Shown: positions 1 through 64,000 of the stretch, piece after piece
Position numbering within the stretch: the first letter of the stretch is position 1
Layout: each line of letters begins with the position of its first letter
Virus record (IMG/VR): IMGVR_UViG_3300010430_000017
Coordinates: 18,545-82,544 of that record
Source: a virus
Length of the DNA: 64,000 nt
Direction: 5' to 3' (one strand)
Translations under genes and position numbers: made by a program
The notes under the pieces: model-generated
Database searches by the model: none
What the model was told of the DNA's origin: nothing
What the model saw: the letters and a program-made list of their open reading frames with translations, nothing else

Positions 1-1
1 T

Positions 2-2347
2 AACTCCCCAAAAACTACTGGCATTTGTATGCACAATATTTACGGATATGACCTCCAGGTGTTCGAGAAACTTTCGGGGATTACCTATGATTGGGATAGT
101 ATTAATAATAGGAAGGTTAAGATTATTGATAGTCTTGTGATGTCAAGAGTTCTTTGGCCTGATAGACCCGTGGTGAAAGGAACTAAGTCTCAGCATGGTT
201 TAGAAGCTTTTGGCATTAGGACCGGTATAGCGAAGCCTAAAGTAGAAGATTGGTCCGATCAATCTTTGGAGGTTTATATAAACAGAGTAATAGAGGATGT
301 AAAGATTAACAAAGCAACTTATTTCATGTTGTTAAAAGAAACAAGAGATGTAGCGTTTAGTAACGGAGCTAAAAAAGGTTCTTGGACAGAAGCATTACAA
401 ATGGGTATGAAGAGTGCCTACCTGATGAGTAAACAAGAGAAAGATGGTGCTGTTTTTGCGGTGGACGATGCGAAAAGGCTTATCCACAGTATTGACCAAC
501 AAATGAAAGAAATCGCCGAAGATGTTGAACCGAAGTTAGGGGAACGTGCTCTGCCTAAAGCTAAACAACCTAATTTTCCATCACAACCTTGGAAAAAACC
601 CTTTGATTTTAAATCACCCTTCAAAGCAAAAGGAGGGCTAAAAAAACCTGTTAATGAATATTTGAAAACTACTGGCATACCGGCGCACCAAAGGGAGGAC
701 TATATCTGTTCTATGCTGGAGAAAGAAGTGGTCGATGGTCACACCTTAATCCACAACTACATAGAAGACGAGTTACCTAAACATCCTACTCTTCTCTCAC
801 AAGCTTCAATTAATTACTGCCTTAAGTTTGGTATTAATGAACTCCAAGAACAGTTCAAGGAGATAAAAACGATATGGGGTCTAAAAATCCAAGGATACTC
901 TCCAGATGAAGAAAGAAAACTCACTGAACCTATGAGGTTAGCCAACCAAAATGATATAAAGAATTTTTTTATATCCGAACTCGGGTGGAAACCACAACTA
1001 TGGAGAACAAAAAACTTACTTGTGGATTTAAAGACAAAGCAAAACTTCCCAAAAGATGAGCAAGAAAAAAAGATTCAGAAGTATATAAAAGATATTCAAG
1101 AAAGCCCCTATAAATCACTGGTCCTGAAAGAACTTGGATACAAGAAAGACCCCGACTTTAAATCCAAAGCCTTTTATAATAGGGTGAAAAGGAACGGGAG
1201 GGCTGTTCCTTCTTCACCTCAACTGAAAAATATACGAGGGGATCTTTGTCCAAGTCTTGAAAAATTAGATGCTGGTATGGCAAAAAAGATAGTGTTGTGG
1301 TTAAGTTTAAGAAACAGAAGGACAACAATAAAATCTTTTGATAAAAACACTGGCTGGCTTAATCACCGTAGATTACAGGTAGATGGTAGGCTGCCAGGGG
1401 CAAGTACGGGGTTGACTAACACCAGGAGACAGAAACATCATATTATATGCAACATTCCTGCTGCATCTGATTCTGTTGTTCTTGGTAAAGAAGTCAGGGA
1501 TCTTTTTATAAGTCCAAAAAATTACTGTTGTGTTGGGGCGGATGCATCTGGGATTGAAGGTAGGGCTATGGCAGAAGCTGCTTGGAATTTTGATAATGGA
1601 GCTTATGCAGAGATTATTTTAAACGGTGATGTTCACAATGAAAATGCTAAATCCTTTTCTAAAGCTATCGGGAGAGAGGTCGGCAGGGGAGAAGGAAAAT
1701 CTCCTTTCTACGCAGGAATTTATGGATGTCAAGCAAAGAAGCAAGCAACTTTGTTAGGTGTTGAAGAGAGGTTAGGTGATGCTATTAATAAGGCTTTGTG
1801 GGAAGTTGCATGGGGATTAGAGAAGTGTAAAAATGCACTTGGTGTTTATTGGGAAAATACTGGTAAAAAATATATAATGGCTATAGATGGATCAAAAATA
1901 TTTACCCGTAGTAAGCACAGCCTCCTCAATGCATATTTACAAAGTGCTGATTCTATTCTAATGGATTGGGCTTGTTGTTGGATTCATGATAAAATTAAAG
2001 AGGAAAAATTAGATGCTCAACGGTGGATTTATTACCATGACGAGATAAATCATTATCATAACTTGAAAGAGGTTCAATACGAGTTATTTCCATTAGATAA
2101 GAAGCCAGAGGAGTACAGAGATAAAATTCAATACTCAAAACCTAAACTTTTTAGAGAAGGAGAGATCCTACACTTTGGTTTACCTAAAGGGGAAGATCCT
2201 CTCCCCACGGATCAATGGATACAACACTATTCAAGGGTTGGTGAAATCTGTGTTGAAGGTATTAAGAATGCTGGGAAGCACTACGGTTTTAGAGTCCCTT
2301 TAGATGGGCAATATATTTTAGGGGGGTCATGGGGAAAAACTCACTGA
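2..2347 (+). CDS. polA: Family A DNA polymerase with 3'-5' exonuclease (5'-truncated by window edge)
   Basis: Frame is open from position 2. Exonuclease motifs HNIYGYD and IDSLVMSR; motif A GADASGIE; motif B RGEGKSPFYAGIYG (Tyr at the Pol I F762-equivalent position, as in T7); motif C YHDE; ends WGKTH. Confidence 0.95.
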   Translation, partial: NSPKTTGICMHNIYGYDLQVFEKLSGITYDWDSINNRKVKIIDSLVMSRVLWPDRPVVKGTKSQHGLEAFGIRTGIAKPKVEDWSDQSLEVYINRVIEDVKINKATYFMLLKETRDVAFSNGAKKGSWTEALQMGMKSAYLMSKQEKDGAVFAVDDAKRLIHSIDQQMKEIAEDVEPKLGERALPKAKQPNFPSQPWKKPFDFKSPFKAKGGLKKPVNEYLKTTGIPAHQREDYICSMLEKEVVDGHTLIHNYIEDELPKHPTLLSQASINYCLKFGINELQEQFKEIKTIWGLKIQGYSPDEERKLTEPMRLANQNDIKNFFISELGWKPQLWRTKNLLVDLKTKQNFPKDEQEKKIQKYIKDIQESPYKSLVLKELGYKKDPDFKSKAFYNRVKRNGRAVPSSPQLKNIRGDLCPSLEKLDAGMAKKIVLWLSLRNRRTTIKSFDKNTGWLNHRRLQVDGRLPGASTGLTNTRRQKHHIICNIPAASDSVVLGKEVRDLFISPKNYCCVGADASGIEGRAMAEAAWNFDNGAYAEIILNGDVHNENAKSFSKAIGREVGRGEGKSPFYAGIYGCQAKKQATLLGVEERLGDAINKALWEVAWGLEKCKNALGVYWENTGKKYIMAIDGSKIFTRSKHSLLNAYLQSADSILMDWACCWIHDKIKEEKLDAQRWIYYHDEINHYHNLKEVQYELFPLDKKPEEYRDKIQYSKPKLFREGEILHFGLPKGEDPLPTDQWIQHYSRVGEICVEGIKNAGKHYGFRVPLDGQYILGGSWGKTH

Positions 2348-2372
2348 AGAATTAATAATAATAAGGAGTTAT

Positions 2373-3191
2373 ATGAGAGTAGACTTAAGTATTGTTGGGA
2401 AGAAGTTCAACAGGTTGAGAGTATTAGAATTTATAGGACAAGACAAGAATAAAAAATCTCTATTTAAATGTTTATGTGACTGTGGAAATGAGGGTATTTT
2501 TAGAGGTACAGAAGTAAAAAATGGGCATACCAAATCTTGTGGTTGTTTTCAAAAAGAAAGTAGATTTAAACACGGCTATAATAATACCTCAATTTACCAA
2601 GCCTATTGTGACATGAAAGATAGGTGCTATAATCTCAAGAACCCTTATTATAAGGACTATGGGGAAAGAAATATAAAAGTCTGTGAAGATTGGTTAGATA
2701 AGGAAACGGGTTTTATTAGGTTTTTAAATTCTGTAGGCGAAAAACCTGACGGAAAATATTCATTGGGCCGTATAGACAACGATTTAGGTTATTTTCCCGG
2801 TAATTGTAGATGGGAAACTGATACTGAGCAGAATCGGAATCTTAGGAGTAACCGTTTGCTTGAGTATAAAGGAGAGACTAAGTGTGTTGCGGAATGGACT
2901 GAGATTTCTGGCCTGAATAAAAGTACCTTTAATCATAGACTACGGGCCGGGTGGAGTATGGAGAAAATTATGACAACACCAGTACATAGGCCCGAAATAT
3001 ATAGTTACAAAGATATAGAAGATACCTTACCTAATTTAGCAAAGATGTTTAATCTAAGTGTAGCTGTTTTCAGAAAAAGGCTAAGAAGAGGTTGGGATAT
3101 AGAAGAAGCATTAGAAACACCGCAATTATACAAAAGAATAACAAAACCCTTGACAAACACAATACCAAATGATATTATCCACAAAGATTAA
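2373..3191 (+). CDS. HNH-type homing endonuclease with C-terminal repeated DNA-binding modules
   Basis: CLCDCGN, TKSCGC, MKDRCYN..YG.R.I.VC, RIDND..Y.PGNCRW; two RL..GW..E...TP repeats. Confidence 0.85.
   Translation: MRVDLSIVGKKFNRLRVLEFIGQDKNKKSLFKCLCDCGNEGIFRGTEVKNGHTKSCGCFQKESRFKHGYNNTSIYQAYCDMKDRCYNLKNPYYKDYGERNIKVCEDWLDKETGFIRFLNSVGEKPDGKYSLGRIDNDLGYFPGNCRWETDTEQNRNLRSNRLLEYKGETKCVAEWTEISGLNKSTFNHRLRAGWSMEKIMTTPVHRPEIYSYKDIEDTLPNLAKMFNLSVAVFRKRLRRGWDIEEALETPQLYKRITKPLTNTIPNDIIHKD
3150..3178 (+). promoter_or_regulatory. sigma70-type promoter
   Basis: TTGACA-17 bp-TATTAT upstream of the RBS AAGGAG of the next gene. Confidence 0.7.
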
Positions 3192-3204
3192 AAAGGAGAA
3201 ACAA

Positions 3205-3459
3205 ATGAATGAAACGAAGTACGAACTTGTAAAAGAGATTACACTAAAGGAGTTTTCGGAAAAGAATCCTTGGTTTGTGGAAGATAATTCTGATTGGTTA
3301 CTGAAGCAAGGAATCATCAAAGAAGTTAAAACTTTTAAACCTTTTGAGGTAACTACAAAGATTAATACTCAAAGAGATTTAGATAATTTTATGGAGGATC
3401 TTGTTGAGATGCGTTCTGCACCAGCATTTAATCTTTATACTAAACTTTGTAACATATAA
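3205..3459 (+). CDS. hypothetical protein
   Basis: ORF; ATG at 3205 follows AAGGAG. Confidence 0.7.
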   Translation: MNETKYELVKEITLKEFSEKNPWFVEDNSDWLLKQGIIKEVKTFKPFEVTTKINTQRDLDNFMEDLVEMRSAPAFNLYTKLCNI

Positions 3460-3471
3460 ATAAGGGGGACA

Positions 3472-3969
3472 ATGCTAACATCTAATGTAATTGCAGCTAT
3501 CAAGAGGTCATTCTCAAGATCTCAAACAGCTAAGAAATTTAAAAACAAATCAATTGTACCTCATAAGACAGGTATTAGAGGAGGAAAGATAGGAGAATGT
3601 AATGTCTGTAAAGCTCATATCCCTTTGTACAAGCTCCAAATAGATCATTGTGACCCTATAACCCCTGTAATGATGCCAGCTAAGTATATGAGCTTTGTAA
3701 TGCTATTCAAGAGGACATTCTGCCCAGAGAAGAATTTACAAGTTATATGCCCTGAGTGTCATGATAAAAAAAGCAAGAAAGAAAATAAAGAAAGAGTTTA
3801 TTGGAGGAAACATAAGAAATTTCTTGTATGCAGAAAAGTTTGGGGTTGTAGAATTAAAACAATTCCTGTAATTAATATGAAAGATTTTGATGAAGAATGG
3901 GAAATTATGGGAGTGTTTAAGACGAAGAAAGAAGCTGATAGTTTTTCAAAGAAACTTAGGAAGTTATAA
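3472..3969 (+). CDS. HNH endonuclease-like protein
   Basis: CNVC..IDHCDP..NLQVICPECHDKK Zn/HNH pattern. Confidence 0.75.
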   Translation: MLTSNVIAAIKRSFSRSQTAKKFKNKSIVPHKTGIRGGKIGECNVCKAHIPLYKLQIDHCDPITPVMMPAKYMSFVMLFKRTFCPEKNLQVICPECHDKKSKKENKERVYWRKHKKFLVCRKVWGCRIKTIPVINMKDFDEEWEIMGVFKTKKEADSFSKKLRKL

Positions 3970-4356
3970 GGAGAATGAATAATGTTATCCTTCCTAAAAA
4001 CCAAATACAAAATAAGAAAGACAAATACTGGGTATTTCGTCCCAATGCATAAGAAATTCTGGATGTGCATTTACAAAGACATTAATAATTGGATGCGCTA
4101 CCCTACGTACCATAGTGCTTTGAGATTTATTAATAGATCAGGAGGTCATTTGTGAAACCACACATAACACAAAGAATACACCATCAAATATTTCTTCTAC
4201 AAGAATTATTATCATATCAAGCTTTGGATGATAATGGGTTTGATGAATATGAACAAAAGATTGTAAAACAAAGTATTGAGTTATTTGAGGAATTAATTGA
4301 GTTGTTGAAGTAAACTTTATAATATATAATCTGGTTTTACCAGCTTGGAGAAAATC

Positions 4357-4614
4357 ATGAATAAAGTTCAGAGATGTGAAAAGTTTTTGGTGGAGAATGG
4401 TTGGGCGTTGGAGCCTGAATCTACATTCGGGAGTGACTATACAGCCTTTTATAAAGAAGGACTCGTAACCGTTGATATCAATAGCTCTGAGATAGTTCTT
4501 GTTGGAGAGATTGGCGACTTTTGCCACCTGCCGGTTGACTATTATACTCTCATTGGGGCCTTGATGGAGTACCGGCAAATCGCAGTCAATTATGTTCCTG
4601 TAAAAGCGGTTTAG
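4357..4614 (+). CDS. hypothetical protein
   Basis: ORF with GGAG RBS. Confidence 0.6.
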   Translation: MNKVQRCEKFLVENGWALEPESTFGSDYTAFYKEGLVTVDINSSEIVLVGEIGDFCHLPVDYYTLIGALMEYRQIAVNYVPVKAV

Positions 4615-4660
4615 GCAAGGCTTATTCAGGAAATTATATAGAATATAACCTTTACAAAGG

Positions 4661-4885
4661 ATGATTATGAAAAACGAAAAAGACTTAGAAAATATTGGTA
4701 ATAATATCTACCAAAGTGCAACATTGGGTAATATTGTAAGAACATTTAAACAAAATCTTGAGAGTTATATAGAATTTCAGACTATTAATGCTAAACTTAT
4801 GAGAGCTAAGTACGATGCATTGATTGCTGAAGGTTTTGATAAGGATCAGGCTGAGAGGATTATTAAAGAGACTAAATTGATTTAG
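4661..4885 (+). CDS. hypothetical protein
   Basis: ORF ending AKYDALIAEGFDKDQA, a pattern common in small phage proteins. Confidence 0.6.
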   Translation: MIMKNEKDLENIGNNIYQSATLGNIVRTFKQNLESYIEFQTINAKLMRAKYDALIAEGFDKDQAERIIKETKLI

Positions 4886-5063
4886 GGGGTTTCAATGAGA
4901 TACAAAGTAGAGCACAACAGGTGTAGGTGCCACCCGGAGACTTGTAACTGCGATGATTATATGATTACTAAAGATGGTGAAAAATGGGTAACTATCTTTG
5001 ACAAAGGTAAGGCTTTTGAGGTTATGACTGCGATGAATTTTTATGACCTGAAAGTTTTACTTG

Positions 5064-6785
5064 ATGAGTGATTTTTGGGAGAATGAAAGGAGATCTTGGA
5101 AAGTGACTAAGAAGAAATATGATTCTGAATATAAACCAAAAGAGACAGTGAAAGATATTCTCCAATACCCACAGAAAGCCATCCCGGAAAGAGGGCTTAA
5201 AGAAAGTACAATAAAGCGATTTGGGGTAAGAACTAAACTTAATACCCTAACACAAGAAATTGATGCGGTATATTTTCCATACAAAGACGAAAGCGGTAAA
5301 GTCACTGGTTATAAGAAAAGAGATTTGACTCTCCATAAGAAAGAGAAGTATCATTTCTCAGTCATTGGTTACGTTGGGGTTGAATCTCAGTTATTTGGTC
5401 AAGATAAGTGTAGATCAAAAGCTAAGAAGCTTTATATCACTGAAGGTGAATACGACCAAATGTCATGCTACCAAGCATACATGGAGAATGTTGGTAAGGA
5501 TTATAAACAGTACGGGGTCAATGTCGTGAGTATTGGTTGCGGGACCCCAAACGCTGTTGATCACATAACAGAAAATGAACATTTTATATCCGGGTTTGAG
5601 CAGGTAGTTTTGTGCTTTGATAATGATTCTTTGAGTGAGAGAGATCTGAAAAAGAAGAATCCGGGAATGAAAGGTGCAGAAGCAACTAATGCAGTGGGGG
5701 CATTCCTTAGAGATCATACTGTCCTTAAGATTAAATGGGAGAAATGCAATAAACTCCCTAATGGAAAATTCCCCAATGATCCTTCTGACTATCTAAAACC
5801 AGAAAATAATAAAGCGGATTGGCTCTACAGGGTAATGCTCTTCAATACAGAGGAGTACAGAAATAAGAAGATTGTTGGCATACATGATGTGTTTGAAAAA
5901 GGTGAAGTCCTGGAGCCTCTTGATAAAGGTGTGTACCTTGAGTCTTTTCCTAAATTAATGGATCTATTGCTGGGGATCAGGAAGAAAGAAGATACTTTAC
6001 TTTTAGCCCCTTCAGGTACCGGAAAAACAAGTGTTTGTTGTGCATTAGCTGCTGATATGGCCGAAGGCGGGGAGAAGGTAGGTGGGATACTATTAGAAGA
6101 AGGTATGAAGAGGACAGGACAAAGGTTTATTGCACAAAGACTTAGAATTCATCCTAATAAGTTTCAATTCGGGGAAAGACTTGGGAAGACTGATGACGAG
6201 GTGAGTAATGCGGAGGATTGGGTAGCAGAAAAGTATTTGTTTCTCGATCACCACGGGGCAATTTCAATAAACGAGCTTGTGGATTTATGCAAATTGTTCA
6301 TTTATAAGTACAATAGAACCTTTATTATCTTCGATCATATTTCTCTTGCTTGTGCTTCCGATGGTACTATTGAAGAAAGAGCAGAACTCACAGTAGCTAT
6401 GAATGCTATCACTGCTTTGTGCGAGAGTTGTGATGTTCATATTGTTGTAGTAGCGCATATTAATCGTAATGCTACTACTGTATCGAGTAAAGAGAGAGAG
6501 ATCACGGAGCCTAAGTGGAAGAGAACTTTTATCACTGATGGTAAAGGTACTCAGGCATTAGAAGCTCTTGCTCACAATATTATCACTATTGACAAAGAGA
6601 GACTGCCGGATGGGACCAGAGGAAGAATTAGATTATTTCTTGGAAAGAACAGGGGCGCTGATACACTGGGCTTTGCTGATATCACACGCATGCATCCTGA
6701 TACAGGGGTGTTCTACGATGCTTCTGATGAGAGATGGACACCTAATGGTTGGACTACTGATGAAGATAATACTACAGGTTACTAA
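5064..6785 (+). CDS. T7 gp4-like primase-helicase
   Basis: TOPRIM motifs YITEGEYD and CFDND; Walker A APSGTGKT; IIFDHIS, VVAHINR and KNR DnaB-family motifs. Confidence 0.95.
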   Translation: MSDFWENERRSWKVTKKKYDSEYKPKETVKDILQYPQKAIPERGLKESTIKRFGVRTKLNTLTQEIDAVYFPYKDESGKVTGYKKRDLTLHKKEKYHFSVIGYVGVESQLFGQDKCRSKAKKLYITEGEYDQMSCYQAYMENVGKDYKQYGVNVVSIGCGTPNAVDHITENEHFISGFEQVVLCFDNDSLSERDLKKKNPGMKGAEATNAVGAFLRDHTVLKIKWEKCNKLPNGKFPNDPSDYLKPENNKADWLYRVMLFNTEEYRNKKIVGIHDVFEKGEVLEPLDKGVYLESFPKLMDLLLGIRKKEDTLLLAPSGTGKTSVCCALAADMAEGGEKVGGILLEEGMKRTGQRFIAQRLRIHPNKFQFGERLGKTDDEVSNAEDWVAEKYLFLDHHGAISINELVDLCKLFIYKYNRTFIIFDHISLACASDGTIEERAELTVAMNAITALCESCDVHIVVVAHINRNATTVSSKEREITEPKWKRTFITDGKGTQALEALAHNIITIDKERLPDGTRGRIRLFLGKNRGADTLGFADITRMHPDTGVFYDASDERWTPNGWTTDEDNTTGY

Positions 6786-6847
6786 ATAACTCTTGACAAG
6801 CACCATGAGATGATGTAGATTACATTAAACTAAAACAAGGAGGCTTA

Positions 6848-7066
6848 ATGGCATTAGCGCTGCACATCAAAACAAATACTGAAGATTATCTGAATGTATG
6901 GGATGAATGGAGTCTTGAAAATATTGAAACTTGGATTAAATCATTAAATATTATCTCGGATGGTTGGGAAATTGCCTTGACAGGCCCTGACGAATTTGGT
7001 ATAAAGAGAAAGATTAATCGTGTGATTAATCAAATTAATAGAGAAAATAACAAGGAGAATGATTAA
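6848..7066 (+). CDS. hypothetical protein
   Basis: ORF after a TTGACA promoter (6793) and GGAGG RBS. Confidence 0.6.
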   Translation: MALALHIKTNTEDYLNVWDEWSLENIETWIKSLNIISDGWEIALTGPDEFGIKRKINRVINQINRENNKEND

Positions 7067-8049
7067 TGAGTAGGCTTGATGAATTGAAAAAGAAAGTAAT
7101 TGAAGAAACCCCTGTCACAAATAATAGTGATGGACCTTCTGTTGATTATGAAGCTTTAAACAAATACATGGTTGAGACAGTTGGCCTTGAACAAGAAGAG
7201 ACTGTTATTGGTATTATCTCAGGAGTAGTGAACCTTGGCCTTCAGGAGCAGCAGGATGGTAGAGTAGAATGGAATGGCTCCCCGGAAGATGAGCAAGCTG
7301 AGATTGACAAAAACCCAAACACTTATTTTGAGACTGATTATGAAGGTAAGAGATGGAAAAGATGGCCCACTAAACCTGCTAAATCAGTAGCCCTTGTTAT
7401 CGACTTCCCTGAGATTATTGTGGATAAAGCTCCTTTCTTTGGTGCTGAATCCAACCCTGCACCCCTCAGAATCTGCATGAATGGCTCTTTCTGGAGAACT
7501 GAGCTTGGTATGATGACTCTTGGTAGACCCTATCCAATGAATCTTAGAAAGAATGAGAAGACTAATAATCAGTGGTCAATGCTTCCTAATAATACGCTTT
7601 GTAAAGCTGCTGTAATGACAAAGACAATTACCAAAGGGGATGCTTTTCTTCCTCAAAACGTTATTGATTTGCTTGGTAAGTCAATGTTATTCAGTGTAAG
7701 TGTATTCTTTAATGCTAAGGGATATTACACAGAAAGAGTTAAGTTGGCTGGGGGATTAATGAGAGGACAGCAAGTTCCTGAATATGATGAAGACCTCTTA
7801 TTCTATACTGATATGAATATTACTAATGATCCTGTGAGTATTAAGTATTTGACAGCGCCTATTATTAACACAATGAAACTTAGTCCTGAATATGAAGATT
7901 CAAAGATTAAACAGCAGATTGAGGATATTCATAGTTACCAGAAGAATAATAGTAAGCCCGATGAAGGTCTTCCTGATAATACAGAATACGGTGTGGATCA
8001 TACTCAGGAGAGTGTACCTCCTATTTCAGACGATGATATCCCCTTTTGA
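7066..8049 (+). CDS. single-stranded DNA-binding / annealing protein (putative)
   Basis: Acidic tail ending DDDIPF, the SSB C-terminal interaction motif; lies close to the primase-helicase. Confidence 0.65.
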   Translation: MSRLDELKKKVIEETPVTNNSDGPSVDYEALNKYMVETVGLEQEETVIGIISGVVNLGLQEQQDGRVEWNGSPEDEQAEIDKNPNTYFETDYEGKRWKRWPTKPAKSVALVIDFPEIIVDKAPFFGAESNPAPLRICMNGSFWRTELGMMTLGRPYPMNLRKNEKTNNQWSMLPNNTLCKAAVMTKTITKGDAFLPQNVIDLLGKSMLFSVSVFFNAKGYYTERVKLAGGLMRGQQVPEYDEDLLFYTDMNITNDPVSIKYLTAPIINTMKLSPEYEDSKIKQQIEDIHSYQKNNSKPDEGLPDNTEYGVDHTQESVPPISDDDIPF

Positions 8050-8138
8050 TATCTTCAATGATTACAGTAACTTAGGGTAAATAACTAAAAGGTGTGCCTT
8101 TGTTTCAAGAGGCACACCTAAACAAAACAGGAGGTAGT

Positions 8139-8333
8139 ATGAGTAATAACACGAACAATAACTATGGAATTGGATTCTCAGGACTTCTTACAGTTCTTTT
8201 TATTGGCCTTAAATTAACAGGTTATATTACTTGGAGTTGGTTGTGGGTTCTCTCTCCTTTGTGGATCTCTTTTTTGATTGCTTTATTGATTGTCGGTATG
8301 GTTGTAGGTGTTGCAATTATAGCGGACAAATAG
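8139..8333 (+). CDS. small membrane protein (LKLTG.I.WSW.WVLSP.W family)
   Basis: Two hydrophobic helices; GGAGG RBS; preceded by hairpin 8090-8119. Confidence 0.75.
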   Translation: MSNNTNNNYGIGFSGLLTVLFIGLKLTGYITWSWLWVLSPLWISFLIALLIVGMVVGVAIIADK

Positions 8334-8344
8334 GGGGGCTTACA

Positions 8345-8692
8345 ATGGACAAAAAAGAAATTCAAAGAAGAATGACTGCACTTGAAGGTAAAGAAATCTT
8401 CATGATTAATAATGGACAGAAAGAAATAGGAGTTATTTCAGGTTGTGATTACTACGTAGGTATTTCTATTCAGAACACATATAATAAAGACAGATACATT
8501 TATTGTTATAATGGACCTTATTCTCCACACAAAGTAATAGGAGGTGATTACTCGGTACATGATGATGAGATGGAGATATTTCTCTCCTATGCAGAAGCAG
8601 AAGTCTTTGATCAGGACAAATATATAAATGAAATAAACATAACGTCTGGTCTTGGAGGTACTCCTTCTTACGCTACATGCGCATTTGTATAA
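8345..8692 (+). CDS. hypothetical protein
   Basis: ORF with GGGGG RBS. Confidence 0.6.
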   Translation: MDKKEIQRRMTALEGKEIFMINNGQKEIGVISGCDYYVGISIQNTYNKDRYIYCYNGPYSPHKVIGGDYSVHDDEMEIFLSYAEAEVFDQDKYINEINITSGLGGTPSYATCAFV

Positions 8693-8699
8693 ATAACTC

Positions 8700-8749
8700 T
8701 TGACAATCCCCCTGATCCGTAGTATATACACAGGATCAGGGGGATTTTT
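8700..8749 (+). promoter_or_regulatory. overlapping intrinsic terminator and sigma70 promoter
   Basis: TTGACA(8700)-17-TATATA overlaps the 14-bp inverted repeat AATCCCCCTGATCC/GGATCAGGGGGATT, which is followed by a T run. Confidence 0.7.
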
Positions 8750-8765
8750 AATTTAAGGAGATCAT

Positions 8766-9059
8766 ATGAAGGACCTAACAAGAAATGAAGAGCATTACTA
8801 TCTGTTCCAGAAAGCTGATCAATGGTGCGGTAGAAGGACAGGAAGAGGGTTCAGGCTTAATAGCAACCTAAAAGAGTCCTGGTTCTATCCAGAAAAGGAA
8901 TTCAGTATCTGGTGCTATGATAAAACTATAGATGAAGGATTCCATATTTATACAAAACAGGATAAGTTCTTGACATATGATGAAATGCTTGTTATAAAGA
9001 AAAAGAACTTGGATGAGGACTATAAAGAAGAGATAAAGGGGTTGAGTAATGAGAATTAA
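8766..9059 (+). CDS. hypothetical protein
   Basis: ORF with AAGGAG RBS. Confidence 0.6.
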   Translation: MKDLTRNEEHYYLFQKADQWCGRRTGRGFRLNSNLKESWFYPEKEFSIWCYDKTIDEGFHIYTKQDKFLTYDEMLVIKKKNLDEDYKEEIKGLSNEN

Positions 9060-10059
9060 AAGAAATATCGAGGTGCCCACAGGAAATATTTGTATTGCAA
9101 AAGGAGAGAAAGGTAAAGATTTAGAATTTCTTTCTATTGGAGATTATGGTCGGACTAAAAATGTCAAAGCTGACTTCCTTGGACTCACGGAAGATATTAA
9201 TGGTGTTCCTCATGGGGAAGTAATGTCTTTGGAGGAGAAATGGGTTTTAACTATTTCATCGCAATATGGTTGCAGTATGGGATGTAAGTTCTGTGATGTC
9301 CCTAAAGTCGGCCCTGGAGTTAATGCAACACTCAAGGACTTAACTGATCAAATCGTAACAGGGATAAATCTACACCCTGAAGTTGCAGCTACGAAAAGAC
9401 TTAATGTACATTATGCAAGAATGGGAGAGCCTACCTGGAATAATAACGTACTTATCCATGCCAGAGGTTTATTAAAAGAGATCAGACCTTACGTTGGTAG
9501 AAGTCTTTGTCATCCTGTTGTATCAACAATGCTTCCTAAGAACAATAAACATTTAATGCATTTCCTTCAGGAATGGTGTGAAATTAAGAACTATACCTTC
9601 AGAGGTTGTGCTGGACTACAATTTAGTGTAAATTCAACATCTAACGTACAAAGACTTAATATGTTTTCTGGGAGTTCCTTGTCACTCACTGAGATATCAG
9701 AGATAGGTAAGAATCTTCCTATGCCTGTTGGCAGAAAATATGCGTTAAATTTTGCTCTTGCTGATGACTATGAAGTTAACGCAAGAAAGTTAATAAAGCT
9801 GTTTCATCCCTCTAAATTCATGGTGAAAATTACACCCCTTCATAAGACAAACTCCTGTGTAGATAATAATATTAAAACCTCCGGCGGTTACGAAGAATTT
9901 ACACCTTATAAAGAAATAGAAAAAGACCTTAAAGATGTTGGATTGGATGTTTTAGTATTCATACCTTCTTATGAAGAAGATCTTGGAAGGATAACCTGCG
10001 GGAATGCTATTCTCTCTGGTACACTCCCGGAGGTTGATTATAAGGAGATTAACTCATGA
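9049..10059 (+). CDS. RlmN/Cfr-like radical SAM protein
   Basis: ISSQYGCSMGCKFC (CxxxCxxC), MGEP motif, VST, C-terminal ITCG (compare RlmN ACGQL). Confidence 0.85.
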   Translation: MRIKRNIEVPTGNICIAKGEKGKDLEFLSIGDYGRTKNVKADFLGLTEDINGVPHGEVMSLEEKWVLTISSQYGCSMGCKFCDVPKVGPGVNATLKDLTDQIVTGINLHPEVAATKRLNVHYARMGEPTWNNNVLIHARGLLKEIRPYVGRSLCHPVVSTMLPKNNKHLMHFLQEWCEIKNYTFRGCAGLQFSVNSTSNVQRLNMFSGSSLSLTEISEIGKNLPMPVGRKYALNFALADDYEVNARKLIKLFHPSKFMVKITPLHKTNSCVDNNIKTSGGYEEFTPYKEIEKDLKDVGLDVLVFIPSYEEDLGRITCGNAILSGTLPEVDYKEINS

Positions 10060-10256
10060 AAACACGTAAAGTACTACTACCAATAGACGTTCCAGATTCT
10101 AACTACTGTTGGAACCAGAAACAAAATATAAGATGCAAATATTTCCTATATTACAAATGCGTACTGGGATTTGAGATGGAATACGATAAAGATAATATTT
10201 GTTGTTTAAAGGACCAAGCTTGCAGGAATTTACTTTGGCTTGAGAATATAAGATAA
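10056..10256 (+). CDS. small Cys-rich hypothetical protein
   Basis: ORF translationally coupled to the radical SAM gene (ATGA overlap). Confidence 0.55.
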   Translation: MKTRKVLLPIDVPDSNYCWNQKQNIRCKYFLYYKCVLGFEMEYDKDNICCLKDQACRNLLWLENIR

Positions 10257-10274
10257 AATAAAGGAAATAGAATT

Positions 10275-11120
10275 ATGAACTACGAAGAAAATAAGATTTA
10301 TTTTGCTAAGTGCAAGAAAGATACAGTATCTAAGCATAGCAAGGGGCAGATTATTCCATGTATTAAAAAAGTTTTTCAAGGGACTGGCGATATAGTCTGG
10401 CACACGGACGGCCCTGGTTACGATAGTTTAGGGTTTTCTTGGTCTGATTTTATGTTTAAAGATGAATTTGAAGAACCTTTTGAACTTAAACCAGGGATGA
10501 AAGTTAAACTTAAGTCTTATGATGATTGCAAGGGCAAAGAGAAACTCGGGTTCGGTTGGCGAGGAGATTTTTTTGGTTTTGGTACTACGATGTTGGTTAA
10601 TCTTTGTGATGAAGTCAACGGTACCTTCAGAGGAGAAAATGGGTTCTTCTACTCAAATGAATGGATTGAAGAAGTTGTGGAGCTTTCTGAAGAAAACACC
10701 AAGAGTCTTGCTGATGTTCTTCAGGAAGAATTCTTATGGCACCCAGAACAAGGTATGATTGAAAAACCTTCTTGGTCATTCACCAGTGATAAAATCAATT
10801 GGGAGTTGGTTTGTATGGATCTAATGGAAGAGGATACACCTCTTGCTTTTATTACTAATAATGATAAACATTATATTATTGGCATATGGAGTGATGTTTT
10901 TGACTGGCAAGAGATCTTCTCTAAATATATGATCAATGATTTTCTTGATTGTCACAATACACACGATATCTTTGAAGTCTCTGATCCAGAAGAATGCAAG
11001 AAGCTTGTAAAGGAATTTACTAAAAGATATAAACAAGCTCATAAGAACAAGAGAAGAAAGGTATTAAATAGGACCAAGAAACTAAAGACAACTAAAAGCT
11101 TTAATGTATTTACATATTAA
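10275..11120 (+). CDS. hypothetical protein
   Basis: 281-aa ORF with AAGGA RBS. Confidence 0.7.
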   Translation: MNYEENKIYFAKCKKDTVSKHSKGQIIPCIKKVFQGTGDIVWHTDGPGYDSLGFSWSDFMFKDEFEEPFELKPGMKVKLKSYDDCKGKEKLGFGWRGDFFGFGTTMLVNLCDEVNGTFRGENGFFYSNEWIEEVVELSEENTKSLADVLQEEFLWHPEQGMIEKPSWSFTSDKINWELVCMDLMEEDTPLAFITNNDKHYIIGIWSDVFDWQEIFSKYMINDFLDCHNTHDIFEVSDPEECKKLVKEFTKRYKQAHKNKRRKVLNRTKKLKTTKSFNVFTY

Positions 11121-11126
11121 TAAAAC

Positions 11127-11175
11127 AAACCCCTTGTTAATTATTCTTGACAAGGGGTTTTTCTTTTTGTATGAT
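11127..11175 (+). promoter_or_regulatory. terminator hairpin whose 3' side carries a sigma70 -35 box
   Basis: AAACCCCTTGT/ACAAGGGGTTT stem plus T run; TTGACA(11147)-17-TATGAT. Confidence 0.7.
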
Positions 11176-11202
11176 ACTCCAGACTTTAACAAGAAGATTG
11201 AT

Positions 11203-11730
11203 ATGAATATATTCTTTACAGATTCTGATTTAGCAAAGTGCGCCAGGGACCATGATGACAAGAGACTTAATAAAATGATTATAGAAACCGCTCAGATAGC
11301 TTCTACAGCTTTGTGGATTAACAATTGTGACTTGGCTGAGACTCTGTACTCACAACACAAAATCTACCTCCCGAGCCATGAAAATCATCCAATAACTAAG
11401 TGGTGCTCTTCTCATGTAGAGAATTTCTTTCATACAATCTCATTTCTTGTGGAATTATTGTTTGAATATACTCTTAGATTTAGTAAGACTCATGGTACAT
11501 ACAGGATATTTGATTCATTGTGTGATGATAATGTACTTTGGAGTATTAACACTACAGGTAACTCCTCTCGGCAACCTAACTGCACAACACACCACAAACA
11601 CATCAAAGATATCCATGAAGCTTACAGACAAGAGCTTGTACTAAAATGGAGTAAACTTGATAAACATACCCCGAAATGGACTAATAGAAACGTACCTGAT
11701 TTTTACCAAGAATACTTAAATAGGAGATAA
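11203..11730 (+). CDS. pyrimidine dimer DNA glycosylase (DenV/Pyr_excise-like)
   Basis: MNIF...CA..H.DKR..KMI.E.AQ..ST and H.NHP...W signature; likely start is the ATG at 11203. Confidence 0.85.
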   Translation: MNIFFTDSDLAKCARDHDDKRLNKMIIETAQIASTALWINNCDLAETLYSQHKIYLPSHENHPITKWCSSHVENFFHTISFLVELLFEYTLRFSKTHGTYRIFDSLCDDNVLWSINTTGNSSRQPNCTTHHKHIKDIHEAYRQELVLKWSKLDKHTPKWTNRNVPDFYQEYLNRR

Positions 11731-11942
11731 AATGATAACAATTACATACGCACAATTCTTATTCCCAATAATCTTCTTACTGATCATAATCTTTGTACTA
11801 TTATACACAGGAAATACGCTATTGCAAAATGCTATTTACTGGCAAGAAGAATACTACAAAGAAAAGAATAAAAGTATTGACATACGTATCTGATTGATGT
11901 ATATATTAGTCATTAACTAACTTAAAGCTAAAGGAAATAGTC

Positions 11943-12203
11943 ATGAAACTCATAACACACGAAAAGATAGTCGAACTCGACAATGAAGAATACAACCTTG
12001 TATTTTATCTTGATGATCTTGAAGAAAATCCCAGAATCTATAAAGTAGAAGTAGAGCACGAAGATGCAATCTTTGTACAGATATTTGCTGAAGAATATGC
12101 AGAGAAATACGAGCAGGATATCATTGATGAGTACTTCAGTAGTCTTAAGGACTACAATGATGATATGTTGTATGATATTTATATTGACAGAAATTATTTG
12201 TAA
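11943..12203 (+). CDS. highly acidic small protein
   Basis: 25 D/E versus 7 K/R in 86 aa; own promoter TTGACA(11878)-17-TATATT. Confidence 0.7.
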   Translation: MKLITHEKIVELDNEEYNLVFYLDDLEENPRIYKVEVEHEDAIFVQIFAEEYAEKYEQDIIDEYFSSLKDYNDDMLYDIYIDRNYL

Positions 12204-12212
12204 GGAGGTAGT

Positions 12213-12485
12213 ATGAGATTGATAGCAGAACTTTCAATGCCAAGTAATAGTGCTTGGAATGGTAGATGGTCAGGGGAAGATACTAAATATACAAAAGTAT
12301 TCACCAACTCAAATGCTAAAAAGTGGCGGGAATACATCGGAAGTTATCGGTATGATTTTGGGGATGGGTGGTGTGCGAGGGTGGTGATAAGGGAAGCTGA
12401 ACATAGAGAGAAAGTTACGAATAAGTTTTGTGGGTATGAGTGGATGATTAGTTCAATTAAAGTATACAAAAAGATTAAATGTTAA
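12213..12485 (+). CDS. hypothetical protein
   Basis: LSMP...WNGRWSGE..Y.FGDGW.A..F.GY.WM pattern; GGAGG RBS. Confidence 0.7.
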   Translation: MRLIAELSMPSNSAWNGRWSGEDTKYTKVFTNSNAKKWREYIGSYRYDFGDGWCARVVIREAEHREKVTNKFCGYEWMISSIKVYKKIKC

Positions 12486-12513
12486 AATTAAAAGATTCCA
12501 AGTAGGAGGTAGT

Positions 12514-12792
12514 ATGAAACTTGAAAATGTATTTAAAAAGAATGGAGAATTCATTAGGTCGGATTTTGATCCTTACAGAGACAGAGATAGTGATGATAAA
12601 TTCAAAAAGATATGTTGGGATTTTTTATTTGACGAAGATGGTTGTTTGAATTATAATATACACCTCTCGGAGTTTATAAACAAGAACAAAAAGTACATTT
12701 CCCCTTACTCTGATATTATTGCATTATATCATGCGGATATCCACGGAAGTAGTACAAAAGGTGCTTACCCAGCAATCTATTATTGGAGGTAG
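12514..12792 (+). CDS. hypothetical protein
   Basis: ORF with GGAGG RBS. Confidence 0.6.
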   Translation: MKLENVFKKNGEFIRSDFDPYRDRDSDDKFKKICWDFLFDEDGCLNYNIHLSEFINKNKKYISPYSDIIALYHADIHGSSTKGAYPAIYYWR

Positions 12793-12793
12793 T

Positions 12794-13012
12794 ATGAGAT
12801 CATTAGAACAAAGACTAAACGATAAAGGCTATAAAACATCCCCGGAGAAAGAGAAAGAAATTATCATGGATAATGAACTTCTTTTGAGGAGCAATACAAA
12901 AGACAAAGCAGAGAAAGCTATTAAGAATCTTTGTAAGTTGTATTATGAGGACTTCTGGGATGATAATCAAGAAATCAGACAAATTGTTGAATTATTTGTG
13001 AGGAGTTTATAA
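12794..13012 (+). CDS. hypothetical protein
   Basis: ATG follows GGAGGTAGT, the same RBS context as the two preceding genes. Confidence 0.6.
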   Translation: MRSLEQRLNDKGYKTSPEKEKEIIMDNELLLRSNTKDKAEKAIKNLCKLYYEDFWDDNQEIRQIVELFVRSL

Positions 13013-13398
13013 TGGAAATCTTTTGGCCTTTGGTATGCGTAGTCCTGAACTTTATACTCTCGATTTGGCACTTCTTGGACGATAATAAAGATGCAGGTAT
13101 TGGGTGGTTTGTAGCTACATTATGGTGTCTTTGGTACTTTATTTTAAGAGGGAGTATGTAATGAAATGTAAATACTGCAATAAACAAGTAGATGTACTAT
13201 CTGTATATGTCAATTATTGCTCAGGAGAATGCAGGAAGAAAGATCTTAATTATATGGAATTTAATAAGGACTTTAGGGATTTAATCTTCCATTGTAATAC
13301 AGAATACGGCCTTCACAAGGTTCTGGTGAGCAATAAACAAAGACTCTGGACGGAGTTCTCTCAGAATCAATACAATAATAAATATAAAGGAGAATAAA

Positions 13399-13764
13399 AT
13401 GAAAAATCAATTTATTTACTGGGTAGCAATTTTGTGTGTGATTTGTGGGGTAGGAACAAGTTTCAGTATAGATAGAATTGTTGGCTATACTAAAACAATT
13501 GAGGAGTTATCACAGAGAATCGATAAGCTCGAAGAAGAAAACAAACAATATAAAAATCAACAACAAAGATTAACTAAATTAGAAGAATATAACGGCGAAT
13601 TTTATACAAAGATTGAACAGAGAATATCAGCAAATGAGAGAAAAGCGGAGTCCATTCTTAAGTCCTCGAAGACTATGGTTGATATCCTTCAAAGGATTTC
13701 AGATGACCATACAATACTGAGAAGTAATAATGAATTGATTTTTAAATACTTTGATATAAAATAA
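13399..13764 (+). CDS. membrane-anchored coiled-coil protein
   Basis: N-terminal hydrophobic helix followed by heptad-rich sequence. Confidence 0.65.
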   Translation: MKNQFIYWVAILCVICGVGTSFSIDRIVGYTKTIEELSQRIDKLEEENKQYKNQQQRLTKLEEYNGEFYTKIEQRISANERKAESILKSSKTMVDILQRISDDHTILRSNNELIFKYFDIK

Positions 13765-13825
13765 CTGTTGACTTGTTCAATATAAGATGATATATCTTTT
13801 ACAGAATTAATAAAAGGAGATTGAA

Positions 13826-14095
13826 ATGACTGACATTAAAAAGACATACAACAAGATTCAGGAAGTATCCAAGAATGGTAAGATGTTCGGTGTTACCTTT
13901 ACTAAGAAAGATGGTAGCAAACGCAAGATGAATTGTAGGCTTGGTGTAAAGAAACATCTTCGGGGTGGTAAATCCACTACAGCACATATTCCTGAGCTTC
14001 TTACTGTATATAGTCTGGATGCAGAAGGATACAGGAATGTTAGGCTTGATACTGTGCATGAAGTTCGTGGTAATGGTAAAATTTGGAGGTTTTAA
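13826..14095 (+). CDS. SH3/WYL-like beta-barrel protein (DUF2693-like)
   Basis: FGVTFTKKDGSKRKM...VYSLDAEGYRNV pattern. Confidence 0.7.
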   Translation: MTDIKKTYNKIQEVSKNGKMFGVTFTKKDGSKRKMNCRLGVKKHLRGGKSTTAHIPELLTVYSLDAEGYRNVRLDTVHEVRGNGKIWRF

Positions 14096-14289
14096 GATGA
14101 AAATACTAACATCTAAATACAACACAGATATCAATATCTGTAGGATAAGAGGTTTCTGTCTGAACAAGATACAAATAGAAATCTACAAGTACAAAAGAGG
14201 ACATTATACGGAGTTTATTAAGAAGATTTGTAGTAATCAGGATGAACTTCAAGAGTTTTTGGATAATGAATTTTATATAGGAGATAATA

Positions 14290-14547
14290 ATGAATAACGA
14301 AGAATTTAAAGAAATTATGCGTAGAGAAACAACTGTTTTGTGGGATGGAGATAATGCACTCCAGGGGCTTAATATTATCTCCAAGTATCTTCCAGGTAAA
14401 AAACTATTGCAAGGGGCTGCACACGATATTATTTACTCTGTTGATGTTAACGATTTAATTTCTGCTGGTATAACAACAAAAGATGTCGAGGAATTACAAC
14501 GGCTGAATTGGATGGTTGAAGATGATTACCTTGCTTGTTTTGTATAG
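14290..14547 (+). CDS. hypothetical protein
   Basis: ORF with AGGAG RBS; AAHDIIY motif. Confidence 0.6.
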   Translation: MNNEEFKEIMRRETTVLWDGDNALQGLNIISKYLPGKKLLQGAAHDIIYSVDVNDLISAGITTKDVEELQRLNWMVEDDYLACFV

Positions 14548-14687
14548 TAAGAGATTCAAGCTGCATGAGACAAATACTGAGATTCATAGTAAGTAATTGT
14601 TGACAAAGGAAAATATTAGTGGTAATCTAAGAATGCTTTCAAGTGAATACTTGTTAGCATTCTTTTTTATTTTAATCAAGGAGAAAT

Positions 14688-15242
14688 ATGAAGCAGAACA
14701 TGTACAAAGAATTGACGTATGAGAAGGTGCGAGAATTGTTTGATTATGATCCTGAAACTGGAATTCTTCTGTGGAAGAAACCTAAGTATGGTAGGAGGAA
14801 GAACGGAGTTGCTGGAGGGTTAGATAATAAAGGGTATACACAGGTTACGTATAATAAGAAGAAATACCTTGTCCATAGATTAGCTTTTTTATGGATGAAA
14901 GGTTATAATCCTGAAAATAACATAGATCATATTGACAGAAACCCTTCTAATAATAAATGGAATAATTTAAGAGAAGTTTCTCATCAATGTAACATGCAAA
15001 ACAAAACCTGTGCCTATACTAATAAGTCGGGTGTTTGCGGAGTACAAAAGAGTGGTAAGTATGGGTGGGCCGCTTTTATCCGTGAAAATGGTAAATTAAT
15101 TTATATTGGGTACAGCGCTAACTTAGATAAAGCAGTTATGCTTAGATGGAAAGCTGAAGTAGCATATAATTATAATGGCTGTAATGAATTCTCAGAAGCT
15201 TATTTGTATCTTAAAGAAAGAAAATTATTACCGAAACAGTAG
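14688..15242 (+). CDS. HNH homing endonuclease (HNH_3 plus AP2-like)
   Basis: YDPETG..W, HRLA, IDHIDRNPSNNKWNNLR, N.SG..GV. Confidence 0.9.
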   Translation: MKQNMYKELTYEKVRELFDYDPETGILLWKKPKYGRRKNGVAGGLDNKGYTQVTYNKKKYLVHRLAFLWMKGYNPENNIDHIDRNPSNNKWNNLREVSHQCNMQNKTCAYTNKSGVCGVQKSGKYGWAAFIRENGKLIYIGYSANLDKAVMLRWKAEVAYNYNGCNEFSEAYLYLKERKLLPKQ

Positions 15243-15482
15243 GGTTTTTGTAAAGGCTACTTTTCTATTACTCTCTACAAATTCTTTTACTTTTAATGAG
15301 ATGGTAGTTTTTAGTAGCCTATTACTCACTCCTTATTTTTCTGAAGGGTATCCATTATTAATCAATTTATTTTCTTAGAGACAGGGTGTAAAAAGAGGTC
15401 TTATTTTCTGTAGAGATCTCAGGGTTTTTGTAATTTCTTATTTTTCTGGAGCATAGGGTGTAAACAGGTCCTACTTTTTCTG
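15241..15482. repeat. imperfect ~28-bp direct repeats in a non-coding block
   Basis: AGGGT....AA....CT(T/A)....TTTCT units at about 15241, 15383, 15421 and 15455. Confidence 0.6.
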
Positions 15483-15601
15483 TGAAGCCATAAAAATCTC
15501 ACACAATAGATCTTTTAATAAGTATTCATTTATTTATAATTAATTGAACACTTATTAATTTATTTATAAAAGTACCCACTAATTTAAAATAATATCGTTA
15601 C

Positions 15602-15676
15602 TGGTACAATTCTTGCAAATCCCTAAAATAATCATAAAAACTTTCCTGAAACAATGTTCATGGTACAATTCTTGCA
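15602..15676 (+). promoter_or_regulatory. two identical sigma54-type -24/-12 sites
   Basis: TGGTACAATTCTTGCA at 15602 and 15661 (GG-N10-GC). Confidence 0.6.
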
Positions 15677-16197
15677 ATTCCCATAAACTAAACAATGTTT
15701 CACCTCCAGGTATCATTTCTCGCCTTATATCTTCAATTCTAACAGCGTTTCAGTCACCCCCTGGTATCATCATATCAACTCCATCAAAACGTGTCTTAAA
15801 TTACTTGTTTTAATAGCAGAATTAAAAATCATGTTAGATAGTCTGTCACATCCTCTTAGTAATATCCAATTGTTTAACCTGATATATATTCAGTCAATCT
15901 CTTGGAATAATCCTACCTTATTATAATAGCTATAATTCTCTGTATAAAATCCCCAATGATTATAATGATTTAAAATAGTATGAAGAAATATTAAAAATTC
16001 CCTTGACGTATAGTCCCTGGCTATGTATAAATAATCATCGTTAACAAAAAAGGAAAGATCATGGAAAGAAGAAAAACAAACAGGCAACACAAAAGAACAA
16101 AATGCAAAAACCGTATAGTCCATGCTTGTGTTAATATGCTGAAACAACGAATGATTAATGATGTTAAATATAAAACCATTAAATAAAAAGGCATAGA

Positions 16198-16614
16198 ATG
16201 AAAGTATATCAACAAATAGCAAGTAAAATCCAGGCTATCGCTAATTGTGAAAAATCAAATAATGTTGAATGGTTTAACAGACACACAGGCGATCTATCAA
16301 GACTTGAGAAAGAATATTTCCCCCATGGTTCAGGCTTTGACAGTATAGTAGGGACAATTATAGAAAAATCAAGCCGGGATAAACTATATATCTTCTTCAA
16401 CTGGCATTGCATGAATGATGGTGGTTATTATGATGGATGGCTTAATCTTGATTTAATTGTAACCCCAGCTTTTCACGGATTTGATCTGAAAATTAAATGG
16501 TACACTAAATCAAATGATAATGATAAGAATAAGGTTCAGAAATATAAACCTTTGATTGAAGAATTCCTGTATGATGAATGGCAGCATACATTAAGTCAAG
16601 AAATTATGGATTAA
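16198..16614 (+). CDS. hypothetical protein
   Basis: PHGSGFD...H.MN..GYYDGW..VTPAF; downstream of promoter TTGACG(16003). Confidence 0.7.
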   Translation: MKVYQQIASKIQAIANCEKSNNVEWFNRHTGDLSRLEKEYFPHGSGFDSIVGTIIEKSSRDKLYIFFNWHCMNDGGYYDGWLNLDLIVTPAFHGFDLKIKWYTKSNDNDKNKVQKYKPLIEEFLYDEWQHTLSQEIMD

Positions 16615-16681
16615 GTGTTGACATAACGTAAACACAATATTATAAAAGACCATCGTTAACAATATAACAAAGGAAAATAAA

Positions 16682-17287
16682 ATGAGAACAGAAACAACTA
16701 ACATCTATAAGTTTGAAGAATTGTCAAAAGACTCACAGAACAAAGCTATTAATGGTTTTCGGAATAGTGAACACTACCTTTCATATGACTGGTGGGAATA
16801 CACAATTGATTATTGGAAGGCAAGCCTTAACCTTCTGGGGTTCAAAAATACTGAGGTCCGTTTTTCTGGTTTTTGGTCGCAAGGGGATGGCGCAAGTTTT
16901 ACTTGTGATTATATAAACAAAGAAGAAATAATTAACACAATTATTATGTCCGATTTGTGCAGCGTATCAACGGCTGAAAATTATCTGAAGAAATTTAACA
17001 ATGCTGAATCATTTTTGTTTGAATTTCATTTTTGTATAGAGAAAAGCAGTTCAAGATATGTACATGAAAATACTTGCTTTGTGAACTATGAAAATGGCGG
17101 CTCAGAATATTGGTCAAACATAGCGGACGAACTAACTATTTCTATAGAGTCTCTGCGCCTTATACTTTGTGATAAAATCTATAAAGATTTAAAAAATGAG
17201 TATGAATATTTAATGTCAAGGGCTGCTATTATAGAACATATCGGGGCCAATGATTATGAGTTTACCAGTGACGGGGAGCTTCATTAA
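16682..17287 (+). CDS. conserved phage early protein (FSGFWSQGDGASF family)
   Basis: Y.F.EL...Q.KA, FSGFWSQGDGASF, EYEY....AN.YEF..DG; own promoter at 16618. Confidence 0.75.
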   Translation: MRTETTNIYKFEELSKDSQNKAINGFRNSEHYLSYDWWEYTIDYWKASLNLLGFKNTEVRFSGFWSQGDGASFTCDYINKEEIINTIIMSDLCSVSTAENYLKKFNNAESFLFEFHFCIEKSSSRYVHENTCFVNYENGGSEYWSNIADELTISIESLRLILCDKIYKDLKNEYEYLMSRAAIIEHIGANDYEFTSDGELH

Positions 17288-17861
17288 TACTTGACATTGG
17301 CTACCAAACACGATAAAGAACAAGGAAACAATAATTAATATAAAGGAGATAAAGATGGCGACATACATTAACATAAAAGAAAATGGACAGACAGAAACAC
17401 TTGATGAATTCGAAACATACAGTGAAGCAAAGAAAATGCTTGTTGAGTATAAAATAGCGTCATCTTATTACTCCGGGGCTTATCTGTCGTCAAGATCAAC
17501 TAAAGAGTGGAAGGAAAACTAATGCAAAACCTTACATACAAAAATATATCAAGATTAGCTGAAGATTGTGAAAAGAAAGCACTTGCTAAGAAGAAAGCAA
17601 AGCTCGAGAAGAACAAAAGACAATTTGAGAAACTTTATCGGTTGTTTAATAAAGGAGGTAAATAATGCAAGGAATTAATAAAAAAGGTCTGGATATAATA
17701 TGCAACAAATCAATACAACTTTATAAACTCCAATTATCAACAAAACTTAAAGCTCAACGCCGGGTATTAGTCACACAGTTGATTAGCACAGGTAATGAAA
17801 AATATACTGTAGCTATTGAAACCCTGGACGCTGAATTGAATGAAATTATGGAGGTTGAGGT

Positions 17862-18278
17862 ATGAAAGTAAATGAATACGGAAAACAATTCTTTCTTTAT
17901 GCTAAAGGTTGGTATTATAAATCGGAGAATATCTGGGATGATCTTTTGAAACTTTACGCAATGCATCATTTTGTTGCTGAAGACTGTCATTATAAACCAG
18001 AAATTTTCCACAAGGTTACTAAATGTGCACTTGAATGCGTTATGAATAATTCCAGGGATAGAAGTATTAGTCTTATTCAAAAACTATTAGAAGAATTATC
18101 CCCTAATCATTGGTTAAGGGGGTTTAATAATGAAGATTATGTATATAAATATGAAGAGGAAGTATTAAACCTTTGTTTTAGTATCATGAGTATTGAAACT
18201 ATAGAGAATCTTAACCCTGAAAAAGATTGTGATTTTAATGTCTTGCCTAAAAGGAAAAATAAAACACAGGATTTTTAA
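17862..18278 (+). CDS. hypothetical protein
   Basis: ORF with GAGGT RBS. Confidence 0.6.
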   Translation: MKVNEYGKQFFLYAKGWYYKSENIWDDLLKLYAMHHFVAEDCHYKPEIFHKVTKCALECVMNNSRDRSISLIQKLLEELSPNHWLRGFNNEDYVYKYEEEVLNLCFSIMSIETIENLNPEKDCDFNVLPKRKNKTQDF

Positions 18279-18357
18279 AATAACCATTGACAAGCTGATA
18301 ATGGTTTAGTATATCTTACCCATCAACGAAGTTAACTGAATAGCAAAGAGGCACAAA

Positions 18358-19668
18358 ATGAAATACGAAGAATTAAACGAGAAAGTAGTCACAATGGTAG
18401 GTTCAGGAAGTTTTTGTGATGGGCTAACTATCTTGAGAGAAAAAAACAGACTTTACGCTGCCCCGGCGGTATCTAATCCCAAAAAGATAGGGTATTTTAC
18501 AGAGCAGAAAATTGATAAATGCAATGATTCAGGCTATTTTTTTCTACCTTACACAGAACTAATCCGTGAAAAATTCGGTATCATGACTAAGCCCGGTAAA
18601 TTCTTTAAACATTGTCTGCCTGATTCAACTGATAAAGATATTCAAAAAATGGTGGCTGAATATTACACAATGATAAATGAATTTACTGATATCTCTAAGT
18701 CTGATTTCCATTTATCAAATGATATTAAAAAGTATTACCATTCTAATATTTATGAAGGTTACGGCGGCAGTTTAGGGAATAGCTGCATGAAACATACAGA
18801 ATGTCAAGATTATCTTACATTCTATGAAAATTATAATGTCAAAATCTTAGTATTAAAATCAGGTGATAAGATAAAAGGACGGGCCTTGATATGGGAAAAT
18901 GTAAATTTCCCTGGATTGTGTAAAACTTTGGATTTTATGGATAGGATTTATGTCAATAACGATAACGATATTGAATTATTTAAATCCTATGCTGACAAAC
19001 ACAATATAGTTCATAAATATAAACAAAGCTATAATGACAAAGAAACATTTGTTTACCAACAACAACAATTTGAAGATCATATTATAATTGAACAAACAAA
19101 TAGTCTTGATATTGATTCATGGCCCTATGTTGATACCATGGCAAATATGGATGATAATGGCAATCTCTGTAATATTTCTACGTCCGAATATTATATCAAT
19201 TTAGAAGAAACAGACGGGAGTAACTCAGAGACTATAGGAAGGGCAATTTGTGAAGATTGCGGTAATAGATTTGACTCAGAAAATGAAGGAATTTATGTAG
19301 AAAACCATGGCCATGTTTGTGATAATTGCCAAGAGGAATATAGTTATTGTGAAGATTGCGACACCTATTCGCACTATGATAATGGTTCGTATGTTGAGGA
19401 TGAACAACGGTTTATTTGTGATAGTTGTTTGAGTGAAGATTATTATTGTTGTGAAGCATGTAACAACTATCACAAATATGATAAAGACTTTGAACATGAT
19501 TATAGTCATTACTGCCGGGAGTGTTTTGATGAGTTATCTGAGCAATGCGAAGATTGTAATTGTATAGTTGATAAAGACGATATCAAGTGTTATGATGATA
19601 ACGAATACTTGTGTAGTGATTGTTATAATGATAGAGTTGACGCTGAAGAAACTGAAGAGGTGGCATAA
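18358..19668 (+). CDS. protein with SCM..RALIW..DRIY core and C-terminal tandem CxxC repeats
   Basis: GSLGNSCM, GRALIW, MDRIY, WPYVDT, then eight CxxC motifs in an acidic tail; promoter at 18287. Confidence 0.8.
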   Translation: MKYEELNEKVVTMVGSGSFCDGLTILREKNRLYAAPAVSNPKKIGYFTEQKIDKCNDSGYFFLPYTELIREKFGIMTKPGKFFKHCLPDSTDKDIQKMVAEYYTMINEFTDISKSDFHLSNDIKKYYHSNIYEGYGGSLGNSCMKHTECQDYLTFYENYNVKILVLKSGDKIKGRALIWENVNFPGLCKTLDFMDRIYVNNDNDIELFKSYADKHNIVHKYKQSYNDKETFVYQQQQFEDHIIIEQTNSLDIDSWPYVDTMANMDDNGNLCNISTSEYYINLEETDGSNSETIGRAICEDCGNRFDSENEGIYVENHGHVCDNCQEEYSYCEDCDTYSHYDNGSYVEDEQRFICDSCLSEDYYCCEACNNYHKYDKDFEHDYSHYCRECFDELSEQCEDCNCIVDKDDIKCYDDNEYLCSDCYNDRVDAEETEEVA

Positions 19669-20561
19669 TGAAGATTCTCAAAGAAATGTACATGATTAAC
19701 AGCGCTTCAGGTAATGAAAATGAACTCCAAATCTATATCAGAAAACAACTGGATAGTATTGGTATTGAATATTATATTGACAAATACAATCAAACATACA
19801 ATTTGAATCACAAGCACAAGCCATTAGTTTCTGCCCATGCTGATCAGGTGGGAACAAAACCCCTAAGATGGATTAAAGAATCAAACGATAAAATATACAG
19901 TCATGATAACCTTGGCGCTGATGATAAAAATGGTGTATTTATTGTCCTTGAGTTGTTAAAGAAGTATCCCAATTTGAATTTCATTCTATCGAATCAAGAG
20001 GAAGTCGGTGGACTATGTGATAAATTATTGGAGCAAAACAAGGATAAATTAAAATCAATACCTTACGGGCTTATATTTGACAGAAAAGGTAACGGTGATA
20101 TCATTGGAACAGGTAATCAATATTGCTGTGAAGAATTCGAGCAGGATTTGGAGGCAGTAGGTGAAGATTTTGGTTATAAAGCAAATATCGGTGTTTGGAG
20201 TGATGCGGATACTATATCGGATTATATCAGTTGTGTGAACCTTAGTTGTGGATATTATAACGCTCATACAGCTAACGAGTACACAATAAAATCCGAAGTC
20301 ATTAATTGCTTTGATTTTAGTTGTGAGATAATCAATAAGATTACTAAACGATACCCAGCGCCGGATAAAACTTTCGATTATTACATGGATGAATGGACAG
20401 CGCAGGAAATGGATAGTTTTAATCATGGTTGCTGCCCATGTTGCGGAGTTGATTTTGAATATAATCTATCGCATGATTGTTATTGTGATAATTGCGGCCT
20501 TGACCTAATTGACTTTGAAAATGAAATATACTTTGAATCCGAAGATTATTTATACGATTAA
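19668..20561 (+). CDS. M20/M28-family zinc peptidase-like protein with C-terminal Zn ribbon
   Basis: SAHAD, LGADDKNG, QEEVG, DRKG, YYNAHT metal ligands; CPCC..CDNC tail. Confidence 0.85.
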   Translation: MKILKEMYMINSASGNENELQIYIRKQLDSIGIEYYIDKYNQTYNLNHKHKPLVSAHADQVGTKPLRWIKESNDKIYSHDNLGADDKNGVFIVLELLKKYPNLNFILSNQEEVGGLCDKLLEQNKDKLKSIPYGLIFDRKGNGDIIGTGNQYCCEEFEQDLEAVGEDFGYKANIGVWSDADTISDYISCVNLSCGYYNAHTANEYTIKSEVINCFDFSCEIINKITKRYPAPDKTFDYYMDEWTAQEMDSFNHGCCPCCGVDFEYNLSHDCYCDNCGLDLIDFENEIYFESEDYLYD

Positions 20562-21065
20562 GGACATACTATGAAAAATCACTACATGTTTATCTGCAAA
20601 GGCACAAAACAAAAACAACCAGGAAAGAAATTTGACAATCTCAACAATATAAAACAACATCAAAAAAGAATCATTGAGAGTAATAGGTACAGAAATGGAA
20701 GATAAACTATCCGAAAGAATTGTTGAACTATCTAAGCAACGAAGGCTTGCAAGAAAGAAACTTCAAACAACTAAAACTATAGAGATATCCGGGCAGATTA
20801 AAGAATGTAAGATAATGTTAAATTTCTTGTTGACAGACAAACATTATCTTGATATGTAATAACTATGAATAATACTAATAAAAAAGGGGAGTGCAATGAT
20901 TGAAAATTTCACAGATATGGTAGGAAAAACAATTAAATCAGTTGACGAGTCTTCACAAAATTGTGTGGTAATTACATTCACCGACGATACAAAAGTGTCT
21001 GTTTATGCTGAAAGTCACTCGTCGCCTTATAGTTTTCCATACTTTGAGTTCGAAACAGAAGACTA

Positions 21066-21323
21066 ATGAGCAAACTTACCGCATACGACCACGAAAGCAT
21101 ATTGTTGCATTTCTCGGGGAGATTATACCAAAGATATAATATCTTTAAGAATGCCAGAATACTACAACAGGATTTCAAGCGTCTGGTCAGTAGTGGTGAG
21201 GCTGTTAAGATGTGGGATTATGATAAGACAAAGGCGGCTTATGTTACACGGTATGAACAAGCTAAGGTGCTGTTTGTGTGGTCCCATGAACATAAGATGG
21301 CTAAAACAGCACTAACTTTGTAA
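21066..21323 (+). CDS. hypothetical protein
   Basis: HF..R..QRY ORF. Confidence 0.55.
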   Translation: MSKLTAYDHESILLHFSGRLYQRYNIFKNARILQQDFKRLVSSGEAVKMWDYDKTKAAYVTRYEQAKVLFVWSHEHKMAKTALTL

Positions 21324-21330
21324 CTTTCTA

Positions 21331-21349
21331 AATGATAATGATTATCATT
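21331..21349. promoter_or_regulatory. Fur-box-like operator
   Basis: AATGATAAT-G-ATTATCATT, a perfect 9-1-9 palindrome containing TGATAATnATTATCA. Confidence 0.7.
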
Positions 21350-21350
21350 A

Positions 21351-22003
21351 TGACAGGAATAGGCAAGTTTTTGGTTTTGGTTGATAATAAAACATAAGAT
21401 TATTCTGCATAATACCTGCTATTAGCTTAGGCTTTAAAAATAGTGCTTTAAATTGACGTTTAGGTAAGGGTTGATACGATGGTATAGACCAATGTCTAAA
21501 ACGCTCTTAAAAAGGCAATTTATACGCACTGAGCTAATACTTTTGCAATAGAATAATCCTTAGTTGATCTCCAGGATTACACAAAACTCATTGGCATCTA
21601 TTTTGCAGAATGATTTGCAAAAGAAAAAACAAAGAAAAGAAAAAGAAAAAAAGAAAAGAACCAAAAGAAAAAAAGAAAAAGAAAAGAAAATAAAAAGAAA
21701 ATATTTATAGGGTATAAAAGAACATTATTCGCTTCGCTCATTGTAGCCTTTCACTGCGTTAGCTTTTCTTTTATTCTTTTTACAACACTAAACCTTCCTA
21801 TCTCTTGGCTGATTATGGGTTGTTTAAGGCTTAAGTTATTAAAATCTTTGTCTTTTGGACAAGTATTAAGACTTTTAGTAGTTACTTTTAAGTCTTGTGC
21901 AGTTAAAGCATTGTTGTGGGCAAAGAATGTAAATTCTGACAAGTGTATCTGGTGTTCTTTTGTATAGAAACAAATAGGTAATTTGACAGGAATAGGCAAG
22001 TTT
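21351..22003. repeat. 20-bp direct repeat bracketing a non-coding block with a purine tract
   Basis: TGACAGGAATAGGCAAGTTT at 21351 and 21984; (A)nG tract at 21619-21701. Confidence 0.8.
21592..21607 (+). promoter_or_regulatory. sigma54-type -24/-12 site
   Basis: TGGCATCTATTTTGCA. Confidence 0.6.
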
Positions 22004-22511
22004 CTACAATAGTCGAAATAACATTATTAACTTAAAATAATCGTTGACTTAGTTTCTGGTATGAGATAAGAAATATCTTAAATAAATAAAGGAGAAAACA
22101 AATGCTTATACTTTGGATTATTACAGGTTGTTTTATTGGGTTTATGGGTGTAGAGGTTATAGCTTCAATTACTAAAACTCAATGGCCAGTTTTATTAAAT
22201 TTAATGGCGTCTTTTGTTGGAGGGTTTTTAGCTTACAATTGGGCTATCGGGGTTTTCTAATGAAGTACATAACGTTTAACATAATCGGATTTTTACTGGT
22301 TTTATTATTAGCTGAAATTGATGGTAGTTCAATGAGAGAAAAAGAAATCTATGTGCCGCCTGTATTATCAATAGCTATTGACAAAACAAACATACCTATT
22401 CATTGTCTGGGGATTCAATCCGATACAAGAAAGAAATTTAGTACAAAAACATTGACAAGGAATGGTCGTAGGGTTTATAATAATTGTAAGTATTAATATA
22501 AAGGATATAAT

Positions 22512-22817
22512 ATGAAAGTATTAGTGATTTTCGATCTAATCCCAGAAGAAACAAAAAAGGCTATCGTGGATATGACTCAAGAGGAATATGATTACTTCAA
22601 ACAAGGTGACGGCTGTATCATCGGCACGATGGGGAATACAGATGAACAAGAGGTAATTGTGAATGTGATAAATAATGCTTTTTGTGAGGATGAAAAATGC
22701 AAAGAATATTGCGAAAATGACCAAGAGCTTAAGTATTTCGGTAAATTCGAACATCAAGAGAATACTTCGGATCTACGTGGTGTTGATTATATGATTTATT
22801 GCGGGTGCTTTCTTTAA
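22512..22817 (+). CDS. hypothetical protein
   Basis: ORF after promoter TTGACA(22452)..TATAAT. Confidence 0.65.
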   Translation: MKVLVIFDLIPEETKKAIVDMTQEEYDYFKQGDGCIIGTMGNTDEQEVIVNVINNAFCEDEKCKEYCENDQELKYFGKFEHQENTSDLRGVDYMIYCGCFL

Positions 22818-22859
22818 GCTGAGGGGATGTAAAGCGATAAAATAAAAAAGGGGAATCAG

Positions 22860-23510
22860 ATGAAGACTTTTGAATATGATGGTAAACAGTTTGAAGCGGT
22901 AATAATGAATGATCCTGGTACTTGTAGGTCATGCTCTTTCAGAGAAATGGATAGTTGCCCAAGAGACTTAACGAATTATTGTGACGATCATCCTATTGTA
23001 TTCCATGAGATCAAGAAAAAAGAATTTGATGCAGTTAAGGTTGAAGAAAACAAAGAAAGTTTTGTAGTAAAACATAACAACAAAGAATACGAATTCAGGG
23101 CTTTTACTTTGATTGATCTATATAAAAAGAAATTTCATAGAAGAGAATTTATCAAGCTAATGGAAAGAATGGAGGAAATTAACTTTGGTCCGGGAGAAGA
23201 AGTTATCTCAGAAACTGAATTTCTGCACCTTCGTGTTTTGTCAAAAAATATTAGTTGGCTTATTGATAATGGCTTCGGGAAACAAATTGTCAAAGAAACG
23301 ATGTTGGAACCGGGGATGGTGCTTGTGAGTGATAAACCGGAGAAAGAGGAACTTGTGTATATTAATAAGGATAAACTTATAATGGGTAAGGGCTGGATTC
23401 TTAATCGGTCCTGGTACGATAAAGGGCAGGCAAAACTTTACCCATGTAGGACACTTGAGAAATTAAATAAGTATTCTTTGTTTACATGGAAAATTAAACC
23501 CACTGACTAA
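22860..23510 (+). CDS. hypothetical protein
   Basis: 216-aa ORF with an N-terminal CxxC.F...C module. Confidence 0.65.
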   Translation: MKTFEYDGKQFEAVIMNDPGTCRSCSFREMDSCPRDLTNYCDDHPIVFHEIKKKEFDAVKVEENKESFVVKHNNKEYEFRAFTLIDLYKKKFHRREFIKLMERMEEINFGPGEEVISETEFLHLRVLSKNISWLIDNGFGKQIVKETMLEPGMVLVSDKPEKEELVYINKDKLIMGKGWILNRSWYDKGQAKLYPCRTLEKLNKYSLFTWKIKPTD

Positions 23511-23529
23511 GTAAACTTATTTACTGTTT

Positions 23530-23571
23530 AAATCCCAGTATGTTATTTCTGATAGTAACATACTGGGATTT
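23530..23571 (+). terminator. intrinsic terminator
   Basis: AAATCCCAGTATGTTA/TAACATACTGGGATTT 16-bp stem with T-rich tail. Confidence 0.8.
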
Positions 23572-23750
23572 ATTATTTGTGCTTTAAAAGCACAGTATTT
23601 CTTTACTGAGGCACTACTAAACGGTAGTTTATGAAGTATCTGAATAGCAATTACTTGTAATTGAATGTGAAAATATACCAGGGAATATAATATACAATGA
23701 TCTTCGGATACTGTGGTATTAGCGGGTTTGATGGGGGTATATATTGTGTG

Positions 23751-23766
23751 ATACTATATATTGTGG
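23751..23766. promoter_or_regulatory. NrdR-box-like site
   Basis: ATACTATATATTGTGG matches 14/16 of acaCwAtATaTwGtgt; a partial copy lies 17 bp upstream. Confidence 0.45.
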
Positions 23767-23847
23767 TTTGTTTTTATTAAGCTATTAATTTTTTATTTAA
23801 TTTGTATTTGTTTTTTATGAAACTGTTTGTTTGTTTTAAGCCCTCAA

Positions 23848-23961
23848 TGCAATCTCCGTGCCACTAAGTTGATATATCAGTAATATACTTAAGATATATC
23901 AAAAGAATACTATAGATATATCACTGGTATACCAAAGAAATACCATGCAATAATCCTACCA
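23848..23961 (-). promoter_or_regulatory. two sigma54-type sites flanking phased GATATATC palindromes
   Basis: Minus strand TGGCACGGAGATTGCA (23863-23848) and TGGTAGGATTATTGCA (23961-23946); GATATATC at 23871, 23893 and 23915. Confidence 0.65.
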
Positions 23962-24000
23962 ATTAATCCCACAACAAAATAAATAAAAATACAAAATAAC

Positions 24001-24516
24001 CATTGACAAGTATAATTTTGTTTGATATATAGGATCTATGATAAACAATAAATCAAATATCAATCAGGAGGACACTATGTCAAAAGATTATGCTCTTATA
24101 AATTCAATGCCGGATTCGTCTTATGATTATTCCGCTGGATACTGCCATAGAATGGTATCTTACTTTAAACTGAATCACCCCAATATGGTAAACAGTATTA
24201 AAGCCTGGGAAGATGAAGCAATAGTTAGAGCAGAACAACGGGAGAGTATCTGGGGGGAGGATCTTTCCGAGACTGAAACTACCGAAGAAACCACAACGGA
24301 TCAAACAAGTACTGAATACCCCAACCTTGATAACTCCATCCCTGAAGACAGCACACCGGTTGAGATACTCACAGGACCCTTTACAGGAATAACAGCGTAC
24401 ACAAGAGATAATAGGCTGTTTGGTATGGTGTTTGGTCTTGCCCTTGAGATTAATCCTACAACAAAACAATATTAATTAAAATAATCATTGACAAGTATAA
24501 TTTTGTTTGATATATA
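24001..24516 (+). repeat. duplicated 31-bp sigma70 promoter
   Basis: CATTGACAAGTATAATTTTGTTTGATATATA is identical at 24001 and 24486. Confidence 0.85.
24077..24475 (+). CDS. hypothetical protein with Thr/Glu-rich linker
   Basis: ATG after AGGAGG, downstream of the first copy of the duplicated promoter. Confidence 0.7.
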   Translation: MSKDYALINSMPDSSYDYSAGYCHRMVSYFKLNHPNMVNSIKAWEDEAIVRAEQRESIWGEDLSETETTEETTTDQTSTEYPNLDNSIPEDSTPVEILTGPFTGITAYTRDNRLFGMVFGLALEINPTTKQY

Positions 24517-24790
24517 TGATCCATCAAACAAAAACTAAGGAGCTAACGACATGAGACATTTAATCACCGCCAGCATTATAGAACTAACAATCATGGGTTT
24601 ACTGGTAATGGATATGAACAATCACGGTATCGTCTCCCAGTTGTTGTTTGCAGCAATCAAGACTTACATCAACCCCGAATTGACCTGGAGTTAATAATGA
24701 AAAGACTAATCAACATATACATCATTGCACCGATTGTAGCTAATACAATCATAATATTGATAATTAATAGCTTATAGGAAAGGAATTGAG

Positions 24791-25093
24791 ATGAGAAATA
24801 CAATCAAGAATAAAACAGAGTTAAGATACACAATCAAGAACGCCATAGGCAACACAGATAGTCTTGACTACGTAGAATTTTATCAGGACTGGACATGGGA
24901 TATCATGGGATGCAATACCTGGACTACTAACGATGTATGCTATAGGTGTCAGCTGTCCGAGCTTGCATGGGCAATGGATTGGGAAAGCTCAGTGGATGAG
25001 ACTATAACAGAGAAATTCCGTGATTTAGAATCACATATTATTTCTTGGAACCAAGCTACCAAGGAACACCGGCGGGAGCTTTGTCCTTGGTAA
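24791..25093 (+). CDS. hypothetical protein
   Basis: ORF with AAGGA RBS. Confidence 0.6.
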   Translation: MRNTIKNKTELRYTIKNAIGNTDSLDYVEFYQDWTWDIMGCNTWTTNDVCYRCQLSELAWAMDWESSVDETITEKFRDLESHIISWNQATKEHRRELCPW

Positions 25094-25107
25094 TATAACC
25101 AACAATT

Positions 25108-25138
25108 AAACCCCTGGAGTTAATTCCCCAGGGGTTTT
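25108..25138. terminator. terminator at the convergence of the two transcription arms
   Basis: AAACCCCTGG/CCAGGGGTTT stem with flanking A and T runs. Confidence 0.8.
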
Positions 25139-25177
25139 GTTTGTCTTGTATGATAACAATGTTCACAAGAATTAACT

Positions 25178-25260
25178 TGCAATTCTTATGCCAGTAACAA
25201 TGTTAATATTATTTATCAAGATATTTTCGATTTACCATCGTTCTTGGTATGGTTATTGCT
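25178..25260. promoter_or_regulatory. divergent pair of sigma54-type sites
   Basis: Minus strand TGGCATAAGAATTGCA (25193-25178); plus strand TGGTATGGTTATTGCT (25245-25260). Confidence 0.6.
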
Positions 25261-25368
25261 TGTGTGTTAAACACCTAACTCTCTATTTTTATTATATATC
25301 CTAATTCTCTCTATGAAGTCTTTTATATCTTTGGTATTTTACTAATAAATAGTTCTCTTTTGCATAAT

Positions 25369-26355
25369 TTACATTGTCTCTCCATTCCTCCATAGCCGTA
25401 GAGACTCTTGTATTCTCTTGCTGTTTTTATGTCTCTTATTTAAGAACGCCTCAAAACTCAACTTCTTAAACAAATGAACTTGGTTACACCAAGAAGCAAG
25501 ATCAACATAAAACTCATGATACCGAGCACCCCAGCAACTAATATCTCTCATTACATAAGGAAGACACTTCCTCCCCCTGAGATATTTTATTCTATATATA
25601 GTTTCCCTGAGTTCCATTACAGGGTGAACATACACAAAGAATTTTAGCTTCCAATCATTAACCCATTGAAGCAATGGGAGTTTTTCGTCTAAATATTTCT
25701 TGTACTTAATATCATCAAAAGCAAAGACGTACTCTTTCCAATAATTAAGCTTCCTCAAAGCCTTTGAGTTTTCTTTATTAACTAACCTAATATCAAGACC
25801 TTGGTTGAATTGGCATTTAACCCCTATCTCCGCTATCTTATTCAGTTCCCAAAGATGCCTTTTGTACCCAAGAATATTATTATCCATGAACTTCACTTTA
25901 TCATGCTGAATAATATCCTCTACTTCAGATACTTTATGAATCCTCCCTTCTTTCTTGGGGACTTTACAAAACCAACAACTCCTTACGCATCCCCTTGTAA
26001 TAAAACCATAAGAAGTATCATTATAAGGGTAAATAGAGTAATCAGGTTTACATCTTTCTACCTCCTCCCCTAATGTAGTCGTTAGATCTACGCCAGTACC
26101 TCCGAAAAAGATACCATCTCCGTGGATATGTTGGATATTATTTTCAAAGATAACACTACAAAATACTTCATTGTATTTTTCTGTGGCTATCTGATAGTCC
26201 TTTTTATTTCTATTAGGAAAATAGGGGAGATGTAGCTGTTGTATTCTAACTTCGTGACCTTTTTCTTTGTAATAAGTACTTAACTTCATAAGAGCGAGAT
26301 TTGGAATTGTACTGTCAGCATCAATCAAAAGAACCTTCTTGGAATCAGTATTCAT
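25369..26355 (-). CDS. radical SAM protein (phage PNLALMKLS family)
   Basis: LIDADS.IPNLALMKLS, GGTG, TRGCVRSCWFC (CxxxCxxC), DNN, FNQGLDIR. Confidence 0.85.
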   Translation of the reverse strand: MNTDSKKVLLIDADSTIPNLALMKLSTYYKEKGHEVRIQQLHLPYFPNRNKKDYQIATEKYNEVFCSVIFENNIQHIHGDGIFFGGTGVDLTTTLGEEVERCKPDYSIYPYNDTSYGFITRGCVRSCWFCKVPKKEGRIHKVSEVEDIIQHDKVKFMDNNILGYKRHLWELNKIAEIGVKCQFNQGLDIRLVNKENSKALRKLNYWKEYVFAFDDIKYKKYLDEKLPLLQWVNDWKLKFFVYVHPVMELRETIYRIKYLRGRKCLPYVMRDISCWGARYHEFYVDLASWCNQVHLFKKLSFEAFLNKRHKNSKRIQESLRLWRNGETM

Positions 26356-26778
26356 TTTATTTGCCTCCTTATTTTAAAAGATTTTCCCTGTATTCCTCAG
26401 TATTATCCATTAAATAACCTTCCAAGTAATCAAAGCAAGGTAGTATAAGGTAATACAATCAATTGTTGTGATATTCTGGTCTTTGAAGTAATAAGCATAG
26501 CATAATACAACACACGAGGTCAATGAGATAATTAAGTGCTCGTACCATTTCATATTAATATTCTCCTGTAGTCCTATAGTTATCAACTAACATAACCCCG
26601 GGGTTTATACCAATCATGATTACACTTTTTAATCTCTTCTTCTTCTTTTTTAATCGCTTCTTGATATTCCAAATAAAGATCCTGTTGCAGATTATTAATT
26701 TTTTCTTTATTGTCAGTACTAAATTTCTTAAATATCTTCATTATTATCCTTCAGTTTGATTACCTTTGGTAAGGCTTA

Positions 26779-27426
26779 CTATCTCTGATAGGGCCTGACA
26801 TGCCAGAGTCCACAAGAAGTTATAGCACAATTAATAATCTCTGGCCTTTGTTCCTCTTTACACATCTTACAATATCTCTTTATAGCATTTTTGTATATCT
26901 TTTGTATTGTTCTCGATTCTACACCTGCATGACAATGTTTACAAAGGGTTATTAAATTCCCTTCTTCGTCTTCACCTCCATACCTCCAAGGAAGAATATG
27001 ATGCACATGTAAAGGTGTTTCTTTTGAGCCACATTTCTTACATCTATGATTATCTCTTGCTAAAATAATATCTCTTAACTTATACCACTTTGCTGTTGTT
27101 AATCTGGATCTATGTTTAGGTGTTAAACCGCCTCTCCAGCTGGGACTATTTTCTCCTGTCCTTGGGTTTGTTTTTTGAGACGCTTTTTGTGCTTCGCTTA
27201 CCATTTTTCTACCTTCTTCAGATGTTGTCCAGCACTCACAGGAACAGTACCTATGAGTTTCTATTTTATATGGGGTTACATAAAACTTTTTACCACAAGT
27301 AAGACATTTTTTATATGCACCTCTTCTTACTGAAGTATTTGAAAGTTTTCTATTATAATAACAACTTCGTGAACAATACTTCTTACCTTCTTTTACTTCA
27401 TTACCACAAACCAGGCATACACTCAT
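26779..27426 (-). CDS. HNH endonuclease with N-terminal CxxC..YCS zinc repeats
   Basis: RDNHRCKKCG, LHVHHI.P...NLITLCKHCH. Confidence 0.85.
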   Translation of the reverse strand: MSVCLVCGNEVKEGKKYCSRSCYYNRKLSNTSVRRGAYKKCLTCGKKFYVTPYKIETHRYCSCECWTTSEEGRKMVSEAQKASQKTNPRTGENSPSWRGGLTPKHRSRLTTAKWYKLRDIILARDNHRCKKCGSKETPLHVHHILPWRYGGEDEEGNLITLCKHCHAGVESRTIQKIYKNAIKRYCKMCKEEQRPEIINCAITSCGLWHVRPYQR

Positions 27427-27592
27427 AATTTCCCTTTCTAACGTACGTTTACATTCTCTCAGTAAGGCTATATACCCAAAACCATAAAAAGCTCTCTAAG
27501 AGGCTAAAAACAACCTTAGAATTGATTTCTGAATAACAATCAGATCAATATCTTCTTAACATCATTCTTTTATGCTCAATATACACCATGAG

Positions 27593-27916
27593 CTATTTCT
27601 TGTCAAGACTATCCTTCTCCATACTCATAAAAGTCCCATCCGAGAAATCTCTATCATCAATACTGAATATTTCTTCTTTACCACAAATAGTACATACTTT
27701 TTGTATATCATATTCGTTCCAAATCTCATCCTCGTACCCTCTTGTAGCAGGACAGGAGTAACATATTTCATCATCCCTTGTTACTCTTAAATTTTGGTTT
27801 CTCCCGATAACTGCATACCTGTATTTATGCTCACAATGGGAGTCCTCACAAGCCCCGCATTCTTCCTTTGTACTCCAAGTATCCAAACACACTTCGCATT
27901 CGTAGTAAGTTTTCAT
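27593..27916 (-). CDS. Cys-rich hypothetical protein
   Basis: Y.CEVC...C..CE.SHC.H...C.ICG. Confidence 0.6.
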   Translation of the reverse strand: MKTYYECEVCLDTWSTKEECGACEDSHCEHKYRYAVIGRNQNLRVTRDDEICYSCPATRGYEDEIWNEYDIQKVCTICGKEEIFSIDDRDFSDGTFMSMEKDSLDKK

Positions 27917-28456
27917 CTAATAGCTCCTTTGTATTCTTTTCTTGTAATACTGTCATATTTTCTTCCACAAGCAGGACAACACATATCCTTGGGCCTTCCT
28001 CTTCCTGTTTGAACTAACTCAGGAGCAAAAATACTCGCAGGAGAGAAGCACTTACCGCAATATAATTTATTATTTCTAAGTATAGCTTTAGTCACTTTTC
28101 AACTCCTTATAGTTAATAATTACAACTGTGTCATAGTTACTTTGTCTTTTAATATCCTCAGCCATTCCTACTATCTGTGTATACGTTTCTAATTTTTTAT
28201 CAGAGGTATACTCGCACATCCCGGTCCCAGAATGTGACGGCGACCAATATCCGTAAGAGATAAAGTATTTATATTCTTTAGTCATTCTTAAGCTCCTTCC
28301 TTGAGTACATATTAAATACCCTGTTGCATCCTCTGCACATGAGGTAATCTTCACCAACCCATGATTTAGTTAATACCACATTAGTGTTAGAGATGTTAGA
28401 GCGACAGAAAGGGCATCTAAGCTTCCCTCCCTTGTCTGTAAGTGCTTTTTTCTTTT

Positions 28457-29239
28457 TCACTTACTTCTCCTCTTTACGGGTATTTCCAAAGCATCCTTTA
28501 TCTCCCACCCTTTTCTAAGCCTTTCTTTCAGTGTTGTGTATTTGATGCCCTTTTTTCTTGCCCACGCAGCCATAGACATAGACTCTCCTTCAAAACGGAT
28601 TATTTTACAATTCCTCTTATTTTGAGCTTGTTCGACAGGAGAACTCCATTTAACATTCCAAGGGCCATATGGCCCATTATTATCTATCCTATCTATGGAA
28701 TACTTTCTATTAGGTCTATGACCCACATCCTTCAAAAAATTTTCAAATGAATTCCTCCATCTTCTGCATACATAAATACCTCTTCCTCCATAATGATGAT
28801 AATGTTTATGTTTGAAGAAGTAACACCTCTGTTTCATAGACAACCAAATGGTATACTCCTCTGTTTTTGTTTTTCCGTGTGTGGTCTGTATTCCGCTTAT
28901 GTATTCTTTAAAACATAATTTGCACATAGGGATAATAGATCCTCGTAGACTTTTAATACTTTTAACAACATAATCTCCGCAATCGCACTTGCATAACCAT
29001 TCAGTATCCCAAGTAGTTTTTACACCCATAGCGAAGATCGGAAGGAGCTTCCCAAACCTTTTTAACAATATATTTTGTGTTCCCTTATTGTTTACTGGCC
29101 TTTCGAAAGCATCTTCTATTTCCCACCCAATACGTATTCTTTGCCTTAAGGTAGAGAGATTAATACCTAAAGACCTTGACCATTCTTTTAAACTCTGTGT
29201 TTTTCCGTTGTACGTTATATATTTAGTTGGCAGCCCCAT
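28457..29239 (-). CDS. HNH-type homing endonuclease (same family as 2373..3191)
   Basis: CKCDCG, MKQRC..YGGRGI.VC, SIDRIDNNGPY.P.N..W; RL.KGW repeats at both ends. Confidence 0.85.
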   Translation of the reverse strand: MGLPTKYITYNGKTQSLKEWSRSLGINLSTLRQRIRIGWEIEDAFERPVNNKGTQNILLKRFGKLLPIFAMGVKTTWDTEWLCKCDCGDYVVKSIKSLRGSIIPMCKLCFKEYISGIQTTHGKTKTEEYTIWLSMKQRCYFFKHKHYHHYGGRGIYVCRRWRNSFENFLKDVGHRPNRKYSIDRIDNNGPYGPWNVKWSSPVEQAQNKRNCKIIRFEGESMSMAAWARKKGIKYTTLKERLRKGWEIKDALEIPVKRRSK

Positions 29240-29248
29240 ACTTTATAT

Positions 29249-29443
29249 TTAACCTTTCTCCTTATCTCCTAAAAGGCTCACAAAATCACAAAGATTCCCA
29301 AACACTTTGTCTGATTTGTGGTACAATTCTTTATCATTGTAAACAACAGGATATTCCATAACTCTATCATAGAATAATTCCTGAATCAAGTCCATTCTGT
29401 CGAATATTTCATGTCAATGGTATTTATCTGTCTTTTGATTCAT
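29249..29443 (-). CDS. hypothetical protein with in-frame TGA at codon 10 (readthrough or pseudogene)
   Basis: GAGGAG RBS, then MNQKTDKYH*HEIFDRMDLIQELFYDRVMEYPVV...KEKG-TAA; not in the ORF track. Confidence 0.55.
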
Positions 29444-29984
29444 TCTTCGACTCCTCACAAGATTCCAACCTAAAGATCTCGTTCCCCGTGTCAGGCCCAC
29501 AATCAAGGCAAGGGCAAACATCTTCATTCTCGAAGAAACATCCCTGGCACCCACCAAAACCCTCCACAAGCTCTACTTCAACTATGAATTTTTTCATGTT
29601 AACCTATTTAAACATTCTCTCTTAACCTTATCAATAAAATCAAGTAGAGACAACCTACCAACAGTGCACTCAGTACCTCCACATTTATAACTCTGATAGT
29701 ACTCATCCGATAACATGTAACAATATGTGTGCGCAACAAATATCTGTTCTTTGGTTTCACAACTCTTAAATACTCTTTGTATTTTTTCCAATACTTGACT
29801 ATAAGTCATCAAAATTTACTCCATGTCCAAAGTTTAATCCTAAGAATTCCTTTTCTCAATATCTCAAATAACACAATAACACAAGCACCGAAGAAAAGAA
29901 ACAAAATATTTATAAACATGAAAAATAGCATGATGATGTTGTGAATATATTTTTCTATTGTATTAAGAATGTTCTGTAGTTTAG

Positions 29985-30593
29985 TCATTTAAGTATTCCC
30001 CACTGTTTTGCCATTGCTTCCGCGATACCTCTAAAAAACATAGATCTTCTCTTACTTCTATCTTTCCCAGGACTCATATACCAAATTCTTTGTTGTTCTT
30101 TAAGTGGTAGAGACTGCATTTCAATGAATACATTATTTGTTCCAATAAGGTTCGGTAAATTATAATTCCATAATCCTGTTTTCTTCTTCTCAGGGTGTCC
30201 AAACATATATGGCTGAATATATTGGGAAGGCTTCTTAAGATTACTTTGTGTGGATAAAACACCCACAGGATTTTCGAAACAAACCCTGTTTCCTTTCTTC
30301 TTACATAGATTCCATAACTGTTCTGTCCATTCTATACTCTCCTGTCTCTTTTTTGTATTAGAATAATATCTATTCCCAGCAACACACAGGTATGTGCAGG
30401 GAGGGTGGCAGATAATTAAGTCATAGAACCCATCTTCTGTATTTTCTAAGATTTCCACTACATCGTGCATTATATGGTCGCCGTAAAGCGACTCACTTGG
30501 TAAAATATCACAACTTATGGCATAATGGCCTTCTCGGATAAATTCATCCCTTACTATCCCAGAATACTCACACCCAACAAAAACCCTCATCAA
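29985..30593 (-). CDS. small phage DNA cytosine-C5 methyltransferase-like protein
   Basis: V.VGCEYSG, SCDI, HPPCTYL (motif IV), ENP (motif VI), GIAEAMA.QW. Confidence 0.75.
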   Translation of the reverse strand: MMRVFVGCEYSGIVRDEFIREGHYAISCDILPSESLYGDHIMHDVVEILENTEDGFYDLIICHPPCTYLCVAGNRYYSNTKKRQESIEWTEQLWNLCKKKGNRVCFENPVGVLSTQSNLKKPSQYIQPYMFGHPEKKKTGLWNYNLPNLIGTNNVFIEMQSLPLKEQQRIWYMSPGKDRSKRRSMFFRGIAEAMAKQWGILK

Positions 30594-31147
30594 ATACTCC
30601 TAATATGAATAGGTGCAGTAACACCACTACAAAGACCAATAGAAGCTTCCAGGGCTTTTGTTATTGTACTTTCGGGATCAATAATTTCTTGGTTATTATA
30701 AATATGATGCAGAACACCATAAGCATAGGAACTCCCGGAACCAATTGCGTAGTACGGTTCTGTTGTCTCGACTACTTGGAAAGCTGGATCAATTAGAAAT
30801 AGTCTTCCATGAATTCCGACAAGATAATTATCGGAATGTTCTTCTACTCCGAGATCATTAGCTGAATAACCGCATTGCTTAAACAAATCCATGAGGTTAA
30901 TACTGAATGTTCTGCACATATAATTCTCAAGAGTTTGTTTCTCTGTATCAAATACAGGAAGCCAGTCATCAACATGCTTCATTAACTGACTTCCTCTGAT
31001 CATACCAGCGTATCCGACAAGCATTTGATCATTGAGTTTAATTACCTTGGGTCCAGTGAGTTTTCTTTCAAGATCCCCGAAAGTAGCACAGCTGTCTGAT
31101 CCGAAGTACGTCTTGTTCTTGTGTTTCAAAGCAATCACGCAGGTCAT
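30590..31147 (-). CDS. HslV/proteasome beta-type Ntn peptidase
   Basis: N-terminal MTCVI (Thr2 nucleophile), GSDS, conserved K, AIGSG..YA.G. Confidence 0.85.
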   Translation of the reverse strand: MTCVIALKHKNKTYFGSDSCATFGDLERKLTGPKVIKLNDQMLVGYAGMIRGSQLMKHVDDWLPVFDTEKQTLENYMCRTFSINLMDLFKQCGYSANDLGVEEHSDNYLVGIHGRLFLIDPAFQVVETTEPYYAIGSGSSYAYGVLHHIYNNQEIIDPESTITKALEASIGLCSGVTAPIHIRSI

Positions 31148-31254
31148 AGATTCTCCTTAATTATAATAAAAATGTCCTTAAACTTATCTCTAAATCTAAG
31201 GACATTCTATACTAAAACTATTTGTGTGTCAAGTGCTAATGTAAATTAACAATG

Positions 31255-31602
31255 TTATTTCTTATCTTCAAGTTTCTTGATCTTGGCCTTGAGTTTAGTC
31301 ACTTGTGACTTAGTGGTTCTTAGAGTATCAGTAACTTTCTTATTTTTGTCCGTTAGAACTTGTAATTGTTCTTTGAGATCAACAATATCCGCAGTTTCTT
31401 CTGTCTCGGAAATTTCCTTTCCGATTGTAGGGACAATATAAACATTCCCCATAGCCTTGATTGCATCCCAATTAAATTCATAGCCCTTCTTTGTATATTT
31501 CTCAATACCAGCGAAGATACCAAACAACAGATTCGAACTAATCTCCAAGCAATGCCCCATATCCGTTACTTGGTAGTGCTGCCCTTCCGCTGCTTTAATC
31601 AT
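31255..31602 (-). CDS. hypothetical protein with C-terminal coiled coil
   Basis: ORF with GAGG RBS. Confidence 0.6.
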   Translation of the reverse strand: MIKAAEGQHYQVTDMGHCLEISSNLLFGIFAGIEKYTKKGYEFNWDAIKAMGNVYIVPTIGKEISETEETADIVDLKEQLQVLTDKNKKVTDTLRTTKSQVTKLKAKIKKLEDKK

Positions 31603-31891
31603 TTACCTCTCCTTTTTGTAATTGCCCCCAAGGATTTGGGACAGAATTTACTTCAGTAATACACTCCAACCCAGTATCATGGTGTAAATTCTTAGTACAC
31701 CAGTCCTTGAAATCATCAATTGTTTCTTCATCATCATAACAATTGATGATGAGTTTGGCACAACTTTTTCTGTCCTTTCCAGCTTCGAAAGAAAAATTAT
31801 CGATCTCTAATTTTTCGAGTATATTTTCACCGTTATCTGTCTCTAACTCCACACCCATAACTGCATTTAAATTATTAAATGTTATCCTCAT
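31595..31891 (-). CDS. hypothetical protein (probable paralog of 37127..37339 and 62733..62957)
   Basis: Shared ..(G/D)E(N/D)I...L.I......C pattern. Confidence 0.6.
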   Translation of the reverse strand: MRITFNNLNAVMGVELETDNGENILEKLEIDNFSFEAGKDRKSCAKLIINCYDDEETIDDFKDWCTKNLHHDTGLECITEVNSVPNPWGQLQKGEVND

Positions 31892-32274
31892 ATATTATTA
31901 TCCTGGTTATTCAAAGCAAGTAAACAATACCCCATAATATCACCGTAGGGACTCTCCCCAAGAGCATCCTTATCTGTAGCAATTCTCATTAGTTTATCGA
32001 ATATACGAACAATAGTCAACATGTCTTGGTAGGAACTTACAGGAACTCCCTCTGGGTAAAGAATTTGAAGGAACTCTTCTGATTTACCCCAAGAATTGCC
32101 ATAAAATTTTTGTTTTTCTGCCACAAGATTAGCTATCTCTTTCGCTATTTCTTTGTAGTTATTAGGTTTTGGTGGTGTATCTTTGTTAGGTTTTGGTGTT
32201 TTACATAAAGGCATAGGCGTACGAGCACTTACCTCCGGCAAATTCCAATAAACAAAATCTTTTCTATCTATCAT
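31888..32274 (-). CDS. DUF1599-like all-alpha NTP-pyrophosphatase-fold protein
   Basis: EK...YGNSW, RI.DKL.RI, ESP..DI.GY. Confidence 0.7.
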   Translation of the reverse strand: MIDRKDFVYWNLPEVSARTPMPLCKTPKPNKDTPPKPNNYKEIAKEIANLVAEKQKFYGNSWGKSEEFLQILYPEGVPVSSYQDMLTIVRIFDKLMRIATDKDALGESPYGDIMGYCLLALNNQDNNI

Positions 32275-32699
32275 TATTTCCTCCCTGTACTCCCATATCC
32301 ACCTCTGTCTTTATTACCAAGACATTCTACTTCTATTAATTCAAATACCGGTTGTTTCTTTCTAATCCTGAACTGGCAAATTTTATCTCCTTCATTTATA
32401 AAACCATCTCTGGTGGCATAATAAGGCATGAACCAGATATCATTATCTCCGCAGTATGAATTATCAATAGCGCCTACTGAATTGGTTTGTAGAATGCCCC
32501 AGGTCTTAAAAGTACTACTTCTTGGTTTTACTTCTGCTTCGTAGCCTTCGGGGAGTTCCATTGCAATACCAAGACTAATTTTACCCCAGGTTCTCCTTTT
32601 CAAGAATGTGTCATCGTAAGAATAAAGATCAATCCAATCCCCTTTGGATATTTTCTTTAGTTTAGTAGCTCCGGGGAGATATTTAATTTTAATTTCCAC
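32274..32699 (-). CDS. dut: dUTPase (trimeric)
   Basis: [28 protein letters not shown]. Confidence 0.95.
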
Positions 32700-32946
32700 T
32701 AATATTTAATCCTTGTCTCAATTAATTCTTTAGAAAAACTTTGAGCTTCAATCATAGGGATTATAATGCAGTCCATATATTCATCAAAGTCCTCTATATT
32801 TCTTTTTATGTAGATCTCTCCTCCGTTTTCTTCTCCATCCTGAATATTGTACCACACAACATTGGAAATATCTTGCTCAGGTGCAATCTCTCTGCATGTG
32901 TCACAACAACTGCAAGCTTCTTCGTACAGATCTTCTGGAATTTGCA

Positions 32947-33195
32947 TCAGTTACCCTCCATAATGGATTCATATTCTTTGTAGAATTCAAGTTCTTTCTC
33001 TTTCTTTTCCTGGTACTCATTCGTGTAGTGCAACTTTACCATTCTCTTTACAACAGCTGCCTTAACTCCGTATTTCTCTTCTGCTGCTTTAGCTACTACA
33101 TTGAGATCATTCTTAGCTGTGTCAAGATCATCAAAAAGATTAGACAATTCACCTTCGATAAGTTCCTTAAGTTCTTGCTTCTGTTCTTCTGTCAT
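32947..33195 (-). CDS. T4 DsbA/GapR-like dsDNA-binding protein
   Basis: Helical; A.EKYGV...V.RMVKLHY...Y.E.....E....YE pattern. Confidence 0.6.
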   Translation of the reverse strand: MTEEQKQELKELIEGELSNLFDDLDTAKNDLNVVAKAAEEKYGVKAAVVKRMVKLHYTNEYQEKKEKELEFYKEYESIMEGN

Positions 33196-33618
33196 ATTCT
33201 CTCCTCTTTTTATCGGACTTCCTCGAAAGCAATGCCCTTGTAATAAAGCTTCTTCATTTGTTGATAGAATGTGCGTCTATCCCCGCACTCAATTGCTCCA
33301 GTAGAAATTCCTTTCCTGGTTTGTGTTGTGTATTGCTTATCCTTTGGGGAATAGTCTTTGTATACAGCTTTCTTAATTCTTTTGGCTTTGGATTGTCTCA
33401 TTATTCCTCCTCAAAGTAATGCTTAATATTCTCAGTATCAATCTCAAAATCACTCAACTCAAGAGTTGCACACTGATGACAAAGTGTTGGGGAATCATAC
33501 CCCTGTGACTCCCATAAATCATCAGCTTTCTTTTCGAAGTCTTCTTCATTCTTTGCAAGAACACTACCAATACACGTAAACCCGTACGTTTTAATATAGA
33601 CTGGTATCTCTTTTGCCA

Positions 33619-34221
33619 TTATTCCTCCTGTTTAAAATTACCATAATATAGTCGTTTTTTATCTTCTTTATTAAGATCTCGTAAAAACCACGCATATCTT
33701 GTATTATCAAGATAGGGATTATCTATTACATTAAAACCAGAAATAATTGTATATTGTCCTTTTAGATTGTTAGCGAATTTCTCTACAAAATCCACACCAT
33801 TAGTACAGACAATTATTCTTTTGTTGGGGATCAAAGATAAAATAAGATCTGGATCTATATGATTCTCAAAAGCAACTTCCTCGTATCCTTGGGGGAATTT
33901 TCCAGAGTTCAAATTTAAAGGTATCCCATCCCGAGAGAACAAACCACACATTGCCCAAAAATTGGGATGATAATACAGAAAGCCAATATATTTAGCTCTC
34001 TCATTCAAAGCAAAAGTTACACCTGAACCTCGACCACTAAGAATGAACACCGGTTTGTTCATTTCTGGTTTACAATTCACAATAAGCTTTTGGAATTCTG
34101 TTAGAACTACTTGCTCTGGTCTACTCGGTTTAAAATTCATACAGTTTTTACAATCGCACATGATCCCTCCTAAGTTAATGATTATACATCCTTGCAGCCC
34201 CTCAAGGATTAAGGTATCCAC
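33619..34221 (-). CDS. degenerate terminase-ATPase-like protein
   Basis: LTEFQ, SGRGSGVT (Walker A Lys to Val), DNPYL..RY...L..L...DK.RL.YG.F. Confidence 0.55.
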   Translation of the reverse strand: MDTLILEGLQGCIIINLGGIMCDCKNCMNFKPSRPEQVVLTEFQKLIVNCKPEMNKPVFILSGRGSGVTFALNERAKYIGFLYYHPNFWAMCGLFSRDGIPLNLNSGKFPQGYEEVAFENHIDPDLILSLIPNKRIIVCTNGVDFVEKFANNLKGQYTIISGFNVIDNPYLDNTRYAWFLRDLNKEDKKRLYYGNFKQEE

Positions 34222-34320
34222 CGTCTATAGCCAGATTCGTTATTCGCAGGAGCAACCTTTGTATAATCAAGATTCATTCTTTTTATATTCTATACTAATT
34301 GTTTGTTGTTGTCAAGGGAT

Positions 34321-36633
34321 TTATCCACATTTACTAAATCCGCACTCCTTGCAAATCAGACATCCACCCTCATTGACATATGATGCTAAGCCGCATTCAG
34401 GACAGATTTTTCCAACAGATACTTCAGGATCTTCAATAGGAAGATACTTAGAAAGAATCCTCTTAAGAATTCCAGCAGCATCTACCATGGAATACGTACT
34501 CTTATTTAACTGATCTATAATCTCCTCCACAGGAATCCCGTATCTAAGGGACATTGAGCATACTCTGCATAGCGAATCCCATAGACTATTACGCTCCTGG
34601 AATAGAACAGGATTAAAAGTGCCATCTCCATTATGCCCACCCTCTTTAGGTAATTTAACAAATACCTCTATTGGATTCCCTTCCTGATCAATACTTACAT
34701 TAATGTAAATTTTACTTCCTTTCCAAGAAACTCTATGCCTCACTGCTGTCTCTTCATCAAGAAGCTCTTTCTCGTATAGTTCCGGCATTACGCATTCAGC
34801 TACTTCTTCAGTATCCGTACTTGAAAGAACACCTTCCTTGCAACCATCTCGAAAAACAGTGACACCTTTGAGACCCTTGGACCAAGCGTACTTATAAATC
34901 TCTTGGATAGTCTCCTTTTTGGTATCATTCGAAAGATTAATAGTAGAACTGATCGAGGCATCAATATTCTTCTGTAAAGCGGCTTGCACATTAATCCTAT
35001 CTTTCCAATGAATCTCATTAGCTTCAACGTAGCCCATCTTGTTCTTTGCTTGCTCAAGAGTAAGTCCTTTGAATTCATCTAAGTTATCAAGCATATGCTG
35101 TGCAGCCGGGAGATGGATGAAGGAGTATTCTTTATTATCAATTCTATTCTTTCTTTTATAGGAAAACTTAAATATAGGTTCAATTCCTGACGAACAATTC
35201 CCAGAAACAATACTAATACTACCACAAGGACCAATTGTGTTGAGAGATGTATTAGCAAGACCATAATCTAAGATATTCTCTTTTAATGCACCTTCTATCT
35301 TATACCATGGGTTATCAACAAAATTATTCCTTGCTGCTGTTGAACTCATAGCCTCACAGCATTTACCTTGGACAGCAAGATCATTGGATGCAACTAATTG
35401 TGAATACATTATAGAATCAGTGATATCATTAGCAAGATCTATGGAATCTTCATCTCCGTAAGTAAAACCTAATTTTTGACATAGATCTCCAAACCCTGTT
35501 AACTCAACACCAATCCTTTTACCAAATTTATCCACTGATCTTTGCTCAGCTAATGGGTGCAAGTCCTCATTCATATCAGAAAACAAGTTCATCAAGCGTG
35601 TAGCTACTTCTGCGTCCTCTTCTAAGGAAACAATATCAAGTCTCCCATGCAAAAGATAAAAAGGGAGCACAAACGCGCCAAGCAGGCAGTTTGAATCTCC
35701 AGCCATGGGTTGTTCAGAACATGCATTGTATCCAAACGGCTTCAAAGATTTATCAATATAAGTCCCAAAAGTATTTTTCTGTACTGTTGTGATGTATGAA
35801 GTTCCTGGATCTCCACAAATCCAAGCTGCCTCCGACAATTGACTCAAAACATCTCTTGCTTTGATAGTTTTATACTCTTTAAATTTACCTCCTATTTCAA
35901 ACCACTCATCATAATCACCATCCCAGCAAGAGTTATATAATTCTTTATCAGCCTCTATATCAGGAAAACAAAACGTCCAGTCCTCATCATTCTCTACAGC
36001 AGTCATAAATGAGTCAGTAAGTTTTAATGTTATATTAGCATTATTAATGGCCGGCAGTTCTTTTGTAAAAACATCTTCTTCAAAAACTTTCTCTGGCTTT
36101 GCTTTACTCCAAATAAAATCAAGTGTATCTGGGTGCCGACAATCAAGAGAGATCAGCAATGCTCCACGTCTACCAAACTGGCAGATTGTTTTAGTTAACT
36201 CAGAAAAACTTGGCATAAAACTAACAGCGCCGGATGAAGTTCTTGCTGCATTCTCTACGGAATGTCCTTTTGGTCTTAGAATGGATATATCTGTACCAAC
36301 GCCTCCTCTATAAGAGAAGGTTCTCGCAATCTGTTTATGTGCTTCATATATCCCTTCAATACTGTCATGCCTGATAGGAACATAATAGCAGTTACTAAAG
36401 CTGCTGGTTGCGCCTGAATTACAGGCACTCAGAATACTCCCAGCGGGAATGAACTTACCACTTCTTAGAAGTTCTTTCTGATCCTTGTCCGTGATGTTAC
36501 AACAATCAATAACTCCTTCAATTACATCTTTGATATCTTCATGCCCATATTTATTCTTTGTGACCATGGCCACGAAATCTTCATGCTCTGCAATACTCGT
36601 CTCCAACAACTCCTTTGTAATAACCTCAGTCAA
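34321..36633 (-). CDS. nrdJ: class II (B12-dependent) ribonucleotide reductase with C-terminal TSCPD and Zn ribbon
   Basis: FSNCY, GGVG, RRGA, NACSEQ, CLLG, PCGSIS..SSGIEP, SIS.TIN, KGVTVFRDG, CPECG..C.ECG.SKC; no nrdB seen in the window. Confidence 0.9.
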   Translation of the reverse strand: MTEVITKELLETSIAEHEDFVAMVTKNKYGHEDIKDVIEGVIDCCNITDKDQKELLRSGKFIPAGSILSACNSGATSSFSNCYYVPIRHDSIEGIYEAHKQIARTFSYRGGVGTDISILRPKGHSVENAARTSSGAVSFMPSFSELTKTICQFGRRGALLISLDCRHPDTLDFIWSKAKPEKVFEEDVFTKELPAINNANITLKLTDSFMTAVENDEDWTFCFPDIEADKELYNSCWDGDYDEWFEIGGKFKEYKTIKARDVLSQLSEAAWICGDPGTSYITTVQKNTFGTYIDKSLKPFGYNACSEQPMAGDSNCLLGAFVLPFYLLHGRLDIVSLEEDAEVATRLMNLFSDMNEDLHPLAEQRSVDKFGKRIGVELTGFGDLCQKLGFTYGDEDSIDLANDITDSIMYSQLVASNDLAVQGKCCEAMSSTAARNNFVDNPWYKIEGALKENILDYGLANTSLNTIGPCGSISIVSGNCSSGIEPIFKFSYKRKNRIDNKEYSFIHLPAAQHMLDNLDEFKGLTLEQAKNKMGYVEANEIHWKDRINVQAALQKNIDASISSTINLSNDTKKETIQEIYKYAWSKGLKGVTVFRDGCKEGVLSSTDTEEVAECVMPELYEKELLDEETAVRHRVSWKGSKIYINVSIDQEGNPIEVFVKLPKEGGHNGDGTFNPVLFQERNSLWDSLCRVCSMSLRYGIPVEEIIDQLNKSTYSMVDAAGILKRILSKYLPIEDPEVSVGKICPECGLASYVNEGGCLICKECGFSKCG

Positions 36634-36634
36634 T

Positions 36635-36910
36635 TTATTCCTCCAATACCTTCAAAATATTATCAATTCTTGTTTTTATATTCTTGAATTCATAGATGAT
36701 CTGTTCTTTCTCGTTTCTGAGATAATCATCTTCCTCGTCATCCCATCCTCGATCAGAGTCTCCATGTAGTAAGCAGAAATCCATCCAATAAACTGCTTCT
36801 AAATATCCATTAGTAGTTCTGTAAAAGTGGTCACATTCAAGACCCCAATCATCAGTTCCAACTCCAGATTCAGCTAATAGGTCTACTATTTCATGAGTTA
36901 CTTCCTTCAT
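36635..36910 (-). CDS. acidic hypothetical protein
   Basis: ORF with GAGG RBS. Confidence 0.6.
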   Translation of the reverse strand: MKEVTHEIVDLLAESGVGTDDWGLECDHFYRTTNGYLEAVYWMDFCLLHGDSDRGWDDEEDDYLRNEKEQIIYEFKNIKTRIDNILKVLEE

Positions 36911-37126
36911 AACCTCTCCTATATAATAAAATTAACTTCTCCAACACAACCACTCTGATACTTTGTCTGAAATTTATAGCACCATCCACAATCTTTGTCA
37001 AGACATTTGTTTGGTTTAGTAGATAATCCCTCACCTATCTTCCACGCTCTATAAACAGAATTATTCTGTATAATAGCTTCTTCGTATACATAATCACTGT
37101 AAATATCAATACAAGCTTGTTCTGCT

Positions 37127-37339
37127 TTACTCATTTTTATCCCTTTCCAAAGTACTTAAGAGATCCCCGCACAAGTTAATTTCAGACGGAATACACTTAA
37201 GCACTACTTTTACTCCTTCGTTGAATGGAAATTCAATATGAAGTTTTGAGATACACAAGTCCCCTGTAATATCCTCTCCTTTTGAGTTTAGTATACGAGT
37301 ATCATTAGTTGCTCCTGTTTCATTTATAACCTTAATCAT
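37127..37339 (-). CDS. hypothetical protein (paralog family)
   Basis: DTRILNSKGEDITGDLCI...VVLKC resembles 62733..62957. Confidence 0.6.
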   Translation of the reverse strand: MIKVINETGATNDTRILNSKGEDITGDLCISKLHIEFPFNEGVKVVLKCIPSEINLCGDLLSTLERDKNE

Positions 37340-37457
37340 TTCAGTTTATTCACCTTTCTTTTTATATAATCCTTAAAATAAAAATCCCTGTTATAATGCC
37401 AAGTAAGTACAGCCCAACAACAAAGTCCTCCGAAGATGTAACCAATTAAGAAATCCA

Positions 37458-38033
37458 TTATTCAAGGAATTCCTTATATTTTGCATTCTCTTTAAGATAA
37501 GCGCAAAACACCACCCATTCATTCAACTTATGGTTCTTTCTTTGTCCGATAATATGTCTAATTGTTTTATAGTTTGTGCAGACAATACGTCTCTGGAGAA
37601 ATCCTTCCGGGAGGTTCTTTTTTATCTGAGTAAATAGAGTACCTAAATCACCCTCATATTTATCACCTTTGTTTCCGTTCTTGACCCAATTATAAGCTTT
37701 AATTTTGAAATTTAATGCTTCAAGTGTTGATTGGAATATAGGTCCTTCAAAATCATCTTGTGTTAATTGTCTCTTGAGCAATGTATGCATTGTGCTACCT
37801 GATTGCTTAGTAACTCCAATTCGGTATGTATCTGCCTGTACCCACCAATCTCTGCTTGCAGTGATATCCAACCACAGACAGATACTTTCAAGAAATTTAC
37901 CATGAGAACCATTCTTATAAATCTTCCTTGCTACATTCCCCATTTCATGTACTGGTCGGTTGTACGATAGACTCAAGCCAAGCATGGCCTGTTCGTATCC
38001 TGACTCGTTTAAAATTTCAATGTTATACTTCAT
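37458..38033 (-). CDS. divergent ThyX/Thy1-like protein
   Basis: H.KFL..I...DI.A...WW...DTYR.G....S.STMH, LPEGFLQ.R....NY..IR....QR.NH.L.EW; lacks the canonical RHR motif. Confidence 0.65.
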   Translation of the reverse strand: MKYNIEILNESGYEQAMLGLSLSYNRPVHEMGNVARKIYKNGSHGKFLESICLWLDITASRDWWVQADTYRIGVTKQSGSTMHTLLKRQLTQDDFEGPIFQSTLEALNFKIKAYNWVKNGNKGDKYEGDLGTLFTQIKKNLPEGFLQRRIVCTNYKTIRHIIGQRKNHKLNEWVVFCAYLKENAKYKEFLE

Positions 38034-38215
38034 CTTCTTGTTCGAACTCCTTCTCTATATAATTACCGCATTCAGTACAAACATAGCACCACATATCCCA
38101 TATATCAAGGTATTCTTCCAAGAATTCCCCTATATACCCGCATACTTCGCACTCAGGAGGATCTTCTTCGTAGTGATCTATTTCAATATCCGAATTATAG
38201 ACATCATTGTTCATA

Positions 38216-38416
38216 TTATTCCCTTCGTCGAGTACCATGAGAAGGTTTCTCGAAACCACCGCATCCAGCAATCAGCTTTGCCGGTGAACACAACTCAATA
38301 CCAATTCTTTTAGATATCTTCCCACATAATTTGCAGTATGTAAAATTAGTTCCTATTTTCTCGATACTATCGAATTCTACTCCACATGTTAAACATTCAT
38401 ATGTATAAATACTCAT
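38216..38416 (-). CDS. FmdB-family zinc ribbon protein
   Basis: M.IY.YEC..CG..F......C..CG...KR....G.GF. Confidence 0.75.
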   Translation of the reverse strand: MSIYTYECLTCGVEFDSIEKIGTNFTYCKLCGKISKRIGIELCSPAKLIAGCGGFEKPSHGTRRRE

Positions 38417-38417
38417 A

Positions 38418-39320
38418 TTATAACTCCATCATCTCAATAACCGGTAAACGCCCATTCTCTAACAGCACAGCGCATCCAATTGCTTGTTTGGGGAATTCTT
38501 TAGCATACGCCATTGCATAACTTTCTCTATCAACACCGACAGGGACTTGCATCCCGAAGACTTTCTTTCCTCGTCCTACATGCCAATCAATGCTTGCTTT
38601 TGTATGAAAATGCCCCTGGCAAACATTCATCATCTCACTACCTGATTTTACACTTGCGGCCATATTCATTCCGTGTCTGAAAAGACACCCATTGTATTCA
38701 AAACTTGGTTGGAAGTTCCAATTGACACCAAGTACCTCAGCAAAGTCTTTAATCCACCTTTTTGAAACGCCCTCTTTATAAGCCTTACGAAGCAAAATCA
38801 AATCATGATTCCCGTGACATACATCGGCCTCGGGGAACGCTTTACTCCACTTCTGGAGTTCTTTAATAGCAAAATCAAGTTCATCTCCAGCACTCAAACC
38901 ATCAGGATCAGTTGCATGGAATGATGAGAAGTGGTTATCAATCAAGTCCCCCATGAAGATTACATGGTCACAATTATATTTATCATAAATTTCCGTACAA
39001 AAATCCAGATAATTTTTTAAAGTAAATGGCAAATGTAAATCCCCGATTAAGAGGATATTAGTAGGATGAATTTTCAATGGTACTTTTGATGTATTGGAGA
39101 ATTCTTTTAGATCTTGATCTATTGTAAACCAATCAGGCGCTTTGTCATCTTCAATATTGTACTCCGTGATTCTGCCCTTTTCATTTTCGTATAAAATATT
39201 AACTGGTTTTCTTTTACTCATGCACTGAAAACAATAATAATCCACCTTATTACTATTCTTGCGTCTATACTCAGCGCCGCACTTCCCCCATTCTCCACTG
39301 CATACTGGACATTTCAACAA
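38418..39320 (-). CDS. calcineurin-like metallophosphoesterase with N-terminal Zn finger
   Basis: IGDLH, GDLID, GNHD, HG, GHFH; N-terminal CxxC..CxxC. Confidence 0.9.
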   Translation of the reverse strand: MLKCPVCSGEWGKCGAEYRRKNSNKVDYYCFQCMSKRKPVNILYENEKGRITEYNIEDDKAPDWFTIDQDLKEFSNTSKVPLKIHPTNILLIGDLHLPFTLKNYLDFCTEIYDKYNCDHVIFMGDLIDNHFSSFHATDPDGLSAGDELDFAIKELQKWSKAFPEADVCHGNHDLILLRKAYKEGVSKRWIKDFAEVLGVNWNFQPSFEYNGCLFRHGMNMAASVKSGSEMMNVCQGHFHTKASIDWHVGRGKKVFGMQVPVGVDRESYAMAYAKEFPKQAIGCAVLLENGRLPVIEMMEL

Positions 39321-39520
39321 ATTATTTTACCTCCTTAATATTTTCAATAGCATCTGCTATACTCCTGCAATCTTCTGCTATACAATAACCATCACAAACA
39401 GAGTCATCATAACAGTACTTTGCATCTGGCCAATAATCCTCAATGTATTCCGCTGCAATCCTCAACATTTTTACTGCTCTCTCGATTTCTTCCATGTTGC
39501 TCCTAAAGTTTATATTTGAT

Positions 39521-39670
39521 GGGTCAAGAGAGGAATTGAACCTCTAACATGTATACTGTACCAGCAATCTTTATAAATCCCGGTTAAATATAAAGATTAG
39601 TCTTAACGGTTTTCGATTCCTATTCACCTGGACCACCTACGCTGTGCCTTACCAATTCAGCCACTTGACC
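39521..39670 (-). ncRNA. tRNA-shaped RNA with a 73-nt insert replacing the anticodon loop
   Basis: Acceptor GGTCAAG/CTTGACC; D arm GCTGAATTGGTAAGGC; stem CAGCG/TGCTG; 16-nt variable region; T arm AGAGG-TTCAATT-CCTCT. Confidence 0.75.
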
Positions 39671-39685
39671 TTAATTTCTAAACAC

Positions 39686-39713
39686 ATTATACCACAAATA
39701 AATATAATGTCAA
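39686..39713 (-). promoter_or_regulatory. sigma70 promoter for the tRNA-like RNA
   Basis: TTGACA-16 bp-TATAAT with an extended -10 (TGg). Confidence 0.8.
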
Positions 39714-39719
39714 TGATTA

Positions 39720-40082
39720 TTATTCACCGAACTCCTGTTTAATAAAGTTTCCGCTCAGATCGAAATAAATTACTGAGTAAAACCCAGGGTACCCACAAAA
39801 CTTGTCTGATCTTGTCTCTTTATCAAATCTATCATAATCAAATTCTTGGACTAATTCAATTTCCATGTATTCATCTTCCTCATTAACTTTACACTCAATA
39901 CCGAAACTCCTATACAAATCCACAAACCTCTCAAGATCAGTTCTTGAATCTTCTACTAAAAAAGGATTAAATTTTTGTTTATGCTCCACAAAATAATTAC
40001 AATTATTGCATTTAATCTTCCCAGTGGGATCTTCTTTCCATTCTTGGAGCCATGTTGATTTACATCTCGGGCATTTTTTCAT
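39720..40082 (-). CDS. hypothetical protein with N-terminal Zn ribbon
   Basis: CPRC..CNNC. Confidence 0.6.
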   Translation of the reverse strand: MKKCPRCKSTWLQEWKEDPTGKIKCNNCNYFVEHKQKFNPFLVEDSRTDLERFVDLYRSFGIECKVNEEDEYMEIELVQEFDYDRFDKETRSDKFCGYPGFYSVIYFDLSGNFIKQEFGE

Positions 40083-40276
40083 ATTATTCTCCTTTCTTGC
40101 ATGTAAATATTTTCAATATAGTTTCCCACATAAAATAGTCAGCAAATAGTGTTGCAAAATATACAGCAACAAAACTACCTCTGTACTTTGCCTCTATAAG
40201 TGCTAATAGGACAGTGAACACTGTACTCTCCTTTTCTATTTAATATTCTATTTAATGTTCAGTTGCCCGGGCCTAA

Positions 40277-40702
40277 CTATGCCTGTTTTTCGTGGCTTTC
40301 AGGCGTAGTCGAGAACCACCTAACCTGTCTTAAAGGAATGTGCCGGTTACTGCCATTTTTGAGCCGCATCCAAAGCAAGTCAGACCCAAACCGGACCTCA
40401 GAGCAATCAAAGGTTTCAAGGTATCCATCATTCCACCGGACATTAACAACGGGACCTTTGGTTTTTTGAGGGTCTGGACGAACAGTGTCAACTACCTCAT
40501 CCAGCATACGACATTGTTCGTGATGAAAAAATTTACCGTTATGCTTCGTTACATTGGTGCCGCCTGGGTTATTTTTAAAAAACTTAACAGCGTATGCCCC
40601 ATCCTTCTCTGATATGTCTATGATTTGACCCTTCACAGGTACGGCAAAAAGATATCTGTCATAGACTATTACTTCTGTACCAATAGAAACGGTTTGTACC
40701 AC
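40277..40702 (-). CDS. hypothetical protein (two SH3-like modules)
   Basis: ORF with GAGGGAG RBS. Confidence 0.55.
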   Translation of the reverse strand: MVQTVSIGTEVIVYDRYLFAVPVKGQIIDISEKDGAYAVKFFKNNPGGTNVTKHNGKFFHHEQCRMLDEVVDTVRPDPQKTKGPVVNVRWNDGYLETFDCSEVRFGSDLLWMRLKNGSNRHIPLRQVRWFSTTPESHEKQA

Positions 40703-41320
40703 AGCTCCCTCACTTTCTTAGTTCCCTGAAACAGGAAACAATATATATTATACAGTTGACTATCAATAAAGCCAAGAATCTTCTTTCCTGTACTTCGGAA
40801 GACAATCATAATTCCCCTCTCTCATTTTCTGCTTGATTTGATTCCTCCGTCTTTTTCTCTGAGCTTTCTTAAATCCAGAAGGGGCTGGTAAGTCCAAATG
40901 ATTAAAAAGCAGATTGAATTCTTTCTCGAACCATCTCTTCCTGTCTTTCCATGTTCCGCTCATAATTGTCCTCCTATAAATTTCTTTTAGCACCTCTTCT
41001 CGGGCCTTTTGTTACGACAACTTGTTTTTCACCTCCCCTGTAACGCTCAAGGCTTTTATATTCTTCCTCAGTCCAAGTTACTTGGAAAGATTTCTTTTTG
41101 TTAAGCTCAAGTTCAGCTTGTTCAAAGAAATAATCCATATAATCATGAGAACTTGATAATGTTGGTTTTATCGTATTAACCCCAGCAACGCTCATAATAT
41201 TCAATCCTTATCAATTCCTACAGTACTTTTACTATATCTAAGAGTGATATAGTCCGTTGGGTATACTAATGTACCAGTTAATACTAAATGGCTCTTAAAT
41301 AGGCTATTTTGTATTGTAAA

Positions 41321-41668
41321 TTAGACTCTCTTGTTCCAAGCTTCAATTGCTTCTTTCTTCGTCTTAAATGAGTATTGGATTTGTTCCCATACCATATCAA
41401 ACCCAAATCTTAAATCACAGCTGTTACAAACCACACACCACTTCTTATTACCACCCCACACATCAGCCGACCCACCACACATTGGACAAAACTTCAACCC
41501 ATTTTCATCATACTCCTCCTGGTATTCCTTAAACAACCAAGCATCAATCTCAGCCAATAATCTCTGTGACTTATGTGTAAGATTATAATGCGGAGGTCTG
41601 TCCATCAAAGGAGTAGATTGAGAGATTGTGTGCATTAATGCTTTTAGATATTCTTTATGTGTTTTCAT
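41321..41668 (-). CDS. protein with Lar (restriction alleviation)-like C-terminal domain
   Basis: LK.CPMCGG.A....V.C..C.....EAIEAWN.R. Confidence 0.7.
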   Translation of the reverse strand: MKTHKEYLKALMHTISQSTPLMDRPPHYNLTHKSQRLLAEIDAWLFKEYQEEYDENGLKFCPMCGGSADVWGGNKKWCVVCNSCDLRFGFDMVWEQIQYSFKTKKEAIEAWNKRV

Positions 41669-42086
41669 ACTTCTCCTTAAGCCTTTTAAGTTCAGCTAAT
41701 TCTTTCTCTTTTGTTTCGATCTTTCTTCTTTGTCTATCACATTTTTCCTGGTCCTGCAACCTTTTTGTTTCTTGTTTAACAAATTCTTTGAATTCTATTG
41801 TATCCTTTAATTTAAAAGCAATTGTATCTTTGATTTCCCAACACCCATGTATTGTAAGATATGGCTCATTTAATTTGTATTCTTTGTGATTAATATAATG
41901 TAATTCATTCTGAAGAACTTCATTATCCGAGTATGTATAGGTATCTTTGTAGATTTTTTCTATAAGTTCTTCTTTAGTTTTACCAAAAATGACAATACTC
42001 TCCCCTTCGCAATACTCAGGCTGAGGAATATCTCTTTCCCAGGAATCATATGAATCGTAATCTATGCTGTATTGCAGTAGGTACAT
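41655..42086 (-). CDS. hypothetical protein
   Basis: Ends ELAELKRLKEKYE, a common phage C-terminal motif. Confidence 0.6.
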   Translation of the reverse strand: MYLLQYSIDYDSYDSWERDIPQPEYCEGESIVIFGKTKEELIEKIYKDTYTYSDNEVLQNELHYINHKEYKLNEPYLTIHGCWEIKDTIAFKLKDTIEFKEFVKQETKRLQDQEKCDRQRRKIETKEKELAELKRLKEKYENT

Positions 42087-42255
42087 TATTCACCTCCAGT
42101 AAATAACCATTTAAAGAACCAATGCACAACCACCACTGGGGATATGACACAGATCATAATTGCCACAAAGACTGCAAACAGGCACATGAACCCAATGGAT
42201 GCTCCAACTAATAGCAATCTATCTGTGAATGTCTCTTTCTGTTGTTGGATATTCA

Positions 42256-42774
42256 TTATTTAACTTCCATCCAATATTCACAATCTTCTTTGTTTGCGAT
42301 ACCTTCGTCTAAGTGCATTGTACAAAATAACCCTGAATCAATACAGCAATCCAAATGTGGTCCATCTGCTTCATCATATTCAAGATGACATCCACAGCCA
42401 TCTTCGTACTTAGATGTATCCTGTTTAATAAACTTAACAGGGATACCATTCTCTTCAGCGAACTCAATTTCCTTTGCAATACCATAACTCCTATCCCAAC
42501 CAGGGAGCATGTACACCCACAGTTCATCACATCTTTTAATAATATCAAAGTCCAATCTCAACCAAAAATCATGACTAACTCTATTTTCTTCTGAAATGAA
42601 ATCAGCAATTGGGCAACTGTGTGTTAAAGGAGAGAATACGTTATAACCTTGTTGCATAATCTCCGCTGCTTTCTCTGTAACTTTTCTTGTTCTTGCTTTC
42701 ATTTCAGCAAGAGTTGGTGCTGTTCCATCTTCTTTATCCACTGAGTAGATGCTTGCTAAGTAGATGAGTTTCAT
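42256..42774 (-). CDS. nucleoside 2-deoxyribosyltransferase-fold protein (DUF1937-like)
   Basis: IYLAS.YS, FSP.THS, D..I..RCDELWV....W..S.G...EI.FA....IPV. Confidence 0.8.
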   Translation of the reverse strand: MKLIYLASIYSVDKEDGTAPTLAEMKARTRKVTEKAAEIMQQGYNVFSPLTHSCPIADFISEENRVSHDFWLRLDFDIIKRCDELWVYMLPGWDRSYGIAKEIEFAEENGIPVKFIKQDTSKYEDGCGCHLEYDEADGPHLDCCIDSGLFCTMHLDEGIANKEDCEYWMEVK

Positions 42775-42843
42775 GTGTTCTCCTATTATGTTGATTTGTA
42801 GTAATAATATATCATGTCTTTGGTTGTGTCAAGGTTTTTCTTT

Positions 42844-43074
42844 GGACGCAACTCATCTATGACCGTAGTGTCACCCCCTAAAGTGTGCTGTACGAGAACT
42901 TGCTTGTTCATGTTGGCTGTGGTGTTATTATTATCTTTATCAGTAAGAGTTATTTCCCCGGAATACTCCATCCTCCGTCCCAGTGCTTTTTGGAGGGTAC
43001 CACCAAACCCATCATACATAGTTTCCTATGCATGTACTGCCTGGCCTGATTCTTAACCTTGAGAACTTAGGCCA
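42844..43074 (-). ncRNA. candidate structured RNA
   Basis: GC-enriched tract with several hairpins, including CATGCATAG-GAAA-CTATGTATG and GGCCT..TTCT/AGAA..AGGCC. Confidence 0.4.
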
Positions 43075-43082
43075 AATTAAAA

Positions 43083-43205
43083 GGAAGTTGTGACATAATT
43101 ACTGTTTAATCTCGGGACATCCGCAACCAACAGAACCCGAACCCCCGGTCCAAGGAGGATAATAATAAAAAATAGTTTGTTGTTGGATCAAGAGGACAAC
43201 TCCCC
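43083..43205 (-). ncRNA. candidate rod-shaped small RNA
   Basis: 5' GGGAGTTGT pairs with 3' ACAACTTCC, followed by a U run; nested inner helices; promoter TTGACA(43245)-17-TAGAGT. Confidence 0.45.
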
Positions 43206-43380
43206 TTATTACTACTACTCTACACTAAAAAATACTACTTGTCAAGAACTTTATTACAAAAGATAAATAAAACTTCTTCTTTGAAAGAAGACAGCATTTA
43301 TACTACGTATTATTATTATAGTCAATAGAAAAATTAAAATAATTATTGATTTTATTTATATATTGTGGTATACTGTTTGC

Positions 43381-43938
43381 ATGAATAAAAAAAGAAAACA
43401 AGATTACCCCGAGTACGCACATTGGAGGGCGATGATTTATAGGTGCTATCCTTCGGATAATATCTCTACATCGTGTGAAAGAAAGGGGGTAGGTGTCTGT
43501 GACCGGTGGAGAGGGTGGGATGGGTTTTGGAATTTCTTAAAAGATCTTGGGGAGAAGCCATCAAAAAAATACAGGCTGAAAAGAAAAGACAAAAACAGTG
43601 ACTTTAGTAAGAGAAATTGCACTTGGAGTAAGAAAAAAACATACAAAGTAAAATCCAATGAGATCAAAACTAATGTTAAGACGCTCTTTTATAAGAACAA
43701 AGAGTACACTGTGAGAATGGTGTGCGAGAAATTTAATTTAAAAGCTTGTACTGTGTACTACAGAATAAAGGCAGGGTGGTTAGATAGCGATATAGTAGAA
43801 ACCCCAGTGAATGAGATACCAATTTCATTAAGGACAGAGGAGAACATGAAATATGGAAGATACTCCTATTTCTTAAAATTTGGTATCTATAAAAATAGTA
43901 AAAGTAACAATTTTGTAACTTTTACTCAAGATAATTGA
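43381..43938 (+). CDS. degenerate HNH-like endonuclease
   Basis: W.AM..RC, G.GVC.RW....NF..D.G.KP, R.D....F...NC.W; catalytic D/H appears eroded. Confidence 0.65.
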   Translation: MNKKRKQDYPEYAHWRAMIYRCYPSDNISTSCERKGVGVCDRWRGWDGFWNFLKDLGEKPSKKYRLKRKDKNSDFSKRNCTWSKKKTYKVKSNEIKTNVKTLFYKNKEYTVRMVCEKFNLKACTVYYRIKAGWLDSDIVETPVNEIPISLRTEENMKYGRYSYFLKFGIYKNSKSNNFVTFTQDN

Positions 43939-43970
43939 TTGCATACTGCTTTTTTAAAAATAGGAGAGAT

Positions 43971-44636
43971 ATGGAAGTTGATTACTCATTTTTAACACAA
44001 GAGCAATTAGAGGAATATGGCCTGGATGATGTGAATTTACCCTCAGTCCAGTTCCTTGATGACTATGGCTTAAACCATCATAATTATGGTGAAGATGTTC
44101 TGTCGGATATAGATTATGACTTAGCTCAGGAGAGGCTACTAGAGGGTAAAACGCTCCTATTTAATAGGTACGCTAAACAACTAACCGTAGATGATGATCC
44201 AATTAAAGGCAAGAATGGGATTCTTCTTGTTAAGTGTAAGTACTGTAATAAGCATTTTTATCCAACGAAACCGCAACTCACACAAAGAATTGCTTATCTG
44301 AATAATTTGGATTATGGCCAAAGACATTTGTATTGCTCGGACAACTGCAAAAGTGCATGTCCTTTGTTTGGTACTCTTAGTAAGAGAGATTATGAGTATT
44401 CCAAACAAGCAAGAGAGATAGCTTTAGAGATGGCTGATTATAAGTGTGAGATTTGCGGAACTACTGAAAGGTTACAGGTTCACCATATCAAACCTTTTAA
44501 GACTGATCCTGTCGAGGCTTATGATATAGATAATTTGGTTGTCCTTTGTTCTGGAGATGACGGGTGCCATATAAAGTACGGCCACTCAGACAGGAATTGT
44601 ACACTCAGTAATCTTAAGAGTTGCAAATCTCCATAA
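43971..44636 (+). CDS. HNH endonuclease (possibly packaging-associated)
   Basis: CKYC..YCS..C; CEICG...LQVHHI.P....NLVVLC...CH; located at the head of the late operon. Confidence 0.75.
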   Translation: MEVDYSFLTQEQLEEYGLDDVNLPSVQFLDDYGLNHHNYGEDVLSDIDYDLAQERLLEGKTLLFNRYAKQLTVDDDPIKGKNGILLVKCKYCNKHFYPTKPQLTQRIAYLNNLDYGQRHLYCSDNCKSACPLFGTLSKRDYEYSKQAREIALEMADYKCEICGTTERLQVHHIKPFKTDPVEAYDIDNLVVLCSGDDGCHIKYGHSDRNCTLSNLKSCKSP

Positions 44637-44861
44637 ATTTAAGGACAAAAATATAGAGTTACAAAAATGAAATATAAAGATTACAAAAACTTCACTCCCT
44701 GTAGATGCAAAGCATGTGATTCAATAATCGATGAGGATATCCATGACAGTTTATGTCTAAGATGCCTTGAGGAGATTTTTGATGTTGAACTAAATGAAGA
44801 TGATTATAGATTGCTTGAGGGTTTTGTTGAAGATTTTGTGTAAACTACTTAAGGGGATACT

Positions 44862-45161
44862 ATGAAGCTTCTTTTAGAAGACCAGACAACAAATACTACT
44901 GGTAATCAAGAGACATTAGTACTTGCTAATTCTTTGTTATTTGGCAAGTACATTACTGTGGTTGTTTACGGTACTTGGTATGGTGCTACTACCACTTTAG
45001 AATTTAGCCCGGATGGAGGCACAACCTGGATAACTGCTGGTGTTAACACAACCTTTACAGCGGACGGTGGTGGTAATTTTTGGTCCAACTATGGAATGAT
45101 GGTTAGATTCTCTGTTACGGGTGCTGGAGCAGGTACATCTCTCTCAGCAGGTGTAGTATAA
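44862..45161 (+). CDS. small beta-rich virion-type protein
   Basis: GTW.GAT.TLE.SPDGGTTW. Confidence 0.65.
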   Translation: MKLLLEDQTTNTTGNQETLVLANSLLFGKYITVVVYGTWYGATTTLEFSPDGGTTWITAGVNTTFTADGGGNFWSNYGMMVRFSVTGAGAGTSLSAGVV

Positions 45162-45316
45162 TGAGTGAGAGCGGAGAGATTGTACAAGTCATAACTTTCA
45201 AATTGGACCAAGAATTAACTTCTGATTTAAATGGCTCCGTTACTACAGTTGATGGTGACACTGTTACTTTTCAAGGAGATGACGTAACATTCGGTGGGGA
45301 GGATGTAGTATGGTAA
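45161..45316 (+). CDS. small acidic protein
   Basis: 51-aa ORF coupled to both neighbours (MSESGE...GEDVVW); below the ORF-track cutoff. Confidence 0.55.
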   Translation: MSESGEIVQVITFKLDQELTSDLNGSVTTVDGDTVTFQGDDVTFGGEDVVW

Positions 45317-47025
45317 GAAATATAATTATGAGTATGATGTTGGTGTTCTTATTATCAACTCCTTCGTTTGCTGTTGTTGAATTAGACGTAGACGCTAACG
45401 GTGCTATTGATGTGGACAAAGGTGGAACTAATGGTCAAACATCCGCTGCTGCAAGATCCAACTTAGGTGCTGCTGCTGCGAGTGATCTAACAACCCATAC
45501 CTCCGATACAGCTAACCCTCATTCAACGGATATTGGTAATCTTGGCACAGGGACTCTCTCAGAGATAAATTCCAAGATTACTGATGCTACCCTTGATGAT
45601 TCTTCTGATTCAAGACCTCCGAGTGGAACTGCTGGTGGAGATTTAGGAGGAACTTACCCCAACCCTACTGTGGATGATGGTGCTGATAGTACAGCTATTC
45701 ATGACAATACAGCAGGAGAGATTACTGCAATCACTGAGAAAGCATCCCCTGTTAGTGCTGATCTGATTATTATTGAGGATTCCGAAGCTGCTAATGCAAA
45801 AAAGAAAGTACAAATTGGTAACTTACCCGGAGGAAGTGTTAGTAGCCCCTTAACCACTAAAGGCGATGTCTGGGGTTATAATACCGATGATGCAAGAATC
45901 CCTGTTGGTGCTAACGGGACAGTATTAACAGCAGATAGTGCAGAAGCTCTTGGGGTTAAATGGACAACACCGGCTGGAGGAGGAGATATTACAAGTGTCC
46001 TTGATATTTCTTCCGGTGATGTTACGAAGTTGGTTCAATCATGGACAGCTTTTACTGCTGCTGATGCAACACCGGATGTCTCTACCGCAATGCATTGGAA
46101 AACAGCCGATACTACAACTATTACGGACTTTGATGGGACGCCTACTGATGGACAACAGTTGATTGTTTATTGTGGTCATGCAGGAACAATTGATCTAACA
46201 AGTAGCGGGATTGTTGCTTATAATAGATCAACTGATTGGACTATGACTGCCGGAGCGATTATTTATTTTATTTACCAAACGGATACTTGGTACGCTTTGA
46301 ATATTCCTGATGCGGTAGTTGAAATCTCAACTAATGGTTTTCTTACCAGGACAGGGGTTGGCACTGCTTCTGCAAGAACTTTTGTTGGTGGTGATAGTAT
46401 AACAATGACAAATGGTGATGGTGTATCTGGTAATCCCTCTGTTGCTGTTACTCTTGATGCAAGTGGGTTTGATGGGAATCTCACAACTTCTGATGACACT
46501 GTTCAAGAAGTTGCACAGAAATTTGATGATTTTAGTGCTGCTGGTGTTACCTATGCCACAAGTGCAGAAATCAATACCGGAACAGAGACAACAAAAGCAA
46601 TTAATCCTGATGCTCTTGTAGGGTCAAATGCATTCACAAAAGAAGTTGCTTGGACTATTTATGATTCCGATGTTGATACTGCTGTAGGAGACGGCAAGCA
46701 ATTTTTTGTTGTTCCTGCATCAATGGCTGGAAGTTATCCAATGAATTTAGTCAGTGTCATTGTAAGTGTAGAAACTGCTGGCACTACAGGAACAACTGAT
46801 ATACAGATTCGTAGGGTTAGAGGTGCGACTGCTGTAGATATGCTGTCCACTAAAGCCACTATTGATTCCGGTGAGCGAGATACAACTACTGCTGCTACGG
46901 CTTATGTAATTAATACTGCGAATGATGATTTAGCTACAGCAGATAGAATATTCATAGATGTTGATGCTATTTCAACTACTGCTGCAAAAGGTCTTTCTGT
47001 TACATTATCTTTCAGGAGGCCGTAA
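45310..47025 (+). CDS. fiber-like Thr/Asp/Gly-rich protein with N-terminal signal peptide
   Basis: MVRNIIMSMMLVFLLSTPSFA; V.KGGT, A.GDL.GTYPNP and LTTKGD fiber-type motifs. Confidence 0.7.
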   Translation: MVRNIIMSMMLVFLLSTPSFAVVELDVDANGAIDVDKGGTNGQTSAAARSNLGAAAASDLTTHTSDTANPHSTDIGNLGTGTLSEINSKITDATLDDSSDSRPPSGTAGGDLGGTYPNPTVDDGADSTAIHDNTAGEITAITEKASPVSADLIIIEDSEAANAKKKVQIGNLPGGSVSSPLTTKGDVWGYNTDDARIPVGANGTVLTADSAEALGVKWTTPAGGGDITSVLDISSGDVTKLVQSWTAFTAADATPDVSTAMHWKTADTTTITDFDGTPTDGQQLIVYCGHAGTIDLTSSGIVAYNRSTDWTMTAGAIIYFIYQTDTWYALNIPDAVVEISTNGFLTRTGVGTASARTFVGGDSITMTNGDGVSGNPSVAVTLDASGFDGNLTTSDDTVQEVAQKFDDFSAAGVTYATSAEINTGTETTKAINPDALVGSNAFTKEVAWTIYDSDVDTAVGDGKQFFVVPASMAGSYPMNLVSVIVSVETAGTTGTTDIQIRRVRGATAVDMLSTKATIDSGERDTTTAATAYVINTANDDLATADRIFIDVDAISTTAAKGLSVTLSFRRP

Positions 47026-47639
47026 TGAAGCAAATTATATATCAAATACTTGTTTGTTGTTTAATTTATACCCAATGTTTTGGTATAAGTTTAATTGGCA
47101 GTGGAATAACTCCTTCGGTGTCCTGTACATGTGAAGTGACAGTCTATGAATCCAGTACGGGGGGGACCTCCGGGGATACAATGAACAGATCATCCGCAGA
47201 GGCGTATGGTGGTATTTTTTATACCCCAACGGATAATATTGATCTTTGCCAATATAAATTTTATCCTAAAAGTGTGACCGGTGATGTTTCGGCTAAGACA
47301 TATAAGGCAACAGTGTATGCTTTATCTGGTACTACGTTAATAACATCATTAGGATCTTCAACTGGCTTGACAGGTAATAATTTATGGGATGCTACAACCC
47401 CGTTGATATTTGATTTTCCTTCAGTAGTGAATCTTGTTGGGTCAACACAATATGCGATAGTTATATGGGTTGACAATGGCGGTTCCCCAGCGTATGACTC
47501 AAGCAACTATTTGACTTTAGGTTATTCTGCAACTGGAGGCACTCCAACTAATATTTACGCTATTTGGAGAGAGGACAAGACTAAGGCGACATCTTCAACA
47601 GACAGGATCACGAAATGGGAGAGCTTTAAATGTCAATAA
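47025..47639 (+). CDS. beta-sandwich protein with signal peptide
   Basis: MKQIIYQILVCCLIYTQCFG; F.F...V.L...TQY.IV. Confidence 0.65.
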   Translation: MKQIIYQILVCCLIYTQCFGISLIGSGITPSVSCTCEVTVYESSTGGTSGDTMNRSSAEAYGGIFYTPTDNIDLCQYKFYPKSVTGDVSAKTYKATVYALSGTTLITSLGSSTGLTGNNLWDATTPLIFDFPSVVNLVGSTQYAIVIWVDNGGSPAYDSSNYLTLGYSATGGTPTNIYAIWREDKTKATSSTDRITKWESFKCQ

Positions 47640-49462
47640 TGAGAATGTTGTTTATTGTATTATTTTTAAGTCTTAGTTCTAATGTGTACTCTGCTCCACG
47701 TTTATTGTTTTCTGATCTCACGTCAGGTCCAGCTACCGGAAACGGCGCAACCGATATGGGCCAACCTGCTGGGGTCAATGGAGCTTTTGTAACTGTATGG
47801 GGATATGGCCTCGGAGCATCTCAGGGAACATCTACCATTACAATAAGTGGAGTGACATCACCTATCATTTACACATGGGGGAATTGTACAAGTATAGATA
47901 AAACAGGAGAAACATATAGTAATTTATATGACTCCCATAAAATGCAATGGGTGTGTTTTCAAATCCCATCAACGGCAAGTGGTTCAAGTGGTATCACAGT
48001 CACTGTTGATGGGGAGACATCAAACATTCTACCGTTTACAATCAGGACTGGGAATATTTATTTCGTTGATGGTTCTGCGGTTGGTGCTGGTACTGGGACA
48101 TATACAGACCCATGGCAATCTCCTGCAAGTTTAGTATCTGAAATATCGGATGAAGACGGTGCAACTTGTTATTTCCGTGAAGGTGTATATGCTAATACTG
48201 AATATGCAAATATAAAAGATTCCGATAAAGCCCTGTTTTATTCTGGCAGTGCAATGGCCGGCACTGCTGCTGCCCCTAATGCATTTTCATCATATCCGAA
48301 CGAAGTGGCAAGCCTCGAAGCGACATATGGAGATGATAAAGACGATGCAGGGTATTTCATGGCATGTTTCCGGGCATACCCATATTTTTCCTGGAAATAT
48401 TTTACAGTTTCGAAAATGAGGTTAGAGGCCAATACTATAATATCAAGGACATGGACAGGGTTTCGTTTTACGGGGAATTTGTGCATTGCAGGTACAGTCC
48501 ACAATTCAGGAACCGGGCACTTTTCTTGTGGTTGGAAAACAACTTCGGTACCTGACCAAATTAATGGGGTACAGTTATACGGGAACATTATAACCGGAGC
48601 AACTGTCGCAGATAAACAAGACCATGCAATTTATTTCGGATGCGCAAAAAATGTGGCTGCCGGGTGGAACTACGTATATGACAACAGCTTCGAAGAAGGA
48701 CCTATGTTCTCAACAAACGTTGAGGGTTCAAATGGGGTGGATTTTTGGCTCCCTGTGGAAAATCTACATATACACGATAATGTAATAGATATGTCCAATC
48801 ATCCATCGAGAGGTATTGGGTTTTTCGAGATGAGGTCTGGATCAACCGCTTATGTGTACAACAACATAATAATCGGGCCTACATTCCCGTCCAGTTCTGG
48901 CATAGCTGCCTACCAGTGCTCTGGTACAGTGGAGTGGTACAACAATACTTTTTATAATACTGGGTATTTCACAGGGGAAACTTTCAGTGCATACTCTATA
49001 TCTGTTCCGGGGGGTAATTATCAGCCTAATGCAAGTTTTAGAAACAACATTATCTACTCTTCTACTGATGCTAATTATTATGTTGGGACATCTGGTACAC
49101 TGGACGACTTCACTCTATCAAACAATTGTTATTACGGGATCGGTTCTTTTGCTGACAACAGTGACGGGGCCGCAACAGACGCAGACGTAAATTCGTATGA
49201 TGGTGATCCTCTTTTTACTCTTAATGGATCTGATTTCACCTTACAAACAAATTCACCACTTAACCCCTCAATCAATCCCGGTGTTGATCTAACAAGTGTA
49301 GTCGACATAGACTTTGTAGGGGCAGAGAGATCTATTCCAATGACAATAGGGGCATATGAATTTTCTGTCGGTGAGATACCTCAATCTTCCCCGACAAAAC
49401 AAATCTCAATTGGAAAACTAATAGACCTTGGTGGCGCAATAAAATTAAATCTTGGTGAATAG
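47630..49462 (+). CDS. IPT/TIG plus right-handed beta-helix (pectate-lyase-like) protein with signal peptide
   Basis: MRMLFIVLFLSLSSNVYS; VTVWG.GLG..QG.S...ITVTV.G..SN..PF; IYFV.....GT..DPW; YNNII/YNNTF/RNNII repeats; DP.F..DF.L...SP; IGAYE. Confidence 0.8.
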   Translation: MSIMRMLFIVLFLSLSSNVYSAPRLLFSDLTSGPATGNGATDMGQPAGVNGAFVTVWGYGLGASQGTSTITISGVTSPIIYTWGNCTSIDKTGETYSNLYDSHKMQWVCFQIPSTASGSSGITVTVDGETSNILPFTIRTGNIYFVDGSAVGAGTGTYTDPWQSPASLVSEISDEDGATCYFREGVYANTEYANIKDSDKALFYSGSAMAGTAAAPNAFSSYPNEVASLEATYGDDKDDAGYFMACFRAYPYFSWKYFTVSKMRLEANTIISRTWTGFRFTGNLCIAGTVHNSGTGHFSCGWKTTSVPDQINGVQLYGNIITGATVADKQDHAIYFGCAKNVAAGWNYVYDNSFEEGPMFSTNVEGSNGVDFWLPVENLHIHDNVIDMSNHPSRGIGFFEMRSGSTAYVYNNIIIGPTFPSSSGIAAYQCSGTVEWYNNTFYNTGYFTGETFSAYSISVPGGNYQPNASFRNNIIYSSTDANYYVGTSGTLDDFTLSNNCYYGIGSFADNSDGAATDADVNSYDGDPLFTLNGSDFTLQTNSPLNPSINPGVDLTSVVDIDFVGAERSIPMTIGAYEFSVGEIPQSSPTKQISIGKLIDLGGAIKLNLGE

Positions 49463-49475
49463 ACAAGGAGAATGT

Positions 49476-49826
49476 ATGGCAAGAGCTAAAGGTTCACAGA
49501 CCCCCGGATACAAAGCAGCTAAGAAAGTACAGGACTCGGAACCTAATTACATAGAGAAGATCCTGAAGTATTCTCCGAAAGCTATGGATATTCTTTTTTA
49601 TCATATTGATAATCCAAGTGAGAATATGAATCTTTCGTTTGGTGCTGCTAAGAAGGTACTTGAAGAACGGAATAGGCTATATAAAGAACTTAAGGATAAA
49701 CTTCCGAAGGATTATATTGTTGAGCCTTCTACTAAGAACAAGGAAATTAAAGGCACTAAGAAAGAAGATGGTAATAACTTGATTACCCTTGAGTACGTAC
49801 CTGACGATGAAGCTGCTGAAGGTTAG
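49476..49826 (+). CDS. terminase small subunit (putative)
   Basis: MARAKGS.. helical protein shortly upstream of TerL; AAGGAG RBS. Confidence 0.45.
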   Translation: MARAKGSQTPGYKAAKKVQDSEPNYIEKILKYSPKAMDILFYHIDNPSENMNLSFGAAKKVLEERNRLYKELKDKLPKDYIVEPSTKNKEIKGTKKEDGNNLITLEYVPDDEAAEG

Positions 49827-49829
49827 TTA

Positions 49830-50168
49830 ATGAAGTTTTCATATAAGAATTGTAAAAATCCTAAAACTTGCAGAGATTTTCTTGTTGTCTGTGAGAAATA
49901 TTCAGACGTATCAAAAGAAAGTATAGAGAGTATGGTTAATCCTGAGTATTTTTTCAAATGCCACAACAAAGAAGAAGTTGATGAAGTAAATATTTATGTT
50001 GTTTCTGAAAGAGATCTCCCGGATAGTATTATGGGGTGCAGATATTGTGGTGTAATCTTCAATGATGGCAAATATGATGGTTTTACTTTTAATTATGCTC
50101 AGTCAAGAGTAATTCATGACTGTTATAGTACTTATGCTATAGGTGATGGCGAGTACATGTTTAGTTAA
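49830..50168 (+). CDS. Cys-containing hypothetical protein
   Basis: 112-aa ORF. Confidence 0.55.
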   Translation: MKFSYKNCKNPKTCRDFLVVCEKYSDVSKESIESMVNPEYFFKCHNKEEVDEVNIYVVSERDLPDSIMGCRYCGVIFNDGKYDGFTFNYAQSRVIHDCYSTYAIGDGEYMFS

Positions 50169-50398
50169 AAAGATTTTCCTGTCTCTCTTTCATTTAATAC
50201 CTTATTATATAAGAGAGCGGGGAAAGTGAACGAAGGAGGAGGTCGTTACGATTCGATCTAAGATCTATCCCCACCAGAAAAATCTTTTGTTAGGATGGTG
50301 GGAATTTTTGGTATTTCTGATAGAGCTTTAAGGGCCTTGTGCAGAAGTGAGTATGAATATATCAAAGAATATAAGTCTTTCAGGATAGTGAGGTGAAT

Positions 50399-51919
50399 AT
50401 GTCATTAGGTCCTTGTTCGGAACGACAAGCACAAATTTTAAAGAATAATTCTGACGTGCTTCTAATGGGTGGTGGAGCCGGATCTGGCAAGAGTTATCTA
50501 CTACACCTTATAGCAGCTAATTATTTGGACTGACCTAACTACCGGGCAACTTTCATTCGTAGAACTACTCCTCAGTTAATGAAGCCTGGTAACTTGTGGG
50601 ACACAGGTAAAAAAGTATTTAGTCAGCTTGGTATGCATAATGGTGTAAACTACAATCCAAAATGGAAACAAGGTGATCAAAAGTTAGTTGTGTGGGGGCA
50701 TGGACCGGTAATAGAATACTCACATTGTCAACATATAAAGGATCTCGACAACTATCAAGGTTCACAGATGACAACTTTTTTGGTAGATGAGGGGACCCAG
50801 CTTGAATGGGAAATGATCTCATATTTGTTTTCAAGAATGAGATCAGACTCTAAGTATAAATCAAGAATGGTCATAAGTTGTAACCCGTCATACGATCACA
50901 TGCTCAGAAAAATGGTGGACTTTTATGTAGATGACGAGGGGTTTCCTATAGAAGATAAGTTAGGTATTGAAAGGTATTTCTATGTAATAAATGATGTCCC
51001 GGTTTTTGGTGACACATCAGAGGAACTTATAGAAAGATATCCTCTAATGGCTGAAGGGTTGGATGGGGACATTATCCCTCCAATGAGCTTTTCATTTATT
51101 GCCTCAAACGTATATCAAAACCCTATTTTATTGAAAAACAACCCTCGCTACCTAAGTGCATTGAAAGGTCTTGGTGAACTTGAAAGAAAAGTACTTCTTG
51201 ATGGATGCTGGAATGTCAAACCGGAAAGTGCTTCCTATTTCAAAAGAGAATGGTTACAGAAATGGGATAAGATCCCTCTTGGTAGTAAGTTCCGTGGATG
51301 GGACAAGGCGAATACCCCTGTTTCAAAAGACTCTGCTAATAAATATCCCGACTTTACTGCATGTACCGGGATGGTTAAGACAGCAGAAGGTGATATAGTG
51401 ATTATAGGGGACCATCATGAAGATAACAAAGATAAAGATGATGGGGTGTACGGTAGGTTTAGAGAGCTTCCAGGAAGAAGGAATCAGATTATGTTAAGAC
51501 AGGCACAATGGGACGGACCTGATTGTACCGTGGTCTTAGCGCAAGATCCGAACGGTAAGTTCGAGTTTGAGGAAAGTGTTAAATTTTTTAATAGTCACGG
51601 GTTCATAGTTAAAAAAGATCCAGCAATTGTATCCTCAAGTAAATTAACTAAATATAGTGCATTTAGTTCTGCTTGTGAAAACGGTACTGTGGGGATTGTA
51701 GAAAGTTCTTTCCACCCAGACACTCTTGAAGATTTTTATAAATGTCATGAAAGATTCACAGGTTTACGGAGTAGTCGTACTTACAAAGACGATATTCCTG
51801 ATAGCACAGCATCAACCTTTGCTGTAGCATCCCAATCACAACACATCCCAATAGTTTGTCGTAACCAGATACAATCAGATACAATATCAAGAAACATTAT
51901 AGAAAAGAGAAATCAATAA
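50399..51919 (+). CDS. terL: terminase large subunit with in-frame TGA at 50531-50533
   Basis: GAGGTG RBS; MSLGPCSERQ..GGGAGSGKS (Walker A)..NYLD*PNYRATFIRRT, in frame with the 50579 ORF, which holds Walker B LVDEGTQ, SCNP and nuclease motifs GWDKA and DDIPD. Confidence 0.9.
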
Positions 51920-51933
51920 TCAAGGGGGCAGTA

Positions 51934-52320
51934 TTGTTTAAAATATTTGAAGGTACTCAAGAGAGTACAAACGAGAATTATAAAACCATCAATTTTAAAT
52001 CTCTGAAGATGAAAGATGTCACAAAACTTTGTAAGATTCTCAACAAGCTTTACGAGGAAGGCTACAAAATTAAGGAAGAATTCTCACCAAGAGAATGTCC
52101 GAAAATTCCTCAACTGTTGAATCTCAAGTTCATTAAAGAAACCAAAACTCCAGAGAAGGAAATTTCTGTGGAGAAAGAAATTAAGACACTTAATTTCGAG
52201 GATCTTAAGACATTAGATGAAATGAAATCTTTCGCTGCATCAAATAATATAGAAATTCCAGAGGACATTACTCACTGGAGACAGGTAAAAAAATTCATCA
52301 AAGAGAATCTTTCTGAATAA
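51934..52320 (+). CDS. hypothetical protein with HeH/Rho-N-like C-terminus
   Basis: LDEMKSFA..NNIEI.....V.KFI. Confidence 0.5.
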   Translation: MFKIFEGTQESTNENYKTINFKSLKMKDVTKLCKILNKLYEEGYKIKEEFSPRECPKIPQLLNLKFIKETKTPEKEISVEKEIKTLNFEDLKTLDEMKSFAASNNIEIPEDITHWRQVKKFIKENLSE

Positions 52321-52342
52321 TTAAACTTGAGGAACACTACGA

Positions 52343-54016
52343 ATGACTTCATATAATAAAGAACTTGCGGATTCACTTAAGAAATTTGAAGAGAGGGGTG
52401 TTTCTCGGGATATTATTCTCACTGACAATGATATCCATAAATCTGAATCTTATAGGGGCGTTGCGCCATTAACTAACCTAAGAAGGGAAGTAGGGCAACC
52501 GCATGTTGTGTCATCTAATAGGTTCATCGACGATCAAAGGAAAACTGATCTCAAGATACCAACGAGGTGGTGTACATATGATAATATGTACGTAGATGAT
52601 TGCGTATATAATTCAGTTGATATCACTAATCTTTTAGTAATAACTGCCTTGTACGGAGGAAAATATGTTCCTGGACCTTCTAATAGTGAAGCAAGTAAAA
52701 TAGCCGCTGACTTCGGTAATTATAATCTCAGGAACCTCAGTTATGGTACGTATCTTGAGTTCCTACAAGACGCTGCCACTGATTTAAAAGACGGTTTTAG
52801 TATTCAGTACCCAGTGTACGAGAAAAGGAAATATGGTCCATATAAAGGCTCCTGGTGCTTAAGAAAACTATCACCGAGGGATCAGAAAAGCATTTATGGG
52901 TGGGTTTGGAATAAAGATCAAACGGAACTAATGGGTGTTGTTCAAAAGCCAAGAATAACACAATCCAGACAGTTCAAGAATGTGGGTTATAAAGACGGTC
53001 TTACTCTTTTAAGCAATGGTAAAGTTTATGAGTGCGACTATCCATACATGCCCTTGAAAGAGATCCTGCACTTTAAGTACAATAGTACTAATAATAACCC
53101 TCAAGGTGATTCCCCACTAAACCATTGTTATACTGCTTGGATGGAGAAAAGATTAATTGAGGAATATGAATGCATCGGGATTGGTAAGGATCTTGGGGGT
53201 ATCGTAGTACTGAGAGTCCCTTCTGAACTCATTTCTAAAGCTAACGACCCACAGAATTACCCGGATGCTGCTACTGAGTATCAGGCATTACAAGAAGATA
53301 CTGCTGACCTGCATGCTGGTAGAAACTCATTTATCATGCTTACCTCTGATTCATATCAAGATAGTAAGAAATACATGTACGACTTTGAACTAAAAGGTAT
53401 AGACGGCCAAGGAAAACAGTATCAGACAAGTGACATTATAGATCAGAAGAGAAAAAGCATTTATAATTGTTTTGGGACTGGCTTTCTTCTTTTGGGTCAA
53501 GACAGTGTAGGGAGTTATAATCTATCCTCAAATGCCACAAGTACTCATGGGTATTATGTAGAGAGAAATATTCTTCAGAAAATTAACGTCCTTAATAATC
53601 AATTACTACCGAGACTCCTTGGAATTAATAAAGTGTATCTTGACTACGAGGATATGCCTGTATTCCAACCTATTTCTCCTACCGAATCCAATAAAGATGA
53701 ATTAAGTAAGGTCGTTCAGAGAGTGGGTTCTGTTCTTAAACTAACACCAGAAGCCCTGACTGTTGTTTATGAGGAGATGGGTTGGCCCACTGATGGTATT
53801 GATGATCTTGATTTCACAAGTAAAGGTGAGAGCAGGTCAGGCGATGGAAAAGGCACTTCTGGAACAGGAGATTCTCAAGGAGGAGGAGGCGCTAATAGTA
53901 CTTCTAATATGGAAAACACAGATATGTCTAAGACATTGGTTTTTGAATCAGAGGATAATAACCAAATCACATTAATAAATACAGAGACTGGTGAGCCTAT
54001 CTTTATTGATAAATAA
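52343..54016 (+). CDS. portal protein
   Basis: Position after TerL; GFS...VY, L.PR.Q, NP.G.SPL..CY..W, GSY.LS...H. Confidence 0.9.
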   Translation: MTSYNKELADSLKKFEERGVSRDIILTDNDIHKSESYRGVAPLTNLRREVGQPHVVSSNRFIDDQRKTDLKIPTRWCTYDNMYVDDCVYNSVDITNLLVITALYGGKYVPGPSNSEASKIAADFGNYNLRNLSYGTYLEFLQDAATDLKDGFSIQYPVYEKRKYGPYKGSWCLRKLSPRDQKSIYGWVWNKDQTELMGVVQKPRITQSRQFKNVGYKDGLTLLSNGKVYECDYPYMPLKEILHFKYNSTNNNPQGDSPLNHCYTAWMEKRLIEEYECIGIGKDLGGIVVLRVPSELISKANDPQNYPDAATEYQALQEDTADLHAGRNSFIMLTSDSYQDSKKYMYDFELKGIDGQGKQYQTSDIIDQKRKSIYNCFGTGFLLLGQDSVGSYNLSSNATSTHGYYVERNILQKINVLNNQLLPRLLGINKVYLDYEDMPVFQPISPTESNKDELSKVVQRVGSVLKLTPEALTVVYEEMGWPTDGIDDLDFTSKGESRSGDGKGTSGTGDSQGGGGANSTSNMENTDMSKTLVFESEDNNQITLINTETGEPIFIDK

Positions 54017-54070
54017 TGAAAGAAGTTCTTGTGGGAACACTCAACTAAAAGGAAAGTAAGGAAGTCCATT

Positions 54071-54919
54071 ATGACAGAGAAGGAAGAACAGAAAACTATT
54101 ATTTCAGAAGAGGTTGTACAGAAAGCTACCTTCGAGGATATGAAAGGGCTTCTTCGTGGTGCCATCAGAGAGAAGTTCATCTTCGAGAACGGGAGTTTTT
54201 GGAATGTGGATTTCGACCCGTCGAAGGTTTATTTTGATGTGGAGTATTATGAGTACAAAGACGGGAAAGAGAGGTGGTACTCTCAAACCTATTCAGTCCC
54301 TTATTCCATTGACGGTGTTACTGTATCTTTAGGGAATAACCCAAAAAGAGTGGAGAAAGAAACGAAGTACACGGAACTTAAAGATAAAAATCCCATTTTC
54401 GAAGAAGATGGTGATATCAATAAAGAAAAAGATTCTTCTTGGGTTGAAGATATTATAGAGAGGGTTTTTAAGAAGTTCAAAAAGGAAGACCCCATAAAAG
54501 ATATCACAAAAGTACAAAACGGTGATTTTTATATTGAAAAGTTCAACGAAGAAAAAATGATCTCTTACGAACCTTTGTACACAAGTCCTGATGTAGCGGA
54601 CGCTGTTGGTGAAGGTATGACAGAAGAGGAATCCCTCAAGATGGTAAAACAGATGAAAGAGAAGATAGAAAAAGGGGTGTTGGAGTTCAATCTCTTTCAT
54701 AAAGTTAAGTCAGAATCCGCTGAGTGGGTGGATTGTTTTTCCAATCCCTGGCCTTCTTGTTTTGTTGGTGAGCAAGAAGTGCTGAAGTCTCAACCTGTCG
54801 GTGTCCTGCAATGGAAGAATAAAGAAGCCTGGGAACTAAGAAAGCAAGGAATTATTAAAGGGCCAAGTATCGAAGGAAAAGCTGGAAATAGAAGAGTTGT
54901 AGGAGAAGATGATGCCTAA
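54071..54919 (+). CDS. prohead protease (XkdF-like)
   Basis: Y..PD..D..GE, NL.H, W.L.K.G...G.SIEG. Confidence 0.75.
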   Translation: MTEKEEQKTIISEEVVQKATFEDMKGLLRGAIREKFIFENGSFWNVDFDPSKVYFDVEYYEYKDGKERWYSQTYSVPYSIDGVTVSLGNNPKRVEKETKYTELKDKNPIFEEDGDINKEKDSSWVEDIIERVFKKFKKEDPIKDITKVQNGDFYIEKFNEEKMISYEPLYTSPDVADAVGEGMTEEESLKMVKQMKEKIEKGVLEFNLFHKVKSESAEWVDCFSNPWPSCFVGEQEVLKSQPVGVLQWKNKEAWELRKQGIIKGPSIEGKAGNRRVVGEDDA

Positions 54920-55538
54920 CAAATTAGATGAGATTAAGTGCAAAGATAAAGTAAAAAAGGTAAAAACATACCTTGAAGATGTTGATATCGCAGCGGTTGC
55001 TATGACTTCCGGTGCGGGGGCTTGTAGCCAGATGAATGACCCATACATCCTTAAATCAAAAGAAAATGAGTTAACTGAAGAACAGATCGAGATACTTAAA
55101 AAAATTGGTGAGTATAGTAAGTTAGATAAAACAATCGAGGAAGAAAAGGAAGAAACTATGGATGAAGATCTGAAAAAAGAACTTGATGACCAGAAGAAAG
55201 AAACAGAAGCCCTTCAGAAGAAACTTAATGATGCTCTTAAACTTGTCGAGAAGGAGCAGGTGGAGAAAGAGACTCTGAAAGTAGAAAAGATGATCACTGA
55301 TTTTGAATTTGAAGAAGAGATGAAGACCTCTATCGCCAAGTTCATGATTAAAATTGAGGAAGAGGAGAGAGGAGATCTTATCAAAGCTTTTGCTTTCTTG
55401 AAAGAATTCACAACCAAAAAAGAAGAAACTGACACTATCGAGGACCAGGTCACTAAGGAAAAAGGATCTGATGCAATTGATGAGAATATTGAAAAATCTG
55501 TAAATGAGAAAATCACCTCTTACAGAAATTCTAAATAA
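54909..55538 (+). CDS. capsid scaffolding protein
   Basis: Glu/Lys-rich coiled coil between the protease and head genes. Confidence 0.7.
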   Translation: MMPNKLDEIKCKDKVKKVKTYLEDVDIAAVAMTSGAGACSQMNDPYILKSKENELTEEQIEILKKIGEYSKLDKTIEEEKEETMDEDLKKELDDQKKETEALQKKLNDALKLVEKEQVEKETLKVEKMITDFEFEEEMKTSIAKFMIKIEEEERGDLIKAFAFLKEFTTKKEETDTIEDQVTKEKGSDAIDENIEKSVNEKITSYRNSK

Positions 55539-55553
55539 TAGAAAGGAATAAAC

Positions 55554-56225
55554 ATGCCTGATTTAACTAATGGTACTACAAGAGACAAATATTCTGAACT
55601 TGTAAAAGGTTATAATAAATTCGAAGATCAGTTCGGTGTGAATTATAGTAAAGCAACTGTTCCTGTGGAAGGGAGTGGTGATGTAGATAATATTGGTCTG
55701 CCTCTGATGTGGAGCGAGAGTGATGCTGCTTTTATTGAATTTGCAGCTAACGCTGATTGGGTTGCTGATACGGTAACGGCTGTCGGTGACGTAGTTAAAC
55801 CAACCACACAGAATGGGTATGAGTATATTTGTACAGGTATCTCTGGTGATGCAAAAACTCACGCAACTACAGAACCTGTATGGCCCACTATCCCCGGTGT
55901 CCTTATCACAGATGATGTTGTTATTTGGCAGTGCAGAGCAGCCTACTCAGGAAATGGTATAGACTCTCCTCTTTCTGATGGCGCACATATTTGTGTCGTT
56001 ATTGGCCCCGCTGAAGGTGCTGGTTTTAATTATGAAGATACCACACTTAGTTCCACAGCAGTCAATATGACTGTTATGTTTAGAGGCCCCGCTGCCCTCG
56101 CAAAAGATGGTTTCGAATGGGGATCTACTGCAGCTGCTGACCAGGGTGAATTCTATAAACAGCTTGAGAAACAGGGGATTGCTCTTATTGAGAGTGGAAC
56201 TACTGTTGCTCCTACTTTTGTATAA
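55554..56225 (+). CDS. head decoration protein with inserted carbohydrate-binding-like module
   Basis: Directly before the MCP; insert W.A.T....GD.V.PT..NG..Y.CT....EP.WP....D..V.W.C. Confidence 0.7.
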   Translation: MPDLTNGTTRDKYSELVKGYNKFEDQFGVNYSKATVPVEGSGDVDNIGLPLMWSESDAAFIEFAANADWVADTVTAVGDVVKPTTQNGYEYICTGISGDAKTHATTEPVWPTIPGVLITDDVVIWQCRAAYSGNGIDSPLSDGAHICVVIGPAEGAGFNYEDTTLSSTAVNMTVMFRGPAALAKDGFEWGSTAAADQGEFYKQLEKQGIALIESGTTVAPTFV

Positions 56226-56242
56226 TAGAAAGGAATAAATAA

Positions 56243-57334
56243 ATGAATATTGATGTAAGCGCAGTAAATGATACTGATGTCCAGAAAGCTATGACAACCA
56301 TGCAGGGTAATCCTTGGAGCTATGTAGATGTCACAGCATCTACACAGAAAGGTCCTGTAAAACCTAAACTACTTACAGCCCTCTTGGGTGGCTATACCGA
56401 AACACTTCTTACCAAAATGTTTTATTATGACCAGATAACTAATACTGCTCAACTGCCTTCTGGTAAAAGATATGATGAGTACGGCAAAGATATGCCGAAA
56501 GACACTGCTAAAGTTAAATACTTTGAGGTTCCTTCTTTTGGTGCAAGAGCTAATGTCGCGCCTATGGATTGGTACAATAAACGTATACCTGGCTCTACTG
56601 AAATGATGAATGAGGATTATCTTACTGCTCAGATGGCTGACAAGCTTGATACTGCTTGGATGCTGCACGACGAACTTTGCTTCAGAGATCTTCTTGTATC
56701 CGATGTGAATAGAATTGATGGAGGTCCTTTTACCCAGTATAACTTCTACACTGATATTATGGGTGGTGCAAGACCAGCTAAAGTTGCTATGGAACTTGAT
56801 GACACTAATGCGGATCATATTGCGCTGTTGAGAGAGCAGAAAAAAGAACTCCAGACTACTCTTGCGGGTTATGGAGATGGCGCAACAGCTATTATTGTAA
56901 TCTGCGGTGATACTTTCTTTGAACAACGTCTTGATATTGAAAGAAATGAATCTCTTGGTAGGCCCTTGAAATCAAGTATAGATTTAGCTTCTATGGAAGT
57001 GGATACCTCTGATTGGGGTTCTTCTACTTTTAGGTACGATTGGTTCAAAGGTGACCAGGACGGACTTATTTACATTAATTATGGCGCTGAAATTGTGAGT
57101 GGTACTAAATTGATTGCTGATACAGATGCTTATATGCTCCCTGTAGGAGTAACTAATTTCATGGGGATGGCCTATGCCCCTGCTGTTGTAAAACCACATC
57201 TCGGACAGGAAGCTATGCAGAGGTATTCTTGGAGAACTGATGATAATCGTCAGGGCGTTACTCTTATTCAGGAATCAAACAAACTTGCTTTTAATAAAAA
57301 GCCTGATTTGATTAGAGCACTTAAGAATACCTAA
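56243..57334 (+). CDS. major capsid protein
   Basis: 363 aa, canonical position, lambda gpE-like C-terminus (QESN.L....PD.I); followed by a terminator. Confidence 0.85.
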   Translation: MNIDVSAVNDTDVQKAMTTMQGNPWSYVDVTASTQKGPVKPKLLTALLGGYTETLLTKMFYYDQITNTAQLPSGKRYDEYGKDMPKDTAKVKYFEVPSFGARANVAPMDWYNKRIPGSTEMMNEDYLTAQMADKLDTAWMLHDELCFRDLLVSDVNRIDGGPFTQYNFYTDIMGGARPAKVAMELDDTNADHIALLREQKKELQTTLAGYGDGATAIIVICGDTFFEQRLDIERNESLGRPLKSSIDLASMEVDTSDWGSSTFRYDWFKGDQDGLIYINYGAEIVSGTKLIADTDAYMLPVGVTNFMGMAYAPAVVKPHLGQEAMQRYSWRTDDNRQGVTLIQESNKLAFNKKPDLIRALKNT

Positions 57335-57356
57335 TGTTAGTTTAATTCCCTCTTTT

Positions 57357-57386
57357 ATGGGGGATGAAATACTCCCCCATCTCTTT
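57357..57386 (+). terminator. intrinsic terminator after MCP
   Basis: ATGGGGGA/TCCCCCAT stem followed by a T-rich tail. Confidence 0.7.
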
Positions 57387-57405
57387 ATAATGAAAAGGAA
57401 TTAAA

Positions 57406-57873
57406 ATGGCTGCAATAGATAGGGTAGAACTATTAGAGGATGTAAAATTGTACATCCGCTCAGACAATATCTTCACCGACTCACAGATCAATAAATTTAT
57501 AGACCGAGTTGTGTCCGTGGTTGGAGATGATGACCAGTATTATGAAGAAGTTTTGTGTAAAAGTCTGAGAGTCATTGCTACAAACAATAAGTCCCAAGTT
57601 ACTTCTTCTGGTAGTATTAAAAGCAGGAAGATTGATGATACACTTGAGGAGAGTTTCTATCAAGGTGATAATTCTGGAACTTGGGATGATTATCTGAACA
57701 CTCTACCTGATGTATGTACTGGTTTTGGGTACACAGGACTGAACAACCTCAGTTTGGGTTTTATCCGTGTTAATACCGGGGAAGATGAGTCCGTGGATGA
57801 TGAACCTTCTATAGATGTAAATCCCACATCAGTTAATTGTCAATCAACCTCTTCAACATTGACTTCATTATAA
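57406..57873 (+). CDS. head-tail adaptor (putative)
   Basis: Position; D.IFTD.QI..F helical N-terminus. Confidence 0.6.
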   Translation: MAAIDRVELLEDVKLYIRSDNIFTDSQINKFIDRVVSVVGDDDQYYEEVLCKSLRVIATNNKSQVTSSGSIKSRKIDDTLEESFYQGDNSGTWDDYLNTLPDVCTGFGYTGLNNLSLGFIRVNTGEDESVDDEPSIDVNPTSVNCQSTSSTLTSL

Positions 57874-57874
57874 T

Positions 57875-59461
57875 ATGACTACACAACACATAGACAACAT
57901 AGCCATAATCTGGAGAAATATACCAACAGAGTTATCTCTTTCCCCTGGTATTAGTTACACAGTGCAAAATGTCACTCCTTATCCATTAGAAATGATGATA
58001 TCGGAGAGCACCCCAAGTGAAAACGATAAAGGGCATTGCCTTTATATCAACGAACCTTGGGTAGTCAAAATTGATTCGACTTATGGCCTTTATATCCGCA
58101 ATCAGAAAGAAGATCCACTTAAACTTGGGAGAATTTCCGTAACAGAGAACTCACTGATTGCTGGGCCTTATACTAATACTTTCGGAACCTCAGTACAATA
58201 TCCTTTAGCCACTGATAGCGATAGTGCTTATGTAAAAGATATAAACCTTGAGAGATCGGATAATGGTGATTTTACTGGGTCCGTATTGGACTACTTTAAC
58301 TCCTTGACTTCCGTAAATACAAACCTGACTTCCGATAACCCAAAGAGTATAAAAATATGGTTTGAAAGGACTATATATGCTCATGATATTGGCATAGGCT
58401 GCGATGATATATCTAAAGGTTTTGGTACAGATGTAACTGTAAAACTTCTTGGCTCCGGTGAAGCAGTAAGATTCACTAAGAATTTCACATCCCTTGATCC
58501 CAATAGTGCATTACTTGAATTCGGACCCAAAGCTTTCAACGGTGTTGTCCTTGAATTCAATAATGGTTCTGAAGTGTGTTTGAGTAACATAACTATCAGA
58601 AAGGCTCAAGAAACTTCTGCCACATTACAAGGATCGACACCGGACGGAATCATCAAAAATGTTAATGTCACTGAAGATGGAGATTTAGCTATCAGTGATA
58701 ATTCTTCTGGATTGAGTATTGCCGAAGGTAAAGTAACTGGTAAGACTTTTATACATAAGTTCGGGACTGCTCTTGATTTTGATAAAGGTGATGGTGAAGT
58801 TGATGTGTGGGATGGCGCTGAAGATGGTGAACCTTATGAAGCCATGACTTATACTTTTAGCACTATTGCTGATATTGATCGGATATCTGCTGAAGATAAC
58901 GCGGATACGCAGGATATAGAGATCCAGGGATTGGATACAAACTGGGAGTTAATCACTCAGACAGTCACTCTGACTGGACAAACACCAGCAATAATCCCTG
59001 TGCCTTTAATCAGAGTTTTTAGAATGAAAAATGATAATTCTGCTGATTTAGCAGGACATGTGTTTTGCTTTGTGAACTCATCTACATCATCAGGTGTTCC
59101 AGATGACCCAACTAAACTTAGAGCAGTAATTCACCCGGATGCACAACAAACAGAAATGGCTATTTATACTATACCAGCAGGAAAGACCGGGTATATAAGA
59201 GATTGGTACGCAAGTAGTGCTGGCGGGAATAAAGATACAAATATTATTATACGATTAAAGACAAGGAATTTCGGTAAAGTTTTTAATCTTAAGCATAGAA
59301 TGTCATGGGCCGGTACAATACCATACCAGCACTTCTACACAGAACCAGAAGGCCCTTTTCCTGAGAAGACTGATATAAAAATGACAACGGAAGTAACAGC
59401 GGTTGGTGTTACTGGCGCAGCAGTTAGTGCTGGTTTTGATATTGTGTTAGTTGATGATTAA
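57875..59461 (+). CDS. multi-domain beta-rich virion-type protein
   Basis: HKFG...D....E.VWDG, I.GLD.NW....TV.L.G.T, YT.PAGKTGY. Confidence 0.6.
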   Translation: MTTQHIDNIAIIWRNIPTELSLSPGISYTVQNVTPYPLEMMISESTPSENDKGHCLYINEPWVVKIDSTYGLYIRNQKEDPLKLGRISVTENSLIAGPYTNTFGTSVQYPLATDSDSAYVKDINLERSDNGDFTGSVLDYFNSLTSVNTNLTSDNPKSIKIWFERTIYAHDIGIGCDDISKGFGTDVTVKLLGSGEAVRFTKNFTSLDPNSALLEFGPKAFNGVVLEFNNGSEVCLSNITIRKAQETSATLQGSTPDGIIKNVNVTEDGDLAISDNSSGLSIAEGKVTGKTFIHKFGTALDFDKGDGEVDVWDGAEDGEPYEAMTYTFSTIADIDRISAEDNADTQDIEIQGLDTNWELITQTVTLTGQTPAIIPVPLIRVFRMKNDNSADLAGHVFCFVNSSTSSGVPDDPTKLRAVIHPDAQQTEMAIYTIPAGKTGYIRDWYASSAGGNKDTNIIIRLKTRNFGKVFNLKHRMSWAGTIPYQHFYTEPEGPFPEKTDIKMTTEVTAVGVTGAAVSAGFDIVLVDD

Positions 59462-59469
59462 GGGGTGTC

Positions 59470-59868
59470 ATGGTTGAGAGGGTAAAGAATGCTTTAATCA
59501 AGGACAGATGGAACTGGGTGATCGCCTTTCTAATAGGCTCTGTTCATTTGAGTTTAACTTTCATGCACAACACTGTCTACAATATAGGGACTGATGTTGC
59601 TGGTATGAAAGTTAAAATGGAAGGACAAGCTAATTCTATTAGTAGTCATGTTACTTCTTGCGAAACCTACGCTAATAAAAATGATAAGAGGTTCATAGAA
59701 TTCAATAGTAAATTTTTAGCCTCGCAAGAGAAGTACGCGGACAAAACAGATAAAAGATTAATGTCAGCAGAAAATGATATAGAGATTCTTAAATTAGATG
59801 TATCCGAACAAACTTGGCATACAAATGATATTCTTAAAAAAATAGAGAAGATTAATGGCGTTCAATAA
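59470..59868 (+). CDS. single-TM coiled-coil protein (holin/antiholin-like)
   Basis: N-terminal TM helix followed by a coiled coil. Confidence 0.45.
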   Translation: MVERVKNALIKDRWNWVIAFLIGSVHLSLTFMHNTVYNIGTDVAGMKVKMEGQANSISSHVTSCETYANKNDKRFIEFNSKFLASQEKYADKTDKRLMSAENDIEILKLDVSEQTWHTNDILKKIEKINGVQ

Positions 59869-60211
59869 TCACACAAATAGTTTACTCAGTTCCTACGGAC
59901 GGACTTTTAAGCTTGGAATCCCAACAAGTGTGCCTGATCCTACTGATCCTACTTCTACATCCACAACTTACGTTACAAAAGATATATTGGGCTATGCTGG
60001 CAAGTGGAGTTCGAAGGAAATAGATAACACACTTATTATGATGGATTCTATCCGATTAGTTATAGGCCCAGAAGATCAGAATGGTGCTATTATTGAGCCT
60101 TCACTATCTGATAAAATATTAGATGGTGATATCACCTACAATATAACTTATAAAAGACCCATCTACGTCGGTGAAAGAATAGAGACATGGGTATTAGCTT
60201 TAAGTAGATAA
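59855..60211 (+). CDS. head closure protein (putative)
   Basis: L..YGR....IDNTLI..D....P...D.I.DG..Y.I. Confidence 0.6.
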   Translation: MAFNNHTNSLLSSYGRTFKLGIPTSVPDPTDPTSTSTTYVTKDILGYAGKWSSKEIDNTLIMMDSIRLVIGPEDQNGAIIEPSLSDKILDGDITYNITYKRPIYVGERIETWVLALSR

Positions 60212-60212
60212 T

Positions 60213-60638
60213 ATGAGTAACAACCTTAAGCAATTCTTAGCTGATCTTGAAAAAGAGACTGAGCAAGTAAAGACTGAGCTAAATCAGGAGATTAAAGGCA
60301 CTGCTGAAGCTGTACAAGGCTCTTTACTCTCTCCTAAAGGTCTTGGTGGTACTCCTAAACAAACAGGGAACTTAAGGGCTAATTGGATAGTTACAGTGGA
60401 CTCAATGTACTCCGGTCTGGTTGGTAGTAAAGAAAATGTGGATACATCGACAAGAGATAGTAACTGGAGTAGTTTCCTGAATCTACAAGATTTGTATAGC
60501 AAGTCCAACATCTATTGGAATAATAACGTCGAATACGGTGAAGCAGTTAACTATGGAACTCCAACTATAGCTGCTCAGAATTTTAGAGAAACTGCAATTC
60601 AAGCTGGTGAAGTATGGATCAGGGGGAATAAGAAATGA
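60213..60638 (+). CDS. tail completion protein (HK97 gp10-like)
   Basis: TP..TG.LRANW.V, NNVEY...NYG. Confidence 0.75.
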   Translation: MSNNLKQFLADLEKETEQVKTELNQEIKGTAEAVQGSLLSPKGLGGTPKQTGNLRANWIVTVDSMYSGLVGSKENVDTSTRDSNWSSFLNLQDLYSKSNIYWNNNVEYGEAVNYGTPTIAAQNFRETAIQAGEVWIRGNKK

Positions 60639-61066
60639 CACGGCAGGAAGTTAAGAAGACCATACTTACTTATTTCATTCAGGAGTTTAATGAAACTACT
60701 CCTGTTCATATAACTAACCAAGGATTCTATAAATGCACCTCTCCTCTAACTCCCTCCGAGAAACCTTCCAATGAACCGTGGATTAGATTCATTGTGAAAA
60801 ATAACAACACCCAGCAGTGGACTTTAGGAAGGATTGGGTCCCGGAGGTGGGAGAGATATGGCTTCATCTCTTGTCAGGTTTTTATCCAGGAGAATACAGG
60901 GACTAACCAAGGGGATACTCTTTGTGAAGAGATTATTGGGATCTTTGAAGGAGAAAGACTTGGACAGATTTGCTTTAAAAAGGGTGTCTATGAAGAGATT
61001 GGCGCTAATGACGGTTGGTTCCAATTTAATATAATTATTGATTACCAGTTTGATGAGACTAAGTAA
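60635..61066 (+). CDS. tail terminator protein (DUF4128-like)
   Basis: PW.RF......Q.TLG......G....QVF....G. Confidence 0.7.
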   Translation: MTRQEVKKTILTYFIQEFNETTPVHITNQGFYKCTSPLTPSEKPSNEPWIRFIVKNNNTQQWTLGRIGSRRWERYGFISCQVFIQENTGTNQGDTLCEEIIGIFEGERLGQICFKKGVYEEIGANDGWFQFNIIIDYQFDETK

Positions 61067-61092
61067 TAACCACAACAGAAAGGAACAGAATT

Positions 61093-62619
61093 ATGGCAGT
61101 ATTCGCCGCAAATACTAATGAGACTATAATCAGTTATGCTATCGAGACAGCACCCGGTGAAGTAGACGCCGGGGCAACATGGACTGTAACAGAACCCAAT
61201 GATATTGGAGATTTCGCTTCTAACATTTCTACTGTAGCAAGAGATCCGATTTCCAATGACCGCGCCCCACGTAAAGGGGCTATCACTGATCTTGATGCGA
61301 CTGTATCTTTTGATAGTGATTTAACTGTAGCAAGCTTCAGGGATTTCTTTGATGGCTTTGCTTTTGCTGTATGGAAGGAACAGAATAAAGCTGAACCCAC
61401 TGCTGTAGCTACCGCAGATGACTCTTATACTCATGCTACAATTACTACTGCATTGACTGCTGGTACACTGATTTTTGCAAGAGATTTCTCTCTCTCCGCA
61501 AATAACGGTGTAAAAAGAGTTGCTGCTGCGAGTACTACTTTAAAAACTCTTGTAGAAGAGAACCTTTCTGATGAAACTCCTCCTACGGGTGCAAGGTTCA
61601 ATGTAGCAGGTTTCCAGGGAGCTTCTGGAGATATTCAGGTGGATACTGAAGGTAATTTAATCTCAGGTGGGACTTATGATTTCACTGATGATATTACTGA
61701 CGGTAGACCCACATTTTACGTTGGGCAGTACATCTATGTTGGTGATAGTACTAATGCAGCATATTCCTTCGCTACTGCTGGTTTTAGTGGCTTCGCAAGG
61801 ATCACCGCCATTGCAGCTGCTAAATTGACTCTTGATAATTATTCGGATGAGTGGACTGATGCTATTGGTTCTGCTGACACAGGTACGGGTAAAACTATCA
61901 GAGTCTACACAGGAGATTGGATCAGAACAGTTGAAGTCTCTAATGCTGATTTTCTGAATAGAACTTATCAGTTTGAAGCTGAGTATAATAACCTTTCTGA
62001 CCCCACGACCGGTAATCCTGTGGATGGTTGGGAATATATTAATGGTTGTAGCCCCAATCAGGTGACTCTTAACACAGCACTTACTGATAAAGCAACTGTG
62101 AATTGGGGTTTTATTGGTCTTGATAGTGAAGCAATGGTCTATACTGCTAAAACTAAAGGCGGCTATAAAGAGCCTACTGATACTGATGCGTATAATACTA
62201 CAAATGACTTCGCAAGGATCTACCTGAAGGATCTCGATAATAATGATGTTGGTGTCTATTTCAAGAACATGGACTTGACTATCAACAATAATATCACACC
62301 CGAGAAGATTCTTGGGCAGCTTGGTTCAGTTGTTAACTCAGTGGGCACTCTTAATGTATCAGCAAGTACTGAAGCTCTTTTCACTTCCGGTAGGATTACT
62401 GATATTGTACGAGCTAACACCACAGTTAAAATGAACTGGGTTTTGGATAATGATGATGGTGCTTTGTGCTTCGACCTTCCCGCTATCACTCTCGGGAGTG
62501 CTAATAAATCTTTCCCGAGGAATGAGACTATCAAAGTAACTCTGGATATTGAGGCTTTCAAGGACAACGCACTTGATTATGTTTTTAGTGTAACAGACTT
62601 CCCTCACCTTCCTGAATAA
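61093..62619 (+). CDS. major tail tube protein
   Basis: E..PG, R.PI...R...KG.ITDLD, ..DLP.ITLG.....P.NE; 508 aa with inserted beta domains. Confidence 0.8.
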   Translation: MAVFAANTNETIISYAIETAPGEVDAGATWTVTEPNDIGDFASNISTVARDPISNDRAPRKGAITDLDATVSFDSDLTVASFRDFFDGFAFAVWKEQNKAEPTAVATADDSYTHATITTALTAGTLIFARDFSLSANNGVKRVAAASTTLKTLVEENLSDETPPTGARFNVAGFQGASGDIQVDTEGNLISGGTYDFTDDITDGRPTFYVGQYIYVGDSTNAAYSFATAGFSGFARITAIAAAKLTLDNYSDEWTDAIGSADTGTGKTIRVYTGDWIRTVEVSNADFLNRTYQFEAEYNNLSDPTTGNPVDGWEYINGCSPNQVTLNTALTDKATVNWGFIGLDSEAMVYTAKTKGGYKEPTDTDAYNTTNDFARIYLKDLDNNDVGVYFKNMDLTINNNITPEKILGQLGSVVNSVGTLNVSASTEALFTSGRITDIVRANTTVKMNWVLDNDDGALCFDLPAITLGSANKSFPRNETIKVTLDIEAFKDNALDYVFSVTDFPHLPE

Positions 62620-62629
62620 TAACTAATAC

Positions 62630-62694
62630 CTGAGAGGATAGGAGCGTATACCTCCGAAAAGAGTTTATCCCTTGGACTCTTTCCTCTCAGTTTT
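62630..62694 (+). ncRNA. three-way-junction RNA element / terminator
   Basis: CTGAGAGGA/TCCTCTCAG closing stem with inner hairpins GGAG/CTCC and AGAGT/ACTCT joined by GAAA; T run follows. Confidence 0.5.
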
Positions 62695-62732
62695 ACAAGG
62701 GCAAATTAAATAAAATAAATCAAGGAGAATTT

Positions 62733-62957
62733 ATGAAAATCAGAGTTGACGGGTTAGCCCCTTCCGACATCCGAGTTTTAACAGATGAAGACGAAGACAT
62801 CACAGAAGCCCTTTCAATTAAGAAGATCACTATGGATCTTGAATGTGGAAAAGAGAACACTGTGTGGCTGGAATGCTATCTCACAAAAGCGGAAATCACT
62901 AAGGCCATAACTTTGTTGAAATCAGGTAAAAACTTAGAAGAAATTAAAAACAGATAA
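62733..62957 (+). CDS. hypothetical protein (paralog family)
   Basis: AAGGAG RBS; resembles 37127..37339 and 31595..31891. Confidence 0.6.
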   Translation: MKIRVDGLAPSDIRVLTDEDEDITEALSIKKITMDLECGKENTVWLECYLTKAEITKAITLLKSGKNLEEIKNR

Positions 62958-62970
62958 TAAAGGGGTAACT

Positions 62971-63423
62971 ATGACTGATCTTTATGCAATGTACGAAACT
63001 AACAAAAAAGAAGAAGTGGGTGGTAAATGGATTACAGAAGGTCCCGCTAAAGTAAAAATGGCCCGTATGGGTGGGAAGAATACTCAGTACGGTAAGATCT
63101 TCGAGAAGCTTTCCAAGAAATACAATATTAATGTTGAAAGTCTTAAGGATGATGTGAATAGAGAGAAAGCTGAGGACTTGGCTCTTGAGGTTTTTGTTAA
63201 AGCTGTCATCAAGGACTGGAAAACACTGAATGAGGACGATGAATGGGTTGATGGTATTCTTGTGAGAGATTCAAAAGGTAAAAAGACCATTGAACCTTAT
63301 TCTCACAGACATGCTATTAAACTCCTGAAAGCTATCCCTGATTACTATTCAAAACTTACTGATCATGCAGGAAAGATGCAAACATTCTTGCTTAAACAAG
63401 AGGAAGAAGACGTAAAAAACTAA
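62971..63423 (+). CDS. tail assembly chaperone (G-like)
   Basis: LY..YETN...E..G.W, .ARMGG.N..Y; ends at a slippery site. Confidence 0.8.
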   Translation: MTDLYAMYETNKKEEVGGKWITEGPAKVKMARMGGKNTQYGKIFEKLSKKYNINVESLKDDVNREKAEDLALEVFVKAVIKDWKTLNEDDEWVDGILVRDSKGKKTIEPYSHRHAIKLLKAIPDYYSKLTDHAGKMQTFLLKQEEEDVKN

Positions 63424-63764
63424 CGGAAACCCTTGAGTCCGTAATTAGGAGAAAAAAGAATTCCTGGACTGAGCGAGCCGCCAAGAAGATGAAAGGTAAG
63501 CTCACCCAGGAACTTAAAGACGGACTCAAAGAGGTTAAATTAAGAAATGATCTTAGGTTCTCATGGGAATCCTTCTGGGAACTGAGTACCACAAGACATG
63601 AGCTTTTCCCCATTCCCTGGACTGCTATTAATGAGTATGCCAAAAGATGGGGAATAAATACACCAGAAGAATTTGATAGTTTTAATTTCTACATGAGATC
63701 CATGGATAATAAATTCATTGATGTCAAGAGTAAGCAATTAGAGAAACAACGAAAGAATAAGTAA
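63414..63764 (+). CDS. tail assembly chaperone -1 frameshift extension (GT-like)
   Basis: A AAA AAC slippery heptamer 63414-63420; the -1 frame is open through FWELSTTR..PIPW.AI..YA to 63764. Confidence 0.8.
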   Translation, partial: KKLTETLESVIRRKKNSWTERAAKKMKGKLTQELKDGLKEVKLRNDLRFSWESFWELSTTRHELFPIPWTAINEYAKRWGINTPEEFDSFNFYMRSMDNKFIDVKSKQLEKQRKNK

Positions 63765-63783
63765 CTAAAGCAAAGGAATATAG

Positions 63784-64000
63784 ATGGCTGATCTTCGTAT
63801 AAATCTTGATGTCAGTGGAGTGAAATCCGGTGTAAAAGCTTTAGAAAATGCTTTCAAGAATGTTGATACTGCTTCTAATAAAATAGTAAATAGTGTCACA
63901 ACCCTTGAGAAAAATATCAATATGCTCAGAGAGAGTTTTGAATCCTTTGGAAAACCTCAAAGCTCTCCGAGTAAACCTCTTAAAGATACAGAACAAGCAG
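63784..64000 (+). CDS. tape measure protein (5' part)
   Basis: AAAGGA RBS; MADLRINLDVSGVKSGVKALE..., open to the window end; follows the chaperones. Confidence 0.8.
   Translation, partial: MADLRINLDVSGVKSGVKALENAFKNVDTASNKIVNSVTTLEKNINMLRESFESFGKPQSSPSKPLKDTEQA

What the first reader, a model, noticed from the sequence alone, without database searches (positions are those of the whole stretch)
15602..25260. Seven sigma54 (-24/-12) consensus sites confined to non-coding blocks
Seen: TGGYA-N6-TTGCW with exact GG-N10-GC spacing at 15602(+), 15661(+), 21592(+), 23863(-, TGGCACGGAGATTGCA), 23961(-), 25193(-) and 25245(+). All are intergenic, and several point antisense or toward no ORF, while neighbouring genes have their own sigma70 promoters. 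A rough composition estimate gives fewer than one chance hit in 64 kb; my scan was by eye. Known: sigma54 holoenzyme binds such sites as a stable closed complex until an AAA+ activator acts. Inference: the sites may be decoys that sequester sigma54-RNAP, roadblocks (for example during staged DNA entry), or host-state-sensing antisense promoters.
Basis: partly seen in the sequence, partly recalled or inferred. Interest (0 to 1): 0.8.

Follow-up and report, generated by a model that had tools for sequence, protein, structure and literature searches.

The report
Sigma-54 sites in phage non-coding blocks
An uncultured marine phage packs its gene-free stretches with DNA motifs that match the landing site of the bacterial sigma-54 RNA polymerase, and similar clusters occur in many other phages, which suggests that phages use or trap this host factor.

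Summary
TGGYA-N6-TTGCW occurs 9 times in the window against 0.48 expected. Seven sites lie in four ORF-free blocks totalling 2,574 bp, where 0.014 are expected. Only the N6 spacing and only this order of the two boxes are enriched. One-mismatch variants are not enriched.

The window is part of an 82.5-kb phage genome with terminal repeats, from marine sediment. The phage encodes no detectable sigma-54, sigma-70-family factor or AAA+ activator.

The two nearest full-length relatives, and the cultured Rheinheimera and Alteromonas phages, also hold clusters in ORF-free gaps. Positions not used in the search follow the classical sigma-54 consensus (YR after TGGYA, p = 1e-5).

Best reading: real docking sites for the host sigma-54 polymerase. 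Whether they act as activator-gated promoters or as a trap is open. Orientation is unbiased, with 9 of 22 sites pointing at a gene. One site is not conserved at its homologous place in a relative.

The parts
15602..15617 (+). Sigma-54-like site TGGTACAATTCTTGCA, the first of a tandem pair 59 nt apart. It also reads as an extended -10 element (TGnTACAAT).
15661..15676 (+). Sigma-54-like site TGGTACAATTCTTGCA, flanked by AACAATGTT palindromes. The core plus ATTCC recurs in relative G001 at 37285 as CGGTATATTTCTTGCAATTCC.
21592..21607 (+). Sigma-54-like site TGGCATCTATTTTGCA. The predicted start (about 21618) lies at the first base of a 90-nt polypurine tract.
23848..23863 (-). Site TGGCACGGAGATTGCA, a 12 of 12 match to TGGCACG-N4-TTGCW. 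It is antisense to the flanking genes. Three GATATATC palindromes lie just upstream.
23946..23961 (-). Site TGGTAGGATTATTGCA, antisense. It is 14 of 16 identical to G001 36914(-).
25178..25193 (-). Site TGGCATAAGAATTGCA between two AACAATGTT palindromes. The predicted start (about 25167) lies 60 nt before the hairpin at 25108-25137.
25245..25260 (+). Site TGGTATGGTTATTGCT, antisense to the radical-SAM gene. It lies inside an 81-nt stretch that is 78% identical to G001 40772-40851, where the GG is not kept (TGACA).
33554..33569 (-). Exact match inside the start of a minus-strand gene, with a near-match at 33602(+) across the start codon. Probably chance or an internal site.
43366..43381 (+). 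Exact match that coincides with a sigma-70 promoter (TTGATT-17-TATACT preceded by TG) 50 nt upstream of the first gene of the structural block.
15243..16197 (.). Non-coding block A, next to an HNH endonuclease gene. It shares patches with G001 36500-37330 (CTTATTTTCTG repeats, CTTATTAATTTAAAATA).
21324..22101 (.). Non-coding block B, bracketed by a perfect 20-bp direct repeat (21351-21370 and 21984-22003). It contains a polypurine tract at 21618-21710.
23511..24076 (.). Non-coding block C. It holds a terminator hairpin at 23529-23572, three GATATATC palindromes spaced 22 bp apart (23871-23922), and a strong sigma-70-like promoter at 23993-24036.
25094..25368 (.). Non-coding block D, at the point where the plus-strand and minus-strand gene blocks converge. 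It holds AACAATGTT at 25155 and 25196.

Best explanation
The sites are genuine recognition sites (-24 GG / -12 GC promoters) for the host's sigma-54 RNA polymerase holoenzyme. Selection keeps them in the gene-free blocks between early operons of this phage. The phage encodes neither sigma-54 nor an activator, so host holoenzyme would dock there as a stable closed complex. It would start RNA only if a host enhancer-binding ATPase (bEBP) acts. In that case four sites would give long-leader, read-in transcripts for downstream operons, and four would give antisense or short non-coding RNAs. What is shown: the motif, its statistics, its consensus-like unsearched positions, and its recurrence in relatives and in many viral contigs. 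What is inferred: binding by sigma-54, and every functional consequence. My odds are about 0.6-0.65 that sigma-54 or its holoenzyme binds these sites. Given binding, I rate activator-gated promoters and occupancy as the function (see rival 1) as roughly equal.
For: There are 9 sites against 0.48 expected, and 7 in 2,574 non-coding bp against 0.014 expected. Only spacing N6 is enriched (9 against 0-4). Only the order TGGYA then TTGCA is enriched. The one-mismatch class is at background. One site is a 12 of 12 match to TGGCACG-N4-TTGCW.

Positions 6-7, which were not searched, are pyrimidine-purine in 19 of 30 distinct sites pooled from six phages, against a background of 0.25 (p = 1e-5). Position 7 is a purine in 25 of 30. 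This matches the classical consensus CTGGYAYR-N4-TTGCA, which I recall from memory.

The E. coli ChIP-seq site table lists bound TGGTA sites and many TGGCATGA... sites (PMC4591121, section 6, passages seen).

Relatives show the same feature. G001 (major capsid protein 69% identical, syntenic) has 5 sites against 0.73 expected (0 of 200 shuffles), 3 of them within 320 bp of a 1.3-kb ORF-free block. G002 has 3 sites within 230 bp of an ORF-free block. Barba1A has 5 against 1.0 and PT11-V22 has 6 against 0.65, both 0 of 200 shuffles, mostly in long unannotated gaps.

A motif-blind blastn of the four blocks against G001 returned the sigma-54-like cores as islands of similarity in otherwise unalignable DNA.

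Those 120 loci hold 546 sites at N4 spacing against 1-7 at other spacings, fall into 43 groups, and range from 31 to 64% GC. A motif this constant across such varied phages argues for a universal host factor.

No phage gene for sigma-54, a bEBP or a sigma-70-family factor was found. There is precedent: Pseudomonas phage YuA has a sigma-54-like promoter (PMC10914365, section 16 read).

Hints of promoter function in the window: the predicted +1 of 21592 lies at the first base of a polypurine tract, the +1 of 23848(-) lies at the start of an A/C-rich tract, and a hairpin lies 60 nt after 25178(-).
Against: Six of the 9 sites have T where sigma-54 sites usually have C (TGGTA). In the E. coli table the counts are TGGCA 52 and TGGTA 4. 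All TGGTA sites also read as TGnTAnnnT extended -10 elements, and 43366 is clearly a sigma-70 promoter.

The host is unknown, so the presence of rpoN is untested. No activator gene was found and no shared upstream activator site.

Orientation shows no bias toward genes. By my hand tally, 9 of 22 non-coding sites in six phages point at the next gene and 13 are antisense.

The predicted transcripts show no structure beyond a terminator hairpin and match no Rfam family. The DNA downstream of the sites is not conserved in G001.

At the one place where the flanks align with G001, site 25245 is not conserved (TGGTA against TGACA), and site 25178 has no counterpart.

Enrichment is absent in some relatives: G004 has 3 against a control of 4, G005 has 0, ICP1 has 4 against 4, and DC31 has 4 with 8 of 200 shuffles reaching that.

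In other viral contigs the sites sit 26-28 nt apart, or face to face 2-5 nt apart. That is too tight for holoenzymes to bind side by side.
Confidence: 0.5

Rival explanations
1. Sigma-54 sponge. The sites bind host sigma-54, or its holoenzyme, and binding itself is the function. As the phage genome replicates, the copies multiply the sites and drain a scarce sigma factor. This would shut down sigma-54-dependent host programmes such as stress, motility or nitrogen responses. Transcription from the sites would be irrelevant.
For: Orientation is unbiased (9 of 22 sense; hand tally). Only the 16-21 bp cores, not the downstream DNA, resemble each other between this phage and G001. No activator gene or shared upstream site was found. 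Face-to-face pairs occur in G002 (3-nt gap), G001 and PT11-V22 (30-34 nt). In 120 IMG/VR loci the clusters hold 2-10 sites, only 11 of 120 lie inside an ORF, the preferred geometries are 26-28 nt same-strand, 2-5 nt face-to-face and 10 nt back-to-back, and in the largest lineage only 56 of 199 sites share the strand of the downstream terminase gene. In E. coli, sigma-54 holoenzyme sits on most of its sites without transcribing (PMC4591121, passages seen). That sigma-54 is a low-copy protein is recalled, not tested here.
Against: The window has only 7-9 sites, loosely spaced at 59-98 nt, and mostly of the weaker TGGTA type. Trapping holoenzyme would also trap core polymerase, which the phage needs. 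The spacings in the arrays are too tight for simultaneous holoenzyme binding. No experiment of any kind exists. Three predicted starts in the window look promoter-like.
Confidence: 0.22
2. A different DNA-binding protein, either phage-encoded or a small host protein, recognises the 16-mer. The likeness to the sigma-54 consensus would then be mimicry or coincidence. The blocks would be origins, partition sites or packaging sites built from repeats.
For: Tight periodic packing (26-28 nt; units of + site, 5 nt, - site, 10 nt) resembles iteron or centromere arrays. In the window the cores sit inside palindromic composites, AACAATGTT-13-TTGCAA-13-AACAATGTT, at 15650-15699 and 25155-25204 (family D19). 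They also lie beside 22-bp-spaced palindromes. G002 and DC31 have iterons or DnaA-box-like repeats next to their sites. In the largest IMG/VR lineage the array lies upstream of the terminase gene in 46 of 46 loci, and a median of 327 nt upstream of an unknown 175-aa protein in 37 of 37 loci.
Against: The motif is constant in phages of 31-64% GC and in 43 neighbour-gene groups that share no common protein. A phage-encoded binder would be expected to drift in specificity. The unsearched positions follow sigma-54 preferences. Neither the direct-repeat nor the palindromic version of the half-sites is enriched in this genome. No candidate protein is shared by this phage, Barba and PT11-V22 beyond replication and structural genes.
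Confidence: 0.13
3. A mixed bag. The TGGTA sites are ordinary sigma-70 promoters with an extended -10 element (TGnTAnnnT) and a shared start region. The three TGGCA sites are a small chance surplus or a few true sigma-54 sites.
For: All five distinct TGGTA...TTGCW sites have T at position 9, as a -10 hexamer requires. TGGTAYAAT recurs at clear promoters in this phage, for example 39694(-) with a TTGACA at the right distance, 14620(+) and 43366(+). Site 15602 scores 9 of 12 as a sigma-70 promoter with TG.
Against: TGGTA-N6-TTGC alone is enriched at N6 (7 against 0-4 at other spacings), which a -10 element does not predict. Apart from 43366, and weakly 15602, there is no -35 box. T at position 9 is common in sigma-54-like sites generally: 16 of 30 in six phages and 43% in IMG/VR clusters. 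The three TGGCA sites cannot be -10 elements, yet one of them shares the AACAATGTT composite with a TGGTA site. The G001 counterpart of 15661 has CGG, which breaks the TG of an extended -10 but keeps GG-N10-GC.
Confidence: 0.12

Closest known systems
Sigma-54 (RpoN) dependent -24/-12 promoters of bacteria
   Same: A bipartite motif with invariant GG and GC exactly 10 bp apart and the boxes TGGCA/TTGCW. A pyrimidine-purine follows TGGYA. One site is a perfect TGGCACG-N4-TTGCA.
   Different: The sites lie in a virulent-type phage genome that has no activator gene. Most carry T at -22. Half point away from genes. No upstream activator site was recognised. Leaders are 460-600 nt where the sites are in sense.
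Orphan and intragenic sigma-54 binding sites mapped by ChIP-seq in E. coli (Bonocora et al. 2015, PMC4591121; abstract and passages seen)
   Same: Many sites are not placed as promoters of the next gene. They are bound by transcriptionally silent holoenzyme. They include antisense sites and TGGTA variants.
   Different: In E. coli there are 135 high-confidence sites (the paper estimates more than 250 in all) in a genome I recall as about 4.6 Mb, most of them inside genes and biased to the sense strand. Here there are 7 sites in 2.6 kb of non-coding phage DNA with no sense bias.
Sigma-54-like promoter of Pseudomonas phage YuA (cited in PMC10914365, section 16 read; the original Ceyssens 2008 paper was not seen)
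   Same: A phage without its own polymerase that carries a host sigma-54 type promoter.
   Different: YuA has a single promoter assigned to a start site. Here there is a cluster of sites in several blocks, recurring in relatives and, as arrays, in many uncultured phages.
Sigma-70 promoters with an extended -10 element (TGnTATAAT)
   Same: Six of the 9 sites contain TGnTAnnnT. Site 43366 is such a promoter and has a -35 box.
   Different: The fixed TTGCW box 2 nt after the hexamer is not part of that promoter class. The TGGCA sites lack the hexamer.
Iteron and centromere arrays of plasmids and phages (for example 43-bp sopC-type repeats; recalled)
   Same: Periodic arrays of a 16-bp site in direct and inverted order in non-coding DNA, seen in the IMG/VR loci.
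   Different: Those arrays are specific to each replicon's own protein. Here the same motif recurs across unrelated phages and equals a host sigma factor's consensus.

Membership tests
Sigma-54 dependent (-24/-12) promoter | GG and GC dinucleotides exactly 10 bp apart within TGGCA and TTGCW boxes | tested here: met
   There are 9 exact sites. Only this spacing and this order are enriched.
Sigma-54 dependent (-24/-12) promoter | Extended consensus TGGCAC(G)-N4/5-TTGCW, with C at -22 and YR after TGGYA | tested here: inconclusive
   One of 9 sites is a perfect match. Three of 9 have TGGCA and 6 of 9 have TGGTA. Six of 9 have YR. Pooled over six phages, YR occurs in 19 of 30 sites against 0.25 expected. 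In the E. coli bound-site table, TGGTA is a minority (4 against 52 occurrences).
Sigma-54 dependent (-24/-12) promoter | A host that makes sigma-54 (rpoN) | not testable with these tools
   The host is unknown: the source is a marine sediment metagenome. The nearest cultured kin infect Rheinheimera, Alteromonas and Vibrio. That these genera carry rpoN is recalled, not tested.
Sigma-54 dependent (-24/-12) promoter | An enhancer-binding AAA+ activator with binding sites upstream | tested here: not met
   There is no PF00158 match in this phage or in 5 related phages at E <= 1-10. No shared upstream repeat was found. A host activator that acts from solution or from unrecognised sites is not excluded.
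Sigma-54 dependent (-24/-12) promoter | A transcription start 11-13 nt after the GC that depends on rpoN | not testable with these tools
   No RNA data exist for this phage.
Sigma-54 dependent (-24/-12) promoter | Placed upstream of, and pointing at, a gene or RNA gene | tested here: inconclusive
   Four of the 8 non-coding sites in the window are in sense, with leaders of 50-600 nt, and 4 are antisense. Over six phages, 9 of 22 are in sense (hand tally). No Rfam family and no significant fold lie downstream.
Sigma-70 extended -10 promoter | TGnTAnnnT, with or without a -35 box 17 bp upstream | tested here: inconclusive
   The hexamer criterion is met for the 6 TGGTA sites. A good -35 box is present only at 43366 and a weak one at 15602. 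The criterion is not met for the 3 TGGCA sites.
Phage-encoded sigma factor promoters | A sigma-like gene in the phage | tested here: not met
   There are no matches to PF04542, PF08281 or PF04552. Divergent factors of the T4 gp55 type would escape these models.

The most novel reading that the evidence does not exclude
Clusters and arrays of sigma-54 consensus sites in non-coding phage DNA form a widespread, undescribed DNA-based device. Phages would use it to capture the host's sigma-54 or its holoenzyme, either to switch off sigma-54-dependent host responses or to couple the infection programme to host activator states. This window would be a loose, TGGTA-rich member of that class.
Probability: 0.25. 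Interest if true: 0.9.

Novelty: new variant of a known kind. Interest (0 to 1): 0.7.

Why it matters
Sigma-54 is the one bacterial sigma factor that parks polymerase on DNA until an ATPase fires it. It controls motility, nitrogen use, stress responses and many surface functions. Phage use of sigma-54 rests so far on isolated cases such as phage YuA.

This window, its relatives, two cultured marine phages and at least 43 groups of uncultured phages all hold improbable clusters of the motif in gene-free DNA. If sigma-54 binds them, there are two possibilities:
- Many phages tie part of their programme to host physiological state through host activators.
- Many phages titrate a scarce host sigma factor with DNA alone, which would be a new kind of host take-over.

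Either case is directly testable in cultured systems: Barba phages on Rheinheimera and PT11-V22 on Alteromonas. Either would also give meaning to the long non-coding blocks that annotation pipelines leave blank.

Tried and rejected
Rfam found nothing at gathering thresholds over the window. Between 15000 and 25600 there were only two sub-threshold His-leader matches on the terminator hairpin.

Folding of six predicted transcripts gave one significant result, the hairpin at 25108-25137 (z = -3.45). The others had z from -0.98 to +1.36.

Close relatives were sought with single proteins in viral contigs and in metagenome contigs, and none was found. The composite AACAWTGTT-13-TTGCAA-13-AACAWTGTT pattern was not found in viral or metagenome contigs. 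A radical-SAM alignment gave 53 loci, but these share only that gene with the window. They served as an unrelated-phage control: 20 sites in 844 kb at N6, against 1-14 at other spacings.

Sequencing runs: no RNA holder was listed. Two DNA runs of marine sediment metagenomes hold the stretch and may be its source.

These ideas were rejected:
- A direct repeat of TKGYA half-sites, or a palindrome.
- LuxO-type TTGCA-N3-TGCAA sites in the window (0 at that spacing).
- DnaA-box clusters in the window (28 against 24 expected, none in the blocks).
- AGGGTGTAAA as a shared upstream site (only two exact copies, both in block A).

The Barba phage family is too uniform (at least 96.7% identical) to test site conservation. 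PT11-V22 has no relatives in the phage collection. The array-bearing IMG/VR loci L154 and L192 have no DNA match in cultured phages. The terminase of their largest lineage is at most 29% identical to any cultured phage.

Pfam and PHROG searches of 20 neighbouring proteins gave no functional hint beyond an HNH endonuclease, a peptidase and a radical-SAM protein.

Supplementary tables of PMC10914365 (start sites) and PMC4933390 (phage RNAs) were closed. They might list starts near comparable sites in PAK_P3-like phages. Literature searches turned up no description of sigma-54 site clusters or arrays in phage genomes. That covers only the held library.

Full report
**What the DNA is.** The window is bases 18545-82544 of an 82,544-bp IMG/VR virus record with a 123-bp direct terminal repeat. 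Its GC content is about 35%. Only two marine-sediment metagenome runs hold it. It encodes a DNA polymerase, a primase-helicase, ribonucleotide reductase, a radical-SAM protein, terminase, portal and a major capsid protein. The genes form three blocks: plus strand to 25093, minus strand from 25369 to about 43019, and plus strand from 43432. The nearest cultured kin are distant:
- Terminase is 43% identical to Rheinheimera Barba phages.
- Polymerase is 37-38% identical to ICP1-like Vibrio phages.
- Capsid protein is 29% identical to Alteromonas phage PT11-V22.

**The observation.** All seven reported sites exist, and there are nine exact matches to TGGYA-N6-TTGCW against 0.48 expected. The two extra ones are 33554(-), inside the first codons of a gene, and 43366(+), which coincides with a sigma-70 promoter (TTGATT-17-TATACT with TG). 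The seven lie in four blocks without convincing ORFs. These blocks total 2,574 bp at 29% GC, where shuffling predicts 0.014 sites. Seven of nine sites lie in the 19% of the window that is non-coding, which gives p = 2e-4.

The motif is sharply defined:
- Over the whole genome, spacing N6 gives 9 sites and every other spacing from 0 to 15 gives 0-4.
- Only the order TGGYA then TTGCA is enriched. The reverse order, direct repeats and palindromes are not.
- One-mismatch variants are at background: 16 against about 14 expected.

Sites 15602 and 15661 are one tandem duplication.

**Is it sigma-54-like beyond the searched letters?** One site, 23848(-), matches TGGCACG-N4-TTGCA at all 12 consensus positions. 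I pooled the 30 distinct sites found with the same pattern in this phage, two relatives and three cultured phages. Positions 6-7, which the pattern leaves free, are pyrimidine-purine in 19 of 30 against a background of 0.25 after TGGYA (p = 1e-5). Position 7 is a purine in 25 of 30. This is the classical CTGGYAYR-N4-TTGCA form of the consensus, which I recall from memory. The table of E. coli sites bound in vivo contains a few TGGTA sites and many TGGCATGA... sites that resemble the phage sub-family TGGYATGRT... (PMC4591121, section 6, passages seen). Against this, TGGTA is rare there (4 occurrences against 52 for TGGCA) but makes up 6 of the 9 sites here.

**Who could read it?** Profile searches of all six frames find none of the following in this phage: a sigma-54 DNA-binding domain, a sigma-54 activator AAA+ domain, sigma-70 region 2 or sigma-70 region 4. 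The first two are also absent from G001, G002, Barba1A, PT11-V22 and DC31. Any sigma-54 and any activator must therefore come from the host, which is unknown.

**Relatives.** An alignment of capsid homologues led to two useful records:
- G001: 84,387 bp with terminal repeats, capsid 69% identical, syntenic over most of the genome.
- G002: 59,515 bp, capsid 60% identical.

G001 has 5 exact sites against 0.73 expected (0 of 200 shuffles). Three of them lie within 320 bp of a 1.3-kb ORF-free block, and two near-sites with CGG lie in the same block. G002 has 3 exact sites within 230 bp of an ORF-free block that also carries four iteron-like repeats. Two of those sites face each other 3 nt apart.

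A blastn of the four window blocks against G001, which knows nothing of the motif, returned the sigma-54-like cores as short islands:
- Window 15662-15681 matches G001 37286-37305.
- Window 23944-23963 and 25241-25263 both match G001 36911-36933.

The 40 nt on either side of these cores are at random-level identity. Block A and the G001 block also share other patches, such as the CTTATTTTCTG repeats.

One result goes the other way. An 81-nt stretch (window 25219-25299) aligns at 78% with G001 40772-40851. There the TGGTA of site 25245 reads TGACA, and site 25178 has no counterpart. So positions turn over. At least that site is not conserved in place.

**More distant phages.** The same pattern gives these counts:

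| Phage or record | Sites | Comparison |
|---|---|---|
| Barba1A | 5 | 1.0 expected; 0 of 200 shuffles reach it |
| PT11-V22 | 6 | 0.65 expected; 0 of 200 |
| Limnohabitans phage DC31 | 4 | 1.08 expected; 8 of 200 |
| ICP1 | 4 | backward control 4 |
| Vibrio phage 277E43-1 | 1 | backward control 1 |
| Eight further capsid relatives | 0-3 each | no clear excess |

In Barba1A, three sites lie in unannotated gaps. Two of them are about 150-160 nt upstream of genes gp043 and gp054, in sense. In PT11-V22, three sites lie in a 1.6-kb gap between convergent genes, two of them face to face 30 nt apart. In DC31, one site sits among TGTGGATAA repeats that look like DnaA boxes. By hand tally over the six phages, 9 of 22 non-coding sites point at the next gene and 13 are antisense.

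**A wider check.** I scanned IMG/VR for two strict sites 25-55 nt apart on one strand. The complement of the pattern, which is equivalent to reading it backwards and has the same composition, gave 3 stretches. Findings in the 120 loci (1.075 Mb, GC 31-64%):
- There are 546 strict sites at N4 spacing against 1-7 at any other spacing from 0 to 9.
- Clusters hold 2-10 sites. Eighty-two loci have at least 3 and 32 have at least 5.
- Only 11 of 120 clusters lie inside an ORF of 120 aa or more.
- By shared neighbouring proteins the loci fall into 43 groups. One lineage holds 66 loci, one holds 10 and encodes a protein-primed polymerase, three groups are pairs and 38 are singletons.
- In the large lineage the array lies upstream of the terminase gene in 46 of 46 loci, yet only 56 of 199 sites share its strand.
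- The preferred geometries are same-strand starts 26-28 nt apart (67 cases), face-to-face gaps of 2-5 nt (50 of 72) and back-to-back gaps of 10 nt (23 of 71).

These loci were selected by the motif, so only the contrast with the control, the spacing specificity of the additional sites and the geometry count as evidence. Part of the excess comes from tandem duplication. Ninety-four of 206 pairs differ enough in free positions and flanks to look independent.

**Interpretation.** A 16-bp asymmetric motif stays the same in phages of very different composition and gene content. It also equals a host factor's consensus down to unsearched positions. It is most simply read by that host factor, so I give about 0.6-0.65 that sigma-54 or its holoenzyme binds the window's sites.

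What binding achieves is open. Three features of the window favour promoters:
- The predicted start of 21592(+) falls on the first base of a 90-nt polypurine tract.
- The predicted start of 23848(-) falls at the start of an A/C-rich tract beside three 22-bp-spaced palindromes.
- A 12-bp-stem hairpin follows 25178(-) by 60 nt.

Several features favour a role in which occupancy itself matters (a trap, or poised polymerase):
- Orientation is unbiased.
- There is no activator gene or recognisable enhancer.
- The downstream DNA is not conserved.
- The predicted RNAs are unstructured.
- Other phages show face-to-face and tightly packed arrangements, in which productive transcription or even simultaneous holoenzyme binding is hard to picture.

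That same tight packing keeps alive a third reading: a smaller protein, or sigma-54 without core, is the binder. A fourth reading holds that the TGGTA sites are merely extended -10 sigma-70 promoters. It explains site 43366 and perhaps 15602. It fails for the TGGCA sites, for the N6-specific TTGC box, and for the G001 counterpart of 15661, which loses the TG but keeps GG-N10-GC.

**Compared with what is known.** Sigma-54 promoters and silent, orphan sigma-54 sites are well described in bacteria (PMC4591121). A single sigma-54-like promoter is reported for Pseudomonas phage YuA (PMC10914365, section 16). My seven literature searches found no description of clusters or arrays of such sites in non-coding phage DNA. 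The library is limited, and supplementary tables were closed. I therefore class the finding as a new variant of a known kind. If the trap reading proves right, it has a real chance of being something more.

Noticed in passing
IMG/VR loci L127-L246, e.g. L154:8236-8447, L131:18-256, L135:12539-12706, L192: Dense arrays of 3-10 canonical sigma-54-type 16-mers in mostly non-coding DNA of many uncultured phages. They show regular geometries: 26-28 nt same-strand, face-to-face pairs 2-5 nt apart, and 47-nt units. L192 has 23 sites in 6.5 kb.
   Followed up: partly
L146 (both ends), L129, L138, L139: In a group of 10 contigs that encode a protein-primed type-B DNA polymerase, the tandem pair of sigma-54-like sites sits at the contig ends. 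In L146 it sits at both ends in inverted order, as if inside terminal inverted repeats.
   Followed up: no
window 21351-21370 and 21984-22003: A perfect 20-bp direct repeat brackets 613 bp of block B. The right copy forms a sigma-70-like promoter (TTGACA-16-TACAAT) and the left copy lacks the -10 element. Block B looks like an insertion into a promoter.
   Followed up: partly
window 25219-25299; G001 40772-40851 (L121:772-851): An 81-nt non-coding stretch at the junction of the convergent gene blocks is 78% identical between this phage and G001. It is not an ORF. Both phages carry TGAACAT-type repeats to its left. Its function is unknown.
   Followed up: partly
window 15650-15699 and 25155-25204: Two 50-bp composites, AACAATGTT-13-TTGCAA-13-AACAATGTT, lie in the same orientation. 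The TGGYA box is on opposite strands in the two copies.
   Followed up: partly
window 23871-23922: Three GATATATC palindromes are spaced exactly 22 bp apart, directly upstream of the perfect-consensus site. This is iteron-like and may mark an origin or an operator array.
   Followed up: no
window 21618-21710 and 21763-21781: A 90-nt almost pure A/G tract is followed about 100 nt later by a 19-nt pyrimidine stretch that is 95% complementary to part of it.
   Followed up: no
window 14688-15242: An HNH homing-endonuclease gene (phrog_99, E = 7e-55) abuts non-coding block A.
   Followed up: no
L069 (Limnohabitans phage DC31, record 19820-20750): A 930-bp unannotated gap carries several TGTGGATAA / TTATCCACA repeats, which look like DnaA boxes, around a sigma-54-like site. 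That site is identical in all 16 bases to one in G001.
   Followed up: no

Follow-up and report, generated by a model that had tools for sequence, protein, structure and literature searches.

An in-frame TGA in the only large terminase gene of a phage from marine-sediment metagenomes may be tolerated through leaky decoding

The only large terminase gene (terL) of the phage in IMG/VR record IMGVR_UViG_3300010430_000017 is interrupted by an in-frame TGA that is genuine and unique. The explanation we favor, and hold to be moderately probable, is a lineage-specific TGT to TGA change in a cysteine codon, with the phage surviving via leaky decoding of the resulting stop. The record consists of one contig of 82,544 bp, the ends of which repeat about 123 bases and which is listed with direct terminal repeats and 100% completeness; its GC content is 36.7%. 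The window analyzed here is a stretch of 64,000 nucleotides (genome positions 18545-82544), and coordinates refer to this window unless the genome is named.

Results

The terL reading frame continues across the stop

Read directly from the window sequence, terL starts on the plus strand with an ATG at 50399-50401, located downstream of a Shine-Dalgarno-like GAGGTG (50390-50395, +). Translation from this start yields MSLGPC..., an N-terminus identical to that of homologue P0005. The first 44 codons (50399-50530, +) comprise the N-terminus, a beta-strand, the Walker A motif or P-loop GGAGSGKS (codons 25-32, 50471-50494, +), which lies inside a Pfam Terminase_6N match, and the helix after the P-loop. 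Codon 45 is a TGA with C as the next base (50531-50533, +), present in the same form in the Logan contigs described below, and the rest of terL follows in the same frame (50534-51919, +), with the ATPase core, the nuclease domain, and a terminal TAA at 51917-51919, adding up to 506 codons in all. Ribosome-binding site, start codon and Walker A motif are hence placed ahead of TGA-C at 50531 exactly as the original prediction had described, and its seamless frame into the remainder of TerL is borne out by an open frame up to the TAA and by homologues aligning across the stop. Gene finding with translation table 11 returns as longest open reading frame (ORF) at terL a 446-aa product from ATG 50579, after the Walker A motif, confirming that the annotated ORF lacks its P-loop. 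It likewise lacks R54 and R55 of the TerL alignment A1, of which R54 is invariant and R55 is present in at least 90% of rows.

Analyzed with an X at the stop, the read-through product matches Terminase_6N over residues 23-287 (E = 3.9e-13), spanning the stop, and Terminase_6C over residues 300-470 (E = 1.9e-4, just under the Pfam cut-off). From these two families the terL product is predicted to be a large terminase, with Walker A ATPase and C-terminal RNaseH-like nuclease domains. TerL of the rV5/FV3 type aligned by tblastn as a single piece across the stop (residues 4-487, 43.5% identity), and 1,320 phage records gave a match; in 1,207 of these it extends over at least 80% of the terL product. 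The A1 profile matches genome positions 68946-70457 (E = 5e-238) with one TGA inside; in the whole 82,544-bp genome the TerL profile gives this single match, the TGA being the sole stop within it. An ORF at 33619-34221, considered as a second terminase, was discarded, as it has neither a TerL profile match (E <= 1) nor a Pfam family.

The part of the protein encoded ahead of the stop is as conserved as the rest: 26 of 44, 25 of 43, and 30 of 44 residues are identical to the nearest homologues, compared with 55-59% identity over the remainder, and terL therefore displays no sign of decay. A portal gene is located 3' of terL at 52343-54016, with tail genes further on. The ORFs flanking terL match no Pfam or PHROG family.

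The stop is identical in two run assemblies

The stretch was found in two public runs, marine-sediment metagenomes from 2017 that represent two samples and two studies. Each carries a flag as a potential source of the record, and the two perhaps stem from one campaign, so that they may not be independent. The corresponding Logan contigs measure 81,965 bp at a mean depth of 40.8 and 47,061 bp at a mean depth of 10.1. Comparison of either contig with window positions 49800-52300 revealed no other letter, gap or joint; this comparison concerns contigs rather than raw reads, and minor alleles are hidden in contigs. A collection of 15 billion proteins lists five contigs for the 44-aa piece and five for the 446-aa piece, the longest contig measuring 82,562 bp; the entries for the 446-aa piece come from JGI/IMG, Logan, and ENA. 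As two run assemblies are identical and both pieces derive from five contigs each, a random sequencing error at the TGA, which the original prediction had kept as its null explanation, is unlikely. A sequencing or assembly error hiding a true TGT, TGC or TGG could still have been repeated systematically, given that the record is a metagenome assembly and that both runs are perhaps its own source. Yet the runs were separately assembled by Logan and show the same letter over 2.5 kb, the split ORFs come from five contigs each and from three sources, and the TGA site is not a homopolymer, making an error of any kind extremely unlikely.

Among 96 matches in a search of 5.8 billion proteins, an uninterrupted, near-identical TerL was not found; the next best protein is 58% identical, with none between 58% and 100% identity in that search. 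Exact-pattern scans for closer relatives likewise found nothing among viral and metagenome contigs, from which this genome's own records may be missing. Bacterial assemblies contain relatives with no more than 42% identity, in bins of many phyla, and these offer no clue to the host. The only small ORF resembling the 44-aa piece is the one of this genome itself.

The phage uses the standard genetic code

Codon usage was assessed on 128 ORFs obtained by longest-ORF tiling, from which seven lying against the strand of both neighbors were dropped. The remaining 121 ORFs end in TAA (86), TGA (21) or TAG (14), and 12 of the 21 TGA stops form 4-nt NTGA overlaps with the start of the next gene, the usual coupling arrangement. 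The set contains 387 TGG codons among 24,188 codons, compared with one in-frame TGA. These numbers exclude a code change of the whole genome: the phage uses the standard code, in line with the original view that UGA is not reassigned genome-wide. The polA-like ORF does end in TGA, as had been noted, whereas two late-block ORFs within the window (43363-43938 and 60213-60638), rather than one late gene, do so. None of the hallmarks of stop-codon-reassigned phages, namely many in-frame TGA codons, avoidance of TGA as a stop and decoding genes of their own, was found.

A screen for split genes, defined as two long open stretches parted by one stop, left terL as the only case on a coding strand. 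A second TGA-split candidate, at 32949 on the minus strand, consists of two small genes joined by an ordinary ATGA stop/start overlap. The standard ARAGORN scan detected no tRNA in the window or genome, and the search for a UCA-anticodon tRNA that the original prediction had proposed, run genome-wide, found none. With introns allowed, ARAGORN reported solely a tRNA-shaped gene at 39521-39670 (-), labeled "Phe(aaa)" with a 64-nt intron, which we rejected as a suppressor: its insert has no TCA, no credible anticodon loop is formed, and its fold is not remarkable compared with shuffled sequences (z = -0.47). The genome gave no match to an RF-1 domain or to a class Ib (Trp/Tyr) synthetase of the tRNA-synt_1b family.

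These data bear on the possibility of an incipient recoding of late genes, in which TGA would be read as sense late in infection by an unrecognised suppressor of host or phage, as an opening stage of the route reported for gut phages. Precedents exist: Yutin et al. (PMC7886860) describe a crAss-like genome just beginning to gather recoded stops in TerL, and according to Borges et al. (bioRxiv 10.1101/2021.08.26.457843) low-GC phages recode late genes and suppressors may escape detection. The GC content of 36.7% and the one odd tRNA-shaped gene would suit this scenario, as would tRNA-Trp variants with 4-bp anticodon stems, which read UGA (PMC13092985). However, one in-frame TGA in about 24,000 codons is difficult to reconcile with it, all the more as TGA stops 21 ORFs, late ones included. 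Since the standard ARAGORN scan returned no tRNA, the insert of the tRNA-shaped RNA is devoid of TCA, its anticodon loop is not convincing, and genes for a release factor or a Trp/Tyr-type synthetase were not found, we regard incipient recoding as very unlikely.

The stop occupies a variable column with cysteine in the nearest homologues

Sixteen homologous proteins were fetched, 14 of which cover the TGA column, while P0007 and P0058 begin after it. Cysteine occupies this column in the six nearest homologues (P0003, P0004, P0005, P0006, P0008, and P0009; 48-58% identity) and aspartate in the other eight. At the DNA level, 82 loci were compared (80 from IMG/VR plus FV3 and Barba21A), and the 73 loci covering the column have Asp in 57 cases, His in six, Cys in four, Leu in three, Val and Tyr in one each, and a gap in one. 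The cysteine codon is TGT in all four Cys loci, and a TGT in the nearest kin places TGA one transversion away. A stop at this column was found in none of the 73 related loci, the nearest relative being 58% identical. The original prediction had looked to TerL homologues and to conservation of the TGA for a decision: the residue proved divided, with Cys in the six nearest homologues and Asp in most others, and conservation of the stop is absent from the 73 loci.

The alignment has one residue per codon at the TGA, with nothing inserted. Solved structures yielded no phmmer match, and profile searches only weak ones to phi29 gp16 (E = 0.08-0.23). Judging by this weak profile match, the column would follow the P-loop helix and lie ahead of the strand with the conserved Arg-Arg pair. 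As relatives have Asp, Cys, His, Leu, Tyr or Val at this variable position, any residue inserted there should be tolerated. The cysteine is part of a CxxxxC arrangement in P0003-P0005, the second Cys of which is Ala in this phage.

A stop found in none of 73 related loci is also what one would expect of a recent accident. The TGA might inactivate terL, the assembled genome being a non-viable or helper-dependent variant, either as a recently arisen mutant that intracellular replication has amplified or as one complemented by a co-infecting wild type absent from the contigs. Rare variants are dropped from contigs, and the metagenomic relative L038 harbors a solitary in-frame TAA in that helix, slightly further upstream by a few codons, showing that assembled TerL genes can contain isolated stops. 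Against a dead allele, both runs have the TGA as consensus, at depths of ~41 and ~10, and show no alternative letter; an uninterrupted copy is nowhere recorded, terL has no second defect, and its portal and tail neighbors match their families at full length. A packaging-dead genome should, moreover, not dominate a population. We consider this explanation rather unlikely.

A hairpin downstream of the stop is only marginally unusual

An imperfect RNA hairpin can be drawn at 50540-50591 (+), beginning 6 nt after the TGA, with stems of 8 and 6 bp, a 4-bp tip, and a 7-nt loop without G. The original prediction had mentioned a weak CTAC..GTAG hairpin; the fold is larger, an imperfect structure of ~18 bp. 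In a 63-nt frame from the stop it reaches -15.3 kcal/mol (z = -2.69, 3 of 200 shuffles as good), whereas a 96-nt frame at the stop gives z = -0.88, with 38 of 200 shuffles as good. Across the genome, 4.7% of the 1,856 frames from any plus-strand TGA triplet fold as well, as do 4.1% of all 32,994 natural windows and 8.0% of the 8,323 GC-matched ones. Of 84 equivalent segments from relatives, 22 match its energy and one has as low a z; the four Cys-bearing relatives do not have the hairpin (z from -0.90 to +1.25). The hairpin is only marginally unusual and not clearly beyond chance, and any role for it is putative.

The same hairpin was examined with respect to selenocysteine insertion. No simple hairpin with an apical loop of 3-14 nt at 16-37 nt from the UGA, the limits used here as SECIS rule, was found downstream of the TGA. 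Rfam identified no SECIS family at the site up to E <= 10, the only match being an irrelevant Tombus_3_III upstream (50324-50378), and no family at gathering score over the whole window. The doubts that the original prediction had expressed about a SECIS element are thereby upheld. In PMC1088965, selenoprotein assignment asks for a TGA opposite Cys, with Cys in at least two homologues and in the majority at the column, for a stem-loop just downstream with a small G-bearing apical loop, and for a second sequence with TGA, a single sequence being a "candidate" and possibly an error. Cysteine is found at the column in the six nearest proteins, yet in only four of 73 loci, compared with 57 for Asp. 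Following these criteria, the TGA would be at most a single-sequence candidate, and selenocysteine, or SelB-mediated Cys, at the UGA appears unlikely. Among the titles listed by the literature search, none reported a phage selenoprotein.

A designed recoding would have the UGA read on purpose, either as Sec or Cys by the host SelB with a SECIS-like hairpin or as Trp with stimulation by the hairpin, the latter keeping TerL scarce or late. The alignment of the TGA with the Cys of the six nearest homologues is a classic Sec/Cys signature (PMC1088965), and the hairpin 6 nt past the stop scores well in its short frame (z = -2.69, 3 of 200 shuffles), with one of 84 relatives' segments at as low a z and none of the four Cys relatives. 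Several observations oppose this. A second sequence with TGA is missing, G does not occur in the apical loop of 7 nt, and neither the loop and spacing rule nor Rfam picks out the hairpin. It is otherwise ordinary, as judged from the 96-nt frame, the 8.0% of GC-matched windows and the 22 of 84 relatives, and the column is mostly Asp, in no redox motif, with Ala in place of the second Cys of CxxxxC. The pairing of Cys with TGA and a hairpin at recoding-like spacing would fit a designed signal as well as chance. Taking its Sec/Cys and Trp variants jointly, we rate a designed UGA as doubtful and quite unlikely. If it were real, terminase supply would depend on the translational state of the host, and the site could mark a first step to late-gene TGA recoding outside gut phages. 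The programmed readthrough that the original prediction had invoked to limit or time packaging finds no backing in the 73 relatives, none with the stop, in the variable column or in a fold not clearly beyond chance.

Possible routes to an active terminase

According to the explanation that we favor, a single-base substitution turned the Cys codon TGT into TGA in an otherwise intact, single-copy terL. Termination at the TGA would leave a useless 44-residue peptide, and active TerL would arise only if the ribosome inserts one amino acid at the UGA and continues in frame. The possibility that the enzyme is assembled from two pieces, or that translation reinitiates behind the stop, was evaluated and rejected. 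From the TGA up to ATG 50579 the frame contains no ATG, GTG or TTG, and no Shine-Dalgarno sequence precedes 50579. As a start codon is missing from this gap and the conserved R54 and R55 are encoded there, neither a two-piece enzyme nor reinitiation is plausible. A +4 hop via the GAC-T-GAC repeat would land out of frame, in a frame that ends after 14 codons. Bypassing or a stop-hop over a mini-gap was dismissed too, there being no extra bases compared with homologues and no homing endonuclease beside terL. Decoding of the in-frame UGA would thus be the sole visible route to active TerL.

That some full-length TerL is produced we infer from the combination of a single-copy essential gene, a stop that is consensus in two assemblies and a gene that is otherwise intact. 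The likeliest route would be near-cognate decoding by a host tRNA-Trp, or possibly tRNA-Cys, at the weak UGA-C, supplying full-length enzyme as a minority product. Among the stop signals of E. coli, UGA-C ranks as the weakest; its weakness was reportedly shown by Poole and co-workers and is known from the prfB site. Terminase is needed in small amounts. Leaky reading of UGA is a familiar phenomenon that varies strongly between hosts. A reporter that gave 12% readthrough in E. coli MG1655 gave 0.08% in P. putida and only 0.04% in P. aeruginosa, which was ascribed to tRNA-Trp (PMC9481147). Bacterial tRNA-Trp variants with 4-bp anticodon stems also read UGA (PMC13092985). By analogy, the 0.04-0.08% readthrough of a Pseudomonas-like host might be too low to sustain the phage. 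We suppose that readthrough occurs, suffices, and is tolerated rather than designed.

Discussion

Known systems close to the proposed mechanism include leaky opal codons read in bacteria by near-cognate tRNA-Trp, a natural example being the Q-beta coat/A1 readthrough protein. As in Q-beta-type leaky opal systems, terL has a single UGA in a standard code with no dedicated tRNA. In Q-beta, both the terminated and the extended product are used and the stop is conserved, whereas termination in terL yields a fragment of 44 residues for which no use is plausible, and the terL stop occurs in no relative. A further likeness to leaky opal systems would be a product needed for infectivity that is made only by occasional readthrough, at a level dependent on the host (PMC9481147).

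Bacterial selenoprotein genes share with terL a UGA opposite Cys in the nearest homologues and a hairpin shortly downstream. Unlike them, the phage gene has no second TGA, no G in the loop, no Rfam SECIS and no redox motif, and its column is mostly Asp. The crAss-like, Lak, Jade, and Agate phages resemble this phage in their low GC content and in having a stop inside TerL, a late gene. Those phages contain many recoded stops in late genes, usually together with genes for suppressor tRNAs, release factors or synthetases (PMC7886860; bioRxiv 10.1101/2021.08.26.457843); here, in contrast, one stop occurs along with none of suppressor tRNA, release factor or synthetase. In the literature search, an in-frame stop in TerL together with readthrough was encountered only in the crAss-like study, and Supplementary Data 1 of PMC7886860 and Table S2 of the Borges preprint may list more TerL genes interrupted by one stop.

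Should this allele be viable, it would mean that a tailed phage gets by with an opal codon in the sole terminase it has, and the case would be informative on how little TerL suffices and how leaky UGA is in a marine host. It could then be regarded as a natural starting point for the late-gene stop-codon recoding known from gut phages. At present it is one stop without conservation, useful mainly as a well-documented test case.

Interruptions of TerL in related phages

Interruptions in this clade concentrate in the first 25-45 codons of TerL, a hot spot that is also hit in relatives with inserts, introns or inteins (L003 and L004, L052, L042, and the Barba phages); there, as in the present phage, gene callers return a TerL without P-loop. 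The present case differs from these relatives in being a plain codon substitution with no extra base and no endonuclease beside terL. The P-loop-less "terminase" of 446 aa that gene callers return here, and similar calls in several relatives caused by introns, inteins or short inserts, distort TerL-based phylogenies and completeness checks; judging from these sequences, a P-loop-less TerL call often does not indicate a dead gene. Two relatives (L003 and L004) harbor five extra bases with a TGA just 5' of the P-loop, and an HNH_3/NUMOD4 gene is positioned directly upstream in L004. A group I intron occupies the same spot in L052 (Rfam, 64.6 bits), and L042 contains an insert that keeps the frame and encodes a LAGLIDADG domain. 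The N-terminal exon of Barba21A, annotated as a gene of its own (47 aa), lies about 230 bases ahead of the P-loop.

Interruptions of the TerL P-loop in related phages

The large terminase (TerL) gene, terL, of one relative of the window phage, L042, contains an in-frame insert of 1,068 bases (1433–2500) with a LAGLIDADG_3 domain, placed between TerL residues 31 and 32, and this insert is an intein within the P-loop; a second locus, L043, is alike. The TerL protein homologues P0006, P0010 and P0012 are similar in appearance to the intein-bearing TerL.

A group I intron was identified by Rfam in terL of the related locus L052 (2194–2509; 64.6 bits, E = 1.4e-14), where it falls at the P-loop, between residues 26 and 27, and the tblastn pattern of locus L053 is identical to that of L052. 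In Rheinheimera phage Barba21A, the annotated TerL of 454 aa starts downstream of the P-loop, and the real N-terminus (...EAEILVIGGG) is annotated as a gene of its own, the 47-aa gp096 (849–992). Within this interrupted region (849–1253), approximately 230 bases separate the gp096 N-terminus from the AAGSGKS codons, which come immediately after an in-frame TAA. The interruption looks like a small intron, present in cultured, viable phages (112–115 matching Barba records); no Rfam family was found for it at E ≤ 0.1.

In two IMG/VR relatives with TerL ~51–54% identical (L003, 140–486; L004, 2388–2560), five additional bases, TGA first, separate the ...FIGG codons from the ACGGGKS codons, and the P-loop consequently lies in a different frame. 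Immediately upstream of this region, L004 harbors a 290-aa ORF with HNH_3 and NUMOD4 domains (1522–2394). A single in-frame TAA is found in terL of another metagenomic relative (L038, 1–60), in the post-P-loop helix at a position where relatives carry Leu (TTA); the contig begins only 20 bases upstream of this codon.

Other genes in the window

A tRNA-shaped gene on the minus strand (39521–39670) has good acceptor and T arms, with ~73 additional bases in place of the anticodon loop. ARAGORN, with introns allowed, assigned it as Phe(aaa) with a 64-nt intron; TCA is absent from the insert, and no connection to the terL stop was found. The minus-strand ORF at 33619–34221 matched neither the TerL profile (E ≤ 1) nor any Pfam family (1e-3). 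The minus strand also carries a 185-aa ORF (30590–31147) with an HslV-like Proteasome-subunit match in Pfam (E = 3e-11). A ribonucleotide reductase of 770 aa, whose C-terminus holds a TSCPD domain, is encoded on the same strand (34321–36633).
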